NCBI GenBank assembly: GCA_002423385.1
Contig: DIVV01000128.1
Coordinates: 87-64,086 of the forward strand
Direction: 5' to 3'
Source: a bacterium UBP16_UBA6123
GTDB lineage: Bacteria; Muiribacteriota; UBA9980
Length of the DNA stretch: 64,000 nt
Below, piece by piece: positions 1 through 64,000 of this stretch (its first letter is position 1; every line of letters starts with the position of its first letter). The notes under the pieces are model-generated. The model ran no database searches and had not been told where the DNA came from. It was given only the letters and a program-made list of their open reading frames with translations. The position numbers and the translations under genes are program-made.

Positions 1-825
1 GACTGCATGAACGTTGCTGCGCGCCTTTATTTCATCGTTGATTATGATATTTGCGTCATTACCCGCAGCGCGCTTAACGCGGCCATCGGTGGCCGAACTC
101 AGTGTTACCTTGAGATTGATAACGGCGTGAACGTTATATATTGAGTATTGGCCGTCGGCGCCCTGCTTTCCGGGCGGTTCTATCTTCCGGACGTTTATAA
201 GAACTTCGGTTACGTAAGGTATGATATCGAAAGCGTCGTTATTACCTTCTTTGTACTGGATAGCCGGATAATTCGAATTAACGTTCGCGCCGCGCCATAT
301 TATCTGAACCGGCACTTGCGTTCCGCCCATCTCGGTGAAAGTCGCGACTTCCGACTTTGCCATAAGCTGGCTTTTAATATTGGGCGTACATTTGAAAAAA
401 GAAATAATAGGCCCGTTGGTAGGCACGGTGATGGGCGCATCGCCGGGGCATGATTTATAACGCAGATAATAATTTTCAAGGCCCGTGATACCGCCGTTAT
501 TAAGGTCGCTGCTCGGCTTGATATATGAAAATTTAAGCGGTGCAACTGTGCCGTAAATCATGGTACCGTCTTCAAATATCATCGACGGATAAGTGGATTT
601 TTCGATATTATCGCGGATGCGCTTGAGACCATTGACGAGTTTACGCTGAGCTTCAGCCTTCCAGTAACCTATATTAAACGTTGTAAGAGCGGAATTTTGA
701 AGCTGAAAAACGCCGTAAAAAAGCATGGCAAAAACCGTCACGGCGACGAGCATTTCCAGAGCGGTAAAAGCGCGGCGGCCCGGTTTAAATTTATGTTGAG
801 ACTTAAATGCTGAAAAAAGAATCAT
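1..825 (-). CDS. Pseudopilin / prepilin-type N-terminal cleavage-methylation domain protein (3' end beyond window start)
   Basis: Hand translation from ATG at 825-823 on the minus strand gives MILFSAFKSQHKFKPGRRAFTALEMLVAVTVFAMLF... with no stop codon down to position 1. It has the class III signal (G/A-F-T-L-x-E followed by a hydrophobic helix). The ORF track omits it because it runs off the window. Confidence 0.6.
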   Translation of the reverse strand, partial: MILFSAFKSQHKFKPGRRAFTALEMLVAVTVFAMLFYGVFQLQNSALTTFNIGYWKAEAQRKLVNGLKRIRDNIEKSTYPSMIFEDGTMIYGTVAPLKFSYIKPSSDLNNGGITGLENYYLRYKSCPGDAPITVPTNGPIISFFKCTPNIKSQLMAKSEVATFTEMGGTQVPVQIIWRGANVNSNYPAIQYKEGNNDAFDIIPYVTEVLINVRKIEPPGKQGADGQYSIYNVHAVINLKVTLSSATDGRVKRAAGNDANIIINDEIKARSNVHAV

Positions 826-861
826 AGTTACTACCCCCTTAAAAATAGAGGCGAATTTTAT

Positions 862-1602
862 TTAATCTTTAACGACCATATAGCCAATATCTACCATGGT
901 ACGATAGACTGAGTTACACTGCGATGCTGAAACTCCATTGCCGAAGGCTTTATTCATCATGTAGGTATTGCCGGAATCTTCTGAGCCTTCGGCCACGAAT
1001 TCGACCATATCGGAAATATTATTATTATGCTGTGATATAAGCCTGATTTGCTTAACCATGCAATCGCCTTTAAAAGGATCGTTAGTCGGGTTGGTTGTAT
1101 CGGCAGCATAAAATAAATCGGATTTAGCGGCAACAAGCCGTCCGAGCAACTGCACGTCTCCGACGGGATTCGGATTGGTTATATGAAATCCGACAAAAAA
1201 TTCAAGATAATTTGGCGTTCCGTCAGTCACGGCAGACGGGTCTGAAACGAATCCGGGAATATTAACAAAAACGTTCGGAATAAATTTTTTAATATCTGTC
1301 GGCGACGGTGCCTTAGTTTCGTCAACCCAACCTTTAGACCATCTGACCGCATCGTAAAATTCGGTAGGGAGCGCCCTTATTTTAAGAAGCCCCATTTGAA
1401 CCGCGCCTTTAGCTAAAAATTGCGCGCGCAGCGATTCTTTAACTTTAAATTCAACAAGGCGCACCTCGCGGTTATGCTGAAAAAGAGTGGTCGCGAATAC
1501 CAGCAGAAAAGTGCAGACCGTAAGCGTTACTAATATGGCCATACCGCCGTTCGTTTTATGATCACAAAATTTATATTTAAGCATATAACACCGTCCTGTC
1601 AA
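862..1602 (-). CDS. GspK-like minor pseudopilin / hypothetical secreted protein
   Basis: 246-aa ORF with N-terminal NGGMAILVTLTVCTFLLV hydrophobic segment. The GspK-like leader lacks the Glu+5. It lies between two canonical pseudopilin genes on the same strand. Confidence 0.4.
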   Translation of the reverse strand: MTGRCYMLKYKFCDHKTNGGMAILVTLTVCTFLLVFATTLFQHNREVRLVEFKVKESLRAQFLAKGAVQMGLLKIRALPTEFYDAVRWSKGWVDETKAPSPTDIKKFIPNVFVNIPGFVSDPSAVTDGTPNYLEFFVGFHITNPNPVGDVQLLGRLVAAKSDLFYAADTTNPTNDPFKGDCMVKQIRLISQHNNNISDMVEFVAEGSEDSGNTYMMNKAFGNGVSASQCNSVYRTMVDIGYMVVKD

Positions 1603-1627
1603 GCGTCGTCATTAATGAGACGCTGAG

Positions 1628-2389
1628 TTATTTTTCAAGATTGGCCTTAAATGTAACTAACGAATAATCGTGTTGATACTGTCTCGTAACGCCGGTTCGC
1701 GGAGTGCCCCAGTTAATAAACAGCGTTATTTTCATTAGTTTTCCGTCTAAAAAAACACTACTTATTTTTTTATCAGCGGGAGGCGTTCCATCCGGATCGA
1801 CCGTATCGAACGAAGGAATCTGTCCGATCGTCGTAATAGGCGTATCGATGCCGACATTAAGCAGATACCTGAAAGTTTTATCAATCTGTTGTATTCTAAG
1901 TTTGTATATAATCGGTTCAAATTGCCTGCTCGGTTCGGCGTACTGCCATGTTTTACCAGCGGCGATACCCGGGCCGTTATGCAGCAGTTCCTTATCGAAG
2001 ACCGGCACGTCGCCGTTGGTACTGTCTTTGATATCGAGCAGGTTAACTATCTCAACGGATTTAATATCCAGATCGTTATTCAACCCATTAAGTCTTGCCG
2101 CGGCTATAATATCGCTGTATTTAACGCGTTCGAGCAGGGTATCTAAAATACGGGTGGACTGATGCATCATCGCGCCGTAAGCTTCACTTATATTGGTTTC
2201 TTTGGCGTTATTTGTCATCAGCGCCGTTACGGGAATTATGGCGGCTACCATAATAAGCATGGCCACCATTATTTCTACGAGAGTAAAAGCGCTGCGGGCG
2301 TTAAGATAATTTAAAAATAAACTGATATAATTGCTTGTTTTCAAGGCCCCATTTCCCGCTCTGCGCTTATCGTTTAGCATAGAATTCAT
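1628..2389 (-). CDS. Pseudopilin with prepilin-type N-terminal methylation motif
   Basis: Contains SAFTLVEIMVAMLIMVAAI (G/A-FTLxE plus hydrophobic helix). The true start is probably an internal Met just upstream of this motif. Confidence 0.6.
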   Translation of the reverse strand: MNSMLNDKRRAGNGALKTSNYISLFLNYLNARSAFTLVEIMVAMLIMVAAIIPVTALMTNNAKETNISEAYGAMMHQSTRILDTLLERVKYSDIIAAARLNGLNNDLDIKSVEIVNLLDIKDSTNGDVPVFDKELLHNGPGIAAGKTWQYAEPSRQFEPIIYKLRIQQIDKTFRYLLNVGIDTPITTIGQIPSFDTVDPDGTPPADKKISSVFLDGKLMKITLFINWGTPRTGVTRQYQHDYSLVTFKANLEK

Positions 2390-2487
2390 AATAACTCACC
2401 CCCCTTTTTTAAAACTTCTCCCCTACTCTAAATTATAACATAAAAGTGAATGTGGTGTCAACTTTGGGAACAAGATATATAACAAAC

Positions 2488-2846
2488 AAAAGCGCGCTCA
2501 TAAGCCGGATTCTGTTTATCTGCCATCTATCTGGCTTTTACGTTGCCGTAAAAGTCATAGCGGCCAACCCGGCGCCTTAGCGCGTTAGCGCTGAAAAAAG
2601 GCGGTTTATAGGCGCCTGTTAGGCCTTGCATCGCATGGGGTTTACCGTCAACCGGCGTCGCCGCCGGCCGGGTGAGCTCTTACCTCGCCATTTCAACCTT
2701 ACCGCGTAGCGGCGGTGTAATTTCTGTGGCACTTTCCTTAAACGGTCGCTTGCGCTTCCGCCCACTGGCCGTTAACCAGCATGCTGCCTTTAGATGTCCG
2801 GACTTTCCTCAAAAACATAGTTTTCGCGGCAGATCGGCGCGCTTTT
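2488..2846 (-). ncRNA. rnpB: RNase P RNA (bacterial type A)
   Basis: Minus strand reads 5'-AAGCGCGCC...GAGGAAAGUCCGGAC... (P4 5' strand consensus GGAAAGUCCGG), ...GGUAAGAGCUCACC... (GGUAAGAGCGCACC consensus), ...ACAGAAUCCGGCUUAUGAGCGCGCUU-3' (ACAGAAcCCGGCUUA). The 5' AAGCGCGC pairs with the 3' GCGCGCUU as P1. Length is about 360 nt. The overlapping plus ORF 2672..2920 is spurious. Confidence 0.75.
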
Positions 2847-2871
2847 GTTTGTTTTTATTTTTAATTAATAG

Positions 2872-3837
2872 TTATTCGTCGTATTTTTTTTTGCGGTACT
2901 CTCTTTTTTTCTTTCTGTAGTAACTTTTAACAACGTCTTTTATTACTTCGTAAAGATGGCCGAAGTAAAAACCGCGTTCATAAGTTACGATTCTTTTCAT
3001 ATCGTAGTAACCGCAATGATTGCAGGAGAGAACTTCAATAGTGAGCCCGGGTTTGTCTTTTTCGGGCACTTCGATAGTTTCTTCGTTAATTTTAAGTTTA
3101 TAATAGCATTTAGGACAGCGGATTCTACTGCGCACGCGGATCGCAGCGTAAGCTACCGCCGCAAAAAGTAATATACCGAGATAAAACCATACCGAGAATG
3201 ACCATTTTACCTTAGCGCCGTCTTCGGCGGCTTTTTTCTGCTTAATCATTTCGTCGGTAAATTTTTGCTTGGCGTACTCATCGGTGATTTTTTGTGAAAT
3301 AGCGCGGGCGCCTTCTAAAATAGCGCGGCCTATATATTCATTCGCGCCGTCGCGCGACTTTCCACCCGCGACAAGGTCTGCCGCGGCTTTATTGGCTTCG
3401 TTAAGTATTGGAATTATATTTTCGTTTAATATTTTTTCGCCGTAAGCGAGCGGAAACATAAATTGAATGCGGGGCATTACTTCGAGATTAACGGTGCCTC
3501 TATCGAGATTTATAAGCATGATAATAGCGCCGTCTATATCAGGACGCAAATCGCCGTAATTTTTTAAAAGCCGCGAAGCGTAAATGCCCGTATCATAAGG
3601 CCTGGTATTTTGAAGCATTACTACGATCAAATCGATCCTGGTTTTCTGGGATAAATTCTGACATATATTATTTATGCTGGTAATAAAATCCGCTTCAAGT
3701 TTTTGAGTATGATCGTTTACAAAGCCATTAATATTTACAAGGCCGGTGTCATAAGTAATCACATAATACACATAACCGCCGAGCGCTATAATTAAAGCTG
3801 CCGTCAGGGCCAGAAGATATTTATATAACTTTTGCAT
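2872..3837 (-). CDS. TPM-domain (TLP18.3/Psb32/MOLO-1-like) membrane protein with C-terminal double CxxC zinc ribbon
   Basis: Signal/TM, TPM-like core (NGFVNDHTQKLEADF...IDGAIIMLINLDRGTVNLEVMP...ILEGARAI), a TM segment, then CPKC...CNHC. Confidence 0.5.
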   Translation of the reverse strand: MQKLYKYLLALTAALIIALGGYVYYVITYDTGLVNINGFVNDHTQKLEADFITSINNICQNLSQKTRIDLIVVMLQNTRPYDTGIYASRLLKNYGDLRPDIDGAIIMLINLDRGTVNLEVMPRIQFMFPLAYGEKILNENIIPILNEANKAAADLVAGGKSRDGANEYIGRAILEGARAISQKITDEYAKQKFTDEMIKQKKAAEDGAKVKWSFSVWFYLGILLFAAVAYAAIRVRSRIRCPKCYYKLKINEETIEVPEKDKPGLTIEVLSCNHCGYYDMKRIVTYERGFYFGHLYEVIKDVVKSYYRKKKREYRKKKYDE

Positions 3838-3846
3838 TTCACATCT

Positions 3847-4545
3847 CTATTCTAAGAAAATAATTCGCTGACAGTTAGGACAGCAGACCATAGCGGTTTT
3901 AAATTTAATCTGGCTGAGGGTATTATCGGATATTGAAAGATGGCACCCCGAGCATATTTTTTTAGAAACAACCGCGACGGCAACTCCATTTTTTGAAATC
4001 ATTAATTTATCGTAAATTTCAACTGCGGCAGCGGGAATCCCCGATACGAATTCACGGCGGTGAGCGCTTAATTTATCGAGTTCTTCTTTGTGGGCGGCCA
4101 TTTTTTCGTTGATTAATAACATTTCTTCGCTAAATTCGGCTTTTTTTAATTCGAGCTCGGCTTTTAATTTTTTTATCCTGGCGGATAATTTTTCCTGCTT
4201 TTCCATCGAAGCGATTATTTTTTCTTCGAGCGCGCCCTTATCGGCGTTTAATTTTTCCAGTTCGGAATTGTACTTGCCAAGTTCTTTTTCAGTTTTAATA
4301 AGTAAAAATCTGTCATTTATTTTTTTTATCTGCGTTTCGATAAATTCGACTTCTTTTTCTAATTTAGCCGTTTCAATTGAATTAGCCTTCGCTTTATTTT
4401 CATAAGATTCGATATCCGATTCAATTTTTTTTACTTCGGCCGTCATCAGATTTTTCTGCCCCGATAGCGAATCCATTTCACAAACGGCGGTTTTAATCGC
4501 TATATCATATTTCTGCAAGTTGTACAATAATTCGTTATTTTCCAA
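3847..4545 (-). CDS. COG1579-type coiled-coil protein with C-terminal C4 zinc ribbon
   Basis: Long coiled coil ending CSGCHLSIS...CCPNC. Sits immediately downstream of a Nif3-family gene, which is the conserved yqfO neighbourhood. Confidence 0.6.
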   Translation of the reverse strand: MENNELLYNLQKYDIAIKTAVCEMDSLSGQKNLMTAEVKKIESDIESYENKAKANSIETAKLEKEVEFIETQIKKINDRFLLIKTEKELGKYNSELEKLNADKGALEEKIIASMEKQEKLSARIKKLKAELELKKAEFSEEMLLINEKMAAHKEELDKLSAHRREFVSGIPAAAVEIYDKLMISKNGVAVAVVSKKICSGCHLSISDNTLSQIKFKTAMVCCPNCQRIIFLE

Positions 4546-4547
4546 TT

Positions 4548-5672
4548 TTAAACAATCTCCATCGGATTTTTCTGAATTTTTTCATTATATTTATAGCTAA
4601 GACTGCACTTTTCTTCAGTTTCGATTTCGACGATAAGTTTTGAAAGGCACTCACCGAAGTTGATCTCGGTGGCAAAATGCGAGCAGTCGATAGTATAAAG
4701 CCCGCTGGCTTTTAATTCTAACGCCCTGTGGTAGGTTATATCGCCGCTTATAAAAAGATCGCATTTTTTTTCGAGCGCGGCTTTATAAAAATCAAAGCCA
4801 GAACCATTTACCATGGCTACTTTTTTAATATATTCAGGCCGGCCGCCAGCCGCGGTAAATATAGGTTCGCCCGCCGAAGACATAATTTTTTTTAGTTTTT
4901 CAATAATTTTTTCAGCCGGCGCTTTTTCCGCCAATTCGCCATAAACACCATAACCATATGTTTTGCAGGTATTTTTAAGTTGAAATATATCGTAAGCCGG
5001 TTCCTCGTAAGGGTGGTTTTTAATAAGAGCGCCGCTCACATCATTTAAAAGGCACTCATTAAATACCATTTCAAGTTTAATTTCTTTAGTTCTTTCAAGT
5101 ATAAACGGTTTTCCGACCGCCGGATTCGAGGCCGCGCCGCCCATGAACTCGCCGGCGCCTTCCGTCATGTAAGCGCACTGGCTGTAATTGCCTATAACAC
5201 CGGCCCCCGCGTCGCACAGAGCCTTTTTCAGAGCGGCGCAGCTTTCGGGCGGAACAAAAACAGCTATTTTATAAAGATATTCATAATCGGTAACACTCAG
5301 CGGTTTCACATTTTGTAAACCTAATTTTTCGGCTATGTTATAAGACTGATTATAAATGGATTTATCGAAATTGGTATGTAAAACGATAAGATTGACGCCG
5401 TTTTGAATAAGTTTAATGAGAAGCGAGCCCGTATAATCGTCGGCGCGAAGGTTTTTTAACTGATTGAAAATAAGCGGATGATGGGCAATAATTACATTGC
5501 ATTTATTTTTGAGCGCATAATCGATCGTTTCGCCGCAAATATCGAGCGCGGAGGTTATGCCGGTCACTTCCCCGGAAATATCTCCGGCGATAAAACCGAC
5601 GTTATCCCACTTTTCACAATGCCTGAATGGGACTTTTTTATTAAGCAATGAAACTAATCGAGATATTTTCAT
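4548..5672 (-). CDS. Nif3-family dinuclear metal-centre protein (YqfO/GTP cyclohydrolase 1 type 2 homologue)
   Basis: NVIIAHHPLIF motif, about 370 aa with inserted PII-like domain, paired with COG1579 gene. Confidence 0.8.
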   Translation of the reverse strand: MKISRLVSLLNKKVPFRHCEKWDNVGFIAGDISGEVTGITSALDICGETIDYALKNKCNVIIAHHPLIFNQLKNLRADDYTGSLLIKLIQNGVNLIVLHTNFDKSIYNQSYNIAEKLGLQNVKPLSVTDYEYLYKIAVFVPPESCAALKKALCDAGAGVIGNYSQCAYMTEGAGEFMGGAASNPAVGKPFILERTKEIKLEMVFNECLLNDVSGALIKNHPYEEPAYDIFQLKNTCKTYGYGVYGELAEKAPAEKIIEKLKKIMSSAGEPIFTAAGGRPEYIKKVAMVNGSGFDFYKAALEKKCDLFISGDITYHRALELKASGLYTIDCSHFATEINFGECLSKLIVEIETEEKCSLSYKYNEKIQKNPMEIV

Positions 5673-5674
5673 TG

Positions 5675-6052
5675 TTAAACGGTCTCGTTCGACTTTATGG
5701 AAAGCACTTCTCTAATTTTATCAGAAAGCTTGTCGTAATCGATAGGTTTAGTTACGTAGCCCGAAATGCCAAGGTTCATCATCTGGATTACCTGGCATAT
5801 ATAGCCGTAGGCCGTTATGACTATTACGGGAAGCTCTTTATTATACTCGCGTAATTTTTTCAAAGTGCCGTAACCGTCGAGTTTGGGCATACGCATGTCG
5901 AGAAGCATTATATCGGGTTTTTCGGATTCGACAAGTTTCAGGCCTTCTTCGCCGTCGGCGGCGCAGACGACCGAAAACCCCTTATCTTTAAAAAAGTCAA
6001 TGAAAATAACCCTTAAATCTTCTTCATCTTCGCATATTAAGATTTTTTCCAA
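5675..6052 (-). CDS. Single-domain response regulator (CheY-like receiver)
   Basis: ILICEDEEDLR...DIMLLDMRMPKLDG...VIVITA receiver signature, 125 aa. Confidence 0.75.
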   Translation of the reverse strand: MEKILICEDEEDLRVIFIDFFKDKGFSVVCAADGEEGLKLVESEKPDIMLLDMRMPKLDGYGTLKKLREYNKELPVIVITAYGYICQVIQMMNLGISGYVTKPIDYDKLSDKIREVLSIKSNETV

Positions 6053-6081
6053 GACAGTGCTCCTTAATAGTATGTTAATAA

Positions 6082-6933
6082 TTACTTACCGCACGGCTGC
6101 AAGGCCGCTTCGAATTCGGCAAAAGCCTCATCTATGGCTTTTCCAACGAAATCGACGGGAACGGCGGAGTTATTTTCCGCCCCACAACTTATCATATCAT
6201 TTTTTTTTAAAAAAATCAAGTATTCTATGTTACGCGCACCTTTTAATTTTGGAGATCCGGTCAATCCATGTGGAAAAAACCCCAGCCGGCCGAAGTTTTC
6301 AATGAAATTTAATATAATTCTTCGATGAATTTTTTTATCAAGGACCACTCCGCCTTTTTTAACTTCCGGCGCCTCCGCTTCAAACTGCGGCTTAATTAAT
6401 ATAACCGCTTCGCTTTTATCATGGCTGAATTCGACAAACTTATCGATAAATTTTAAAACCGAAATAAAAGAAACGTCGCAGACTATCATATCCGCTTTGT
6501 CGATTCCGGCGGCACTCAAAGAAAAATCTTTAATATGGCTCTGCTCGAAAGCCGTCACTCTATCATCATTTTTTATCTTAGGATGAAGCACGCCGGTTCC
6601 CACGTCAATACAAACCACTCTTTCAGCGCCGCATTTCAGCATCAGTTGCGTAAAGCCGCCAGTTGACGCGCCGATATCCACGCATATTTTTCCGGCAAAA
6701 TCGAGGCCGAATCGTTGCCTGGCGCGCAGCAACTTGTATGCGCCCCGGCCTACGAATTCATCGTCGGGATTTTTAAAATCTATTACGGAATCGGAATCGA
6801 CCTTTTCGCCGGGTTTTTTAATGATTTTTCCGCCGATTGAAACGCGGCCCTCAAAAATATAAGCCATGGCGCGCGTCCTGGATTCACATATATTGCGTTT
6901 TGCGAGCAGTAAATCTATTCTTTCTTTTGACAT
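6082..6933 (-). CDS. tlyA: TlyA-family rRNA 2'-O-methyltransferase (S4 + FtsJ-like) with C-terminal extension
   Basis: N-terminal S4-like segment, VGRGAYKL, VDIGASTGGFTQ SAM motif; 283 aa. Confidence 0.7.
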   Translation of the reverse strand: MSKERIDLLLAKRNICESRTRAMAYIFEGRVSIGGKIIKKPGEKVDSDSVIDFKNPDDEFVGRGAYKLLRARQRFGLDFAGKICVDIGASTGGFTQLMLKCGAERVVCIDVGTGVLHPKIKNDDRVTAFEQSHIKDFSLSAAGIDKADMIVCDVSFISVLKFIDKFVEFSHDKSEAVILIKPQFEAEAPEVKKGGVVLDKKIHRRIILNFIENFGRLGFFPHGLTGSPKLKGARNIEYLIFLKKNDMISCGAENNSAVPVDFVGKAIDEAFAEFEAALQPCGK

Positions 6934-8849
6934 TTTTCACCGGGCTTTAAAATACTTAATACGGCTTCGGTTATCGCCGCCGCATCGATTTTGATTATAC
7001 CTCTGAGTTTAGAGTTGGGCCCGTGTTCGACGAAACGATCGGGCAGGCCTAGAAGTTTTACTTTTTTCGAGTTATATCCAGCCTCATAAAGGCGGGCGGT
7101 TATTTCTTCTCCTACACCGCCTTTCAAGGAATTTTCCTCGATGCATACGATATGCTCGAATCTTTCGCCGATTTCGATAATTAATTCATTGCTTATCGGC
7201 TTGGCGAAACGTATATCTATGATTTCACACGAAATGGAATATTTTTCACTTAATTCGCAGTGCGCTATTTTACATTCGCCCAGAGCGGTGCCGCAGGAAA
7301 CCAGAAGCGCATCGCCGCCGCGCGCGGCTATATTATATTGGCCTGGTTTTAAGGTTTCGTATTCATAACAGCAGTCTTCCGACAGCGATTTTTGCGGATT
7401 GAAGTTTTCGGCCTTTCCCTTCGGATACCTTATAACCACGGGGCATTTATAGTTATATGCCGCGTTATAAACCGCGTTTTTAAGTTCATGCGCGTCGGAT
7501 GGCGCCATTATTATGACGTTAGGGACCATCTTAAACATCGAAATATCGAAGGCGCCGTGATGCGTAGGCCCGTCTTCGCCGACGAGGCCGGCCCTGTCTA
7601 AACAGAGCACTACATGAAGGTTTTGAAGCGCGATATCGTGTATGAACTGATCCAGGGCGCGCTGCGAAAAGGTGGAATAAAGCGCCACGAAAGGGATCTG
7701 ACAGGTCAGCGAGAGGCCGGCCGCAAAGGTTAGCGCGTGCTGCTCGCATATTCCCACATCGAAAAAACGCGTCTTATATTTAAGGGCGAACCCGGATAAC
7801 CCCGTGCCATCGCACATCGCGGCGGTTATACATACGATTTTATTTTCTTTCGACGCTAAATCCATAATCGTATCGCCGAATATATCGGTATAAGTTTTAT
7901 TTTCACAGACGGCCTTCGACGGCGCGGCGGTTTCGAGGCAAAACAATCCGCCGCTGTGGTACTTTTCGGGGGCCGCTTCGGCGGGCGAATATCCTTTTCC
8001 TTTTTTGGTTATGGCATGAATTATAACAGGCCCGTCGAAATCTTTAGCATTTTCGATAGTAGTCACTATCTGTTCGACGTTATGTCCGTCGATCGGCCCT
8101 AAATACTTAAGTCCGAGCTCTTCAAAAATCATTCCGGGCACCACGAGATATTTCAAAGAGGACTTAACGCGCTCGACAAATTTTGCCACATTGCTTCCAA
8201 AAACCGGTATCATCTTTAAAAGCGCCTCAATATCCTCTTTAACCTTGTTATACACCCAGCCCACTCTTATTTTTTCAAGATAAACGGCCAGGGCGCCCAC
8301 ATTCGGCGAAATAGCCATTTCGTTATCGTTAAGTATTATCATGAGTTTGCTTTTAGTATGGCCGAGGTGATTGAGCGCCTCGAAGGCCATACCGGTAGAA
8401 AGCGAAGCGTCGCCAATAATCGCGCCTACGTAATAATTATCGCCATTAAGATCGCGACCCGCGGCATAACCGGCCGCCGCTGATATCGAAGTGGACGAAT
8501 GACCGGTGCCGAATGCGTCGTAAACGGATTCATTCAGTTTCGGAAATCCAGACAGGCCGCCATACTGCCTGAGCGTTTCAATTTTATTAAGGCGGCCGCT
8601 CAATATTTTATGCGCGTAGCACTGATGGCCGACGTCAAAAACAAAGCGATCGCGGCTTAAATCAAAAACGCGGTGAAGCGCGACGCTCAATTCGACCGCG
8701 CCGAGATTCGAAGCTAAGTGGCCGCCGTTTTTAGAGACTACTTCCACCATTATATTTCTTATTTCACTGCAAAGCCTGTCAATTTCCGGATATGACAATT
8801 TTTTTAAATCGGCCGGCACGCTTATTTTTTCTAAGATACTCATAAACAA
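6915..8849 (-). CDS. dxs: 1-deoxy-D-xylulose-5-phosphate synthase
   Basis: GGHLASNLGAVEL, FDVGHQCYAHKILSGR, TPP-binding and transketolase-like domains; 644 aa. Confidence 0.9.
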   Translation of the reverse strand: MFMSILEKISVPADLKKLSYPEIDRLCSEIRNIMVEVVSKNGGHLASNLGAVELSVALHRVFDLSRDRFVFDVGHQCYAHKILSGRLNKIETLRQYGGLSGFPKLNESVYDAFGTGHSSTSISAAAGYAAGRDLNGDNYYVGAIIGDASLSTGMAFEALNHLGHTKSKLMIILNDNEMAISPNVGALAVYLEKIRVGWVYNKVKEDIEALLKMIPVFGSNVAKFVERVKSSLKYLVVPGMIFEELGLKYLGPIDGHNVEQIVTTIENAKDFDGPVIIHAITKKGKGYSPAEAAPEKYHSGGLFCLETAAPSKAVCENKTYTDIFGDTIMDLASKENKIVCITAAMCDGTGLSGFALKYKTRFFDVGICEQHALTFAAGLSLTCQIPFVALYSTFSQRALDQFIHDIALQNLHVVLCLDRAGLVGEDGPTHHGAFDISMFKMVPNVIIMAPSDAHELKNAVYNAAYNYKCPVVIRYPKGKAENFNPQKSLSEDCCYEYETLKPGQYNIAARGGDALLVSCGTALGECKIAHCELSEKYSISCEIIDIRFAKPISNELIIEIGERFEHIVCIEENSLKGGVGEEITARLYEAGYNSKKVKLLGLPDRFVEHGPNSKLRGIIKIDAAAITEAVLSILKPGEKCQKKE

Positions 8850-8871
8850 TCACATTCTTTTCATACTTAAC

Positions 8872-9795
8872 TTAATTCGAGCGTGTAGCTATATAAGAAG
8901 TTAATTTCTTCAATAAATTCGCTCTATCGCCAAAAGGCTCGAGCAATAGAAGAGTTTTCTGCTGAAATTCATCTATTTTCCGGCGCGCCGTTTCAGGTCC
9001 GAACAGCGACAAAAAAGTCAGTTTATTTTTGGCGCCGTCTTTGCCGGGGGTTTTACCGAGTTCTTCCCTGGTGGCCGTATGATCGAGAAGGTCGTCGGAC
9101 ATCTGGAATAGAAGTCCGAGCGCGACGCCGAAATCTTCGATTAAATTTACGTCTTTGATGCTCGCTTTCGCCACGAAAGCACCCGCTTTGGCCGCCGCGG
9201 CTATTAATGCGGCCGTTTTTCTTTTATGTATTTCAAAAAGAATAAGTTCGCTTATATTTTTTTCGCGCCCGGCAATTTCTTCCGTCATTATATCCATAAC
9301 CTGGCCGCCGATCATCGAAAGATTTCCGGCCGCGCCGGCGGCGGTTTCAATTATCAAATTGGCCACGTCCGCTTTAATCGAAGTGGTTTTAGGCACTCTT
9401 GAAAGTATTTCAAAAGCCTTCGTCAAAAGCGCGTCGCCGGCGAGAATCGCGACAGCCTCGCCATAAACCTTATGATTGGTGAGCTTGCCGCGGCGGTAAT
9501 CGTCGTTATCCATCGCAGGCAAATCATCGTGTACTAACGAATAGGTATGTATCAATTCAAAAGCGGAAGCTACCGGCAGGGCGTCTTCTAAATTGCCCGA
9601 AAACAATTTACAGCAAAGCAAAGTAATTATAGGCCTGATACGCTTGCCGCCGGCGAAAACTGAGTAGCGCATCGCCTCGTGAAGTTTATTCGGCATGACG
9701 TTTTCAGGCGGAAGAAGCTGATCGAGGCTTGCCTCAACCGCTTTTTTATAATCCTTAAGAACTTCGCTTAAATTCTGGTTATGATCGATATACAT
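8872..9795 (-). CDS. ispA: Polyprenyl (farnesyl/geranylgeranyl) diphosphate synthase
   Basis: Two DDxxD motifs (LVHDDLPAMDNDDYRRGK and FQMSDDLLD); classic dxs-ispA-xseB-xseA arrangement. Confidence 0.85.
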   Translation of the reverse strand: MYIDHNQNLSEVLKDYKKAVEASLDQLLPPENVMPNKLHEAMRYSVFAGGKRIRPIITLLCCKLFSGNLEDALPVASAFELIHTYSLVHDDLPAMDNDDYRRGKLTNHKVYGEAVAILAGDALLTKAFEILSRVPKTTSIKADVANLIIETAAGAAGNLSMIGGQVMDIMTEEIAGREKNISELILFEIHKRKTAALIAAAAKAGAFVAKASIKDVNLIEDFGVALGLLFQMSDDLLDHTATREELGKTPGKDGAKNKLTFLSLFGPETARRKIDEFQQKTLLLLEPFGDRANLLKKLTSYIATRSN

Positions 9796-9861
9796 GGTTT
9801 CAGTCCTCTTCTAAAATTAATTTTTTTTAACGAGATATCGCCGCGTCAACGCCCGAAGGCA

Positions 9862-10158
9862 TCAGTCGCGCGGCCCTTCGATTTCGTCGCGTTTATACGG
9901 CGCGGGCGCGCACTCGCCCGTCGCGTTATTTTTAACTAATATCTCTATCTTTTTTTCAAGCGCGTCGAGTTTTTCCTTACAAAAATTATAATATTTGACG
10001 CCGGTTTCGTAGTTATTAATGGATTCTTCCAGCGAAAGCTCTTCATTTTCGAGCGATTCAAGTATATCTTCAAGTTTTTCAAGCCCCTGCTCGAATTTAA
10101 GCCCTTCAAATTCCTGGTTCGCCATGGCTGGTTTAGCCGCTTCTTTTTTCTGAGCCAT
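9862..10158 (-). CDS. xseB: Exodeoxyribonuclease VII small subunit
   Basis: FEQGLEKLEDILESLENEELSLEESINNYETG; start placed at internal Met (MAQKKE) to avoid overlap with xseA. Confidence 0.75.
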   Translation of the reverse strand: MAQKKEAAKPAMANQEFEGLKFEQGLEKLEDILESLENEELSLEESINNYETGVKYYNFCKEKLDALEKKIEILVKNNATGECAPAPYKRDEIEGPRD

Positions 10159-10181
10159 AAATATCACACCTTTTATAAATT

Positions 10182-11534
10182 TCAATCGATAGTCGCATTT
10201 ATATCGCCGTCGATAAATTTTAAAGTTATTTTATCGTTAGAGGCGAGTTCATTTTTCGACTTTATTATTTTTGAGCGATTCGCCGATCTTACGATCGAAT
10301 AGCCGAGCTGCAGGACCTTTTTATAATCGTAAACCCCGAATTTAAGCCACGATGAATCCAGCCGGGCCGCCGCCGCGGCAAAACGCTTAGCCATCGCCGA
10401 AGACGCCATTTTATTTATATCGCAGGCGCGTTGCCTGTATTTATCGATCATGGGCTTAAAACGGACAAGCAGGTTAAGCGGCGAGCGCCGTTCAAGCCGG
10501 GTGCGCGCGTCCATGCAGCGGCGCGAAAGCAGCGAGCGCATTTTAATATCAATACGGTCTAAATGCATCCGCAGATTTTCAAGTTTTTTATCAGGGGCAT
10601 GCAGCGCTATTTTCTGCCTATATAAAAACAACGCGCCCTTATTTTTTTCGAGACTGACCGTTAAATTAAGCGTTAATCTTTCTTTTATTTTGTTAAGATA
10701 ATCAATTTTTTCATTTTTTGAAAAAACGGCGAGTTCAGCCGCCGCCGAAGGCGTAGGAGCGCGAAGATCGCTCACGAAATCGCTGATCGTAAAATCGGTC
10801 TGGTGTCCTACGGCGGATATTACGGGTTTAGCGCTGTTATAAATGGCGTCGGCCACGGCTTCTTCGTTAAACGGCCACAGCTCTTCGATAGAGCCGCCGC
10901 CGCGGGCAAGAATTATAACGTCTATATCTTCGATGGCATTGAGCCTCGCGATAGCGGCGCATATAGATAAAGCCGCCTGCTGGCCCTGGACGTAGGCCGG
11001 GGCCACTAACACCGGCATATTAACAAAACGCCTGTTGACTATATTAATTATATCGCATACTACCGAGCCTTCGGGAGCCGTAACTATACCTATACGGCGC
11101 GGCAAGACCGGTATTTCACGCTTACGGGCCGGGTCGAAATATCCTTTTTTCTCTAATTTTTCTTTTAACTCGATATATTTTTTATATAAATCGCCGGCGC
11201 CTTCCTTTTCAATCGACGAAGCATAAAGCTGATATTCGCCCCGCTGCTGGTAAACGCTGACATAGCCTCTGATAATAACGGCGGTACCGTTTTGCGGCAT
11301 AAATTTAAGGAGCCGGTTATAATTTTTAAACATCACGCAATTTAATTTAGAAGAATTATCTTTTATTGAAAAATAAAAATGGCCGGAAGCTAAGTGATTG
11401 GTAAAATTGGATATTTCACCTTTTACGGCCACATAAGTGAGCTCACTGTCATTAGCGAATAAATCGGCTATATATTTATTGACTTCGCTTACAGTGTAAA
11501 ATTTTTTAGAATCCTGCGCTAAAGTAAACTGCAA
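10182..11534 (-). CDS. xseA: Exodeoxyribonuclease VII large subunit
   Basis: OB-fold N-terminus (VKGEISNFTNHLASGHFYFSIKD), 450 aa, directly upstream of xseB. Confidence 0.85.
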   Translation of the reverse strand: MQFTLAQDSKKFYTVSEVNKYIADLFANDSELTYVAVKGEISNFTNHLASGHFYFSIKDNSSKLNCVMFKNYNRLLKFMPQNGTAVIIRGYVSVYQQRGEYQLYASSIEKEGAGDLYKKYIELKEKLEKKGYFDPARKREIPVLPRRIGIVTAPEGSVVCDIINIVNRRFVNMPVLVAPAYVQGQQAALSICAAIARLNAIEDIDVIILARGGGSIEELWPFNEEAVADAIYNSAKPVISAVGHQTDFTISDFVSDLRAPTPSAAAELAVFSKNEKIDYLNKIKERLTLNLTVSLEKNKGALFLYRQKIALHAPDKKLENLRMHLDRIDIKMRSLLSRRCMDARTRLERRSPLNLLVRFKPMIDKYRQRACDINKMASSAMAKRFAAAAARLDSSWLKFGVYDYKKVLQLGYSIVRSANRSKIIKSKNELASNDKITLKFIDGDINATID

Positions 11535-11539
11535 TTTAT

Positions 11540-12304
11540 TTACTCGTCTCCTTCATAATCATCGTCGTCTTTATTTATTTCTTCGACCTTAAGTTTCGGA
11601 TTGATCCTGCGAACGATGCCGCGGCAGAATTTACGAGCCCAGTCGTTTATTTCGCTCTCGTCGTCAAAAAAATGCCGTTCGTTATCATAATCAAAAATCG
11701 AGCGTTCTATTAATTTTTTTTCCGCATCCACGCTTAATCCTATGAAAGCTAAAAAAGCGACAAGGCCGAATATGGTTGCCAGCATTCCCGGAAAGAAGAA
11801 AGTAGCCATAAGCGAACGGACGTAGGTAGCCGTGATCGACATTGTTATACCGGCCGCCAGCAGGCCGAAACTTGAATAAATAACCAGCGAATAAAATTTT
11901 ATATGCGGTATGACCCCGGAGCGATATTCTTCGAAAGCCGTCTTTTCGCGTTCAACCTTGCGCAGCTTGGCCCGCGTCACTTTTTCTTCTTCGAGCTTTT
12001 TCTGTTCCTCTTTTTCAGAATTCCTGCGTTCAGCTTCCTCGCGCGAAACCCACTCGCCTTCAAGCAAAACGAAACCGCGGGCCATCATTTCCCGCGTGCG
12101 GATCTGTTCGCGGACTTTATCGAATTCAGCATCCGGCTGACCTGCGGCCGCCGCAGCGTCGTCTTTTTCAGTCTGCTGCTGTTGCTGGTGCTGCCGCTGC
12201 TGCCGTTTTTGTTTTTTTTCGCGGTTCTCGCGCTCTATTTCCTCGATTTTCTTTATCTCTTCGAGTTTTATCTTTTCAAGTTCTTCACTGCTGAGTTCGG
12301 GCAA
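11540..12304 (-). CDS. Hypothetical membrane protein with charged/poly-Q N-terminal region
   Basis: 254-aa ORF; KE-rich coiled-coil, QQRQHQQQQQ stretch, two predicted TM helices; no recognisable domain. Confidence 0.35.
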   Translation of the reverse strand: MPELSSEELEKIKLEEIKKIEEIERENREKKQKRQQRQHQQQQQTEKDDAAAAAGQPDAEFDKVREQIRTREMMARGFVLLEGEWVSREEAERRNSEKEEQKKLEEEKVTRAKLRKVEREKTAFEEYRSGVIPHIKFYSLVIYSSFGLLAAGITMSITATYVRSLMATFFFPGMLATIFGLVAFLAFIGLSVDAEKKLIERSIFDYDNERHFFDDESEINDWARKFCRGIVRRINPKLKVEEINKDDDDYEGDE

Positions 12305-12307
12305 AAG

Positions 12308-13645
12308 CTACACCCCCATGCTTGCAATGAAATTAGTCGTAATATCGCCCTTTAAGAATTTTTCATTATTAAGCAGTTTTTCAAAAAAAGCTATATTAAC
12401 CGTCAATCCTTCAAAGCGAACTTCGGCTAACGCTCTTTTCATACGGGTTATAGCTTCTTTACGAGTTTCGCCCCACGCGATAATCTTAGCGATCATCGAA
12501 TCGTAATGAGGCGGGATCGAATATCCTGAATATACATGCGTATCCACGCGTATGAATGGGCCGCCGCACGGGATATAATTAACGATAGTGCCGACCTGCG
12601 GCATAAAGTGATTAGCCGGATCTTCCGCGCATATTCTGCATTCGATGGCGTATCCGCGAAATTTAATATCGGACTGCTTAAATGAAAGTTTCGCGCCGCC
12701 GGCCACTAATATTTGCTCTTTCACTAAATCGATACAGGTGACCATTTCGGTAACGGGATGCTCGACCTGTATGCGCGAATTCATTTCCATAAAGTAATAA
12801 TTTTTATTTTCGTCCATGATGAATTCGATGGTACCGGCGCTTGTATATTTAACCGATTTAACCACTTTAACGGCTATATCGCCCATCTTGCGGCGCAATT
12901 CGTCGGTTAAAAACACTGACGGCGACTCTTCGACGAGTTTTTGGTGACGGCGCTGGATCGAGCAATCGCGCTCGCCTAAATGGACGGCGTTGCCGTAATT
13001 ATCCGCTATTATTTGAAATTCGATGTGGCGGGCGTGTTCAATGTATTTTTCCATATAAACTTCATCGTTGCTAAAAGCCATACGCGCTTCGTTTTTAGCT
13101 ATTTCAAAACTGCTTTTAAGTTCGGCCCTGTCGCGCACAATCCTCATGCCCTTGCCGCCGCCGCCGCCGGAAGCCTTGATTATCAAAGGGTATCCGACTG
13201 TTTCAGCATGACGGAGGGCTTCTTCGATAGACTCCAATGGCGGCGTGCCGGGAACTATCGGAACGCCGGCCGCCGTCATCGCGGCGCGCGCCTCTGACTT
13301 ATCGCCCATAAGCGTTATTATTTTAGGTTCCGGTCCTATAAAAGTCAATTGATGTTTTTTGCATATATCAGCGAAATCGGCATTTTCCGATAGAAATCCA
13401 TAACCCGGATGGACGGCGTCGCAGCCTGTAATTTCAGCGGCCGAAATAATATTGGGCACATAAAGATAACTTTCCTTGGGGTTAGCCGGTCCTATACACA
13501 CGGCCTTATCGGCGAGTTTACAATGAAGGCTTTCCGCGTCGGCCTGCGAGTAAACTGCTACCGTTTCAATTCCGAGCTCGCGGCAGGCCCTTATTATTCT
13601 TAAGGCAATTTCGCCGCGGTTGGCTATTAAAACTCTTTTTATCAT
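12308..13645 (-). CDS. accC: Acetyl-CoA carboxylase biotin carboxylase subunit
   Basis: MIKRVLIANRGEIALRIIRAC N-terminus, ATP-grasp motifs, 445 aa. Confidence 0.9.
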   Translation of the reverse strand: MIKRVLIANRGEIALRIIRACRELGIETVAVYSQADAESLHCKLADKAVCIGPANPKESYLYVPNIISAAEITGCDAVHPGYGFLSENADFADICKKHQLTFIGPEPKIITLMGDKSEARAAMTAAGVPIVPGTPPLESIEEALRHAETVGYPLIIKASGGGGGKGMRIVRDRAELKSSFEIAKNEARMAFSNDEVYMEKYIEHARHIEFQIIADNYGNAVHLGERDCSIQRRHQKLVEESPSVFLTDELRRKMGDIAVKVVKSVKYTSAGTIEFIMDENKNYYFMEMNSRIQVEHPVTEMVTCIDLVKEQILVAGGAKLSFKQSDIKFRGYAIECRICAEDPANHFMPQVGTIVNYIPCGGPFIRVDTHVYSGYSIPPHYDSMIAKIIAWGETRKEAITRMKRALAEVRFEGLTVNIAFFEKLLNNEKFLKGDITTNFIASMGV

Positions 13646-13663
13646 CTGGTTTATCCCGCCTTT

Positions 13664-14116
13664 TTAATTATTTATGCGTATTTTAAACAGAGGCTGACCG
13701 AACATTACCGCCGCGCCCTCATCGGCGAGTATTTCATCCATTACGCCGCTGTAGGGCGAACTGATTTCGTGTTCTATATTCATGGCCTCTATCATGCAGA
13801 TAGTCTGATTCTTTTTAACCTCGTCGCCTGTTTTAATCGGCTCGAGTTTTTCGGATGTCATAGTCGAATAAAAACGGCCTACTATGGGAGCCGTTATTAT
13901 TTTATAAAATTCGCTTTCTTTTTTTTCACGGGCGGTTTCGGCGCTCTGCCTTTCGGCCGCGGCGGCCGTGTTATCTATCCCCTGGATAGTTTCGCCGTCT
14001 TCGTTATAAGGCCTGAATTTAATCTTGAGGTTCACCTCGCCGTCTTTCATTGAAAATTCATTGTAGCGGCTTTGTTTTATAAATTTAATAAAACTTTTGA
14101 TGGTGTTGACGTTCAT
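13664..14116 (-). CDS. accB: Biotin carboxyl carrier protein-like (BCCP), biotinyl-lysine replaced by Asn
   Basis: BCCP N-terminus (MNVNTIKSFIKFIKQS...) and biotinyl domain, but the E(A/V)MKM motif reads CMIEAMNIEHEI (confirmed by hand translation of 13770-13800). Start set at internal Met, giving a 2-nt gap to mazG. Confidence 0.65.
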   Translation of the reverse strand: MNVNTIKSFIKFIKQSRYNEFSMKDGEVNLKIKFRPYNEDGETIQGIDNTAAAAERQSAETAREKKESEFYKIITAPIVGRFYSTMTSEKLEPIKTGDEVKKNQTICMIEAMNIEHEISSPYSGVMDEILADEGAAVMFGQPLFKIRINN

Positions 14117-14118
14117 TT

Positions 14119-14922
14119 TTATTTTTCCTCCATAACAGGCTTTTTCTTGGCTAATTCCCATAATTTATCCATTTCGGCCATAGTAAGTTCTTTGAACGGC
14201 CGGCCGTAATGCTCGCCGCAATTGCGCTCGATGAATCCGACGCGGTCGATGAATTTAGTAATTGAAGCCACCAGAGCGGTTTCGGGATTTATCGAAAGGT
14301 GGCGCGACAGATTTATCAAAGAAAAAAAAGTGTCGCCGAGTTCTTTTTCGATTTTATCGCGGTCGCCGCATTTAATCTCATGGGTAAGTTCCTCGAGTTC
14401 TTCTCTGACTTTAACCATGGTTTCATCGCGGCCGGTAAAATCGAATCCCATGTTGGCAAGGCGTTTTTGAACTTTATAAGCCCACAGCAATGGCGGCAGG
14501 CTCATTACAAGATCTTCGCTTATATTTTTTTGACGCTTTTTACGCTTGATTTCATCCCATTTTTTAATAACGTCGCCGGAATCGCTCACGCTGCCTTCGC
14601 TGAATACGTGTGGATGACGCTCGATCAATTTAGACGATACTTTATCGAGTATTACGCCCATGTCGAATTGATTATCTTCGCTGCCTATTTTAGCGCAAAG
14701 CGCTATCAATAAAAGAATATCGCCGAGCTCGTCGGCGGTTTTCTCGCTGTCGCCGTTAATCACTTCGTGATTGAGTTCATAGCATTCTTCAAGAAAAAAA
14801 TCCTTCATGGTGCCAAGCGTCTGCTCGCGATCCCACGGACAGCCTTTTTCAGGGTCGCGCAGCCTGTCGATTATATCTAAAAAACTATTGAATTTATTTA
14901 AAATTTCTTCCCGGTTGTTCAT
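14119..14922 (-). CDS. mazG: MazG nucleoside triphosphate pyrophosphohydrolase
   Basis: RLRDPEKGCPWDREQT, tandem MazG EExxE motifs; 267 aa. Confidence 0.8.
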   Translation of the reverse strand: MNNREEILNKFNSFLDIIDRLRDPEKGCPWDREQTLGTMKDFFLEECYELNHEVINGDSEKTADELGDILLLIALCAKIGSEDNQFDMGVILDKVSSKLIERHPHVFSEGSVSDSGDVIKKWDEIKRKKRQKNISEDLVMSLPPLLWAYKVQKRLANMGFDFTGRDETMVKVREELEELTHEIKCGDRDKIEKELGDTFFSLINLSRHLSINPETALVASITKFIDRVGFIERNCGEHYGRPFKELTMAEMDKLWELAKKKPVMEEK

Positions 14923-14942
14923 TAAATGCCTTCTCTTTTCTA

Positions 14943-17324
14943 TTATCTTTGAAATAGCTTCTGTTCGATGGCTTTTTGAATATTAATTTCATTAAGCTCG
15001 CACGCATACGATTCTTTAAGCGACTCGATGTAGCTCATCAGCGCTTTTTTTTGCGACGCGCCGCTTATTTTTTCTTTTATTCTGCTCTTAACTTCGTTAA
15101 ATTCAAGCGGGCGGACCTGTTCTAGTTTAATAATGTGAAATCCGAAGTGGGTGAGCACCGGTTTTGAAACCCCGCCAGCCTTAAGTTTACTGACCGCCTC
15201 CGAAAAATTTTCGACCATATCGTCATAGGTAAACGATGGCAGAAGGCCGCCTTCATTTTTAGAAACGTCATCGGAATATTGCCGGGCTAGCTGAACGAAA
15301 TCCTGCGTATCTATTTTTTCGTATACGCTCTGAGCTTTCTGTCTGGCTGCTTCGACTTCATTCTGATCGTTCGAATTTTTAACCGATATTAAAATGTGGC
15401 GCACCTGAAATTCGGCTTTATTTCTATTAAAGTAATCTTTAAGTTCTTTAGCTGAAGGCTCTTCTAATTTTTTAGTCACCTCTTCAAATATTAAGGCGCG
15501 CGCTAATAACTTATTTTCGATATCCTTCATTTCTTTTTTAAACGCGGGTGAATTTTGAATTTGGGCCAGTTGCGCTTCTTTTTTAAGTATGATTCTGTTG
15601 ATTATCTTCTCGACTATCGCCAGCCGATCGGCGAATTTATTAAAATCGCTTTTATGGAATGAAGGAAGTTGAGATATGCTTTCGTTGTAATTCAACCTGG
15701 TAATTTTAACGCCATCGACTTCGGCGAGCACTTCGTTAAGATTATCGAAGGATTTTACCGCCGTATCGCTCGCCGATGCGCTCCTGGCTTCGGTAGAAGC
15801 CGCCTGGGAGCTGGAAGTTTCCTCATCGGCGGTTTCTTTATTTTTATCTTTACCATTTTTTCCGGCGGGCGCTTTCTTATCTTTTTTGGCCGTAGTTTTG
15901 CTTTTTTTAGAATTAGCTTTCTTTTTAGACGCCTGACCATTTTTTTTGGGTGCGGGTTTTACAGCTTTATCAGCGGCTGCGCCGATCCCTGATTCCGCTG
16001 TCGCCTTCCCGCCGTTATTGGTTTTTGGGCCGACCGCCGTCAAATCGCCTTTAGCGGCGTCCGATCCGTTATTTTTACCGGCGGATTCATCTGAAATATC
16101 GGCTAAAATCGAATTCGACTGCTGGCCAACTTCGATAGTATCGGCCGCGCCGCCTATTTTATCGCGGTATATGCGGATATTGTATTTAGCCTTAACGGTT
16201 TTAAGCCATTGTTCAAGACGGTCGTTTTCGATTTTAGACTTCAATTCGCTTTCGATAAGATTTTTAACATCGGCGAGCGGGATAGTTTTCGAATCGTTTT
16301 TTTCAAGCACCTTGAGTATGTAAAATCCGTTGTTGCCCTTGATTACATTGGTATATTCACCGAGATTACGCGAAAAAGCTTCGTTAATTATTGAATTATC
16401 GCTGTACATGTCGCGTCTGAAAGTTCCAAGCACTCCGTTTTTATGTGTTTTATCGTCTGAATGCTTCTCCCATACTTTTTCAAAATGAGTGCCGAGATCG
16501 AGTTCCATCTTGGCTTTTTCAATACGGGTGCGGGCGAGTTGAATCGAGTTTGAATCGTCGGGATTGTATTTGACGAAGATATTAGCCAGCGTTACGCAAT
16601 CTTTGATTTGAAAGCGCGCCTGTTTATTATCTTCGTAAAATTTAAGAATATCGGGTTCCGTTATGGTAACCGATTTAATAATGTCGTCTTTGATCTGTTT
16701 ATAATAACTTTCAATGAGAAGATTTTCGAAAGCCTTCTCTACCTGGATTTTTAATTCTTCGCGTGCCGCGAGCGCCTTAGCTTCCGCTTCCATTATTACA
16801 ATCTGGTTAACAATGACAACTTCAGTCAAAAAGCTCTTCAGTTTATCGAAAGTATTTAAGAAAACCCTTGAATTTTGTGGAAGTTTAAGATATTCATCGA
16901 TTGCATCGTTAGCCGTTATCAATTTATTTTTGATTTTAGCCAATATGAGCGAATCGGAAGAGCTCTGGGAGGCCGCCGCGCCGCTGGAGCCTGTAATAAG
17001 AGGTATCGAGCGTTTAACGACCTGTTCGGTAATAATGGGGATCAAAACGTTTGAGAGTTCGGCGGGTTTAAGTGAATTTTTTGATGCGCCGCCATATTTT
17101 TCAAACGCCCGGTTAACTTCTTCGGCGACTATCTGTCTGACGTGATTTTCGAATTTAACGTCGGGATTTTGCTCGACATCGTAGGCAAATACCGTATAAG
17201 CGCAGGTCAGGAACAGAAAAGCAAAAAAGCAGAATAAAGAAAGTTTATTAAAACCGTATTTTTTTTTAGTGATCACTACAGATGATTTGGGCAATAAGTT
17301 TAAAATTATTTTTAATAAGTGCAT
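14943..17324 (-). CDS. Periplasmic PpiC/parvulin-type peptidyl-prolyl isomerase (SurA/PpiD-like) with long K/A/S-rich low-complexity insert
   Basis: N-terminal signal-anchor; parvulin signature QVRHILISV...FGFHIIKLEQV near C-terminus; central about 110-aa lysine-rich linker. Confidence 0.6.
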   Translation of the reverse strand: MHLLKIILNLLPKSSVVITKKKYGFNKLSLFCFFAFLFLTCAYTVFAYDVEQNPDVKFENHVRQIVAEEVNRAFEKYGGASKNSLKPAELSNVLIPIITEQVVKRSIPLITGSSGAAASQSSSDSLILAKIKNKLITANDAIDEYLKLPQNSRVFLNTFDKLKSFLTEVVIVNQIVIMEAEAKALAAREELKIQVEKAFENLLIESYYKQIKDDIIKSVTITEPDILKFYEDNKQARFQIKDCVTLANIFVKYNPDDSNSIQLARTRIEKAKMELDLGTHFEKVWEKHSDDKTHKNGVLGTFRRDMYSDNSIINEAFSRNLGEYTNVIKGNNGFYILKVLEKNDSKTIPLADVKNLIESELKSKIENDRLEQWLKTVKAKYNIRIYRDKIGGAADTIEVGQQSNSILADISDESAGKNNGSDAAKGDLTAVGPKTNNGGKATAESGIGAAADKAVKPAPKKNGQASKKKANSKKSKTTAKKDKKAPAGKNGKDKNKETADEETSSSQAASTEARSASASDTAVKSFDNLNEVLAEVDGVKITRLNYNESISQLPSFHKSDFNKFADRLAIVEKIINRIILKKEAQLAQIQNSPAFKKEMKDIENKLLARALIFEEVTKKLEEPSAKELKDYFNRNKAEFQVRHILISVKNSNDQNEVEAARQKAQSVYEKIDTQDFVQLARQYSDDVSKNEGGLLPSFTYDDMVENFSEAVSKLKAGGVSKPVLTHFGFHIIKLEQVRPLEFNEVKSRIKEKISGASQKKALMSYIESLKESYACELNEINIQKAIEQKLFQR

Positions 17325-17431
17325 ACAAGCATCAATACAAATTAATGTATTCTCCTTAATATAAGAATTTTTTGTTCATTCTATCATATTTCGGAAAATA
17401 AATCAATTTAATATTTTGGATAATAATAAAC

Positions 17432-19204
17432 TTACTCTTTCGCGCCCGCTTTTTTCAGCACGGCCGCGACATCGCCGAATCCTTTTTCAACCGCGAATTT
17501 TAAAGCGGTCACTCCGTTTTTTGTTCTGGCGTTAAAGTCGGCCCCGGCTTTTATAAGAAAAGCCGCCGCCCTGGCGTGTCCCCTGCCTGCGGCGATAATA
17601 ACGGGCGTAAGCCCTTTAGCGTTGCGGGCGTTCACCTCGGCCTTCGCCTCTATAAGAGCTTTGATTAAATCGAGTCGGCCGCTGGCGGCCGCAAGCATAA
17701 GCGCGGTCGTTCCATTTTTATCGGCCGCGTTTACATCGGCGTTTTTAGATATGAGTTTAAGCATTTTATCAAGATCGCCTTCGGAAACGGCGGCGCAAAG
17801 TTCGCCGCTCAGACGCGAATCGGGCGTTTCTTTACTTTTTCCCGTCACGGGCGAAGTTCCAGCGGCGGACGAACCGGCCTTTACGCCGGCGTTGTTATCG
17901 CTGTTAACCCCGGTTCCGGCATTATCTATGCCGGCGTTACCTGCGCCGGCATCGTCGACGCGCGCGTTATCTGTGCCGGTGTTATCTATGCCGGCATTAT
18001 CGGTGAGTGCATCGTCCGCCCCGGCGGTTTTTAAAAAATTCATTATTTTCCGGTTTCCCTTATCGCTTGCAATAGCATAAGCCGTGCGGCCGTCGTTATC
18101 GCGAAGGTTCACATCCGCTCCTGCGCCCACTAAAAGCCTCACCGTGCTTATGCCGCCGGAGTGCGCGGCGCACATAAGGGCGTTCTGGCCGGAGGCATCC
18201 TGAAAATTAACATCCGCTTTCTTTTCGATAAGAAAAGCGGCGATATCGTCGAGACCGCGTCCGGCCGCGGCCATTAAAAGCGAGTTTCCAGAGGAATCGA
18301 GCGAATCGATAGCGTCTGCGGCAACGGCGTTTTTCAATGTGTCTAAATCGCCGCGGGCTAAAGCGTCAAAAAGATCGGCTGAATTTTTTTCGGATTCATC
18401 CGTTTTAAAAGCCCCGCCGGCCGAACCAGTCCCGCCGACCGCGCCGGACGAGCCTTGCGCCGCCGCTTTTTTCTGCTGCTGTTGCTGCTTTGGCTGTTGC
18501 AGCGCGGTTCTGCCCATGAATTTATTAAAAATCAGTTTTATTATGAGAAGCAAAACGAGTCCACCGAGCGAATATAAGGCATATTTCATAAACGGATCTT
18601 CGCCGGCCGGAAGGTTTTTAAGGTATCCGGCAAGTTCGGACTTGCCCCGGTTCAACGCGATGGTATAAGCGCTGTACCCCTGCGAATCGCGGGCGCCCGG
18701 ATCGGCGCCGTTAGTAACGAGAAATTCGGAAGTCGTCGTTTCGTCACGCGCGGAAAGCGCGGCGTACATAAGGGCGCTTGCCCCGCCGCTGTCGCGGGCG
18801 TTGACGTCGGCGCCTTTAGTTACGAAAAGTTTTACTATTTCGAGATTAGACGATGACGCCGCGTTCATAAGAACCGTAATGCCTTCGTTATCGGCGGCCC
18901 TGACATCCGCGCCTTTTTCGACAAGAAGTTTTACCAGCGCAAGATCGCCGTGGTAAGCCGCCTTCATAAGCGGCGTCGCTCCGCCGGCGTCTTTATAATT
19001 AACGTCCGCGCCTTTATCGATAAGATTTTTTATATCCACATAGCTCTGACGATCGGCATCGATAATAAGCTGCGCATCGGGCTTTTTTTCAGACTGCGCC
19101 CGCGCCGGCGGCTGATTTAAAATAAAGGCCGCTGACATTATAGCCATAACTATTACAAACGCCGTCCGTCTCATCAAAAAACCTCTCAAAATGATAATTT
19201 TCAC
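17432..19204 (-). CDS. Secreted ankyrin-repeat protein
   Basis: Signal peptide, multiple GxTPLMxAAxxG ankyrin repeats in two blocks separated by TM-like segment, poly-Q and a degenerate (NAGID/NAGTD) repeat tract. Confidence 0.7.
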   Translation of the reverse strand: MKIIILRGFLMRRTAFVIVMAIMSAAFILNQPPARAQSEKKPDAQLIIDADRQSYVDIKNLIDKGADVNYKDAGGATPLMKAAYHGDLALVKLLVEKGADVRAADNEGITVLMNAASSSNLEIVKLFVTKGADVNARDSGGASALMYAALSARDETTTSEFLVTNGADPGARDSQGYSAYTIALNRGKSELAGYLKNLPAGEDPFMKYALYSLGGLVLLLIIKLIFNKFMGRTALQQPKQQQQQKKAAAQGSSGAVGGTGSAGGAFKTDESEKNSADLFDALARGDLDTLKNAVAADAIDSLDSSGNSLLMAAAGRGLDDIAAFLIEKKADVNFQDASGQNALMCAAHSGGISTVRLLVGAGADVNLRDNDGRTAYAIASDKGNRKIMNFLKTAGADDALTDNAGIDNTGTDNARVDDAGAGNAGIDNAGTGVNSDNNAGVKAGSSAAGTSPVTGKSKETPDSRLSGELCAAVSEGDLDKMLKLISKNADVNAADKNGTTALMLAAASGRLDLIKALIEAKAEVNARNAKGLTPVIIAAGRGHARAAAFLIKAGADFNARTKNGVTALKFAVEKGFGDVAAVLKKAGAKE

Positions 19205-19232
19205 TAATTTTCTAATCGTTTTTTTTAATTTA

Positions 19233-19440
19233 CAAATTCAGATGCAAATTCAGTTACAAATTCAGGCCGCAAACGCGTTAAATTACTTCATGCCCTTTAA
19301 CATATCGGCATTTTCCTGCCCGCCCTTAGCGTTTTGCACGACAATCGAATTTAATTCAAATTCAATTCAATTCAAATTTAAATACATGTCAAATTTAATT
19401 CAAATTTAAATCTCATATTTAAATACATTGAAATTTAAAG
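19233..19440. promoter_or_regulatory. AT-rich divergent promoter region with short tandem repeats (caaattcag x3; aatttaattcaaatt variants)
   Basis: Seen directly in sequence between divergent genes; no coding potential. Confidence 0.35.
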
Positions 19441-19559
19441 GAAAATATCATATCATATAACATCATACTATGCGGTTCGGGCCTGTAAAATAAAACGCCC
19501 TGTTTTATTTTCGACCGAAAAAACCATCAGGATAAAAATATATAATCGGAGGCATTATT

Positions 19560-19874
19560 ATGAACGATTTCAATTCAAAATTCTGGAAGGTAATGGCGGT
19601 ATTATTCGTATCCTCGATTTTTTTCCTCGGTTACGCGATACTCAACGGCGGCGCCGGCGGAAACGCGATATTGCCGCAGAAGGCCTTAGCAGAAGGTTCT
19701 CTGGCTCCCGGCAGCGGCTACTACGCCGAAACGCTCGGCACGAGCATCCAGGACGCGGCGATCTTTATATGGAAATATGACGACTACGGCGTGCCCATAA
19801 GAGTTTCCGTCGCCTACAGACAGAAAGATTGGGTTTCCAATACTTACGACATAAAACCGGAAGATAAAAAATAA
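19560..19874 (+). CDS. Small hypothetical membrane-anchored protein
   Basis: 104-aa ORF with an N-terminal TM helix; no recognisable domain. Confidence 0.3.
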   Translation: MNDFNSKFWKVMAVLFVSSIFFLGYAILNGGAGGNAILPQKALAEGSLAPGSGYYAETLGTSIQDAAIFIWKYDDYGVPIRVSVAYRQKDWVSNTYDIKPEDKK

Positions 19875-19879
19875 GTGAT

Positions 19880-20415
19880 ATGGATATCAATCAGCTTAAA
19901 ACGGAGAATGAAAAATTAAAATCCGAATGTACAAGACTCGGTTCTGAAGTCGAAACATTGCGCCGGCGTCTTGAAAAATATGAGGTACCGCGTCTGAAAA
20001 GGCTGATATTATTTTTGACGAAAAGACTTTCTGGCCTGTATTTTCAAACGATATCACCTCTGCTTCGAGGGAGGTCGTAATCCTCAGTCCTTTCATGAAA
20101 CCCGCAAGAACGAGGCTGGTTATTAAAAATCTTTCCATTGCAGCCGCTCAGGGTGCGGATATATCCGTTGTGACCAGGCCGCCGGATGATTACAAGGAAG
20201 ATAGCGGAAGGATCGTCGCGGAACTTGCCGGATTATTAGAAGACGCGCACGTTAAGGTCTCATATAAAAAGAATATGCATCAGAAATACGCGATAATCGA
20301 CCGCCGCATAGTCTGGTACGGCAGCATGAATTTTATGAGTTTTGGCTCGAGTGGAGAAAGTTTGATGCGCCTTGAAAGTTATGAGATAGCGGGCGAACTT
20401 CTTGCGAACGTTTAA
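19880..20415 (+). pseudogene. Frameshifted remnant of a PLD-superfamily (HKD) nuclease
   Basis: Frame beginning after TGA at 19981 encodes ...DIIFDEKTFWPVFSNDITSASREVVILSPFMKPARTRLV...MHQKYAIIDRRIVWYGSMNF (HxK-x4-D...GSxN motif). Upstream coiled-coil ORF 19880..20080 is in another frame. No intact N-terminal domain is present. Confidence 0.45.
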
Positions 20416-20950
20416 AATTCTGAAGATTTTCCATAAGCTCAGATACGCTTGCCGGTTCGGTCGAAACAATTTTCAATAATAATTTTACTTGTTCGGTTAC
20501 TTGAGCGGTCGTTTTATCAACTTTTGTCTTCTGGTAAGGCTTTTCATCTTTTTTAGCCTCAACCAGCGGTAGCCTGAATTCGAACGCTTTTCTTCCGCGA
20601 TCATTTACATACTCCGGTTCCGGATGTCCCTGCTCCACCCACTGTGCCTTCATCATGCGAAGCCCGGTTCCGGCCTGCTCGCATAATGCAAGGCGCCTGA
20701 ACGCTGCCGCGATCTTCGGATTGCGCGCTTCTTTTTCGCCCGGTTCCATAAGGTTCGCATAGTTACCGAATACGTCGCCGGGATTCCAGAGCCAGACGAC
20801 ATCCTTATAAAATTTGATGACCGCCTTTCTGCTGTGATCGCCATAATCTTGATGAATGAGCAAATTGATTGCCGCCTCGCGGAATACGCGATATCATGGT
20901 TTACCTTGTCGTCCGCTCGAAGCGCGCTTAGAAAGTCGTTCTGGACCTTA
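20333..20950 (-). pseudogene. Internally deleted, frameshifted remnant of a Schlafen/AlbA_2 + HATPase_c_4 protein (paralogue of 24475..26025)
   Basis: Two frames carry ANANGGWIVFGVVATKDDYQPVGVELVDKVQNDFLSALRAD and LIHQDYGDHSRKAVIKFYKDVVWLWNPGD...EQAGTGLRMM. They correspond to SNTEGGNLVFGIKDNGGG...VEKLQNDFLSTLRGE and VNVLIHRDYFDNTQARMRIFNDRIETYNAG...ETAGSGMLKI of the intact 516-aa gene. The first piece is fused in frame to the AbiEii ORF. Confidence 0.5.
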
Positions 20951-21804
20951 TCGACGAGTTCGACGCCAACCGGCTGGTAATCGTCTTTTGTGGCAACGAC
21001 GCCGAAAACTATCCAGCCGCCATTAGCGTTAGCAAATACCGACCATTTTTCCTGATTTTCCCTTGAAGCCGCGAAATCATCGCTAAAAACAATATCGAGG
21101 CTGCCGATTAAAGTTTTTCTGTTTTCAAATGTTCTGGTTATTGCCTCATAAAGATCGCTCATTTTGAGTAGATTGGTTTTGGATAAAAATGCGATATCAT
21201 AGAAATCCTTCATCCTGCTATTTAGAAATCCGAGTTTGGCTACTGCTTCAAGTTTCTCAGAAATGGCGGATGACAAAGAATAAACGTAAATTTCAGGACG
21301 CGGATTTTGTTCCAGTAATACCGGGTATTCAATCAGAACAGGTCCAGAAACTATAACGTCCCCAAATCCCATATCGATTTGGATATTTTTTTCGGCTTTT
21401 TCAAGCGTTGCCGACAGTGTGATTCGCGCCCCGGCGTAATCGGCATCTTTATTTATTTTTTCAATGCTTATGCCTTCACTATTGAAAGTTACGCCGTCTT
21501 CGCAGGTGATCTGAAGAATCTCTTTGATTTTTTTGACAATGCTTTCGGTTTCGTTCGATGTTGACCTTGCAAGTAAATCTATATCTTTGGTCGGCCTGGT
21601 TCCGGCGATTTCATACGAAACGAAAAGCAACGCGCCTTTCAAAACGAATTGCTCGCGATACCTTGAAATTGAAAGCCTGTATAAAAGTCTTTCCTGGAAA
21701 TATTGCGTCAGTATCGAATCGAATATCCGGCCGCCTTTATGGGCCAGGTTCAAAAGTTTCTCTTTTACTGAAGCAGCTGTATTTTTTATAGTTTTCTTAC
21801 TCAA
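20653..21804 (-). CDS. AbiEii/AbiGii-family nucleotidyltransferase toxin (type IV TA), C-terminally fused in frame to AlbA_2 remnant
   Basis: N-terminal about 270 aa match the DUF1814/AbiEii architecture and lie immediately downstream of an AbiEi antitoxin gene. The toxin portion probably ends near 21000; remaining residues derive from the adjacent remnant gene. Confidence 0.55.
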   Translation of the reverse strand: MSKKTIKNTAASVKEKLLNLAHKGGRIFDSILTQYFQERLLYRLSISRYREQFVLKGALLFVSYEIAGTRPTKDIDLLARSTSNETESIVKKIKEILQITCEDGVTFNSEGISIEKINKDADYAGARITLSATLEKAEKNIQIDMGFGDVIVSGPVLIEYPVLLEQNPRPEIYVYSLSSAISEKLEAVAKLGFLNSRMKDFYDIAFLSKTNLLKMSDLYEAITRTFENRKTLIGSLDIVFSDDFAASRENQEKWSVFANANGGWIVFGVVATKDDYQPVGVELVDKVQNDFLSALRADDKVNHDIAYSARRQSICSFIKIMAITAERRSSNFIRMSSGSGIPATYSVTMRTLWNRAKKKRAIRRSRQRSGALHYASRPEPGFA

Positions 21805-21813
21805 TTCATAACC

Positions 21814-22410
21814 TCATTGCTCGACGAGCGCCTTGAGATAAGGAGTTATTATATTTTTCACCCTGCATTTCGCAGCATAATCAAGCAATTTACCGATGTC
21901 ATATTTATTTTTTCTAATATAGTTTTTGAGCCCTTCTATTGCGATATCTTCGCCAATCTTCTTTCTGAACCTGAAAAGATCGCATATGGTTTTTTCGAGT
22001 TCATATACTCTGATGGCGCCTCCGGCGGCAGATGCCTTTATGATTCCCAGCTCATGCAGTCTTTTCGAAAAATAAAAGAAGTTTACAGGCGGGTAAGAAA
22101 GCGTTATTTTTCTGCCGCTGTTGGGAATGGCCGCATAGATAACCGAAGGGTTTTGAAGCGTCATGCCATAATACTCGAGAGCGGAAATCAGACATATCAC
22201 GATCGAAGGATTGGCATTGCATACATCTACCAGTCCGGAATTTTCACGAACATTATAATTCGACAATTTATACAATCCGGGCTTGATCTTGGAAATAACT
22301 TTATCGGCGAGAGCTTTAGCGATATTTCTTGTATATATGCCAGCGGCGACAAGATCTTTTGACCTTGCATATCCCTTATTTTGTTTTAAAAATTTTACCA
22401 GTTTATCCAT
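21814..22410 (-). CDS. AbiEi-family antitoxin / transcriptional regulator (type IV TA)
   Basis: 198 aa; N-terminal wHTH-like (YARSKDLVAAGIYTRNI...GLYKL) and C-terminal LEKTICDL motif typical of AbiEi; 9-nt gap to AbiEii. Confidence 0.65.
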   Translation of the reverse strand: MDKLVKFLKQNKGYARSKDLVAAGIYTRNIAKALADKVISKIKPGLYKLSNYNVRENSGLVDVCNANPSIVICLISALEYYGMTLQNPSVIYAAIPNSGRKITLSYPPVNFFYFSKRLHELGIIKASAAGGAIRVYELEKTICDLFRFRKKIGEDIAIEGLKNYIRKNKYDIGKLLDYAAKCRVKNIITPYLKALVEQ

Positions 22411-22534
22411 AATTTAACCCGCTCGATGATTAGTTTTTACTGTATTTTAATTACATATACATTCATTTCTAATCAAATTATACTATAAAAATTCGAAAAT
22501 TTCAAGTTGTTTATTATTCCTTTAATCAGTTTAT

Positions 22535-22580
22535 AAGAGCCAGCCACTGGATTTGAACCCGCGGCCCCAGGGTTTACGAT
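22535..22580 (-). repeat. Diverged 3' half of a tRNA-Thr gene (putative att-type direct repeat of tRNA-Thr at 46442..46514)
   Basis: gccagccactggatttgaacccgcggccccagggtttacga aligns with gccaaccacgggagtcgaacccgcgacctgcggtttacga of the intact tRNA (about 80% identity from the 3' end through the anticodon), in the same orientation. Confidence 0.5.
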
Positions 22581-23012
22581 TTTGATTTTCGGAGTTGGGT
22601 CAAGTTGGGTTATCTTTGAAAGCCTTTTTTTATCAACGGTTTTATTTTTTACCGTTTAAGTCTGATTAGCGGTCCTTAGGTCTAATTTTGTTAAAAGTGG
22701 TGCCAATTTGGTGCCAAGTTCGATTCAGGTTTTAATAGGGTTTTCAAGGCAAGCGCTTTAAAAACCTTTTATATGTTGGTATTTTCAATAAATCAGTATC
22801 TTCTTTAAGAATTTTTAAGCCTTTAATTCGAAAGCCTTTGTTCATATGTTTAACTTGTATATATACATACTAAAGACAAGATATTACATTTCAGTTTTTT
22901 CCTTGTTTTCCATTATTTACAGCCATGATGAAAGGTATTGCTTAAACTAAAAATATTTGTTATAATAAGTATATATACAAGTTAAAACGAAGGCGGCAAA
23001 GGAAAACGAAAT

Positions 23013-23888
23013 ATGGCTTTATCAAGGCTCGAAGCGGCTAAATCAAATATATTGGAATTTTTCGAATCACAGCCCGAAACCATTTTTAAGCGGACTGCTA
23101 TAGAAAAAATATTTAAAGATAACTTTAAGACCTGGAACCTGGCACACACGATAACCGTCCTTAAATTTATAAATTTTTTAAAGGAACACGGAAAACTTCG
23201 TGAGTTGACGTTTAAGTTTCCCATACAAAAAATCGTCAGATACGTCTGGGGCGGAACACCCTCCTTATACCAAATCGCCTCGACATTTTATCCTGATTCT
23301 TACTTCACCCATTATACGGCGGTTTATTTACACGAACTTACGGACCAGGTCCCCCGGTCCGTCTATATCAACTTCGAACAGCCCGCTAAAGCCTTCCGCG
23401 ACAGCGAATTAGTCCAGGAACGAATCAACCACGCCTTCACCAATAAGCAACGGATAACCAACAATTTCGCCGCTTATGAAGAGTTTAAAATTTATTTATT
23501 GAACGGAATGTATACGAAAAAGACTGGCGTTATTGAAATGACCGGCCCGGATGGTGAAAAAATATCCGTCACCAGCCTCGAACGAACGCTAATCGACATA
23601 ACCGTCAGGCCAGCCTATGCCGGCGGAGTGTTTGAAGTTTTACGGGCATACAAGGCCGCTCGGGAGCGCGTATCGGTTAATAAACTCACGGCTATGCTCA
23701 AACGGCTGAACTACGTCTATCCCTATCATCAGGCCATTGGTTTTTATCTTGAAAAAGCCGGCTACAAAGAAACGCAAATTAATCTTCTGAAAAAATTCGC
23801 CATAGAATTTGATTTTTATCTAACGCACCAGATAAAAGAAAAAGGGTACTCGAAAAAGTGGCGGTTATATTACCCCAGGGGCTTCTAA
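23013..23888 (+). CDS. Orphan AbiEi-like antitoxin-family protein (AbiEi_3/4-like C-terminal domain)
   Basis: 291 aa; SLYQIASTFYPDSYFTHYTAVYLHELTDQVP and SLERTLIDI motifs typical of AbiEi-type regulators; no cognate nucleotidyltransferase downstream. Confidence 0.4.
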   Translation: MALSRLEAAKSNILEFFESQPETIFKRTAIEKIFKDNFKTWNLAHTITVLKFINFLKEHGKLRELTFKFPIQKIVRYVWGGTPSLYQIASTFYPDSYFTHYTAVYLHELTDQVPRSVYINFEQPAKAFRDSELVQERINHAFTNKQRITNNFAAYEEFKIYLLNGMYTKKTGVIEMTGPDGEKISVTSLERTLIDITVRPAYAGGVFEVLRAYKAARERVSVNKLTAMLKRLNYVYPYHQAIGFYLEKAGYKETQINLLKKFAIEFDFYLTHQIKEKGYSKKWRLYYPRGF

Positions 23889-24128
23889 TTTATCCGCCAT
23901 GGCGGCCACGTAATCGAAATAATAGTCGAAATCTTTAAGCACGGCGCTTTTTTTAACCGTGTCTTTAAGCGAGCTATAGTCCTGCTCGTGATATGACCTG
24001 TATTCTTTTATTTTGCCGATAAGGGCCAGAGGGACTTTCTTAGCGCCATAAGCTCGTCATCCGAAACCATGGCTATTATCACCAGATTTTTTATGTGGTC
24101 GAAAGTGCTTATTTCCAAAACATTGCCT

Positions 24129-24425
24129 CTAATCAAGATTTTTGATTTTATTTTTAGTCCCGCATACCGGACATTTATAAATATTTTTCCACTTCTTTTT
24201 AAACCGCAATCCGCTGTCGTTAGAACTCCTGGAACCCCGATGATAAGTCACAAGGCGTCCATCGAACGTTACATCTTCCACGAGGTCGCATCCGGCGCAT
24301 TTTATGAGCTCGCGTTCATCCATAAACAAACCAAGTTTAGCCGCTTCTTTTTGAAGTGCGGCTATTCGCCTCGCCAGTGGCAGAATACTTGAAAGGAGTT
24401 CGTCATGCACTTTTTTCTTACCCAT
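24129..24425 (-). CDS. Small zinc-ribbon protein, hypothetical
   Basis: 98 aa with CAGC...CPVCG; 49 nt downstream of the AlbA_2/HATPase gene on the same strand. Confidence 0.3.
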   Translation of the reverse strand: MGKKKVHDELLSSILPLARRIAALQKEAAKLGLFMDERELIKCAGCDLVEDVTFDGRLVTYHRGSRSSNDSGLRFKKKWKNIYKCPVCGTKNKIKNLD

Positions 24426-24474
24426 CGATTTACCCGCCGGAAAATATTATTTGAGCTCCAGGCCTATCAAAAAT

Positions 24475-26025
24475 TCACGAGATAACTTTTTTACCTTTGT
24501 CGGTCGTAACATATTTTTGTTTGGAACTGTTGGGTTTATCAGGCACGGTTAGTTCGAGCAGGCCATCATCAATCAATGGGACGATATATTTATTCCTGAA
24601 CTTAGTCCTATTATTTAATTGAAACAGCGACATTATTTCTACCATCGACCGTGGCTGAACGCAACATTTAAGGATTTCAAGAGATTCCGAACTTAGTCCC
24701 AACTTAGTCCCAACTTGGTCCCGACTTGGTCCCGACTTGGTGCCGACTTGATGCTGACCGGGTACCAACTTAATGACCGAACGTTTTTCTTCCATCGGGA
24801 ACGTCATCTTGAAATAATAATTAGCGACATTATTATCGATAACCGGCGTCTTATAATTCAGCTGCTTCCATGCGCTAAAAATCTTAAGCATTCCACTGCC
24901 GGCGGTTTCGGCAAATCCTACCATGCGAAAAAGTTTTGCTATCAAGGGATTACGAGGTGCAGTGGCCTCGTTGCTTATTATTTCTTCGACGGTCTTGGGT
25001 GCAGCGCCGGCGTTGTAGGTCTCGATTCTATCGTTAAAAATTCTCATTCTGGCCTGGGTATTGTCGAAGTAGTCACGATGTATTAAAACATTGACCAGGG
25101 CCTCGCGCATGGCAATCACGATAGGAACGTTCTCGGTTCTGGTTATATTGTCAGGTTCCATCATGAAGGGAATCTCGACCTTGCTTTTTATGTAGTTCAT
25201 AGCCTCATAGAAGGTCTGGAAGAGATTGACTTCATAAATCTTCCGGTCATCCCAGCGAATATCAGGAAACCCTTTTTCACGGGAACGTATCAGGTAAATG
25301 TCGAACTCATAGGCCGGAAAACGACTGCGGATACTATCTTCCTTCCCGAATACAAGAAGTCCGGCCATGGTCAGTTCTTCCTTGCCTGAAACCGGATTAA
25401 CTTTCAGACATCCGAGCTTCATAAGCAGTTCCGCCGTTTTTAACTTATGAAAGAGGCTCTCGGGTAGTCTTAATTCAAGCAAATTCTTATATTCTGATAC
25501 TGTTTTCGAATCGATATCCTTGACGCCGTATCCTTCAAGTATCATAGAATCGGAAGAAAACTCTGACGCCTCACGCAACATCCGGTTAACTTCCTCACGG
25601 CTGCATTTATAGTCGCCGCTGCCGCGCCTTATGTATGTATTGCGGATATCGCCGCCGAAGTAAATCGGCTTACAGTTTCGCGGCATCGAGTTTATGTGGA
25701 ACAGCAGGACCTTCTTGCCATCGAAGTCAAGAATATGAGCCTTAGAGGACAGCTGAATATTGAACTTTTCACCGCGCAGAGTTGAAAGAAAGTCATTCTG
25801 AAGCTTTTCGACGTTCTCGACACCGGTAATCTCGAACTTGCCTCCACCATTATCCTTAATACCGAATACAAGATTGCCGCCTTCGGTATTTGAAAATGAG
25901 CTGACGGTTTCCCAGGCGCTCTTCGGCACTTCGTTTTTAGCAGCTTTAACTTCGAAGTCTTCCCATTCGTGCATTTTAAGACGTTCGAGTAAGACTTTCT
26001 TTTTTAAAATGGCGGATATTGGCAT
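24475..26025 (-). CDS. Schlafen-like AlbA_2 + HATPase_c_4 + C-terminal wHTH protein (RecG-C-terminal-like putative regulator/ATP-binding protein)
   Basis: N-terminal ETVSSFSNTEGGNLVFGIKDNGG (AlbA_2), central VNVLIHRDYFDNTQ...ETAGSGMLKI (HATPase_c_4), C-terminal wHTH-like tail; contains a 12-nt tandem repeat at 24688-24785. Confidence 0.6.
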   Translation of the reverse strand: MPISAILKKKVLLERLKMHEWEDFEVKAAKNEVPKSAWETVSSFSNTEGGNLVFGIKDNGGGKFEITGVENVEKLQNDFLSTLRGEKFNIQLSSKAHILDFDGKKVLLFHINSMPRNCKPIYFGGDIRNTYIRRGSGDYKCSREEVNRMLREASEFSSDSMILEGYGVKDIDSKTVSEYKNLLELRLPESLFHKLKTAELLMKLGCLKVNPVSGKEELTMAGLLVFGKEDSIRSRFPAYEFDIYLIRSREKGFPDIRWDDRKIYEVNLFQTFYEAMNYIKSKVEIPFMMEPDNITRTENVPIVIAMREALVNVLIHRDYFDNTQARMRIFNDRIETYNAGAAPKTVEEIISNEATAPRNPLIAKLFRMVGFAETAGSGMLKIFSAWKQLNYKTPVIDNNVANYYFKMTFPMEEKRSVIKLVPGQHQVGTKSGPSRDQVGTKLGLSSESLEILKCCVQPRSMVEIMSLFQLNNRTKFRNKYIVPLIDDGLLELTVPDKPNSSKQKYVTTDKGKKVIS

Positions 26026-26063
26026 GTTAGAACTCCATAAAAAACTTTTTGAATATTAAGAAA

Positions 26064-28469
26064 TCAGTTTTTAGTTAAATTTTTATTTTGGGAAGAGGTT
26101 GAATCATAATAATCATTTAACCACTTAGGCCAAGGCTGAATTTTAAGATACTTCTTTTGAGTCCATTCACAAAGCGGACTAATATTTTGCCAATATAAAC
26201 GCCTTTTTAAAAATTCAGGCTGGTCATTGAGGCTTAACGTCAGTATAGTTTTATTTAAAAACAATTCTTCGCCAGTCAAAATTATTACGTCGTTATAAAG
26301 TTTAGTCTGCTTAAATATATTTCTGTTTAAATTAATAAATTTTTCAAGCAACTCTATTTCTGTTGAATTTAAATTACTTCCTAATTTGGCAAAAACGACA
26401 GTAACTCCGGGAAAACAATTAACTATCGTTTCCATTCGCGAAAAATCATCTTGAGTAAATTCATTATAAGATTTACATTCAACAAATAAGGTATCATAAT
26501 GATTTTCTTCTGAATGCATGTCGGTTTTCACAAACATAGCTAGGTCAACTTCAAAGTTAATTTTTTTATCTTTATTCTTTAAAATTGTTCCAATTATAGG
26601 GGTAGTCTTAAGTTCCAAAATGCTTGAAAAAAACCTTAATGCTAATAAAACAGACAAAGCACCATCAGATTTTTTTATATCGCTAAAAGGGCCGATAACG
26701 CGATACGACCATTTAACATCTTGGGGAGAATGGGATGGTATTTCAAATCTATCTAAGCAATTCGGGCATTGAACTTCATAATCAAAAGTTTTTAATGAAT
26801 GCCAACCACGCTTGCTGCAATGCGGGCATTGGATTTCAACTCCTAACTTTATTATATTCATTTTAATTAAGTCTTGAATTATAACTTTAGGATTATAATT
26901 TTTACTATCGCGACTATTATAGTTTTTGAATATCTTCCCCAACAGTTCATTTTTGCAATTGTTTTCATGATTGTATATCTTGTTAAGTTTCCCATTAAGG
27001 CTCTCTGCATTACAACTGGTTTCCGAAACGTCCGTCAATAATTTGATTAAATCACTTTTAGCTAAAACTGACACTTTATGTAAAGTGCCGACCTGCTTTA
27101 GCATTTGCTTGGCGCTCTTACCTGCTGACGAAAAATCACAATTCCAGTCTCTGCCTCTAAACCAATTCAAAAATATGCTCTCAGAGCTAGGAATTTTCAT
27201 TTCAATTTCTGAATCTAATCGATTTACAAAATATGATATTTCACCTGAATTTTTGACCAAATATTTATTATCAAAAGATGAGAAAAAACTAAGACCATAA
27301 GTATTTAAAGAGCGAGGTAAAACTTCAGGAACTAAAAAATCATCATGATGAATATTTAGTTTGAAATCATTCGAACAATAAATCGGCCGATATTCTGAGT
27401 ATCGATTGATAAAACAAGGCAATAAAGGAGTGATATTTATTGATGAATGGTAATCAGAAAAACTTTGATTTTTATTATCTACTTCGAATCGAGAAAAATT
27501 ATTATTATCTTTATTTATACAAGGAAAAAATAGTTGAATACCAACATCAACCTGAGGTGAAATAGAATTATAATAAGATTTAAATAAACCTGCGATATGC
27601 TTAAGAATTTTATCATCCGAAATTGAACGACTTTTTATAATAAAAACATGGCAACGAACATTATCAGTAAAGAAATCCGGGACATATGCCTTGCAAGCAA
27701 AATCCGCATATTTTTTAATATCGTCATCTGAAAAGTTACTTGGAACAGGCCAGATATTAATTCCTGTTGCACGCAAATTCCAAAAATCAATAATATCGGA
27801 ATAATTTTCTTGGTCAAGCAAATAAAAGTAGTTGTTATGAACTCCATTCTTCGAAAACCTTTTGATATTGAAAGTATTAAGGAATAAGATATAATTATTT
27901 CTCGCTGCGTGCCACTTATAAAACTCATTACTTAAATTCTTTGGACTCTCGGGAAAATTTTGAACGATTCCTTTTAATAATGATTTTTCATTTTCAAACG
28001 CAAGTTTTCCAAATAATGCTGTTAAAAATAATTCATTTTGAACATCAAAAATTGGAATTATCATTTTTTCATACTGTTGTCTCGCATTATCTAATAAATA
28101 GTCACTTATTTCTAAAATATTGCATCCATAAATATTTGTATTTCTGTCAATTAATTCCGAAGAATCAATAATTTTTCGGCTTCCGATTTCAAAGTTTATT
28201 TGGTCAATATCACCAAATTTCACAATAATATCCGGATCAAATGCTTCGATATAGCCCGAAAGAATTTTATCAATATCTTCTACGTCAAAATATTTGTCAC
28301 GCCAAATTTCTGGGATACTATTATAAACCGGAATTATCGGATTATAAATGCCTCCCCAGAGCAATGTATTTATATTTATAGCTTCCAGCAAGACCTTTTT
28401 ATCGCCTGGCGGAACTAAAAAAGCAAATCTCAAAGGTCTAAGAGTTATATCAATGTTTCCATTGGCCAT
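26064..28469 (-). CDS. Large hypothetical protein (801 aa) with paired CxxC zinc ribbon and possible C-terminal PD-(D/E)xK-like motif
   Basis: CPHCSKRGW...CPNCLDRF; near the C-terminus VKTD...(15 aa)...FVECKSY. No P-loop. Very AT-rich. The start lies 4 nt after the stop of the 343-aa gene. Confidence 0.4.
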   Translation of the reverse strand: MANGNIDITLRPLRFAFLVPPGDKKVLLEAININTLLWGGIYNPIIPVYNSIPEIWRDKYFDVEDIDKILSGYIEAFDPDIIVKFGDIDQINFEIGSRKIIDSSELIDRNTNIYGCNILEISDYLLDNARQQYEKMIIPIFDVQNELFLTALFGKLAFENEKSLLKGIVQNFPESPKNLSNEFYKWHAARNNYILFLNTFNIKRFSKNGVHNNYFYLLDQENYSDIIDFWNLRATGINIWPVPSNFSDDDIKKYADFACKAYVPDFFTDNVRCHVFIIKSRSISDDKILKHIAGLFKSYYNSISPQVDVGIQLFFPCINKDNNNFSRFEVDNKNQSFSDYHSSINITPLLPCFINRYSEYRPIYCSNDFKLNIHHDDFLVPEVLPRSLNTYGLSFFSSFDNKYLVKNSGEISYFVNRLDSEIEMKIPSSESIFLNWFRGRDWNCDFSSAGKSAKQMLKQVGTLHKVSVLAKSDLIKLLTDVSETSCNAESLNGKLNKIYNHENNCKNELLGKIFKNYNSRDSKNYNPKVIIQDLIKMNIIKLGVEIQCPHCSKRGWHSLKTFDYEVQCPNCLDRFEIPSHSPQDVKWSYRVIGPFSDIKKSDGALSVLLALRFFSSILELKTTPIIGTILKNKDKKINFEVDLAMFVKTDMHSEENHYDTLFVECKSYNEFTQDDFSRMETIVNCFPGVTVVFAKLGSNLNSTEIELLEKFINLNRNIFKQTKLYNDVIILTGEELFLNKTILTLSLNDQPEFLKRRLYWQNISPLCEWTQKKYLKIQPWPKWLNDYYDSTSSQNKNLTKN

Positions 28470-28473
28470 ATTT

Positions 28474-29505
28474 TCATTCCATCCAATGCCTTGAAGGGGA
28501 TGATATTTTTTTCCCCCTCACAAATTTTAAATGTAGAGCTCTTTTAATCTTAACGTTAAGGAGTTTCATTGCGGACACACTTTTCGAAAGATTGATAATA
28601 TCACTTTGAGATTTTATTACTTTAGTAAGGCGACATATATTATAAAGAATATTAAAAAGAATTTGGTCTGAATTCGCTAAATCATCTGAGTTAATATCCT
28701 TATACTCGCCCGTATGAACGTATTTACATCTTTTCTTGTATAAGCCATCCATAAGTTTTGCCCAATATTCAGTTTCATTATTTGTCATCCATCCAAACAT
28801 CCCAACAACATTATCAATAATATCATCAATTTTGGAGGATAATAATGATTCAATAGCAATCATGTTATATAAAAATGAATCGTGAATTTTATGTGTAAGT
28901 TGACTTTTACCCGCTAAAATTGCAGCATTTCTGATTGAAAATTTCCAATTTTCATTTATAGCGCCGAAATCTTTATTTAATATTTTAATTAAATATGGAA
29001 AAAAATGATTTTTAATGTATTTGGCCCATTTATTATCAAGTAAATATTCACAAGTTGGAAAATGTATGCCCTTGCTTTCAAATAAATCTTTTTGAATATC
29101 GTAACATAAAATTTCATCCTGCAAATTAAGTGTTGCATCAGTATATGGATTGCCAAAAAAATATCTTCTTCTTCTATCTACTCTAAAAAATTGCGAAGAA
29201 GCTAAAATAAAAACAGAATCTTCAATTTGTTTAAACTCTCTGTCGAGTGATACAAGACCGTCATTGTTAGTTTTTATTATCGCATATGTTTCTGCTTTGC
29301 TAAAAAATTTATAGTTAAATATTTTCATCCATTTTTGTTTTTTTACATAAGATGAAATAGGGCTTTTAAATCCTATTTTGTTTCTGATACGCGATATTTT
29401 GTCCGCTGATACGAAACGGACTTGCTCTATCTGATATTCACCTTTTAACTCTTCAGAAATCTTTAAATTATAAATTGGAAAACACAATATCCATTTATTT
29501 GCCAT
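28474..29505 (-). CDS. Hypothetical protein (343 aa) with HEPN-like R-x4-H motif, possibly Abi-like
   Basis: LYKKRCKYVHTGEY matches the Rx4-6H HEPN signature. Start ATG is 1 nt after the brxL stop. Very AT-rich. Confidence 0.35.
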   Translation of the reverse strand: MANKWILCFPIYNLKISEELKGEYQIEQVRFVSADKISRIRNKIGFKSPISSYVKKQKWMKIFNYKFFSKAETYAIIKTNNDGLVSLDREFKQIEDSVFILASSQFFRVDRRRRYFFGNPYTDATLNLQDEILCYDIQKDLFESKGIHFPTCEYLLDNKWAKYIKNHFFPYLIKILNKDFGAINENWKFSIRNAAILAGKSQLTHKIHDSFLYNMIAIESLLSSKIDDIIDNVVGMFGWMTNNETEYWAKLMDGLYKKRCKYVHTGEYKDINSDDLANSDQILFNILYNICRLTKVIKSQSDIINLSKSVSAMKLLNVKIKRALHLKFVRGKKISSPSRHWME

Positions 29506-29506
29506 T

Positions 29507-31534
29507 TTAACTAACCCCCAGCGCCTTAAACACAGCGTCTATCGGGTCGGCATAGAACGAAATCTGGAACTTCGAGAACAGGTCCGCAGGAACGGTCGGA
29601 ATCTGAGATACCGACGACATTGGAAGAAGGATTTTACGGGCACCGGCATCGCAGGCAACCTGTAAGGTATTGGCGAGGTTATCGAGCGAAGCGATGGTGC
29701 CGCCCAGGGTCATCGAACCTATAACGGCCATCTGTTCCTGAATGGGTTTATTTAAGATGCCCGAGCATAAAGTAATAAGGGTGGTCAGGGATAGTTCATC
29801 AGAGGCGCCAGCCCCCTGAAGGTCGATGATATGAATCATGAAGTCTTTATTATCGGTCTTTATGGTGGCGCTGATTCGCGATGCGTTAGCCTTGAAATAG
29901 TTAAAGCCCGTGTTGATGCTTTCCTTTACATTAACTGACTTTCCAGCGCCGGTCTTAACGAATTTACCAGAACCATCCAGGATTTGAAGTTCGAGTTTAT
30001 AAACGCCGAACATATCGCTGTCGCCGCGAGCAACGGTATAGATATGTCCGGCCTTGCCTACCCCTTCCGGAATGAGAACATTGCCGCCCTGTTCCGGCAC
30101 TGAAACGAAAAACTCGTCGAAGGATTCGTTATCGATATACGAGAAATGGACATCGTAAAATTCCATTCCGCCGAGCTTCTTTAATTGTTCTTTTATCCTG
30201 CGGCGGGTTTCAAGCGCATAGGTCAGGCATTCCTTAACGTTGTCGATAGTATATTTTTCGTCGGGGAATAGAAGTTTAAGCATCCCCGAAACAGTCTTTT
30301 TAACCGCTATAACGTCACGCTGGTTAAGATTGCTGCCGAGTTTAAAGAATTTAGTAATAGAGTCAGAGAAATTACGCTTACGCATTTCTCTTAAGAACTC
30401 AGCAAGATAATCGACAATGAATCCGAACTTATTGGTAAAATACTCAGGTCGCATCTTGGGTATTTCCCAGCCGGGTATATAGTTATGGAACCTATCGAAG
30501 AAAGCCGTATCAATCATCGTTTCAGGAAATGGCTCGAACAGGTGGGATGTCTTTACAAGAGTTTCGACGCTCTGGTTAATATTGCCGACGAACACCATAG
30601 AAGCATTGGCAGAAATGGCATCCTTGCCTCGCGCGAAGGAACCGGACGCCATAAAATCCTTCATAATCTGAACGCCGTCTCGGTCTTTAAACGATATTCC
30701 GGCGACCTCATCAAAAGCCACTACATCCCAGAGCCCGACAAGTCCGACGGTCTTGGAGGCCATATTATAAAACAGGTTCGCCACCGTCGTCTGCCCGCCC
30801 GAAACGAGAATCGAATTGGGCGAAATTTCTTTATAGATATGAGACTTACCCGTTCCTCGCGGCCCAAGTTCACAAAGATTATAATTATTTTCGCATAGCG
30901 GAATCATTCGTGCGAGCAGATGCCACTTCTCACGGTATTTAAACTGTTCGGGCTCCATGCCCACCGAGCGCAGCAGAACGTCAATCCATTCTTCTTTCGT
31001 AAACTTCTTACGCCCTTCAAAGACTTCGTCCATATCCATGTTAGGCATCTGGATAGGCTTCAGGCTCTGTATTTCAAACGGCGAATGAAATTTCGTATCG
31101 TCATTGAAGTTATATTCGATTTGCAGAATACACCATATTCCGCCCGCAAGAAGTTTTTCGAACTCCTTTACATAGTTCGCGGAAACTTCTACGTCCTTAA
31201 TCCCCAGGTTTAAAAGGGTAGCGACATACATATCTTTTTTTTCGTTGAGCCTGACGGTAACTTTATCAATTATTGAATAGCGGCCGGATTCTTTTATCTT
31301 CGACTTGACCTTTTCGGCTTCATCGGGCCGGACATAATTTTCCGCCAGAATCTTTTTAACGCTCTTAACGCCTTCGGTTATCTCGTCTTCGTTAGACGTG
31401 GCGCAATACATTCCAAGAAGATACTCAAGAACGTAAACAGGAACGTTCGCACCTTCTTTAATAAGTTTCGTAAGGTCTTTGCGGACGACCTTTCCAGGAA
31501 ATACCTCATTTAATTTCAAATCAAGAACATCCAT
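29507..31534 (-). CDS. brxL: BREX system Lon protease-like protein BrxL
   Basis: 675 aa; N-terminal ATPase-like region (GPRGTGKSH) and C-terminal Lon proteolytic-like domain (DLQGAGASDELSLTTLITLCSGIL...VIGSMTLGGTI); follows pglZ. Confidence 0.8.
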   Translation of the reverse strand: MDVLDLKLNEVFPGKVVRKDLTKLIKEGANVPVYVLEYLLGMYCATSNEDEITEGVKSVKKILAENYVRPDEAEKVKSKIKESGRYSIIDKVTVRLNEKKDMYVATLLNLGIKDVEVSANYVKEFEKLLAGGIWCILQIEYNFNDDTKFHSPFEIQSLKPIQMPNMDMDEVFEGRKKFTKEEWIDVLLRSVGMEPEQFKYREKWHLLARMIPLCENNYNLCELGPRGTGKSHIYKEISPNSILVSGGQTTVANLFYNMASKTVGLVGLWDVVAFDEVAGISFKDRDGVQIMKDFMASGSFARGKDAISANASMVFVGNINQSVETLVKTSHLFEPFPETMIDTAFFDRFHNYIPGWEIPKMRPEYFTNKFGFIVDYLAEFLREMRKRNFSDSITKFFKLGSNLNQRDVIAVKKTVSGMLKLLFPDEKYTIDNVKECLTYALETRRRIKEQLKKLGGMEFYDVHFSYIDNESFDEFFVSVPEQGGNVLIPEGVGKAGHIYTVARGDSDMFGVYKLELQILDGSGKFVKTGAGKSVNVKESINTGFNYFKANASRISATIKTDNKDFMIHIIDLQGAGASDELSLTTLITLCSGILNKPIQEQMAVIGSMTLGGTIASLDNLANTLQVACDAGARKILLPMSSVSQIPTVPADLFSKFQISFYADPIDAVFKALGVS

Positions 31535-31553
31535 AACGGCTCCTTAAAACCTT

Positions 31554-34196
31554 TTAAAAATCGTCAAAGTCGTTTCCAATCCCAATATTGATATTGTAGA
31601 TTTCTTTCATGTATTCGCTATCCGTATCGACATCGTTGGCTACAAGATAATAATTCCTGCTCTTTTCATAGTTTCCGTTCTTAACGGTCAATTGAATTTT
31701 TTTCTCGCGTTCGTCGGCGTTCTTCGATGCGCTGTCGAACACAATCGTTTTCGAATCACTTATCATCCTGTAAATACCATCAGGCGTTATATCATATAAA
31801 GCAATAGAGAGTTCGCGCGGCTTAAGTTTATCCTCTAACCTATCCTTCTGAAACAAGGTAACGCTGAATCGATTATTAGTTATCTTACGCATCGTCGAAG
31901 TCAGCGTTATATCGACCTTACGCTGCGGTATTCCATCTAATTTCTTTCCTTTAATGTGCCGACAGCTGATTACCGGAATAACGACTTCCTGAAGCGAAGC
32001 TCCGCCATGGACATAATTGACGCCGCCGCCCTGAGCCTTAAACCGGTTGTTGCCATTTGGGACTATCACCGAAAGCCCCGAATTTTGTTTGCCGAGGTAA
32101 TCGAGGACTATATTAAGCGTTCCTTCCTGCCCATTGAGATGTTTACCCAGCATAAAACGCTTATTTTTGCTTATATAGTTTGAACTATCGACTTCAACCC
32201 TGTCGCTCTCTTCGAGCGGCTTCCGGCTATATATAAAACCGTGGTCAGAAGTTATTACGATATTATTGCCGTTGAGATTCATTATCTTCTTGACGCCGGC
32301 AATCAATCTGTTTATGGCATTTTCAACCGCCTCAAAAACTTGAGCCTCGCTCTGAGGATTATCGCCTATGGAATCAATAGAATCGTCGTAAACATAAAAT
32401 ACACGATTTTCAGATACAAATTTTCTTCCGTTATCGCTATTCATGGCCATAAGTTCATCAATCTTAATGGCGACCGAATCGGGTCGCTTTTCTTTAAGGA
32501 TTTTATCCCTGTTGTCGATTCCGGAAGAGTCAAGGTCATTTACCGTTACATGACCGTTATCGGTCACTCTAATAGCCTCTCTGACGTGTTTAAGGGGTAA
32601 TAACGATGCCATGCCCAGTTGAGTATATGATGGGATGACTCCGAGCATCGACGTCAGAGTGATTTCAGTCCTCGTTTCTTTATCGATGCGGCGGGAAAGT
32701 TCTTCTGCAATTTCAAAACGAAGGCCGTCCGATATAATAATAAAAATTTTATCGCGGTCGTTTTTATCCAGAACGGGAATTTCGATATGCTCCCTGTAGA
32801 ACTCGAACTGCCTTTTAATGCCTTCGAGTTTCAGGTCCCAGCTCTGCAATTGCTTTCCGGCGATAGTGTTTTCTTCCTTCACCAAAGCGGTCCACTCACT
32901 TGACAGGTTAAACAGATACCAATTAACGTAAAGGTCTTCGACTCTTTCAACGAGATTCTTCAAGATATCGGCCACCTTAGTTTTAGCGTAGTAGAAGTAA
33001 AAATTTCTGTATGCCTGGTCAAACTTATAGTAATCCGAGCAGTATCCCTTAAAAAATTCATTGACGGTCGCATGTTTGAAGCCGTCATTATACTTCGATT
33101 TCAACTCGAAAAGGTCAATGGCGGCATTAATCGCAAGATAAATATCAGAGTAGTTTTCATACCAGGTCATGTTACGGCGCTTTTCAATGATGCCCCTGAA
33201 TTTTTCATGGTCGGCGGAACCTTCAAGCAGTCCATTAATGATGCTCAGAATAACCGCCTTATCTATAATATCGAATGTCGAGCACTCTAAATAGTCTTTA
33301 ACGTCGAGGCCTTTAATAACATTTTTAAAATTTATTTCGCTTTCTATTTCAACCGCGAATTGCCGGTATGAAGTTCCGTCAATTTTATGATTAACCCAGT
33401 TATCAACGAATACATGAGCATTGTTATGAACGGCCAGCAGGAACTTGTTAAGGGCGGCCGGAAAAGCCAGGCCGCGATAATCGTTATGGAAATGGGTAAT
33501 CAAAAAGCATATCATTAAATTTTTAAGCGATTTCTTATCGGTTTTGTAGCCATATTTACGTTCGACCAGCAACCAGAACTTATTAATTTCATAATACTTT
33601 TGAATATCCTGGTAATTGTCGTTGCTTTCGGCTTCGAGCCCTCCGGATAAAACGGCGCGGACGATACTATCGGCATCAGTGTTTTTAATGCCTGACAGAA
33701 CCGCCATAAAACAAAGGGCAAGCTCCGCTTCGTTGATATCCTGATTGATAAGCGCTTTAATCGCCTGGTACCGCTTAGAACTATCAAAAAACTTAAGATT
33801 ATTCTGGATTACCTGTCTTAATGAACGGTCATGCAATCCAAGGTCATTATAAATGACCGAAGCCTTATCAGCTGAAAACTCATCTGAATATAAATAAATA
33901 TCCAGCAGCCAGTTCTCATCGTCCGGCGGCTTCGCTTCAGGCGAATAAACGATGATGTTTTTAGATTTCAATTCTTTTTCAATCAGATGTTTAACCTGAA
34001 ACTCATTTTTTTCGACGGTGATTTTTTCAAACCCGGCGATATCGAGCGCATCAAAGTCTTCACGAAACGCGGCTCCATCGTCATACCAGAATATGACCTG
34101 CCGGGCTTTACCGTGTTTCTGGCTGTGCTTACTTATTAAAATTTCTATCCCCTGTTTGATTTTATCTAAGTTCAATTTTAAACTCCTAGCGCTCAA
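31554..34196 (-). CDS. pglZ: BREX alkaline-phosphatase-superfamily protein PglZ
   Basis: 880 aa; PglZ domain hallmarks IVITSDHGF and NYVHGGASLQEVVIPV. Confidence 0.85.
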   Translation of the reverse strand: MSARSLKLNLDKIKQGIEILISKHSQKHGKARQVIFWYDDGAAFREDFDALDIAGFEKITVEKNEFQVKHLIEKELKSKNIIVYSPEAKPPDDENWLLDIYLYSDEFSADKASVIYNDLGLHDRSLRQVIQNNLKFFDSSKRYQAIKALINQDINEAELALCFMAVLSGIKNTDADSIVRAVLSGGLEAESNDNYQDIQKYYEINKFWLLVERKYGYKTDKKSLKNLMICFLITHFHNDYRGLAFPAALNKFLLAVHNNAHVFVDNWVNHKIDGTSYRQFAVEIESEINFKNVIKGLDVKDYLECSTFDIIDKAVILSIINGLLEGSADHEKFRGIIEKRRNMTWYENYSDIYLAINAAIDLFELKSKYNDGFKHATVNEFFKGYCSDYYKFDQAYRNFYFYYAKTKVADILKNLVERVEDLYVNWYLFNLSSEWTALVKEENTIAGKQLQSWDLKLEGIKRQFEFYREHIEIPVLDKNDRDKIFIIISDGLRFEIAEELSRRIDKETRTEITLTSMLGVIPSYTQLGMASLLPLKHVREAIRVTDNGHVTVNDLDSSGIDNRDKILKEKRPDSVAIKIDELMAMNSDNGRKFVSENRVFYVYDDSIDSIGDNPQSEAQVFEAVENAINRLIAGVKKIMNLNGNNIVITSDHGFIYSRKPLEESDRVEVDSSNYISKNKRFMLGKHLNGQEGTLNIVLDYLGKQNSGLSVIVPNGNNRFKAQGGGVNYVHGGASLQEVVIPVISCRHIKGKKLDGIPQRKVDITLTSTMRKITNNRFSVTLFQKDRLEDKLKPRELSIALYDITPDGIYRMISDSKTIVFDSASKNADEREKKIQLTVKNGNYEKSRNYYLVANDVDTDSEYMKEIYNINIGIGNDFDDF

Positions 34197-34854
34197 ACCA
34201 TAGCCTTAAAGTCTCTACAAATTTATTGAAAGCCCTATCTTGACAACCATTTACGCTAACTTTTTCGGCAATTTCTTTATATATCGAGGAAGAGCGTGGC
34301 TTTTTGATTTTTTGCAATACCGCTTCAAGAGCTTCTTTAGGGCGTTGAGGCTTAATTTGCTGTAAATTTTTAATGAATCCTTCATTTAAGAGCCATTGTT
34401 GTAATCCGACTGGCTGATTTCTCCAGCCGATAATTCCACTTAAACAAGGCGAGTTACTCCAAACCCAATTTTCAAGTTCAGGGTAAATAGCAATTACTTC
34501 TGAACGGTCCGCCCAGCCATTTTGCCTTAGTTTCACCTTGATTTTTTCTTCAATTTCTTCCACACTTTTATCTTCACTTCCACTCCCTTCATAGTCAAAT
34601 AGCATTAAAGCATATTTATATCTTGAAGAAAGAGGCATTAAGAAATCAACCCCATTTTTACAACATCCAGGGTCATGCCCCGGATGAGTGAAAATATCGA
34701 ATTTATCTCTGGCAATTGATATTCCAAGCGATGTTTGCCTATTTAATAACAAACTATTTATTGATTCTTTCATCGTATTATCTGCAACAAGAACAACAAG
34801 TTCTTTTTCTTTCTCGACAGGTAAAGCAATACCTTTTTGAAAAATTTTTTTCAT
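34186..34854 (-). CDS. Hypothetical 222-aa protein, partner of the upstream AAA ATPase (possible DUF4276/RloB/Toprim-like effector)
   Basis: Start ATG shares one nucleotide with the ATPase stop (TAATG at 34852-34856); overlaps pglZ start by 11 nt; no confident motif match. Confidence 0.35.
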   Translation of the reverse strand: MKKIFQKGIALPVEKEKELVVLVADNTMKESINSLLLNRQTSLGISIARDKFDIFTHPGHDPGCCKNGVDFLMPLSSRYKYALMLFDYEGSGSEDKSVEEIEEKIKVKLRQNGWADRSEVIAIYPELENWVWSNSPCLSGIIGWRNQPVGLQQWLLNEGFIKNLQQIKPQRPKEALEAVLQKIKKPRSSSIYKEIAEKVSVNGCQDRAFNKFVETLRLWFER

Positions 34855-36110
34855 TACAGCACCCCACCAGCAAAAAGAATACTTAAATTAGGATTATTCT
34901 TCCAATCTTTAAGTGCGGGATGTTCATTGCCCGAAACAATCACTGTAGCGCCACCATCGGTTTTATTAAAACATAACACATCACTCGTTTTGGACATACT
35001 TAATATAACCGGCGAATGTGTCGCAAGAAAGATTTGAGCATCATATACTGAAGATAAAGACTGATAAACGGATTCCATCGCACTGGGATGAATTCCGTTT
35101 TCAGGTTCTTCAATTAAATATATTCCATTAAAATTTTGAAGATATGCCAGAAGCGTCAACGCTAAAAATCTAAGCGTGCCATCTGAAGCCATCCACGAGG
35201 GAACTTCAATGTTATTTTTGTAAACTATTTTTAAGTATCGATGCTTATTATCGGGAAACTCAATAGTAATTATATCTATAATATCGGGCAATGCACATTG
35301 AATATGCTTTATCCAATCCCGAAATCTATCTTTATCCGTAGTACGAAGTTCCTCAATAACCCACGGAAGATTGGAGCCATCGGATTTGAACATTTTTGGC
35401 TGTCCGGGAGGACTTGCTACACGAATAAGCTGACTATTTAGCACTATTTTTTGAATTCCTTGAGTTAAAAGTTTTTTAAACCACATGGTTACCGGAAACA
35501 TCGATTTGTCTTCCGGCAAATTAGCTAATGCGGTTTTTTTAGCTCCAAACTTGAAAGACGGACTCCATTTTTTTTCTTTTACAGGCACTTCAGAATTAAA
35601 ATGGTCGTTCCCTTTTGGTGTTTTACATAGTATCGTTTTAATACCCGTTAAATCCTTTGTAAATAATGATTGCGGGGGAGAAGGCTCGTTATCTATTAAA
35701 AGTCCCGAATTACGAATTAATCGTTTGATAGATGGTTTCAACAATAATTTTTCTTCAAGAATACCAATTTCATTGGTTTTCATAAGTCCGATTCGAACTT
35801 GATAACGAATAATTTTATATGTCGATTCATTATAAGTTTTTATATATTTTTCAGGTATTTCAGCTTCTATTGCAAGTTCGAAGAAATCGCTTTCGCCTTT
35901 CCATACCAGGTCATGAAAGTTTTGCGTTCTATCGGAAATCGCTTTATCGACACCATCCGAAACGAGGCTTCCTAAAAAGGCGATAACATCCAGAAACGTC
36001 GTTTTTCCGCTTGCGTTAGGCCCGACAAGAACATGAAAATTACTCAACTTTTGTGCAATATGTCGTAAGCATTTATAATTTATGGTTTCGATTAATTTAA
36101 TCATTTTCAA
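34854..36110 (-). CDS. AAA_21/ABC-type ATPase (OLD/RloA/AriA-like ATP-binding protein)
   Basis: Walker A VLVGPNASGKTT, C-terminal IYLIEEPENGIHP (Walker B/D-loop) and LATHSP H-loop motif typical of AAA_21/AAA_15 defence ATPases. Confidence 0.6.
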   Translation of the reverse strand: MKMIKLIETINYKCLRHIAQKLSNFHVLVGPNASGKTTFLDVIAFLGSLVSDGVDKAISDRTQNFHDLVWKGESDFFELAIEAEIPEKYIKTYNESTYKIIRYQVRIGLMKTNEIGILEEKLLLKPSIKRLIRNSGLLIDNEPSPPQSLFTKDLTGIKTILCKTPKGNDHFNSEVPVKEKKWSPSFKFGAKKTALANLPEDKSMFPVTMWFKKLLTQGIQKIVLNSQLIRVASPPGQPKMFKSDGSNLPWVIEELRTTDKDRFRDWIKHIQCALPDIIDIITIEFPDNKHRYLKIVYKNNIEVPSWMASDGTLRFLALTLLAYLQNFNGIYLIEEPENGIHPSAMESVYQSLSSVYDAQIFLATHSPVILSMSKTSDVLCFNKTDGGATVIVSGNEHPALKDWKNNPNLSILFAGGVL

Positions 36111-36164
36111 CCTCTAAAACTAACTTTTAAAATATGGCATTATAATTACCTTAGAACCTTATTA

Positions 36165-36920
36165 TCATTCAAGCATTATTCCAAAACATTTTTCATATTC
36201 TTTTAAAATGTCTTTATGTTGTTCGGCCATAATCTGATTATATTCTTGCTGGCGCTCGTATTCTATCAGATTCATTTCATTATCAAGCATTTTATCCAAT
36301 TCATGTTCTAAAATTAAAAACTCATTTTCAATATCTTTTTCAGCATGCAAAGTATTAATACATGTTTCAAAAAACAAATATATTTCATCCATTATGTCTT
36401 TAAAGTTTTCGATGTCAATCCATTGTTCATGATTTATTACCATATTTAAATGCTTATCGAAAGGATACCTGAAATAAAATGAATTTTCATCCTTAAGCGA
36501 AAATTCATTGATGTAATTTTCCGCCACATCAATATCTACATCACATACCTCATTATTTTTCAATATCTGCTTTACTTTTTGTTGCCAAACTTTATTGATA
36601 TCATGACTAACGGCTTTAATAAATTTTATTTTATTTTCAGTGGACTCATTGGAAAAAACAATATAAATGTACTTTAATACTAATTCCAAATAGTGCCTAT
36701 ATAAGAAGAGAACTGGATATATCAAGGTGTCATAGGATTTTGAACTATCATCGTTCAATATTTTTTCAACCAAAGCATCAGCACCATTTTTATACCCTAA
36801 ATAATATCCCATCAATCTCAATTCTGACTTTCCCCAACCAATCTGACTTAACTTCGTTGAGGGCCTGGTCTCAAAAAGACTTTTTCGTTTTTTAAAAATT
36901 TGTATGTGGGTTATAGTCAT
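36165..36920 (-). CDS. Hypothetical 251-aa protein translationally coupled to pglX
   Basis: ATGA overlap with pglX stop at 36917-36920; AT-rich; no recognisable domain. Confidence 0.35.
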   Translation of the reverse strand: MTITHIQIFKKRKSLFETRPSTKLSQIGWGKSELRLMGYYLGYKNGADALVEKILNDDSSKSYDTLIYPVLFLYRHYLELVLKYIYIVFSNESTENKIKFIKAVSHDINKVWQQKVKQILKNNEVCDVDIDVAENYINEFSLKDENSFYFRYPFDKHLNMVINHEQWIDIENFKDIMDEIYLFFETCINTLHAEKDIENEFLILEHELDKMLDNEMNLIEYERQQEYNQIMAEQHKDILKEYEKCFGIMLE

Positions 36921-39900
36921 TGCTCATCATCGCCCTCAGAGTCGGCTGCACTCTTAGTCTTCCATTCACACGCCTTCAGCAGGTCATCCTTCTTAAAGTA
37001 AGTGTCGTAATAAACAAGGTCCCCGCCGCCCTTCTCAGGGTTACCGAATCTTGTATAGTTGTATGCGACACCATCATCGAGGTCAATTTCTATTTTCTTA
37101 TCGGCAAAGTGCTTCAACAACTCGTCATATTTACGAATTTCGACGATATGCTCATCGATTTCCTTGAGTCGTTTATCGTTCTGTTTTTTTTGTTTGGCGT
37201 CGCCGCTCTGCGATATGTTTTCGAGCGTGCGTTTTTCGGTTTCAAGTTTAACCAGCAACTGCAAGAGGTAATCAACTCTGATTTTAGCGAGCATTGACGG
37301 CGTGTAGCGATGCATGTAAATCAATACATTAAATGCCCGCTTCTTTCCTGAAGTAAATAGCCAGTAAATTGGTCGTTTTTGATAAGTCTGAAGGTGGTCG
37401 CGATAAAACTCGGTCAAGAAGTATTTACGGATTTTTTGGTCGGTAGATTCATTTGAGGTCTTGCCAAGTGCCTCAGCTATAAAATCAAGATTCTGGGTGA
37501 GGTTTTTCTCACCAAATGTTACTTTGACGAAGTCAATAAAACGAGCGACTATGTCGTCGTTGAACCATGCATCACCGAGGACCGGGATAATACCGTCGTC
37601 GTCAACTTGATAGGTTTTATAGTTGTCTTTGTTAAATTCGCCGCCTGCAAAGATAAGGCCTTCTTTATCGAGAGAATAACGTCCCATCATACAGCCGATT
37701 GCGTAAGATATAAAAGATTTTATTTCACGCTCTTTATCCGCTTTTCTGATAGTGACGTCTTTATCTTCAACTTCTGGCGTCATTTCATCCTGAAGACCAT
37801 AAATATCAATAAAAACGCGGTTTAACTCTTTTTCGTTTTTTTTGAGTTGATTAAACTGGTCTTCGGTAAAATTTTTCCAGTTTTCAAAAATTTCAGACAA
37901 AGTATGAATTGATGAAAAATTTAAAAACGGATGTTTTTCGAAGTCCCATGCAATTTCAAAAGAGTTCCATTCGTGACGTGAAATTTCAATGTTTTTTTTA
38001 CAAATTTCGCGAATTTCCTGGTTATGTTCAGATGAAAAAATAACAGGTATTTTTTTTATTTCTCCTGCTTGATAATTCAATGTCGGTGCAAGAATTTTTA
38101 CAATTTCTAATATTATTTTCGAATTAACAAGTGCTAAAGTATAATAATCACAATCACCATTAAATACTATTGATGGAGAAGCATCATCAAAAAAAACATC
38201 ACAATCATCGTATCTAAAGCTAATATTTAAAGAAGTTATTTTAGACCATACTATATGATGTAAATTATAATATTTCGAAGCCCCTAATCCACTTCCGTCG
38301 AATTTTTTTAATTCATAGGCATTATTATGCCATTTAATAACACTATCAAAGTTGCCGTACCATCTTCTAAATGCACCTCCTTTAGAGTATTTATTCCAAT
38401 TTCTATTATCAAAATCTTCTTTTGAAACTTCATACCAATATCTAATAAAACGATCATTGTTACCGGTAAATATACCTTTAATAATAGCTTTTGAATATTT
38501 TTCGAGACATGTATTATCATTAAAAACATTAATCATTTTTTTGCTTATCCAATACGCTATTGGGAAACCTGGGATTTTAGAAAATTCTGATGTTTTTAAA
38601 GAATATCTATATGTTACATCTGGATTGCCGATAGCTTCACGTGTTTTAATAGGTTGATTATCAGCCCCAGAAAAAGCACTTAATCTAATATAATCACCAT
38701 TAACATTAATCATTTTATTTTTAAATACATATGTGCATGCCGGAACACAAGCGGCTTCAAACGCATTATATTCTAATTGTATTAAAGATAAAATCGTTTT
38801 ATTTCCAATAATTTCTTTTCTTAGTTTTTCGTAAGATTGAATAAACATCCATACAAATGGTGTAACAAATCCCAAATATCCAGATTCTAAAGAAAAATCA
38901 AAACATCTTTCTATAAACGCTGAAAACAAATCTGTCTTTGTATTAGAATAATTTTTACCTAAAAACATAGAAATTTCAGGATTCATATATTTATTTCCAA
39001 CATAAGGAGGATTTGTAACCACACAGTGATATTTACTGTTCAATATATTAGCAATTAATGTAACCTTTTTCAGTATGACTGAGTTCAAGCATTGATACAT
39101 ATCTCCTGAGCTTTCCATCTGATTCAAGGCTTTTTCAATAGAATCTAAGTCTAAAGTTGGTATTTTAATTAAAGAACCGTATGTTTTAGAATTTAAAAAT
39201 TTTTCAATTAATAAATCAACTTTCGAGTTATTTACATCAATATTATTAGTTTCTACAAAACAATGAACATTCAGATAAGCGTTATCATCAAATATTTTAT
39301 GAGTCTTTGACCTTGCTTTCATTAATATAGAAAAGCAAGATAATTGGATGGCGCGTTCATCTATATCAAGCCCATAAAGGTTATTTTTTAAAATTATTTT
39401 GGGTATTTCGCGTTCAATATAGCCGGATTCTTTATACATTTCAAATAACAAATCAAAAGCATAAACAAGGATATGTCCCGAGCCACAAGCGGGGTCAAGA
39501 AACTTAATTTCTTCTGGTTTAATACTGTTAAAAGCATTAGCCTTAATTTCTTTTTTTTCTTCATCAGTAAGGTTTCTCGGCTCAATATAAAATTCCATTT
39601 TAGAACGTAAATTTGAATCTGGGTAAGCCTCTAACCATAAACGCCCAAGTGTGTTATCTACCATATACCTGACCATCCAGTCAGGAGTATAGAGTTGCGT
39701 TACTGTTGGAATTTCATTGTTTTTATATTTCTTTTTCGCTTTTATTAGTTCGTCTTTTCTTTCGAACATGTAGAACTGATACATCCAGCCGATAATTTCA
39801 ACATTTTTCCAGTCTTCCTCGGGTATTTCAGATACAAGGTCGCGAACGATAGACCCTTCATTTAAAAGACCGTCGGGAAGCAATAATTCGGTATAATCTC

Positions 39901-40420
39901 TTGAATCGTCAATCTTTTCAAACATAAAAGGCATCCAGCTATGGAGCTGATTGCACTTGGCGATTATAAGCATTCTATAAAGTTCTTCGGTCCTGGATTC
40001 ATCCTTTAACTTCGCTACCTTCGCAGAATCGATGCCAGGTAGGTCAAGCGATTCGGCATGAATGATAATATCCGGGTCATGACGGCCTTCGGTGCTCGAT
40101 GACAGGACACGCTCGATATATCCGTTGCACTCCATGAAACGCAGCGCGATAAGCCTGTTAAACCAGGTATAAGCTACTTCTTCAACAGCCTGCTCGAACC
40201 CCTTTGATTTAACGGAGTTATTAAGGTTTTCCCATTTAACTTTTATCTGTCGATTGTAAGTTTTGCCGTTAATCGTTATCGAATCACCAGTAGTAGTGAC
40301 CGTTTTAAGATTCTGAGCGGCATCTTCCGTAATGCTATAAAAGTGCGCCCTGGTCTTTATCTGATTTATGAGCTTCTGTCTGGCGCTTATGGCAAATCTT
40401 TTCAATATCGACGTATCCAT
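36917..40420 (-). CDS. pglX: BREX N6-adenine DNA methyltransferase PglX
   Basis: 1167 aa; AYTWFNRLIALRFME, FLDPACGSGHILVYAFD (motif I) and VVTNPPYVG (motif IV). Confidence 0.85.
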   Translation of the reverse strand: MDTSILKRFAISARQKLINQIKTRAHFYSITEDAAQNLKTVTTTGDSITINGKTYNRQIKVKWENLNNSVKSKGFEQAVEEVAYTWFNRLIALRFMECNGYIERVLSSSTEGRHDPDIIIHAESLDLPGIDSAKVAKLKDESRTEELYRMLIIAKCNQLHSWMPFMFEKIDDSRDYTELLLPDGLLNEGSIVRDLVSEIPEEDWKNVEIIGWMYQFYMFERKDELIKAKKKYKNNEIPTVTQLYTPDWMVRYMVDNTLGRLWLEAYPDSNLRSKMEFYIEPRNLTDEEKKEIKANAFNSIKPEEIKFLDPACGSGHILVYAFDLLFEMYKESGYIEREIPKIILKNNLYGLDIDERAIQLSCFSILMKARSKTHKIFDDNAYLNVHCFVETNNIDVNNSKVDLLIEKFLNSKTYGSLIKIPTLDLDSIEKALNQMESSGDMYQCLNSVILKKVTLIANILNSKYHCVVTNPPYVGNKYMNPEISMFLGKNYSNTKTDLFSAFIERCFDFSLESGYLGFVTPFVWMFIQSYEKLRKEIIGNKTILSLIQLEYNAFEAACVPACTYVFKNKMINVNGDYIRLSAFSGADNQPIKTREAIGNPDVTYRYSLKTSEFSKIPGFPIAYWISKKMINVFNDNTCLEKYSKAIIKGIFTGNNDRFIRYWYEVSKEDFDNRNWNKYSKGGAFRRWYGNFDSVIKWHNNAYELKKFDGSGLGASKYYNLHHIVWSKITSLNISFRYDDCDVFFDDASPSIVFNGDCDYYTLALVNSKIILEIVKILAPTLNYQAGEIKKIPVIFSSEHNQEIREICKKNIEISRHEWNSFEIAWDFEKHPFLNFSSIHTLSEIFENWKNFTEDQFNQLKKNEKELNRVFIDIYGLQDEMTPEVEDKDVTIRKADKEREIKSFISYAIGCMMGRYSLDKEGLIFAGGEFNKDNYKTYQVDDDGIIPVLGDAWFNDDIVARFIDFVKVTFGEKNLTQNLDFIAEALGKTSNESTDQKIRKYFLTEFYRDHLQTYQKRPIYWLFTSGKKRAFNVLIYMHRYTPSMLAKIRVDYLLQLLVKLETEKRTLENISQSGDAKQKKQNDKRLKEIDEHIVEIRKYDELLKHFADKKIEIDLDDGVAYNYTRFGNPEKGGGDLVYYDTYFKKDDLLKACEWKTKSAADSEGDDEQ

Positions 40421-40437
40421 TACATGACCACCTTAAT

Positions 40438-43400
40438 TTAAACAATTTCTATGCGTTTATTATTTTTGATATGCTGTTCCAGATTGATTTTGAGTTCTGA
40501 AATATAATCTTCGACATCCTGTTGAGTCTCCAAATACATTTTTTTAGTCAGCGCTTTAGGGCTCACTGGTATGGTTTGCTTTAAAATAACCTTTTTTAAC
40601 TCAGGACCGGCACCGACGGAATTACCTCCAGAAGCTGGAGTAACATGTTTTTTTTGAATACTTTCAATTACATCATTGATAAACTGCTTGGAATCGGTTA
40701 TCAGATTTTTAATATCGCTTTGACGAGCAATCAGCGAATCAAGCGTCTGAGAGTTGTTTATCGAGCATTCCAGTATATCGAATTTATTAACGATGGGGTC
40801 ATTTGAAACATCCTTAACCCCTAATTCTTCCCAATTGATTATGAAATCTTTGCGTGCTTTACCTAGAGCACCTGCAACAACTTTCATCTTCTCTTCTATC
40901 AACCTGGAAATATGTTCTTTGATACTTTTACAAATATCCGATAACCTGGGAATATTTGAATACGGCGAAGGCATATTCAATATCTTTTTTAACTCTGAAA
41001 TCTTACTTAGTACCGCTTCATCGCTTATATGAATGATATTGCTTTCAGCTATTTCCCTGCATTCGAGGGCGTCATCGAAATGCCGGCGCTGCGAGGCAAA
41101 AAAACCTTCAATAACGCTCATGTCATCGATGTGGTCTTTAAAATCATCGAACCTGGAAGTTATGCAAGCGAATAACTCGGCCATATCCTTAATTTGAAGC
41201 GCATCTGATAGAAGTTCAATGCCGGCTTCAATCATTTTCAAGCAGGGGTAACGATTCTTTTCAGATTCGTATTTAAATTCTTTGAGCGCTACGTGCTTGC
41301 CCTCAAACTCAGTTTTCAGCAGTTCGAATAATTCCGCCTCTTCTGATGGAACATTTACCTTTTTAAAATAATCACGGTATAACTGCTGGGCGTTCAATAC
41401 ATCTTTCGGAGACGATTTCTTTTTAACCGATATTACATACTTTTCAAACATATTCTGATTAAGAATCTTATCGGCCAGGTCTTTTTCTGTGTGACTGACG
41501 GTTTCAGAATCTTTGAATAGAATTATTTCGCCTTTCCGCAAAAGGGTGGCCATTACTCCCGCTATATCGACATTCGGCCATCCATATGGCTTTAATGAAA
41601 ATTTTTCGTATAAGGTTTTCAATGTAACTTTAAAGTTTATATGAGCCTTCATATTGATGAAGTCTAACATTTCCTTTCTGGCAAGGCTGTTCACTTCCTT
41701 GCCGTCAAGGTCTGTCTGAACAAATTCATTCGCCGTCAGTATCCGTTTGATGTCTTTTTCGTCCTTCAAAAATAATGTTATATAAGATAATTTCGTATAG
41801 ACGTTAGTTATAAGTTTTTCAAGACCATTATTGATGGCCAGTTTCACATCCTTAAGCTTAACTTCGAATTTTTCGTTGCAGACGTAGTAATCTGCGCCGG
41901 CAACCAATCCGACCAGCATATTTTTGATACGGGTTTTGCGGTTGGTATTGTCCTGCGCCTTCGACTCAAGAATCTTTTTTATTGAATCGGGAAGAGACAT
42001 CGAATTCTTTGTCCTGATATATTTTTCAGTTTTTAGCATCTCCGAAATTTCATCTATAAAGAAGCTGTCTCTGGCTATCTTAATCAGAAGTGTCGAATTA
42101 TCGGCAGTTTCATATAAGCATTTAAGGTCGTTAAATAACTGATAGTCATCATGATGCGGGGTAACGATTTTAATCGTGATGTCATTCTGCTGATGACCGT
42201 GCGCCACATCATCAACTAATCTATTAAATGAATAATCTTTGATGTTTTTATAACGGTATTTTTTATCCGAGTAAACCTCATTCCACATCAAATCATTAAT
42301 ATAGTTGGTGACTTCGCGTTCATCGTAAGTCACCTTTTTAATTTCTCTGCTTACATCCTGTTCTTCATCGGTAAGGAAGTAGTATTCATCGTTATTACGC
42401 TGAATCAGAGTCTGTTTTTCAAGCCGGTCGAGAGCGGCCTCGATGTTTTTTCTTAACTGGAGCTTGTCCTGGTCAATTTCGGAGCATGAAAGCGTCGTAA
42501 TATTATCAATGTTCGGCTTTATCTCTTTTATGTATTTAATCATGAACAGGGTCTTTAAAATTTCGACGTCAAAATCCTTAAGTTTCGAATTGCCGGCGGC
42601 CTGCATGATAACGCGCTTAATAGCGGCATCCAGAAAACCTTCTATGGCCGAATAAAATGTGTAGAACGGAACCAGGATGTCGGGCGTTCTGTCCTTGTAA
42701 ACACACGCGGCAACCTGGAACGAATCGAGCATCGAGCGTTCGCCCTGCGAGAGGTGCTTGCCTGACGCTCCGGTTCGCCTTATGGCTTCGAATACCCTTT
42801 GAAGAAGCGTGAACTGATAAGGAACGAACGGGTATGCAGTAACGAAATCTTCCGACGAACTATAATTCTTAAGCTCAACCGTAGTATTCTGAGAAAAGCA
42901 TAGCTGGCTCTTTAAGGTCGGTTCCTTTTCCTTATAGATGTCCGTCAATTCCGAAACCGCCTCCGGCTTCTTAGTTAAAAGCCTTTTTTTAATTACCTCG
43001 TCGGTATTTGCGCTCGACAGATTCAGGCGAGTGTTAAAACGCCCCTGTATCTTGGAAAAATCCATATCTCTTATTCTTCCGACCAGCGAGTCAATATCGT
43101 CCTGAGCAGTAACGATAACCCAGGCATTGCCGCCGCACTTTATACCAAGGTCTTCGACGACGGTCTGTAAATTCAACATCAGGTTCGGGTTGTCGGCAAT
43201 ATACTGGCCGACTTCGTCGACTAAAAAGATTACCCGGTGGTTCTTTCCTTTAGCCTTAATGTGCTTACTGACGAGCTCCGCAAACTTGCTTATGGATTCT
43301 TTATACCAGTCATCCAATTTATCCAGCCACCGATGAGCCGATTCAGAGGTCATGCCGAACGCTTTAATGAGAGAATCGACGATTTCGTCCTGAATCAAAA

Positions 43401-44001
43401 AGAAGGAGGAACGAGATTCCTCCCATGACTCACCGTGAACCTGAGTAAATATTTTTTTAAATTCTTCGTACTTTCCTTCACCATCGAGCATTCTTTCGAA
43501 TTCGGCAACCTGAGGCAGCTCGCCGCAATAACCGCATTTTTCATTGAAGACTTTCAGAAATACGCTTACTATAGCATCTTTCTTGCTTTTAGAATCGGAG
43601 TCAGCCTTGCTGTCGATGTTGAAAAGAATGACGTCGGATGAAGACTGACTGCAAACTTTCAACTGCCCATAAAGCATCTGGTCGGCGACTTTATCCTTAA
43701 AGAAATCAAGCGCCTGCTTGCTTTTTGCCTCACGATTTTCGAGCAGGTAAGATAAAATTTTTAAGAGGTGCGATTTACCGGAACCAAAGAAGCCGCTAAT
43801 CCAGACGCCAATCTTGTCTGTAGGTCTCTGAAGCGAAGAGGTATAAAACTCATAAAATTTATGAAATATTTTATCGAGCTCTTTTGTAATTACATATTCA
43901 TCGAGTTCCTGAAATATGTTTTCGCTATCGTCCTGTCCGACCTTGATAACGCCGTTGATATTTCTCGTTATATCCTTCTGGAATAGGTCTTTAATATTCA
44001 T
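40438..44001 (-). CDS. brxC: BREX P-loop ATPase BrxC/PglY
   Basis: 1187 aa; N-terminal Walker A GFFGSGKSHLLKILSYLL; size and position between brxB and pglX. Confidence 0.8.
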   Translation of the reverse strand: MNIKDLFQKDITRNINGVIKVGQDDSENIFQELDEYVITKELDKIFHKFYEFYTSSLQRPTDKIGVWISGFFGSGKSHLLKILSYLLENREAKSKQALDFFKDKVADQMLYGQLKVCSQSSSDVILFNIDSKADSDSKSKKDAIVSVFLKVFNEKCGYCGELPQVAEFERMLDGEGKYEEFKKIFTQVHGESWEESRSSFFLIQDEIVDSLIKAFGMTSESAHRWLDKLDDWYKESISKFAELVSKHIKAKGKNHRVIFLVDEVGQYIADNPNLMLNLQTVVEDLGIKCGGNAWVIVTAQDDIDSLVGRIRDMDFSKIQGRFNTRLNLSSANTDEVIKKRLLTKKPEAVSELTDIYKEKEPTLKSQLCFSQNTTVELKNYSSSEDFVTAYPFVPYQFTLLQRVFEAIRRTGASGKHLSQGERSMLDSFQVAACVYKDRTPDILVPFYTFYSAIEGFLDAAIKRVIMQAAGNSKLKDFDVEILKTLFMIKYIKEIKPNIDNITTLSCSEIDQDKLQLRKNIEAALDRLEKQTLIQRNNDEYYFLTDEEQDVSREIKKVTYDEREVTNYINDLMWNEVYSDKKYRYKNIKDYSFNRLVDDVAHGHQQNDITIKIVTPHHDDYQLFNDLKCLYETADNSTLLIKIARDSFFIDEISEMLKTEKYIRTKNSMSLPDSIKKILESKAQDNTNRKTRIKNMLVGLVAGADYYVCNEKFEVKLKDVKLAINNGLEKLITNVYTKLSYITLFLKDEKDIKRILTANEFVQTDLDGKEVNSLARKEMLDFINMKAHINFKVTLKTLYEKFSLKPYGWPNVDIAGVMATLLRKGEIILFKDSETVSHTEKDLADKILNQNMFEKYVISVKKKSSPKDVLNAQQLYRDYFKKVNVPSEEAELFELLKTEFEGKHVALKEFKYESEKNRYPCLKMIEAGIELLSDALQIKDMAELFACITSRFDDFKDHIDDMSVIEGFFASQRRHFDDALECREIAESNIIHISDEAVLSKISELKKILNMPSPYSNIPRLSDICKSIKEHISRLIEEKMKVVAGALGKARKDFIINWEELGVKDVSNDPIVNKFDILECSINNSQTLDSLIARQSDIKNLITDSKQFINDVIESIQKKHVTPASGGNSVGAGPELKKVILKQTIPVSPKALTKKMYLETQQDVEDYISELKINLEQHIKNNKRIEIV

Positions 44002-44026
44002 GGTTCCTCCAGTAATAGGTCCTCTG

Positions 44027-44599
44027 TTATTTGACGAGCTGAAATGCTCGGTAATAATTGTCGTCTTTAATCAAACCGAAAAGCCTTAATTCCTTGCAGT
44101 CGTACATCCCCGGGAAGAACGCCACAAGCGGAATTTTATCAAACACATGATGAAGATTATTCAGGATGGTATGCGACCTGACGAGCGGCCAGGCAGAACC
44201 TATTCCCGTCAAAAAAACAAGTTTATGAGTGCTTTCATCATAGGCAGCTTTAATTTTATCTATAACCGCTTCCGGTTTTACTATCGGCTTCATTGCTTTG
44301 TGAAGGGCTTCTTTCCCCTTCTTTTTTTCCATATCAAAGCATTTGTCAAGCAGCTTTTTCTCCTGTAATATTTCGAGGATGATGTCGTATATGCTGATGT
44401 TTAAAATAACGACCTCGGGTCTTACTTTTTTCATCTGTTTAATAAGAAATTCGGTATGCCTGCGAACTATGCCTTCATATTTCGGCTCGTAGTCGAAGAT
44501 ATAAAAACCGATTTCATTCCCGATTCCTCTGTTCTTCAGGAAATTATCCTCTTTAATGATGTCTAGTATTTTATCGAGGCGCTCTTCAATCTTACCCAT
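44027..44599 (-). CDS. brxB: BREX protein BrxB (DUF1788-like)
   Basis: 190 aa; ...RGIGNEIGFYIFDYEPKYE... typical BrxB N-terminus; between brxA and brxC. Confidence 0.6.
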   Translation of the reverse strand: MGKIEERLDKILDIIKEDNFLKNRGIGNEIGFYIFDYEPKYEGIVRRHTEFLIKQMKKVRPEVVILNISIYDIILEILQEKKLLDKCFDMEKKKGKEALHKAMKPIVKPEAVIDKIKAAYDESTHKLVFLTGIGSAWPLVRSHTILNNLHHVFDKIPLVAFFPGMYDCKELRLFGLIKDDNYYRAFQLVK

Positions 44600-44604
44600 G
44601 CTCT

Positions 44605-45273
44605 CTACCTTATCAAAAAATATTTTCGATACGCATCATCACGGTTGCGCTGGATTTCATCTATCAACACCTTCGGCACCATGACGTTCAGTATCCGATA
44701 ATCGCTCTTTTCTTTTTTCAAGTACCCCGACTCCATCGCCATCTTCAACAATACCTGCTTAACCTTCTTCATAGTGGATTCAGTCCATGTGGTGACCTTA
44801 TCGTCCTGCTCCTTCTTATGCGCGAGCCAGATGTCTACTTCGGGAATCCTCAATAGCGGTTCCATTAACAGTAGCTTTTCGTATAGCAGCTCCGCCATGA
44901 ACTCCCGTAATAGCCTGTATCTGACTAGCAGGGCATAAAACAATATCAGCCTGGACGTTTCGGTATCAGACTCATCGATTAGTTTTACGCAATCAGCTGG
45001 AAGAAGGGATAAACGAAGTTTAACTTCGGCAAGATGCTTGAGGTTGGTGTTCTTTTTATCGCACTGAAAGGCATTGCGGTTAATGACTTCGTCGCGTATC
45101 GAACCGTCGTCATACCCTGCGCAAACCATCTTGACGACTATCCGCGTTTCCCGGTAGAGAAAGGGATTGCCGGTCATGGTCGCCGTATATTCAGTGATTT
45201 CATTAGTTTTCATAACAAACACCTTCGCAATTTCTATTGGGAATATTATATTATAAATAAGCTTATTTATCAA
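44605..45273 (-). CDS. brxA: BREX protein BrxA (DUF1819-like)
   Basis: About 200 aa, first gene of the operon; true start probably the internal Met at about 45213 (MKTNEITEYTATMTGNPFLYRETR). Confidence 0.55.
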   Translation of the reverse strand: MINKLIYNIIFPIEIAKVFVMKTNEITEYTATMTGNPFLYRETRIVVKMVCAGYDDGSIRDEVINRNAFQCDKKNTNLKHLAEVKLRLSLLPADCVKLIDESDTETSRLILFYALLVRYRLLREFMAELLYEKLLLMEPLLRIPEVDIWLAHKKEQDDKVTTWTESTMKKVKQVLLKMAMESGYLKKEKSDYRILNVMVPKVLIDEIQRNRDDAYRKYFLIR

Positions 45274-45302
45274 TAAAAATTTTCTGTCACGAGGTATCCA
45301 CT

Positions 45303-45770
45303 TTAGCAGGCGAGCTTATCCAGAGCGTCGGCTAATTTAATCAGCTTAGCGGAGTATGCCAGATGCTTAATGACGGCATCCAGGTCGCGTGAGGCTTTAG
45401 GAGCCGCAACCTTAACAGCGACTTTTTCTTTTCTCGACTTGCCGGCTCTGGTGGCCCTGGTGACTACGAGCTTAGATGAGACTTTGAACTTGCGACCTTC
45501 AGGCTTAACCTTTTTAGTTTTAACGGCCTTTTCTTTTTTTACTTTTTCGGGTTTCTTATCACTGCCGGCGGAAGTTAAAACCGCTTTCTTCAGCTTCGGC
45601 CGTCTCTTAACTTTAGGAACGTTTCCGAACTCTTCCTTTATTATGGAAGCTATAGTCGAGCGGCGCTCGTCGGTAAATTCGACTTTACCGGAAAATACTT
45701 CTTCTGGAAGTCCAAAGAAGGTCTTTAACGAACCCGTAACTGAGAAGGGCGTTATCTTTAAAGAGCCCAA
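45303..45770 (-). CDS. Lysine-rich histone H1-like / basic DNA-binding protein
   Basis: 155 aa; central KKxK/AKxK low-complexity region (about 35% Lys) flanked by short structured ends; immediately upstream of brxA on the same strand. Confidence 0.4.
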   Translation of the reverse strand: MGSLKITPFSVTGSLKTFFGLPEEVFSGKVEFTDERRSTIASIIKEEFGNVPKVKRRPKLKKAVLTSAGSDKKPEKVKKEKAVKTKKVKPEGRKFKVSSKLVVTRATRAGKSRKEKVAVKVAAPKASRDLDAVIKHLAYSAKLIKLADALDKLAC

Positions 45771-45879
45771 GACAGTTCACTCGAGACGGTATCTATAAGT
45801 CCGCTATAAAAACACCTTAAAACGGCCTTTAAAACCCGCATAAACATATTGCGAATTTTCGGAAATTTACCTTTTTAGA

Positions 45880-46266
45880 ATGGACTCATCTATACCTGAG
45901 CCCATAATAGGATTATTAGAGCAGTATCGAATGGAGCAGAACGGACACAGGGAAAAGGTAGGCTCTTTATGGCACGCGAGTGACCTTCTCTTTACTCAAT
46001 GAGACGGAACTCCGATGTATCCGGACTCCGTATCAAGATGGTTCGGCCGCCTGATTCGGGCGCACAACCTGCCTCACATCCGCTTTCATGACCTACGGCA
46101 TACTGCGGCCTCGATGATGATATCGAAAGGCATCGATATCAAGACCGTCAGCGGCATTCTGGGCCACGCCGACATCAAGACCACGCTTAACATATACGCC
46201 CACGTATTCGATTACAAGAAAGCAGAAGCCGCCGAAAAGATGGCGGAGCTGATAAAATTATCTTAA
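45880..46266 (+). pseudogene. Tyrosine recombinase/integrase C-terminal fragment with in-frame TGA
   Basis: ...LEQYRMEQNGHREKVGSLWHASDLLFTQ*DGTPMYPDSVSRWFGRLIRAHNLPHIRFHDLRHTAASMMISKGIDIKTVSGILGHADIKTTLNIYAHV (R...HxxR...Y catalytic region). N-terminal domains absent; TGA at 46000-46002. Confidence 0.6.
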
Positions 46267-46399
46267 CTGAGCGGGCGTGAAATAACTCGTCAAAAGGCCA
46301 TTTTTAAGACATCCTCAAAACCGTTGAAAATCAATCACTTTCAAAGCGTGGTCCCCAATTTGTGCCCAATTCCCAAAAATTATTAAAAAAAGAGTTTCG

Positions 46400-46437
46400 T
46401 ATAAAAACCAAAAACCCCCGCTTTCGCGAGGGTTTTG
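46400..46437 (-). terminator. Rho-independent terminator downstream of tRNA-Thr
   Basis: Hairpin ACCCCCGC-TTTC-GCGAGGGT (one mismatch) followed on the minus strand by UUUUUGGUUUUU. Confidence 0.45.
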
Positions 46438-46441
46438 TAGA

Positions 46442-46514
46442 AGCCAACCACGGGAGTCGAACCCGCGACCTGCGGTTTACGAAACCGCTGCTCTACCAAC
46501 TGAGCTAAGTTGGC
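46442..46514 (-). tRNA. tRNA-Thr (anticodon CGU)
   Basis: GCCAACTTAGCTCAGTTGGTAGAGCAGCGGTTTCGTAAACCGCAGGTCGCGGGTTCGACTCCCGTGGTTGGCT folds as a cloverleaf with 7-bp acceptor, GTTCGACTC T-loop and anticodon loop TTCGTAA. Confidence 0.85.
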
Positions 46515-46574
46515 TGGTTGAACTAATTATATCATAAGTAAAAAAAAAATTCAACTATTTTTTTTGAAATATTT

Positions 46575-49115
46575 TTATTTTTGCTCCTGCGAAGTATCTG
46601 CTGAGGCCTGCCAGCTTCTTATCTTGTCGGAATACTGTTTGATGAGGCGGTTCGACGATTCTTCCGTCGCGGTTTCAACGTAAAGATGGAAGAACGGCCG
46701 GTCCGGATCGGGTATTATCAGTATCCAGTCGTTATTATCGAAGCAAATTTTAACGCCGTCGATAAGCTCGATATTTAGATTTTTAGTATCTTCGATAAGA
46801 TTGCGCATAACGGTGCCCTTACATTCCCACGGACAGGGCAGTTGAACTTTAATCAGCCTTGAGGCCGGAATTTCCTTTTCGATTTCAGAAAGCGGCTTTT
46901 TGACTACCGCGAGCATTTCGAGCAGTTTGCACAAAGTTACCATGCCGTCCGATGCGGGCTGAAAACCCGGAAAGCCGAAACTGCCGACACCGTCGCCAAC
47001 AAGAGTTACGTTTTCACTCAACGCCGCTTCCATCATGTTACGCAGCATAGTTTTAGTCCTGACCACCTTGCAGCCAAAACCGGCGGCCATTTCCTCGATG
47101 ATCTTGGATGCGATGACGGGAACCGCTATCGCGGTGCCGGGGCCGGAGGTTTTCATTACCAGATAGCTCATTATGGATAAAAGCATATCGTCGGTAAGAA
47201 TTCGGCCGGTTTCATCGACCAGATGTATTTTTTCGGTGCTCGCATCGAACATAACGCCGAAAGCAGCGCCGAGCGACTGCACTATATTCGAAAGCTGACG
47301 CAGCGAAGCGGAAAACATCTGCGGGTCCTGAGTGAGACGCTTTTCATCGACGAAGGCGTTTAATGAAACCGCGTCAACGCCAAGCTGGCCCAATATTTGA
47401 GGAAATATAATAGAGGCCGCGCCGTATGCGTAATCGATAACTATTTTAAACGGCGACTGTTTTATAGTTTCGGTGTTTATGAATTTTAAAAGGCCCTCGC
47501 AGTAAATATCGACCGTACGGTGCGGAAAGTGGATCGTGCCGGTATCTTCGCAGCCGGCGCGGGCGAAATCTTCTCTAAAGAAAAAACGCTCGATGGCCTT
47601 CTGTTTTGCGACCGAAAGCGCCATACCGTTCGAATCGTAAAATTTTATTTCGATAAGTTTCGGATCTACGGCCGATTTACGAGTGTGTATACAACATTTG
47701 TGATTGTTAGCCGGCAACTGGTAACGGGCAACGGGCGGCGGCATGACCTGAAGATCGTAAACGTTGCAGCCGCACGATAAAATACCCGATATAAGCGCGC
47801 GGTTAATAAGGCGCGAAGTTTTATGCGAATCGCGGGAAGTGGCTACATTGGCCTGTTTGCCGAAGAACGCGCCGCAGGCCGCGCCCACTTTAGAGGCGAA
47901 TTCAGGCGTAATTTCGATATTGCCGAGGCCGGAAATACCGGTTGCGCCGAAAAGATATTTATTCCATTTTTCGCCCCATACAAGACTGGTGGCAAGAGTG
48001 GAACCAGCGTCAACGAATTTATGCGGCCATATTTTAATATTAGCCTTGAGCATGGTGTCTTCGCCGATGTGACATTCGTCAGCGACCACGACGCCTTCTG
48101 ATATATAAGCGTTGTTTAATATACGGCAATGCCTGCCTATTATGGCTTCTTTGATGATCACGTGCTGGCCGATATAGCAGTCGTTCCAGATAATACTGCC
48201 GGATATATTAGCGTTTGATTCGACTATGCAGTTATCGCCGATCACCGAATTTGCAAGTGACGCGCCGCGCTTGATAAGGCAGTTTTTGCCGATGACGACG
48301 CCGCCGCGCAGCTCGACGCGGTCTTCGATAACGCTGTTTTCGCCGGTTATTACGTCTTTACCGATAACATTCATGCGCGTGCCTGGAATATTAACGCTGA
48401 CGCGGCCTTCGAGAATATCGCGATGGGCGAGAAGATATTCGGACAGATCGCCGATATCTTTCCAGTAACCGTCAGCGATATAGCCATAAAGCGGTTCTTT
48501 ATTTTTTAATAAAAGAGGGAAGAGGTCTTTTGAAAAATCGAATTCACGGCCTTCAGGTATGTATTTTAAAGCCTCCGGCTCTATAATATAAATGCCGGTA
48601 TTGACGGTATCGGAAAAAACCTCGCCCCATGACGGCTTTTCTAAAAAGCGCGTTATTCTTCCATCGCGGTCGGTTATTACAACGCCGTACTGCAAAGGAT
48701 TTTCAACGCGGGTTAATACGATGGTTATCATGGCGTTTTTCGATTTATGATATTCGATAGCGTTTTTCAAATTAAAATCGGTGAGCACGTCTCCGGAGAT
48801 AACTATAAACGGCTCGTTTAAATGCTTACGCGAAAAGCCGACGGAGCCGGCCGTGCCATAATCCTCGGTGGCGGATACATACGACATCTTTATGCCGTGC
48901 GACGAACCGTCGCCGAAATGAGAAGTAACCTGTTCGGGCTGAAAATATAATATCGATAAAACGTCTTTCAGGCCGTAGCGTTTGAGCAGCTCGACGATAT
49001 GAGTCATCATCGGCTTATTCACAACCGGAACCATAGGTTTTATATTAGTGCAGGTAATCGGTCTCAAGCGGGTACCGAATCCGCCGGCCATTATAACCGC
49101 CTTATTCATAAACAC
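46575..49115 (-). CDS. Bifunctional sugar-1-phosphate nucleotidyltransferase (mannose-1-P guanylyltransferase-like, with LbH domain) / phosphomanno-phosphoglucomutase
   Basis: N-terminus MAGGFGTRLRPITCTNIKPM (NTP-transferase G-x-G-T-R-L), hexapeptide repeats, then a PGM/PMM four-domain region; 846 aa. Confidence 0.65.
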   Translation of the reverse strand: MFMNKAVIMAGGFGTRLRPITCTNIKPMVPVVNKPMMTHIVELLKRYGLKDVLSILYFQPEQVTSHFGDGSSHGIKMSYVSATEDYGTAGSVGFSRKHLNEPFIVISGDVLTDFNLKNAIEYHKSKNAMITIVLTRVENPLQYGVVITDRDGRITRFLEKPSWGEVFSDTVNTGIYIIEPEALKYIPEGREFDFSKDLFPLLLKNKEPLYGYIADGYWKDIGDLSEYLLAHRDILEGRVSVNIPGTRMNVIGKDVITGENSVIEDRVELRGGVVIGKNCLIKRGASLANSVIGDNCIVESNANISGSIIWNDCYIGQHVIIKEAIIGRHCRILNNAYISEGVVVADECHIGEDTMLKANIKIWPHKFVDAGSTLATSLVWGEKWNKYLFGATGISGLGNIEITPEFASKVGAACGAFFGKQANVATSRDSHKTSRLINRALISGILSCGCNVYDLQVMPPPVARYQLPANNHKCCIHTRKSAVDPKLIEIKFYDSNGMALSVAKQKAIERFFFREDFARAGCEDTGTIHFPHRTVDIYCEGLLKFINTETIKQSPFKIVIDYAYGAASIIFPQILGQLGVDAVSLNAFVDEKRLTQDPQMFSASLRQLSNIVQSLGAAFGVMFDASTEKIHLVDETGRILTDDMLLSIMSYLVMKTSGPGTAIAVPVIASKIIEEMAAGFGCKVVRTKTMLRNMMEAALSENVTLVGDGVGSFGFPGFQPASDGMVTLCKLLEMLAVVKKPLSEIEKEIPASRLIKVQLPCPWECKGTVMRNLIEDTKNLNIELIDGVKICFDNNDWILIIPDPDRPFFHLYVETATEESSNRLIKQYSDKIRSWQASADTSQEQK

Positions 49116-49460
49116 ACCCCCAACTTTATTCCGTCCAGATATAATATTTTTAGAATATAAGACTGGATTTAATATATCAGACTAATATAACAAAAATATT
49201 TAAAAATCTCAAGAAAAAAAGAAAAAGAAATTAAATAGAGGACGGCGAGTATAAAAAAGATGAGCCCGCTCCAGAAAGTCAAAAAATGGCAAAAATGTGC
49301 CTGAAAACCATTGAAAAATCGTTATTTAAGTTAGATAAATCGACTATTTGGAATGGAGTCAAAGATTATTGCCATTCGGCAAAATTAATTGTGTTTTAAA
49401 AAAAGTGTGTTTTAAAAAAAGTGTGTGATTAAAAGTGTGTGATTAAAAAAAGCCTTTCTG

Positions 49461-49500
49461 AAAAACAAAAAAACGAAGAGGGAGTGGCTCTTCGTTTTTC
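49461..49500. terminator. Bidirectional intrinsic terminator
   Basis: Perfect 9-bp stem AACGAAGAG/CTCTTCGTT with GGAGTGG loop, T-run on plus side and A-run (T-run on minus) on the other. Confidence 0.45.
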
Positions 49501-49595
49501 TGCGGTTAGTTCTCTCGTCTTCTATCTAAGAGAATTTTTCAACTTACATATTATATTTCGGATGAATTTGATTTTACTTTATAGTTTTTTAAAAA

Positions 49596-49765
49596 AATAT
49601 TTTTATTTTTATTCTTATTCTTATTTTTATTCTTAATTCTTATTCTCATTCTTATTTTTATTGTTATTGTTATTGTTATTTTAATTCTTAACTCTTATTC
49701 TTATTTTTATTGTTATTGTTATTTTAATTCTTAACTCTTATTCTTATTTTTATTCTTATTTGATT
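49596..49765. repeat. AT-rich tandem-repeat tract (ttattc hexamers and two about 50-nt higher-order units) in the 3' region of the dac gene
   Basis: ttattcttattcttatttttattctt...ttattgttattgttattttaattcttaactcttattcttattt repeated twice. Confidence 0.5.
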
Positions 49766-49798
49766 ATACTTTACTCTTTTATTGTAGTGATTATAAGA

Positions 49799-51154
49799 CT
49801 AACGGCTAACGCTTATCGTGGATAAAGTAACGCTGGTTTTCTGCGGTTCGCTTCCAGAAAGGGCCGCTGGTTTTTCCGCGCTCGATTTTAAAGCTATATT
49901 CGATGCGTTTAAATATTTATCGCAATCTATCAGGGCCATCGTATCGGTTACGACGTCTCTGGCTTTTAAAACTATTATAATCATCTGTTTTCCGCCGTAA
50001 GAATAAGCCGTAGCAAGACATCTTCCGGCCGCTCTTGTGTAACCCGTTTTAATTCCTTTGACACCCGGATTTTTACCGAGCAGTTTATGACGGTTTGATA
50101 AATTAATCGTACGCGTCACTTCGACTAATTTAGTAACTTCTTTTTCTTTTTCTTTTGATTTTGCGGCGATTTTAGAGTTTTTCTTAGAGGAAGATTTTAA
50201 TGCGGTTTTACTCTTTTTATCCTTTTTATTTGATTTAACGACAACTTCTTTTTGAGTTATAATTTTAACCTGATGTTTTCTCGTTCCAACGATTTTAGCG
50301 AAAACAGGATTCTTCATAGCATACCCCGAAAGAATCGCGAGGTCATAAGCAGTTGAATGATGCCTGCTATCGGGCATTCCGTTCGGATTAACAAAGTAAC
50401 TGTTGACCGCGCCGATCTCTTTAGCCTGTTCGTTCATTAATTTAGCGAATTTAGCGACGCTTCCGGCTACTTCTTCGGCTATAGCTATACACGCATCGTT
50501 AGCCGAATGAAGAAGCGACATATAAAGCAGATCCAGCAGCGTAGTCTTATCGCCTTTTTTTAATCCGAGCGATACGCCGTCGCTTCTTACGTAAATATCG
50601 TGTTTTATAGTTATGGTTTCCTTTAAATTTCTTTTGGAATCTAAAAGCACTATCGCCGTCATAATTTTAGTAAGCGAGGCCGGCGCCATTTTCTTAAAAG
50701 GATCTTTGCTGTAAAGAAGTTTGCCATTGCCCTCGTCAAGCACTACTATCGACTGCGAAGTCAAAATATCTTCCAGCGACTCGGGCTCGTTTTTTTCTTC
50801 TGAAGAAGTTTTAATGACTTTTTTCGCCGTCGTCTTTTTTGCCTTCGTCCGAACGCTCTTTTTTGATGAGCTGACTTTTTTTACGGACGATTTAGTCGAT
50901 ATTATTCCCTGCCTCGAAGCAAAAAGTTCTTCGATAGTCTGAGGATTGCTCTTAATTTTATTCAGCTCGCCCGACTCTTTATGCTTGCTCTGCTGGGCGG
51001 AAAGCAATTTATTTAAAGTATCGTCAAGCTCTCCCGCGTTAGCGCTTAAATTAAAAAACTTGAGCTGCGGGGTATAAAAAGCCAATATCAGTATCATTAC
51101 TATTATACTTTTTATTAATTTTACGATTCTTTTTAAATTCATTAAAATACTCAC
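49799..51154 (-). CDS. Serine-type D-Ala-D-Ala carboxypeptidase (PBP5/DacA-like, peptidase S11) with lysine-rich inserts
   Basis: ASLTKIMT (SxxK), LLHSANDA (SxN), KTGYT (KTG); signal-anchor N-terminus; 451 aa. Confidence 0.75.
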   Translation of the reverse strand: MSILMNLKRIVKLIKSIIVMILILAFYTPQLKFFNLSANAGELDDTLNKLLSAQQSKHKESGELNKIKSNPQTIEELFASRQGIISTKSSVKKVSSSKKSVRTKAKKTTAKKVIKTSSEEKNEPESLEDILTSQSIVVLDEGNGKLLYSKDPFKKMAPASLTKIMTAIVLLDSKRNLKETITIKHDIYVRSDGVSLGLKKGDKTTLLDLLYMSLLHSANDACIAIAEEVAGSVAKFAKLMNEQAKEIGAVNSYFVNPNGMPDSRHHSTAYDLAILSGYAMKNPVFAKIVGTRKHQVKIITQKEVVVKSNKKDKKSKTALKSSSKKNSKIAAKSKEKEKEVTKLVEVTRTINLSNRHKLLGKNPGVKGIKTGYTRAAGRCLATAYSYGGKQMIIIVLKARDVVTDTMALIDCDKYLNASNIALKSSAEKPAALSGSEPQKTSVTLSTISVSR

Positions 51155-51277
51155 CCAACTTTAGTTATTAAATTTATTCAAAATTCTTTAGATGTATCGG
51201 TATAATTGTGATTGATTTTATATTTATGTTGAATTTAATTTAAAATTATGTTAGTATAAGCCAAAAAATCGCATGGG

Positions 51278-52606
51278 GTGGTTAGTTTGTTGTTTAATAT
51301 TAACTTTTATTTTTCAAGTAAAAAGTATTATAATAAATATCAGTCAACCGGCTTAAAAATTTTTTTTATTTTCATGCCGGCAGTCCTTCTTAGTTATATA
51401 TCAATCAATACCTGTGTACCCGCATCAGATTCAGCGTCAACCCGCTTCAGCCGATCCGCGGCGTATCTACTTATGCCCGCTCAGGCCTTAGCCCGGCAAA
51501 CTTCCGATTCGTCTTCAGCCGAAATCGAATACAAAACCACGCATGATAAAGCAGTAAGCGATACCGGCCCGGTTGAAATTCAAGCGGCTGATTCCTCCGA
51601 AGTTTTTTCCGCCGGCATTCCGCAGGCCGTTGCCAAACCGCTTTCAACTGAACAGATATCTAAAATTAGCGAAATAATAAATAAGTTCGCCGACAATATT
51701 TATAATTCCAAAATAAGCGCCGCGTCAAAACTTTGCATAAATACGCAGAGCGATTTTTTATCGAAAGATTTTATCGACGATTTTAAAAGCACAAAAGGCG
51801 CCCCGCTCAAAATTAAAGATATCAGCGGCTCGGCGGATGAGACCATAAGCGTTATATTAGAATACGGCGGCGATAAAAAAGAAGATATAATGATACAAGA
51901 ATTTGTTTTGCTTTATAACGCGCAAACGAATAATTTTTTGATTGCCAATATTTTCGATCGGCTTTATGAGAGCATAAACGAAGATAAAAAAAAGTGCATG
52001 GCCAATTGCTCGTTTTTAGAAAACGCGCTGCTGTTTTTTCAAAGGATATTGCCTGATTTTTCATTTTCAAACGAATTCAGGGGCGATGCGGCTTTTAAAA
52101 AACTTATAGACGCGGGATTTCTTACGCATATGCCTCAATGCCCCTCAAAAGGCGTTTATATTTGCCTCGTATCAAATAATGCCGAGCTTAATTCCTACGA
52201 AATAATGGTGGGATGTTCCGAGCACGGCTACCTGTCTGAAATTTCAAAGTTATACACTAACCTCGATAATTCCGAAAAATTATACGCGGAACTCGAAAAT
52301 GAAGGGCTGCGCTTATCCCGCGAACATTGCGGCGAAAGGCTTTTAAAAATGTTCAATTCCCGAGAAATTGAAAAAAATATTTACGAATCTATCCGAACCG
52401 AAGATATCGCAGGCGCTCTCGAACTATTCAAACAACTTCAAAAAGAAGAAAAACACCTCGGCGAATTATATCCGGCATTAAGCGACTCGCTGCTGCAGAT
52501 CGATCACGAAACCGCGGCGGTAACGATATTAAAAGAAGCCGCGGAGTACTATCCCGGCTGGCCTATAATAAAAGACAAACTTAGCGAAACCGGTAATAAT
52601 CGATAA
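51278..52606 (+). CDS. Hypothetical exported protein (possible lipoprotein)
   Basis: 442-aa ORF; likely start at internal MPAVLLSYISINTC (lipobox-like); no recognisable domain. Confidence 0.35.
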   Translation: MVSLLFNINFYFSSKKYYNKYQSTGLKIFFIFMPAVLLSYISINTCVPASDSASTRFSRSAAYLLMPAQALARQTSDSSSAEIEYKTTHDKAVSDTGPVEIQAADSSEVFSAGIPQAVAKPLSTEQISKISEIINKFADNIYNSKISAASKLCINTQSDFLSKDFIDDFKSTKGAPLKIKDISGSADETISVILEYGGDKKEDIMIQEFVLLYNAQTNNFLIANIFDRLYESINEDKKKCMANCSFLENALLFFQRILPDFSFSNEFRGDAAFKKLIDAGFLTHMPQCPSKGVYICLVSNNAELNSYEIMVGCSEHGYLSEISKLYTNLDNSEKLYAELENEGLRLSREHCGERLLKMFNSREIEKNIYESIRTEDIAGALELFKQLQKEEKHLGELYPALSDSLLQIDHETAAVTILKEAAEYYPGWPIIKDKLSETGNNR

Positions 52607-52621
52607 TTTTTGTTTTTATTT

Positions 52622-54301
52622 TTATTTCATCTGATATTCGATGCGCGGATTAAGCGGCTGAACCATGGGCTTGTTTATATCCTGCGGCCCGAGATAAATA
52701 GTTTTATTCTCGGTGAATATGGTAGGCACTAAACCGTACTGCAGTTGAACGCCGTCAAAAAGTATTTCGCGCTCCCGATCGTCGGCGGAACAACCGCCAA
52801 GATAAATAGCGTAGCGCAGCGTGCCGTCGAAAACAAACTTATCAGGCGTAAACGACATGAAAATCCTTACCCACTGGTCATATCTGCCATCGCGAAAAAA
52901 AGGCGTCCAATAAATGCCTGCTTTTTTTATAGCCGCGTTTTTATCGGCCGAAGTAAAAAATTTCTTTTCTTTATAGTTGACTTCTATTTTTTCTTTGCCG
53001 TCGATGTATCGAGCGGGGTTTAGAAGATAATCGTCTCCGAGCATTCCGCTGAATTTATAACGAGCGGCGCTCATATTAAAAAGATTATTCACTCTTATTA
53101 AATAATGGTTAAGCTCATCCGGCTTTCCATTGACGCGAAAAGCTCCGAAGCCTATTATGGCCGTCGATTCCGGCGCTAAAGCCTTATTGCCGCTAAATTT
53201 AACGTTAGCCGAAAGAGAAAGTCCTAATTCGATAGACTTAGTAAGCGATTCGGGGTCTAATTCCTGGTAAAAAACAGGATTACCGCCAAGGCCAAAATTA
53301 AGTTCGGGCAAATTAAAGTTAACCGCATATTCCGCATCCGCCTGCGTGTATGAATCCATGTAATTAACGCCGAGATTTAAAGCGCGCTTGCGGCCGTTTG
53401 AATAAGGCTGGGTGGAAATATAATCGAGCTGATAATTGCTCTTGATCGTACTCATTATAGCATCGACGCCGGCCTGGACTTCTTTATAGGCCGCTTCACG
53501 AAAGACTCCGCCGGTCGCATAAGCCACACGGGTGGCGGCCGAACCGAAAAAACTTCCGTCCGCCGTTTCGCCAGGTGCGTTTAATTTTAAAAAATTAACG
53601 GTCGGCCTGTGCTCCGGGGAAATCGAATTAATATTTTCGAGAACCGCTTCATTAACAAAAAAAGGATCGGCGGTAACGTAAATTATATGCTTATTTCCGA
53701 GCTGCCGCGATAGCTTTTCGGCGGCGAATAATATCAGCTCGTCGGCCGTGCGGGTATAATCTATCACGCGCTCGATGGCGCCGGCGTTAAAAAGTTTTTT
53801 ATCACCGGTAAAATCAAGAGCGCAGATATCCGTGCAAAATGTAAATAATGCCATTTTATCGAGGCTTTCAAGATAAGAAGCCGCGCGGGTTAAAGATTTT
53901 TGGGCCATATCGCTGCGGCCGCCTTTAATGAGGCTGGAATCGATAATTAAGGCTAAACTTATAGTTTCCGCGGTACGCATCATGTTAACGCTCTGTGGAA
54001 CGCGATTTTCACTTAAAATAAAGTTGGTTGAAGACAGGCCGTTTTCTGATAAGTTATCTTGATTTCTGAAGTATAATTTAATATTTATGTGCGGAAACTC
54101 ATCCGTTTTTATCTGCGTTATATCTAACCAGAAGCCTTCAGGTTCGGCTGCGGCCGGACCAGGCACGATAACGAAACTAAAGAACAGAGAAACGGTTATA
54201 AACATAAGCATAAGCAGAGGCTTAAAGCAATATATTTCCGGTTCTAAAATATGGAGCCCCGCGGCCTCGCCGCAAATACTACCGCTTAACTTCAAAATCA
54301 T
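52622..54301 (-). CDS. Hypothetical secreted protein, possible vWA-like N-terminal domain
   Basis: Signal peptide/TM, LALIIDSSLIKGG...FTFCTD resembling a degenerate MIDAS; 559 aa. Confidence 0.35.
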   Translation of the reverse strand: MILKLSGSICGEAAGLHILEPEIYCFKPLLMLMFITVSLFFSFVIVPGPAAAEPEGFWLDITQIKTDEFPHINIKLYFRNQDNLSENGLSSTNFILSENRVPQSVNMMRTAETISLALIIDSSLIKGGRSDMAQKSLTRAASYLESLDKMALFTFCTDICALDFTGDKKLFNAGAIERVIDYTRTADELILFAAEKLSRQLGNKHIIYVTADPFFVNEAVLENINSISPEHRPTVNFLKLNAPGETADGSFFGSAATRVAYATGGVFREAAYKEVQAGVDAIMSTIKSNYQLDYISTQPYSNGRKRALNLGVNYMDSYTQADAEYAVNFNLPELNFGLGGNPVFYQELDPESLTKSIELGLSLSANVKFSGNKALAPESTAIIGFGAFRVNGKPDELNHYLIRVNNLFNMSAARYKFSGMLGDDYLLNPARYIDGKEKIEVNYKEKKFFTSADKNAAIKKAGIYWTPFFRDGRYDQWVRIFMSFTPDKFVFDGTLRYAIYLGGCSADDREREILFDGVQLQYGLVPTIFTENKTIYLGPQDINKPMVQPLNPRIEYQMK

Positions 54302-55592
54302 ATCCTTTCGCCATAAAAAAAGAATAAAAATAATCTAAAAAAGGCTTCCATCCGGTTCTGGCGCAAATTTTCAAAGCGTCGTAACCATCGAATTTAGGCG
54401 CAGGCAAAGGCATATAAATCGAGATGCCGAACGAATTATAAGTAACGGGTATTTTTCCAAAATCGCCTATCGCCGAATTTTTAACGGTAGCATTAGTAAG
54501 CGACGCTAAAAATTCGCGCGAACTTTTCTCGACGCTCTGCTCGTGTATTTCTTCGTTAATGATGCGTCCGAAATCGAAGGCGTCGATAAACTCGCCGCTC
54601 GAATAACGCCTTACTTTTTTAATGACCGAAGCCGTGAATATATCGCGGTATTTGCTTTGCGCTAAAGCCTTCGTAAGCGCCTCTAAAAACGCGTCGAATT
54701 TTTCACTTATCATTTCGAGCTCCGCGGTTTTAATCGCTGAAAGAGTGGCTTTAACGCCGCTTTTTGCCATCTGTTTAAAATAATTATGCCAGGCTGAAAC
54801 GAATAAAAAACTGAAACGCTGAGCGGCCGTTATTTTCTGGCTGACGATCGGATTAAAAATTATATCGTAAGGCGTTCCGCATTCCGGGATGAATTCTTCG
54901 GAACCAATTATGTTAACCGCGTATTCGGATAATTCGTATATTAATTCGAGGCACTGAAAATTATTCGCGTCAAAATGTATGATATCGGCGCCGCGCCCGG
55001 CCGCCAGACGTATTTTTTCGAATGCCGCGCGCAGATTTTTAAGATTATTCCAATTATTCGCGGGTGAAGAAAAACTATATTTACTATTGATTATAGTTTC
55101 ACGATCGTATAAAGTAATAATTAAACCTTCGGTTTTATATTTCAAATAATGCTTTATGACGAAGTCGGAAAAAATCGCGGATAAGTTATCGTTTTCATTT
55201 ATTTTTTCGCGCAGAAGAGCTTTAGAAGATATTTTATTTAAATCGGCGTCGGGAACGATTTCATAAACCGTTTTAATGCCTTCCTTTTTATCGTACCACA
55301 GAGCGGTTATATTGATAAATCCGTCCTGCTTTATATTTTCGAGTTTATTTATCTCGCGCCCGGCGCTGCCGGCGCCATCATTTAAAAACACTAAATAAGT
55401 CCAGGCGGCTTCATGCATTGTCCGGCCGGAATCCGCGGCCAAAACGCAAAACGACGGATATAGAAGCGTCGCGGATAAAACCGCCATAAATAAATACGGG
55501 CGCGCAGCCGCGCACCCTTTTAAAATTAAAGCATATACTTTTTCACAAATTGAATTAAAATTATTATCGACTTGAAACATTAATTCGCCCAC
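54279..55592 (-). CDS. Hypothetical secreted protein (possibly clostripain/C11-like)
   Basis: 437 aa with signal peptide; candidate His (ADIIHFDANNF) and Cys (ECGTPYD) dyad positions; low confidence. Confidence 0.3.
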   Translation of the reverse strand: MGELMFQVDNNFNSICEKVYALILKGCAAARPYLFMAVLSATLLYPSFCVLAADSGRTMHEAAWTYLVFLNDGAGSAGREINKLENIKQDGFINITALWYDKKEGIKTVYEIVPDADLNKISSKALLREKINENDNLSAIFSDFVIKHYLKYKTEGLIITLYDRETIINSKYSFSSPANNWNNLKNLRAAFEKIRLAAGRGADIIHFDANNFQCLELIYELSEYAVNIIGSEEFIPECGTPYDIIFNPIVSQKITAAQRFSFLFVSAWHNYFKQMAKSGVKATLSAIKTAELEMISEKFDAFLEALTKALAQSKYRDIFTASVIKKVRRYSSGEFIDAFDFGRIINEEIHEQSVEKSSREFLASLTNATVKNSAIGDFGKIPVTYNSFGISIYMPLPAPKFDGYDALKICARTGWKPFLDYFYSFFMAKGYDFEVKR

Positions 55593-55680
55593 CCCTGTTT
55601 TATATATATCTTTTTTATACGCTCCGTCGCTGATTAAAACCTGGCTTTACTTGATTATAAAGTAAAACGCTAATCCGTTT

Positions 55681-56136
55681 TCAAATAAAATTGGAAATAA
55701 GATTATTACGGTTGATCGGCAGTTTTCCTTCTTTTATCATCATAAGGTTTTCGATATTTCTTATAAGCGTTTCGCGGCTGAAAGGCTTGGCTATATAGCA
55801 GTCTGCCCGATAAGTCACCAGCCCGTCATACTGCGCGAAGCTCGAATTATATGCCGTCATAAGCATTACAATTATATCTTTAGTTTCGGCGCTTGATTTT
55901 AAATTCTGACAAATTTCAAAACCGTTCATAATCGGCATATTGATATCTAAAATTATAAAATCAGGTTTTTCAGATTTTGCGCACTTAAAAGCGGTTGGCG
56001 AATTAGAAAACTTTTTCACCGCATACTGCCTTTTTTCATCGCTTAAAAGAATGGCTTCGAGCAAATCGAGATTGCACTCGTCATCGTCTATCAGAAATAC
56101 ATTATATTTTGAAACTGGCACGCTCATAACAATCAC
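55681..56136 (-). CDS. Single-domain response regulator (receiver) paralogue 1
   Basis: VFLIDDDECNLDLLEAIL...DFIILDINMPIMNGFEICQNLKSSA...MLMTAYNS. Confidence 0.65.
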   Translation of the reverse strand: MIVMSVPVSKYNVFLIDDDECNLDLLEAILLSDEKRQYAVKKFSNSPTAFKCAKSEKPDFIILDINMPIMNGFEICQNLKSSAETKDIIVMLMTAYNSSFAQYDGLVTYRADCYIAKPFSRETLIRNIENLMMIKEGKLPINRNNLISNFI

Positions 56137-56254
56137 CGTAATTTCTATTCGAATAACTATAAAAGCCGTTTTATCTTACGATATTACAGGCAGTATGATA
56201 ACAAATAATAAGGAAAAAGTCAAAGAAAATAAAGAAGAAAAGTCGTAATTATGG

Positions 56255-56704
56255 CTATATCACTTTCGATATAAAATTATTTTTATGCTCGGTAAGCCGC
56301 CTTGATTTAAGCAAAATGACGTTGTGGATATGTCTTATAAACTCTTCGCATTTAAAGGGTTTGGCCATATAATAATCGGCGCGGTAAACCAGAAGTCCGT
56401 CATGCCAGACGAAACTTGAATTATAAGCGGTAATTAAAATAACCGTAACCGAAGATATAGAGGCTGATGACTTTATTTTCTGGCAGACTTCGAATCCGTT
56501 CATGATCGGAAGATTGACATCGAGAATAAGAATATCAGGAGGGTCGAAATTTATAGCTTTTAAGGCTTCGGGCGAGCTGGAGTATTTTGAAACTTCATAA
56601 TAGTTCTCGGGATCGGCGTCGAGCATAGCTTCGATCAAATCGAGCGTGCTCTGATCGTCGTCTAACAAATAAATTTTGTAAAATGGCTGTTGGACATCGT
56701 TCAC
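56255..56704 (-). CDS. Single-domain response regulator (receiver) paralogue 2
   Basis: IYLLDDDQSTLDLIEAML...DILILDVNLPIMNGFEVCQKIKSSA...ILITAYNS; clear tandem paralogue of 55681..56136. Confidence 0.65.
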   Translation of the reverse strand: MNDVQQPFYKIYLLDDDQSTLDLIEAMLDADPENYYEVSKYSSSPEALKAINFDPPDILILDVNLPIMNGFEVCQKIKSSASISSVTVILITAYNSSFVWHDGLLVYRADYYMAKPFKCEEFIRHIHNVILLKSRRLTEHKNNFISKVI

Positions 56705-56829
56705 TCAAAACACCCGCCTGCACCGTAAACCGGCTATAAAAATTTTAAAAAACCATTAACGGAAACATTACTGCTACCTAATCTAATTATACCAGAATGC
56801 AAAGGTAATGTAAAGTTATTTTCATATAT

Positions 56830-56910
56830 TTTTATACTTTTATTTATGCTTTTATTTATACTTTTATTTATGCTTCTATTGCGCTTTAATTTCTAATTAT
56901 TTATGCTTTT
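56830..56910. promoter_or_regulatory. AT-rich tandem repeat (acttttatttatgctt units) in divergent promoter region
   Basis: tttatacttttatttatgcttttatttatacttttatttatgcttctatt between receiver gene and Bat-like operon. Confidence 0.35.
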
Positions 56911-57073
56911 CGCCTTTCTCCGTGTTTCGTTATTTTTCATCTAAATCTCATTCTGTCAAGTGTTTTCCATTACAGCACAGGATAATTTTTATAAAAAATA
57001 TAGAATTACGATTGACTTTTTTCGATGGTCTATGATATATATATGTATGCACACCAAAGTTAAATAGAAAAGA

Positions 57074-58171
57074 GTGATGAAAATGCTGATTAAACGCAAA
57101 GGTGTTTTTTATTGGCCCGTGTTTTTCATGCTTGTTTCATTGGCCTTTATCGCCTCCTTTCCATGCGGCGCGGCTCTGGCGCAAGGCGAATACAGTATAC
57201 AAACCCATACCGATAAACAAAGCATAACCGAGGGCGAACGATTCACGCTTACCGTAATAATTAGATCGAACTCCAGTATTACGACCGAACCCAAACAGCC
57301 TGACCTTAAAGATTTTGTGATCGACGGGCGCCAGCAGTTCAGCCGAATTTCGATCGTCAACGGCGCTCAGAGCGTCGAAGCCGGCTACCATTATTCTCTG
57401 CGGCCGCTCAAACCGGGCAAATTAATTATCGGCAGATTCGAAATTAACTACACCGACCCGGCCGGCGCGCCAAAAACCGCGCAGAGCGAACCGATAACTA
57501 TCGAAGTAAGCCCCGAAGCGATCGAAGAAGAACCCGCGCCGCCTTCCGTCGAAAGCGCCCCTCCAAAAGAAGAACAAATCGAGCGCGAAATAATATCAAA
57601 ACATCTTTTAGTTATCACTGCGGTTATCTTACTGGCTTTCGCCCTGATATGGTTCGTAATATGGCAGAGCGCTAAAAAAGAAAGAAAAATGGCTTATACA
57701 TCGGCCGGTAACGGCGATAAACTTCAAATCAACCTTCACAAAAACGACGGAACACGGCATGCCGACGCCCCGACAGGCGCCAGCAGAAACGCCTCAAACC
57801 CGTCATCCGGTTTAACCACGGCGGAAACTCGGGCAATAATAGATCCGTCCGCTACGTTAAAAAACATAATATCGCTTAAAAATGCGGGCGATTACAGGCA
57901 AATGTTCGTTCAAATACCAAAATACATCAAGCAGTGCGCGAGTTTTCAAACTAAAGACAACGGCGGATTATGCGAATTGACCAATCAGGAATTCATCGGC
58001 CGCGTCAATAAAATTCCGGGCATAGCTTCTCGCGAATCCGCTATAAACGATATCCTCTCACTTTGCGATTTGGTCAACTACGCTAAATATATTCCCGCGG
58101 AATCCGAAATCGATAATACGATCAAAGAATTAAATATCATAAGCCGTTTATTTGAAAGAGGTGGCAATTAG
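57074..58171 (+). CDS. BatD-like membrane protein with C-terminal DUF4381-like region
   Basis: Signal peptide, beta-rich periplasmic domain, TM (LLVITAVILLAFALIWFVIW), C-terminal segment similar to protein 61376..61966 (LCDLVNYAKYIPAESE vs CDLVKFAKFVPSEAE). Confidence 0.4.
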   Translation: MMKMLIKRKGVFYWPVFFMLVSLAFIASFPCGAALAQGEYSIQTHTDKQSITEGERFTLTVIIRSNSSITTEPKQPDLKDFVIDGRQQFSRISIVNGAQSVEAGYHYSLRPLKPGKLIIGRFEINYTDPAGAPKTAQSEPITIEVSPEAIEEEPAPPSVESAPPKEEQIEREIISKHLLVITAVILLAFALIWFVIWQSAKKERKMAYTSAGNGDKLQINLHKNDGTRHADAPTGASRNASNPSSGLTTAETRAIIDPSATLKNIISLKNAGDYRQMFVQIPKYIKQCASFQTKDNGGLCELTNQEFIGRVNKIPGIASRESAINDILSLCDLVNYAKYIPAESEIDNTIKELNIISRLFERGGN

Positions 58172-58174
58172 TCA

Positions 58175-59176
58175 ATGAACAACGAGATTAAAGAAATCCA
58201 GGAGCTGGTCAGGTCGAAAAGCGAGCTTACTTCAAAGATAACGGGCGAAATCAGAAAGGTGATCATAGGACAGGATCATCTCGTAGATTCGCTTTTAATA
58301 AGTTTTTTCTCCAACGGCCACATACTTTTAGAAGGCATGCCGGGCTTAGCTAAAACTATGGCTATAAAAACGCTTTCAGCAGCCATTAAAACTAAATTCG
58401 CGCGCATTCAGTTCACGCCCGACCTTCTGCCCGCCGATTTAGTCGGCACCCGTATCTACAATCAAAAAACCGGCGAGTTCGAAACTTCAAAAGGCCCGGT
58501 TTTCACTAATTTTTTATTAGCCGACGAAATCAACCGCTCGCCCGCTAAAGTGCAAAGCGCCCTGCTTGAAGCCATGGAAGAGCGCCAGGTCACTATCGAA
58601 AAAGAAACTTTTAAATTGGATGAGCCTTTTTTAGTAATGGCGACGCAGAACCCGGTCGAAACCGAAGGCACTTATCCGCTTTCCGAAGCGCAGGTGGACC
58701 GTTTCATGTTCAAAGTCATTATCGGCTATCCTTCAAGCGCCGACGAAAAAGAAATAATCAAAAAAATGGCGATCGAAAAAAATATTAAAACCGACATTAA
58801 AGTCAATGCCATTACAACGCCCGAAGAGCTGCTCGAAACAAGGCATCTAATCGATAAAATATATGTAGATGACAATATATTGACCTATGTGGTTAATTTA
58901 ATCAACGCCACGCGCACTCCTGAAAAATTTAAAATGAAAAATATAAAAGATTACATACGCTTCGGCGCATCGCCGCGCGCGTCGCTTTATTTAGTAGTGG
59001 CCGCCCGCGCGCACGCCTTTTTAAGAAAACGCGGCTATGTAATGCCGGAAGATATCAAATCGATAGCCTATAACGTTTTAAGGCACCGCATTATGCTCAC
59101 TTACGAAGCCGAAGCGGAAAACCTCACTACCGACGATATAATTAAAACGATACTGGACGGAGTCGAAATACCCTAA
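58175..59176 (+). CDS. MoxR-family AAA+ ATPase
   Basis: ILLEGMPGLAKT Walker A, LLADEINRSPAKVQSALLEAMEERQVT, FLVMATQNP; 333 aa. Confidence 0.85.
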   Translation: MNNEIKEIQELVRSKSELTSKITGEIRKVIIGQDHLVDSLLISFFSNGHILLEGMPGLAKTMAIKTLSAAIKTKFARIQFTPDLLPADLVGTRIYNQKTGEFETSKGPVFTNFLLADEINRSPAKVQSALLEAMEERQVTIEKETFKLDEPFLVMATQNPVETEGTYPLSEAQVDRFMFKVIIGYPSSADEKEIIKKMAIEKNIKTDIKVNAITTPEELLETRHLIDKIYVDDNILTYVVNLINATRTPEKFKMKNIKDYIRFGASPRASLYLVVAARAHAFLRKRGYVMPEDIKSIAYNVLRHRIMLTYEAEAENLTTDDIIKTILDGVEIP

Positions 59177-59206
59177 AATAATTATAGTTTATTAAAGATA
59201 AAAACG

Positions 59207-60091
59207 ATGATACCTAAAGAATTAATATCTCAAATAAGAAAAATAGAGATCAAAAGCAAAAAACTCGTCGATTCTTTATTCGCCGGAAATTTCCGTTCGG
59301 CGTTTAAAGGCCGCGGCCTCGAATTCGAGGGCATACGCCAGTATATAAGGGGCGACGATTACCGCAATATCGACTGGAAAGTCACGGCGCGAATGAACCG
59401 GCCGTTCATTAAAATTTACCGCGAAGAGCGCGAATTAGTGGTAATGCTGGTTATCGACGTTTCCGCCTCTTCGGCGTTCGGATCGCTCGGCCAGAACAAG
59501 CGCGAACTTGCCGCTGAATTTTGCGCCACCATAGCGCTTTCCGCCGTTTCCTCCGGCGACTCGGTCGGACTGCTGATGTTTAGCGATAAAATCGAAAACT
59601 TCATACCGCCTAAAAAAGGTAAAACTCATGCGCTCAGGCTTTTAAGAGAGATTTTATTTTTTACGCCCCGCTCGAGGCGCACGAATTTTTACGAAGCGCT
59701 CACTTTTTTAAACCGGGCTATCAAGCACCGCTGCATAACTTTTATGGTATCCGACTTCGAAGGCATTAACCAGCGCGACGAAAAGATGCTTTCGGTAACG
59801 AACCTCCGTCACGACACCATCTCCATCGTTTTAAACGACGACATGGACCTGATATCCGAAGATATCGGCTTAATCGATATATACGACCTTGAAACCGGCG
59901 AAACGCTCACCCTGGATACTTCCGACAAAAAAATTCTTGTCGGGCTGAAAAAAGAAAACTTAAAAAGGCGCGACAGGCTCAAACAAATATTCAGAAAATG
60001 CAATATAGATTTCATGCATCTATCCACCGGACATTCCATTCAAAAACCTATTATGGAATTTTTCCGGCGGCGCGAAACCGCTAAAAAATAA
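59207..60091 (+). CDS. DUF58 domain protein (vWA-like MoxR partner)
   Basis: FKGRGLEFEGIRQYIRGDDYRNIDWKVTAR...LVVMLVIDVSASSAFGS; 294 aa. Confidence 0.75.
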   Translation: MIPKELISQIRKIEIKSKKLVDSLFAGNFRSAFKGRGLEFEGIRQYIRGDDYRNIDWKVTARMNRPFIKIYREERELVVMLVIDVSASSAFGSLGQNKRELAAEFCATIALSAVSSGDSVGLLMFSDKIENFIPPKKGKTHALRLLREILFFTPRSRRTNFYEALTFLNRAIKHRCITFMVSDFEGINQRDEKMLSVTNLRHDTISIVLNDDMDLISEDIGLIDIYDLETGETLTLDTSDKKILVGLKKENLKRRDRLKQIFRKCNIDFMHLSTGHSIQKPIMEFFRRRETAKK

Positions 60092-60107
60092 CTCGGAGGT
60101 AATATCT

Positions 60108-61376
60108 GTGCCAAACGATAACAGCTCAAAACAAAATTTAATTTTTATCCTTCTTATTGCGCTTCTGGCGGTTTGTTTTTATAACATGCACCAGATAAGC
60201 GTTTTTGAAAAACGGACTGAAATAAAAATCGAACGCGCACGCGATTTCGCGGCTAAACTTGCCGCGCAAAAACTATACCACGAAGCCGCCGCGCATATCG
60301 AAAAATATTTAAGCGACGATTTAGTAACGCCTGAAGAAGTCGAATCGGCTTCGATTTATCTGGCTGATCTTTATTTCGAGCACATACAAAATTACGAAAA
60401 AGCCATGGCGGCTTATCTTAAAGTTCTATTCAAATTTCCGGCCACTAAATATAAAAACGACCTCGAACGGCGCGTCATAGAGTGCAAAGATCGTCTCGGC
60501 CGCCGCCTCGAAGCCGCCAATGACCTCGAAACGATCGAGCGCGGCCAGGCCGCTAAAATAACGCCGCCAAACGCCGGCCAGGCCGCGGCCACGGCCACCA
60601 ATGAAAACTCAATAGTAGTAGCCAAAATCGGCGATACAAGCATTACGATGACGGACTATCTCGGCGAGCTCGATTCTCTATTCAAGCAAAGTCAGATAGA
60701 TTTATCGAATCCGCAAAACCGCCGCAAACTTCTTAAAGACGTAATAGCCCGTAAAGTACTGCTTAAGCTCGCGAATTCTAAACGCTTTGACACCGACGCG
60801 CAAATATTAAAAAAAGTTAATTCGGCCAGAGAACAGATGATGATTGAAAAACTTTTAAACGACGAAGTATTTTCAAAAACCGAAGTCGATGAAATGTCTT
60901 TAAAACTCTACTACGATGCGCATAAAAACGAAATGCGCACGCCCGATAAGTATAAATTCGATTATCTGGTTTTAAACGATAATACCGAAGCCGTTTCGAT
61001 AGCTTTAAATAACGATTCCGTTAAATTTTCAAACTACGCCTCGCTTCAGACGCCTTTTGCGCCGCTGGGCGAAATTTCGGCAGCGGCCGAAATAGATTTA
61101 TCGGAAGCCACCACCGAAATTACGGCGGCCGTTCCGGGCGATATAATCAAAAAGGCCATTAAGAGGGTGGACGGCAGTTTCGCCGTGCTTAAACTCACTA
61201 ATTTTATAAAAGGCGATACGCTGCCTTTCGAAACTGTTAAAAACGATATACTCAGCCGCCTCACCGCGCAAAAACGCGAAAACGATATGCAAAATTATAT
61301 TATGAAAAATTTCGCGGAATTAAACGTAGTCATTTTCGACGAGGTTTTCAAACGCGAAACCGTTAAGGAAAAATAA
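60108..61376 (+). CDS. Membrane-anchored SurA-N-like/TPR-like protein of the Bat-like operon
   Basis: N-terminal TM, TPR-like helix pairs, then SurA N-terminal-like region; no parvulin signature. 422 aa. Confidence 0.3.
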   Translation: MPNDNSSKQNLIFILLIALLAVCFYNMHQISVFEKRTEIKIERARDFAAKLAAQKLYHEAAAHIEKYLSDDLVTPEEVESASIYLADLYFEHIQNYEKAMAAYLKVLFKFPATKYKNDLERRVIECKDRLGRRLEAANDLETIERGQAAKITPPNAGQAAATATNENSIVVAKIGDTSITMTDYLGELDSLFKQSQIDLSNPQNRRKLLKDVIARKVLLKLANSKRFDTDAQILKKVNSAREQMMIEKLLNDEVFSKTEVDEMSLKLYYDAHKNEMRTPDKYKFDYLVLNDNTEAVSIALNNDSVKFSNYASLQTPFAPLGEISAAAEIDLSEATTEITAAVPGDIIKKAIKRVDGSFAVLKLTNFIKGDTLPFETVKNDILSRLTAQKRENDMQNYIMKNFAELNVVIFDEVFKRETVKEK

Positions 61377-61966
61377 TGCGTACAGCCATTTTTGCCATAT
61401 TAATAATAACGGCGCATATATTTTTAATGCCGCACGCTTCAGCCGATGAAGAGATTCGCGATATTAAAAGCCTTATGAGTTATGAATTCGTTAAAGATAA
61501 TAAAACGCTCATACTCTCGCTGCTGGCTCTTCTTGCCGCGGTCATGGCGTTTTATTTATTTTTACGTTTAAGCCGCCGCAGGGAAGAAAGCGTGCTCGAA
61601 CCGCCCCCGCCGCCGCCCGTCCCTCACGACGAAACCGCGCTTGCCGCGCTTAAAGAGCTTATCGCTTCCGGCTCGCTCGAAGAAAAACGGTTCAAGGAAT
61701 TTTACACGCGCCTGTCGCATATAGTGCGCGTCTATACCGGCGGTTCACTCGAATTCAATTGCGCGGACCTTTATCTGGAAGAAATAACGATAAAACTCGA
61801 ATCGTTAAAAATTGCCCGGAACCATATCAGGGCTTTAGAAGCGCTCGAATCGAACTGCGACCTTGTCAAATTCGCGAAATTCGTTCCATCAGAAGCCGAG
61901 GCGCGCGAGGCTTTCGAATCGGCTGTTAATTTTATTAAAACGACTCGCGGGGGTAATTTCAGATGA
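61376..61966 (+). CDS. DUF4381-like single-pass membrane protein
   Basis: TM (LILSLLALLAAVMAFYLFL) followed by PPPPPPVP and conserved ...CDLVKFAKFVPSE...; ATGA overlap with upstream gene. Confidence 0.4.
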   Translation: MRTAIFAILIITAHIFLMPHASADEEIRDIKSLMSYEFVKDNKTLILSLLALLAAVMAFYLFLRLSRRREESVLEPPPPPPVPHDETALAALKELIASGSLEEKRFKEFYTRLSHIVRVYTGGSLEFNCADLYLEEITIKLESLKIARNHIRALEALESNCDLVKFAKFVPSEAEAREAFESAVNFIKTTRGGNFR

Positions 61967-63051
61967 TAACTTTCAAGCATCCGGCCCTGCTATACCTTTT
62001 AATTCTGCCCGCGCTGATATTTGCCTATACCATTTACCGCGATTCCCGCAAAAAAACCGGGATCGGTTTTTCTAATATAACGCTTTATCAAACCGCTTAT
62101 AAAAAAACTTATAAAACTTATCTGGCGGCGCTTTCCAATATTTTACGCGCGCTTATTATTATTTTATTGATAGTCGCAGCCGCCAGGCCGCAATTTGGCG
62201 AAGAAGAACAAAACACCACCAAACTGGGAATCGATATTTTTATAGCCCTCGACGTTTCAGGCTCCATGGCAGCCGAAGATCTCAAACCCGACCGCATAAC
62301 GGCGGCGCGCGAATTAACCGGCGATTTCATAAAGCAATTATCCGATCATCGGGTAGGGTTGGTAGTCTTCGCGGGCCGCTCGATGACGCTGTCGCCGCTT
62401 TCGACGGATATTTCTATAATGAGCGAAAGCGTTTCAAAAATTAATATCGGCGAAATGCCGATCGATGGAACCGCGATAGGCGATGCCATAGCCAACTGCG
62501 TATATAAGCTCAAAAACGATAAAAAAGCTAAAACTGCCGAAACCGCGCGCAACGGGCAAAAAAAAGACGCAGCCGATAAAGACGGCAAAAACGATAAAAA
62601 TAAAGTCAAATCGAAAATTATAATACTGCTTACCGACGGCGAAAATAATTCCGGCAATATCGAACCGATGCTTGCCGCTAAAATCGCCTACGACGAAAAA
62701 ATTAAAATTTACACCATAGGCATAGGATCTAAAGACGGCGCGCCAATACCCGTCACGCAGGGCGGCCGGAAATTTTACATGCGCAATCACGACGGATCTC
62801 TCGTAATTCCCAAACTCGACGAAAAACTTCTTCAGGAAATAGCTGAATTAACGGGCGGATTATACTTCAGAGCGACCGACGAAAAAAAATTAAAGGAAAT
62901 TTATGATATAATCAATAAACTTGAAAAGAGCGAAATAATAACTTCCAAATTCACGCTTTATTCCGAAAAAGCTCACTATCCTTTGTTTTTAGCCTTTATT
63001 CTTATGATATTCAATTTTATAATCGAATACAGGACTTTAATGAAACTATAA
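61963..63051 (+). CDS. von Willebrand factor A domain membrane protein (BatA-like)
   Basis: N-terminal TMs, MIDAS LDVSGSMAAED, ...ILLTDGENN; C-terminal TM; 362 aa. Confidence 0.8.
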   Translation: MITFKHPALLYLLILPALIFAYTIYRDSRKKTGIGFSNITLYQTAYKKTYKTYLAALSNILRALIIILLIVAAARPQFGEEEQNTTKLGIDIFIALDVSGSMAAEDLKPDRITAARELTGDFIKQLSDHRVGLVVFAGRSMTLSPLSTDISIMSESVSKINIGEMPIDGTAIGDAIANCVYKLKNDKKAKTAETARNGQKKDAADKDGKNDKNKVKSKIIILLTDGENNSGNIEPMLAAKIAYDEKIKIYTIGIGSKDGAPIPVTQGGRKFYMRNHDGSLVIPKLDEKLLQEIAELTGGLYFRATDEKKLKEIYDIINKLEKSEIITSKFTLYSEKAHYPLFLAFILMIFNFIIEYRTLMKL

Positions 63052-63087
63052 TAATAACGAAAGTTATCCGGGCGCAAAACATAAATT

Positions 63088-63585
63088 ATGATAATAAAAA
63101 ATCACCGAAGTTTTAAAACGAATATTAAATTTAATCTCAAGCTTAATGCTGATCTTCGCCTCTACACTAATTCTAAATTAGCCGTTACTTTCGTGGAGCT
63201 GATGATTTGCGTGAGCGTGATTTCAATAATAGCCGCATCCGCTCTCGCTTTAAGCGAAACAGGCTCCAGGCTTTCGCGGGAGTTCGAACTCAAATCGACG
63301 CTGCGGCTCGTTCGAAGCGCCATAGACCGATATTACGACAGATCGCTCGAAGAATCGCCGGCGCTCATGGATAACCTGCACTATCCCAGAAGTTTAAACG
63401 AGCTCGTCGAGAAAAAATTCATGCGCAAACTTCCGATAGACGCGTTTACGGGCCTTTCCGACTTCCGGCTGATATCTTCGACCGACGAGCCTGATTCGCT
63501 AAAAACCAACGGCGAAAATATATACGACATTAAAAGCTCCAGCGATTATATCGCGCTGGATAATTCAAAGGTGGACCAATGGTGA
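63088..63585 (+). CDS. GspG-like pseudopilin (type II secretion/type IV pilin-like)
   Basis: KLAVTFVELMICVSVISIIAA prepilin motif (start probably internal Met/Leu upstream of it); ...AIDRYY... GspG-like. Confidence 0.55.
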   Translation: MIIKNHRSFKTNIKFNLKLNADLRLYTNSKLAVTFVELMICVSVISIIAASALALSETGSRLSREFELKSTLRLVRSAIDRYYDRSLEESPALMDNLHYPRSLNELVEKKFMRKLPIDAFTGLSDFRLISSTDEPDSLKTNGENIYDIKSSSDYIALDNSKVDQW

Positions 63586-63968
63586 CTTGCTTTACAAAAA
63601 AATCATACGGCGCTTTCACTTTTATAGAAATAACCATGAGCATAGCCATAATAGCTATTTTATGCATGATAGCATATCCGGCGGCGACTCATTACGTTAA
63701 TAAAACTAAAGACGCCGCGCTGAAAAAAGACCTTTTCGTCCTGCGCGAAAGCATAGATAAATTTTATGCCGCCTATAACCGCTACCCGGCTTCGCTCGAA
63801 GAACTCGTCGAAAAAAAAATCATACGCGCGATTCCGATCGACCCGATTACATCTTCATACGACACCTGGATAATAATTCCGTCTAAAGAAGGCGAACGCG
63901 ACGTATTTAACGTAAAAAGCGGCGCGCCGGGAACCGACGGCGGGAAGATAGCCTATGAAACTTACTGA
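63579..63968 (+). CDS. GspG-like pseudopilin, tandem paralogue
   Basis: GAFTFIEITMSIAIIAIL prepilin motif; LRESIDKFYAAYNRYPASLEEL; 129 aa. Confidence 0.55.
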   Translation: MVTCFTKKSYGAFTFIEITMSIAIIAILCMIAYPAATHYVNKTKDAALKKDLFVLRESIDKFYAAYNRYPASLEELVEKKIIRAIPIDPITSSYDTWIIIPSKEGERDVFNVKSGAPGTDGGKIAYETY

Positions 63969-64000
63969 TTCCCCGGGCGGTCTCGCCCGTTTTAACCGGC

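Follow-up and report, generated by a model that had tools for sequence, protein, structure and literature searches.

The window considered here, a 64,000-nucleotide stretch of bacterial DNA, carries a type 1 BREX operon with its full gene set: brxA, brxB, brxC, pglX, pglZ and brxL are co-oriented on the minus strand and follow one another in canonical order. Three extra genes, co-oriented on the same strand, separate pglX from pglZ, and their coordinates, strand and flanking genes were confirmed as described in an earlier reading made without database searches (hereafter the sequence-only reading). The features of the operon are as follows, from its upstream to its downstream end.

44605-45273, minus strand: brxA, strong Pfam and PADLOC matches
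44027-44599, minus strand: brxB, strong Pfam and PADLOC matches
40438-44001, minus strand: brxC, strong Pfam and PADLOC matches
36917-40420, minus strand: pglX, the BREX methyltransferase gene and upstream boundary of the insert (PADLOC PglX 1408.9 bits; Pfam Eco57I and N6_Mtase)
36165-36920, minus strand: ORF251 (251 aa), a putative single-gene cassette whose start overlaps the pglX stop (ATGA)
36111-36164, minus strand: spacer of 54 nt that separates ORF251 from the ATPase gene and contains an AGAGG ribosome-binding site
34854-36104, minus strand: gene for a MAD3-family ATPase (416 aa) of ABC type (AAA_21/AAA_15); the longest open reading frame, from TTG 36110, spans 34854-36110 (418 aa)
34186-34854, minus strand: gene for a MAD4-family partner (222 aa) with a predicted OLD-type TOPRIM-like fold; TAATG junction with the ATPase gene
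31554-34175, minus strand: pglZ, downstream boundary of the insert (PADLOC PglZ 882 bits, model matched from residue 8)
29507-31534, minus strand: brxL, the last BREX core gene (Pfam BrxL_ATPase 1.3e-149; PADLOC BrxL 1144.6 bits)

Gene junctions and base composition

All three inserted frames are intact, with neither a frameshift nor an internal stop. The two overlaps reported beforehand can be read directly in the sequence, namely the ATGA in which the pglX stop meets the start of ORF251, and the TAATG in which the ATPase stop and the start of the 222-aa gene have one base in common; the 54-nt spacer is the sole non-overlapping junction within the insert. The ATPase gene most likely starts at ATG 36104, which is favoured by the preceding AGAGG Shine-Dalgarno sequence, the 416-aa protein called by JGI, and an NCBIfam alignment that begins at residue 3. 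An 11-nt overlap between the 222-aa gene and pglZ had also been described, and it holds if pglZ is taken as the longest open reading frame, beginning at TTG 34196. The likelier start is TTG 34175, in view of the AGGAG that precedes it at 34187-34183 (overlapping the stop codon of the 222-aa gene), the 873-aa PglZ of the JGI calls on two contigs, and the PADLOC model that matches from residue 8; the gap then becomes a 10-nt spacer, with the genes still tightly packed. A promoter-like match (10/12) is located at 36168-36139, at the 54-nt spacer, in a region where the count of such matches does not exceed that of shuffled sequences, and no terminator-like site was found at this spacer on the minus strand. 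Identical proteins are encoded on contigs of several independent samples. A Schlafen-HATPase-wHTH gene lies at 24475-26025, in or beside the BREX operon.

By GC3, all three insert genes are foreign, each having a value of 0.28-0.29 as against 0.46-0.56 in brxA, brxB, brxC, pglZ and brxL. The pglX gene is itself a mosaic, with 0.12-0.29 across codons 300-900; its two ends have 0.43-0.54, and the 3' end is native-like. The sequence-only reading had expected nothing between pglX and pglZ, an expectation contradicted by the survey of Went et al. 2024 (PMC11341690), in which genes occur between BREX components in ~7,000 of the ~9,000 loci co-localising pglZ and pglX. In the majority of BREX loci, according to published surveys, this junction holds genes, PARIS, BrxU, standalone HEPN proteins, and OLD-ABC/TOPRIM pairs among them, and embedded BREX cargo has been catalogued by Payne et al. 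(10.1101/2024.01.29.577857) and by Rakesh and Krishnan (PMC12839542). The arrangement is therefore an ordinary one, with both defence genes between pglX and pglZ and ATPase-TOPRIM pairs in BREX already documented.

The ATPase and its TOPRIM-like partner

By sequence comparison, the pair belongs to a known family of putative ATPase-plus-nuclease modules, termed MAD3/MAD4 in NCBIfam and, less surely for the partner, HEC-01 in PADLOC. The ATPase scores 499.9 bits against NF047739 (antiphage_MADS3; cut-off 420) in a full-length alignment and the partner 213.4 bits against NF047734 (MAD4; cut-off 160), both thresholds being curated equivalog cut-offs. In PADLOC, the ATPase matches HEC-01A best (2.4e-42) and also mad3 (9.7e-36), while the partner matches mad4 and, marginally, HEC-01B (5.6e-4). 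The AAA_21-like character ascribed to the ATPase at the outset is borne out by Pfam, where its matches are limited to AAA_21 (7e-32), AAA_15, and SMC_N, and the Walker A motif (VLVGPNASGKTT) and LATHSP are both present; the analogy drawn with BrxD-type ATPases is not supported, no Pfam match to BrxC_BrxD (PF10923) being found. The pair does have names already, but as a component of MADS or an Hma-embedded one and not of BREX.

The predicted model of the 222-aa protein displays an OLD/AriB-type TOPRIM fold with conserved acidic residues, which makes the likeness earlier drawn to PARIS, RloA/RloB, and AAA_21+DUF4276 modules an apt one. Nuclease activity of MAD4 is best treated as putative, since D replaces the canonical TOPRIM glutamate and D-x-E replaces DxD. 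Comparison with PADLOC and Pfam linked the protein to neither DUF4435 nor AriB, and it has no Pfam hit, PF14103 (DUF4276) included, even at E<=10; the MAD4 relative P0143 carries a precomputed PF14103 match, and kinship with DUF4276 is distant at best. Residues conserved across the respective families are kept in the window copies.

MAD4 relatives were located in at least 580 candidate stretches of species-representative genomes, 80 loci of which were fetched. MAD3 stands directly upstream of MAD4 in 79 of them, the 80th ending at a contig end, and neither BREX genes nor ORF251 were found within 10 kb in any. No recurrent neighbour emerged, no family being present in more than four of the 80 loci, and the immediate neighbours are mostly housekeeping genes (NadA, PdxJ, amidase, GyrB); three more pair loci with database gene calls give the same picture. 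The name MAD3/MAD4 implies no MADS context, given that NF047734 is matched by 40/40 aligned MAD4 relatives and that most examined loci are free-standing. Identity of the window ATPase reaches 57% with one free-standing copy, against 34% with the ATPase encoded in a MADS-like plasmid operon, which places the window pair in the free-standing clade. In the MADS-like plasmid operon the pair comes directly after the methyltransferase gene, a placement comparable to that after pglX here.

ORF251 and its relatives

ORF251 belongs to a family of at least 2,179 clusters at 50% identity, to which none of Pfam, NCBIfam, PADLOC, and PHROGs contains a match. The statement that it lacks a recognisable domain thus holds for sequence searches but not for the predicted structure, a confident model with an HEPN-like helical-bundle fold. 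The fold is called HEPN-like on the strength of this model; the Foldseek E-values behind the assignment are weak, Pfam HEPN models give nothing at E<=10, an hhalign comparison with an HEPN_Apea protein returned a probability of 0.3% (no similarity), and no sequence relatives were found in the PDB. ORF251 itself has R151-x5-H157, and an Rx4-6H motif is not conserved in its family: a histidine follows R151 at +4 to +7 in 6/85, and an arginine precedes the invariant H106 at -4 to -7 in 16/85. The invariant residues of the family, E79, K83, H106, and R151, make up a non-canonical set.

The relatives of ORF251 are usually solitary, with no partner gene recurring beside them. There are relatives on 240 plasmids, most of these being conjugative plasmids from Enterobacterales. 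Many lie among housekeeping genes, for which reason a defence role of the family is not established. MAD4 is present in none of 93 ORF251-family loci, one of which has a weak MAD3-like match only, encoded on the other strand at a distance of ~7 kb; the earlier grouping of all three genes into a single unit is not supported, the 251-aa gene never being found alongside the pair elsewhere. Approximately 4-5 of 78 non-redundant loci are within or beside a modification system. At a distant BREX locus (L109), whose PglZ is 28% identical to that of the window, the homologue comes immediately after pglX, overlapping it by ATGA as ORF251 does here, and is itself followed by PDC-S15 and PDC-S39. Two further relatives are found between hsdS and hsdR (L118) and just upstream of hsdR (L163), respectively. 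On a Bacillus plasmid, a relative adjoins an AAA ATPase and helicase pair, taken as Gabija-like, and others adjoin Mrr, SLATT_4, and HEPN_Apea genes.

Interpretation and comparison with known systems

The reading preferred here, with a probability of roughly 0.6, is that the insert consists of two unrelated, self-contained cassettes in the known pglX-pglZ hotspot, putatively co-transcribed with BREX; among the options put forward by the sequence-only reading, the nested independent system is hence the best supported. In other genomes, the cassettes are independent of each other and of BREX. As to their defence function, trigger, substrate, and cross-talk with BREX, we infer these only. The first cassette would be a sensor-effector pair composed of the MAD3-family ABC-type ATPase and the MAD4-family OLD-type TOPRIM-like protein, in which the ATPase, on the model of PARIS, OLD, and Gabija, probably restrains the nuclease until a signal from a phage is perceived. 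An anti-restriction or anti-BREX protein could serve as this signal, whereupon the released TOPRIM protein would cut nucleic acid and halt the infection, the pair serving as a backup layer to BREX. The second cassette, HEPN-fold ORF251, is probably another stand-alone effector or a guard.

It is unlikely that MAD3/MAD4 are instead functionally integrated in BREX as a restriction-side effector, as apparently in MADS, with BREX sensing unmethylated DNA and the ATPase-TOPRIM pair providing cleavage or toxicity. The two proteins match MAD3 and MAD4, respectively, at the equivalog level, the junction of the pair with pglZ is tight, the post-methyltransferase position in the MADS-like operon parallels the one after pglX, and Rakesh and Krishnan suggest that auxiliary nucleases complement PglZ (PMC12839542). 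Deletion of mad3 or mad4 weakens MADS defence in Pseudomonas aeruginosa, mad5 can be deleted only if mad2 or mad3 is deleted as well, and a mad3-deletion strain supplies the methylated plasmid stock; that MADS needs mad3 and mad4 for its own defence points to a pair integrated into its host system and not to an autonomous one. Canonical type 1 BREX nevertheless functions without such a pair, the MADS authors rate MAD3 and MAD4 as accessory, and GC3 indicates a recent foreign origin, while the closest relatives of the pair are outside BREX in all 80 loci, share no common neighbour, and include the free-standing copy to which the window ATPase is nearer than to its MADS-like counterpart. A little less probable again is an accessory role of ORF251 without autonomy, as a non-catalytic HEPN-fold adaptor or guard on PglX or HsdS/M that would modulate or monitor the methyltransferase/specificity module. 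The recurrence directly after pglX with the same overlap in two distant BREX loci, the two homologues beside hsdR, and the missing Rx4-6H motif are in keeping with this role, against which must be set the mostly solitary family, in part with housekeeping flanks and with no recurrent partner, the small share of loci near modification systems, and invariant residues that resemble a catalytic or ligand-binding site more than a pure adaptor.

The insert could also be passive, hitch-hiking cargo, its genes either selfish or addictive and useless to the host or else inactive, which is considered very improbable. Payne et al. (10.1101/2024.01.29.577857) saw no protection by HEC-01 from any of the phages that they tried, and the PARIS nested in the BREX of Salmonella D23580 (Went et al. 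2024, PMC11341690) showed no activity on any phage tried, Ocr eliciting no PARIS-dependent defence. The insert, however, has three intact frames, each with a ribosome-binding site, family-conserved residues are kept, the sequences are identical in several samples, and the polar operon position means that disruption would cost the expression of pglZ and brxL. Least probable of all is a single system of three genes, in which ORF251 serves the pair as sensor, regulator, or second effector: adjacency on one strand, similar GC3 and tight packing favour it, but the two families do not meet in either set of loci (0/80 and 0/93), the L109 homologue has wholly different downstream cargo, and the one real spacer of the insert divides ORF251 from the pair. 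Doubtful too, though rated above each of these alternatives, is the bolder proposal that ORF251 represents an uncatalogued HEPN-like family of stand-alone effectors or PrrC-like guards that insert time and again just downstream of the methyltransferase or specificity genes in BREX and type I R-M systems. Such an effector or guard would fire once a phage inhibits those systems; for ORF251, we purely infer the guard function. Distinct from this proposal, the pair might furnish BREX with a nuclease arm, as it may do in MADS.

The MAD3/MAD4 family, mostly free-standing in the examined loci, recurs in different methylation-based systems, namely MADS, Hma (as HEC-01), and BREX, which bears on the standing of the pair in MADS, where it may be a genuine component or, as here, nested cargo. 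ORF251 constitutes a modest new lead that could be put through a defence screen at little cost, its appeal lying in a large unmatched family with members in two distant BREX loci, type I R-M settings, and many enterobacterial plasmids.

Amongst known systems, MADS shares with the insert the gene order of ATPase then partner and the overlapping junctions. The presence of a whole MADS was rejected: the MacSyFinder model of Maestri et al. 2024 (10.1101/2023.03.30.534895) makes MAD6, MAD7, and MAD8 mandatory, PADLOC found no match to mad1, 2, 5, 6, or 7 among the nine operon proteins, and mad8 appears only as a weak match on BrxC (6e-5). HEC-01, the candidate in which Payne et al. (10.1101/2024.01.29.577857) describe an ABC ATPase together with a TOPRIM-like protein, resembles the pair in its two-gene architecture, TOPRIM-like partner, and placement inside a methylation-based system, yet its host is Hma as opposed to BREX and the HEC-01B match is marginal. 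Identity with PARIS, which has Ocr as its trigger and tRNA as its substrate, was likewise rejected, as there is no AriB-type DUF4435 partner and the AriA matches are to generic AAA_21-type profiles. PrrC of EcoprrI, a latent anticodon nuclease nested among type I R-M genes and proposed to guard its host system, has a parallel in the ORF251 relatives between hsdS and hsdR or directly after pglX, although ORF251 lacks an ATPase domain and shows no detectable sequence similarity to any named family. A parallel in composition is offered by the BREX "backup effectors" of Rakesh and Krishnan 2026 (PMC12839542), which comprise OLD-ABC/TOPRIM pairs, standalone HEPN proteins, and Schlafen proteins. ORF251 matches no Pfam HEPN model; all three classes are represented in or next to the BREX operon of the window, by the MAD3/MAD4 pair, ORF251 with its predicted HEPN fold, and the Schlafen-HATPase-wHTH gene.

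The type 1 BREX operon and its insert

A complete type 1 BREX operon occupies the minus strand, each of its genes being strongly matched in both Pfam and PADLOC, and three intact, co-oriented open reading frames stand between pglX and pglZ exactly where the sequence-only reading had placed them.

Genes of the BREX operon and its insert
44605-45273, minus strand: brxA (Pfam and PADLOC)
44027-44599, minus strand: brxB (Pfam and PADLOC)
40438-44001, minus strand: brxC (Pfam and PADLOC)
36917-40420, minus strand: pglX (Pfam and PADLOC)
36165-36920, minus strand: ORF251, 251 aa, intact
34854-36110 (likelier start ATG 36104), minus strand: MAD3-family ATPase, intact
34186-34854, minus strand: MAD4-family partner, 222 aa, intact
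31554-34196 (longest open reading frame; likelier start TTG 34175), minus strand: pglZ (Pfam and PADLOC)
29507-31534, minus strand: brxL (Pfam and PADLOC)

The ATGA overlap between pglX and ORF251 and the single nucleotide shared by the ATPase and 222-aa genes (TAATG) can both be read directly in the sequence. An 11-nt overlap of the 222-aa gene with pglZ had also been claimed; pglZ, however, probably starts at TTG 34175, which is preceded by an AGGAG overlapping the 222-aa stop and agrees with the JGI call of 873 aa, so that a 10-nt spacer is more likely. The PADLOC PglZ model alignment begins at residue 8. Similar signals suggest that the ATPase probably begins at ATG 36104, which is preceded by AGAGG; the JGI call is 416 aa and the NCBIfam alignment runs from residue 3. 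The insert genes remain tightly packed even after both corrections. A scan of the insert found no terminator-like site on the coding strand, and the counts of promoter-like and terminator-like matches did not exceed those of shuffled controls.

The GC3 of the three genes is low (ORF251, 0.29; ATPase, 0.29; partner, 0.28) beside that of brxA (0.56), brxB (0.48), brxC (0.46), pglZ (0.47) and brxL (0.52), and the final 270 codons of pglX are native-like (0.43-0.54). This marks the insert as a block of foreign DNA with the pglX stop and pglZ start as its limits. A search for repeats flanking the insert returned short, low-identity chance matches only, and no direct repeat of the end of the nearby tRNA-Thr gene was found within 18-46.6 kb, so there is no sign of a transposon or an integrase-borne cassette. 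Entry by recombination within the conserved BREX flanks seems, we infer, more likely than transposition.

The pglX gene (36917-40420) is itself a compositional mosaic, especially at about 37.7-39.5 kb. Its GC3 is 0.46-0.49 over codons 1-200, 0.12-0.29 over codons 300-900, which comprise the methyltransferase core and the target-recognition part, and 0.43-0.54 over codons 900-1167, which suggests that low-GC DNA of foreign origin replaced the specificity-determining middle, in an event distinct from the downstream insertion.

In the stretch beyond the upstream end of the operon (45800-46515), an 83-aa phage-integrase remnant (gene 655-906 of the related contig L001) lies between brxA and a tRNA-Thr (CGT) gene at 46440-46515, and the BREX region thus looks like a tRNA-associated genomic island. 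Just upstream of brxA is a 155-aa open reading frame with a lysine-rich middle (45303-45770), called as a gene on L001 and lacking any Pfam, NCBIfam or PADLOC match. Two tightly packed genes (26064-29505) directly follow brxL:
28474-29505: 343-aa gene, after brxL, low GC3
26064-28469: 801-aa gene, after the 343-aa gene, low GC3
Their GC3 is very low (0.23-0.25), and the related contigs L001 and L002 carry the two genes as well. Neither protein has a meaningful Pfam, PADLOC or NCBIfam match, the 801-aa protein giving weak, sub-cut-off zinc-ribbon-type matches. Together they may be a further cassette joined to the BREX operon.

The ATPase and its partner

In Pfam, AAA_21 (7e-32) and AAA_15 match the ATPase, which also scores 499.9 bits against the NCBIfam equivalog MAD3 (cut-off 420), named for the AAA ATPase component of methylation-associated defence (MADS); the 222-aa protein scores 213.4 bits against MAD4 (cut-off 160). 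The top PADLOC match of the ATPase is HEC-01A (2.4e-42), ahead of mad3; the partner matches mad4 (1.6e-10) and, weakly, HEC-01B (5.6e-4). This ranking agrees with the description by Payne et al. (10.1101/2024.01.29.577857) of HEC-01 as an Hma-embedded pair of ABC ATPase and TOPRIM-like protein, for which no defence was detected against the phages tested. Sequence searches for relatives of MAD4 and ORF251 among solved structures were empty. Identification of the pair as PARIS was rejected, AriB and DUF4435 matches both being absent, as was that of the locus as MADS, the mandatory MAD6, MAD7 and MAD8 being absent.

Whether the pair is a system of its own or part of its host was approached through its other occurrences. 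When a single genome was scanned for each species, at least 580 stretches proved to encode a MAD4 relative, and the best 80 loci were fetched with 10-kb flanks. MAD3 lies immediately upstream of the MAD4 relative in 79 of these, the 80th ending at a contig edge, and homologues of BrxA, BrxB, BrxC, PglX, PglZ, BrxL or ORF251 were detected in none. Clustering of 508 neighbouring proteins from the same 80 loci revealed no family in more than four of them. The immediate neighbours are mostly housekeeping (NadA, PdxJ, amidase, GyrB, fatty-acid desaturases), with a few resembling restriction-modification components (Methylase_S twice, GmrSD_N, SNF2, MmeI and N6_N4_Mtase), and the pair is likewise free-standing in three additional loci whose genes are called in the database. 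The MAD4 model matches each of the 40 aligned relatives, so the name implies nothing about context.

Integration of the pair into a host system draws its support from the genetics of MADS (Maestri et al., 10.1101/2023.03.30.534895): defence drops when mad3 or mad4 is deleted, the methylated plasmid stock consisted of plasmids from a mad3 deletion strain, and mad5 could be deleted only with mad2 or mad3 also removed. Even so, MAD3 and MAD4 count as accessory for these authors, since the two were not detected in every system. The sole plasmid match of the pair, on the Piscinibacter gummiphilus plasmid NZ_CP136338.1 (10387-27453 of the fetched locus), stands in an operon of HTH, N-6 methylase, AAA ATPase, MAD4 relative, hypothetical protein, 1,391-aa kinase and two large hypothetical proteins, which carries generic annotation only (the MAD4 relative being labelled hypothetical) and which we read as MADS-like. 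There the pair directly follows the methyltransferase gene, much as in the window it follows pglX with ORF251 in between. The ATPase of the window shares 34% identity with this plasmid ATPase and 57% with that of a free-standing copy flanked by penicillin amidase and sulfatase genes, so by sequence identity the window pair seems to resemble the free-standing copies more than the MADS-like pair.

ORF251 and its family

The sequence-only reading saw no recognisable domain in the 251-aa protein, and the profile libraries bear this out, with no match in Pfam (even at E<=10), PADLOC, NCBIfam or PHROGs; the predicted fold, on the other hand, is HEPN-like. The exact protein is confined to contigs, drawn from several metagenome samples, that apparently belong to this one organism. 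A single-sequence, word-indexed search returned one relative and a two-sequence profile 762, and an exhaustive phmmer scan defined a family of 2,179 50%-identity clusters at E<=0.001, whose members are mostly about 200 aa. P69, Y74, E79, K83, H106 and R151 are invariant and fall in the motifs YPxLFLYRHxLELxLK, H-[DN]-L-x-x-L-W and D-x-x-S-x-A-F-R-Y-P. The structure model (85 sequences; pLDDT 90) is all-helical, with a long C-terminal helix extended in ORF251. The canonical Rx4-6H motif is not conserved in the family and hhalign found no similarity to a neighbouring HEPN_Apea protein; the protein is therefore best described as HEPN-like in fold, its conserved site being non-canonical, which does not imply RNase activity.

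Of the 93 family loci (78 non-redundant, 27 of these with at least 2 kb on either side), none contained MAD4 and one contained a weak, distant MAD3-like match, and neighbour clustering yielded no recurrent partner. With no ORF251 homologue detected in the 80 MAD3/MAD4 loci either, the three-gene set recurred at none of these loci, and ORF251 is an independent single-gene cassette. Some members are solitary among housekeeping genes. Others occupy defence settings and lie between hsdS and hsdR of a type I restriction-modification locus (L118, 925-5933), just upstream of an hsdR bearing an N-terminal DUF4145 domain (L163, 248-4646), or beside Mrr, SLATT_4 or HEPN_Apea genes; on a Bacillus plasmid, a relative adjoins integrases and an AAA ATPase and helicase pair taken to be Gabija-like. 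Relatives were found on 240 plasmids, 182 of them conjugative, mostly of Escherichia, Klebsiella and Salmonella and annotated as hypothetical, one example being the gene at 5905-6513 of the locus from the E. coli IncI plasmid NC_019097.1, where the surrounding accessory region also carries DUF4238 and DUF3800 genes and encodes a site-specific integrase. A phage origin is unlikely, with 10 relatives in 2.9 million viral contigs and no PHROG match.

In a second, distant type 1 BREX locus (L109, 1-5108; PglX C-terminus 43% and PglZ 28% identical to those of the window), an ORF251 homologue directly follows pglX, again with an ATGA overlap, and is succeeded by an FRG protein (PADLOC PDC-S15), a DUF7380/DUF4209 protein (PDC-S39) and then pglZ. 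A link of ORF251 to the position after the methyltransferase gene is suggestive, two BREX loci being too few to establish it. The L109 junction itself consists of three stacked single-gene cassettes.

The closest relative outside the organism (P0002, 31% identity; L004, 1-2610) is flanked by a PemK-toxin gene pair and, downstream, by a gene judged RtcB-like from its sequence, with a Ro60-type vWA gene upstream, which suggests an RNA-repair neighbourhood.

Embedded genes in BREX loci

The sequence-only reading was sound as to the three-gene insert, two start codons apart, and partly right in its interpretation, but its premise that nothing is expected between pglX and pglZ does not hold, as published surveys show embedded genes to be common. 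Among about 9,000 loci in which pglZ and pglX co-localise, about 7,000 carry at least one gene between BREX components, BrxU and PARIS being among the commonest recognised systems, and the Salmonella D23580 BREX island embeds PARIS driven by the brxA promoter (Went et al., PMC11341690). The discovery method of Payne et al. (10.1101/2024.01.29.577857) was built on embedding, and embedded genes were co-oriented with the host system in 96.7% of cases. On the best reading, two independent cassettes are nested at a known pglX-pglZ hotspot and would be transcribed together with BREX as additional layers of defence; what we infer of their defence function, trigger and substrate comes from family, fold and context. 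The insert architecture and the ATPase pair offer little new. ORF251 is moderately new, as the entry point to a large family without a match in the four libraries.

A 516-aa protein encoded at 24475-26025 combines Schlafen AlbA_2, HATPase_c_4 and a C-terminal winged helix, with partial PADLOC matches to pAgo-associated models only, and appears to belong to the Schlafen-kinase-wHTH class of Rakesh and Krishnan (PMC12839542).

Among the backup effectors of BREX and related systems, these authors count at least 1,242 taxa with OLD-ABC-linked nucleases, of which TOPRIM is the most prominent, and at least 1,017 with Schlafen-kinase-wHTH proteins, which are closely linked to BREX loci; they also describe standalone HEPN proteins in this role. 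The window holds one example of each class: OLD-ABC/TOPRIM, HEPN-like and Schlafen-type.
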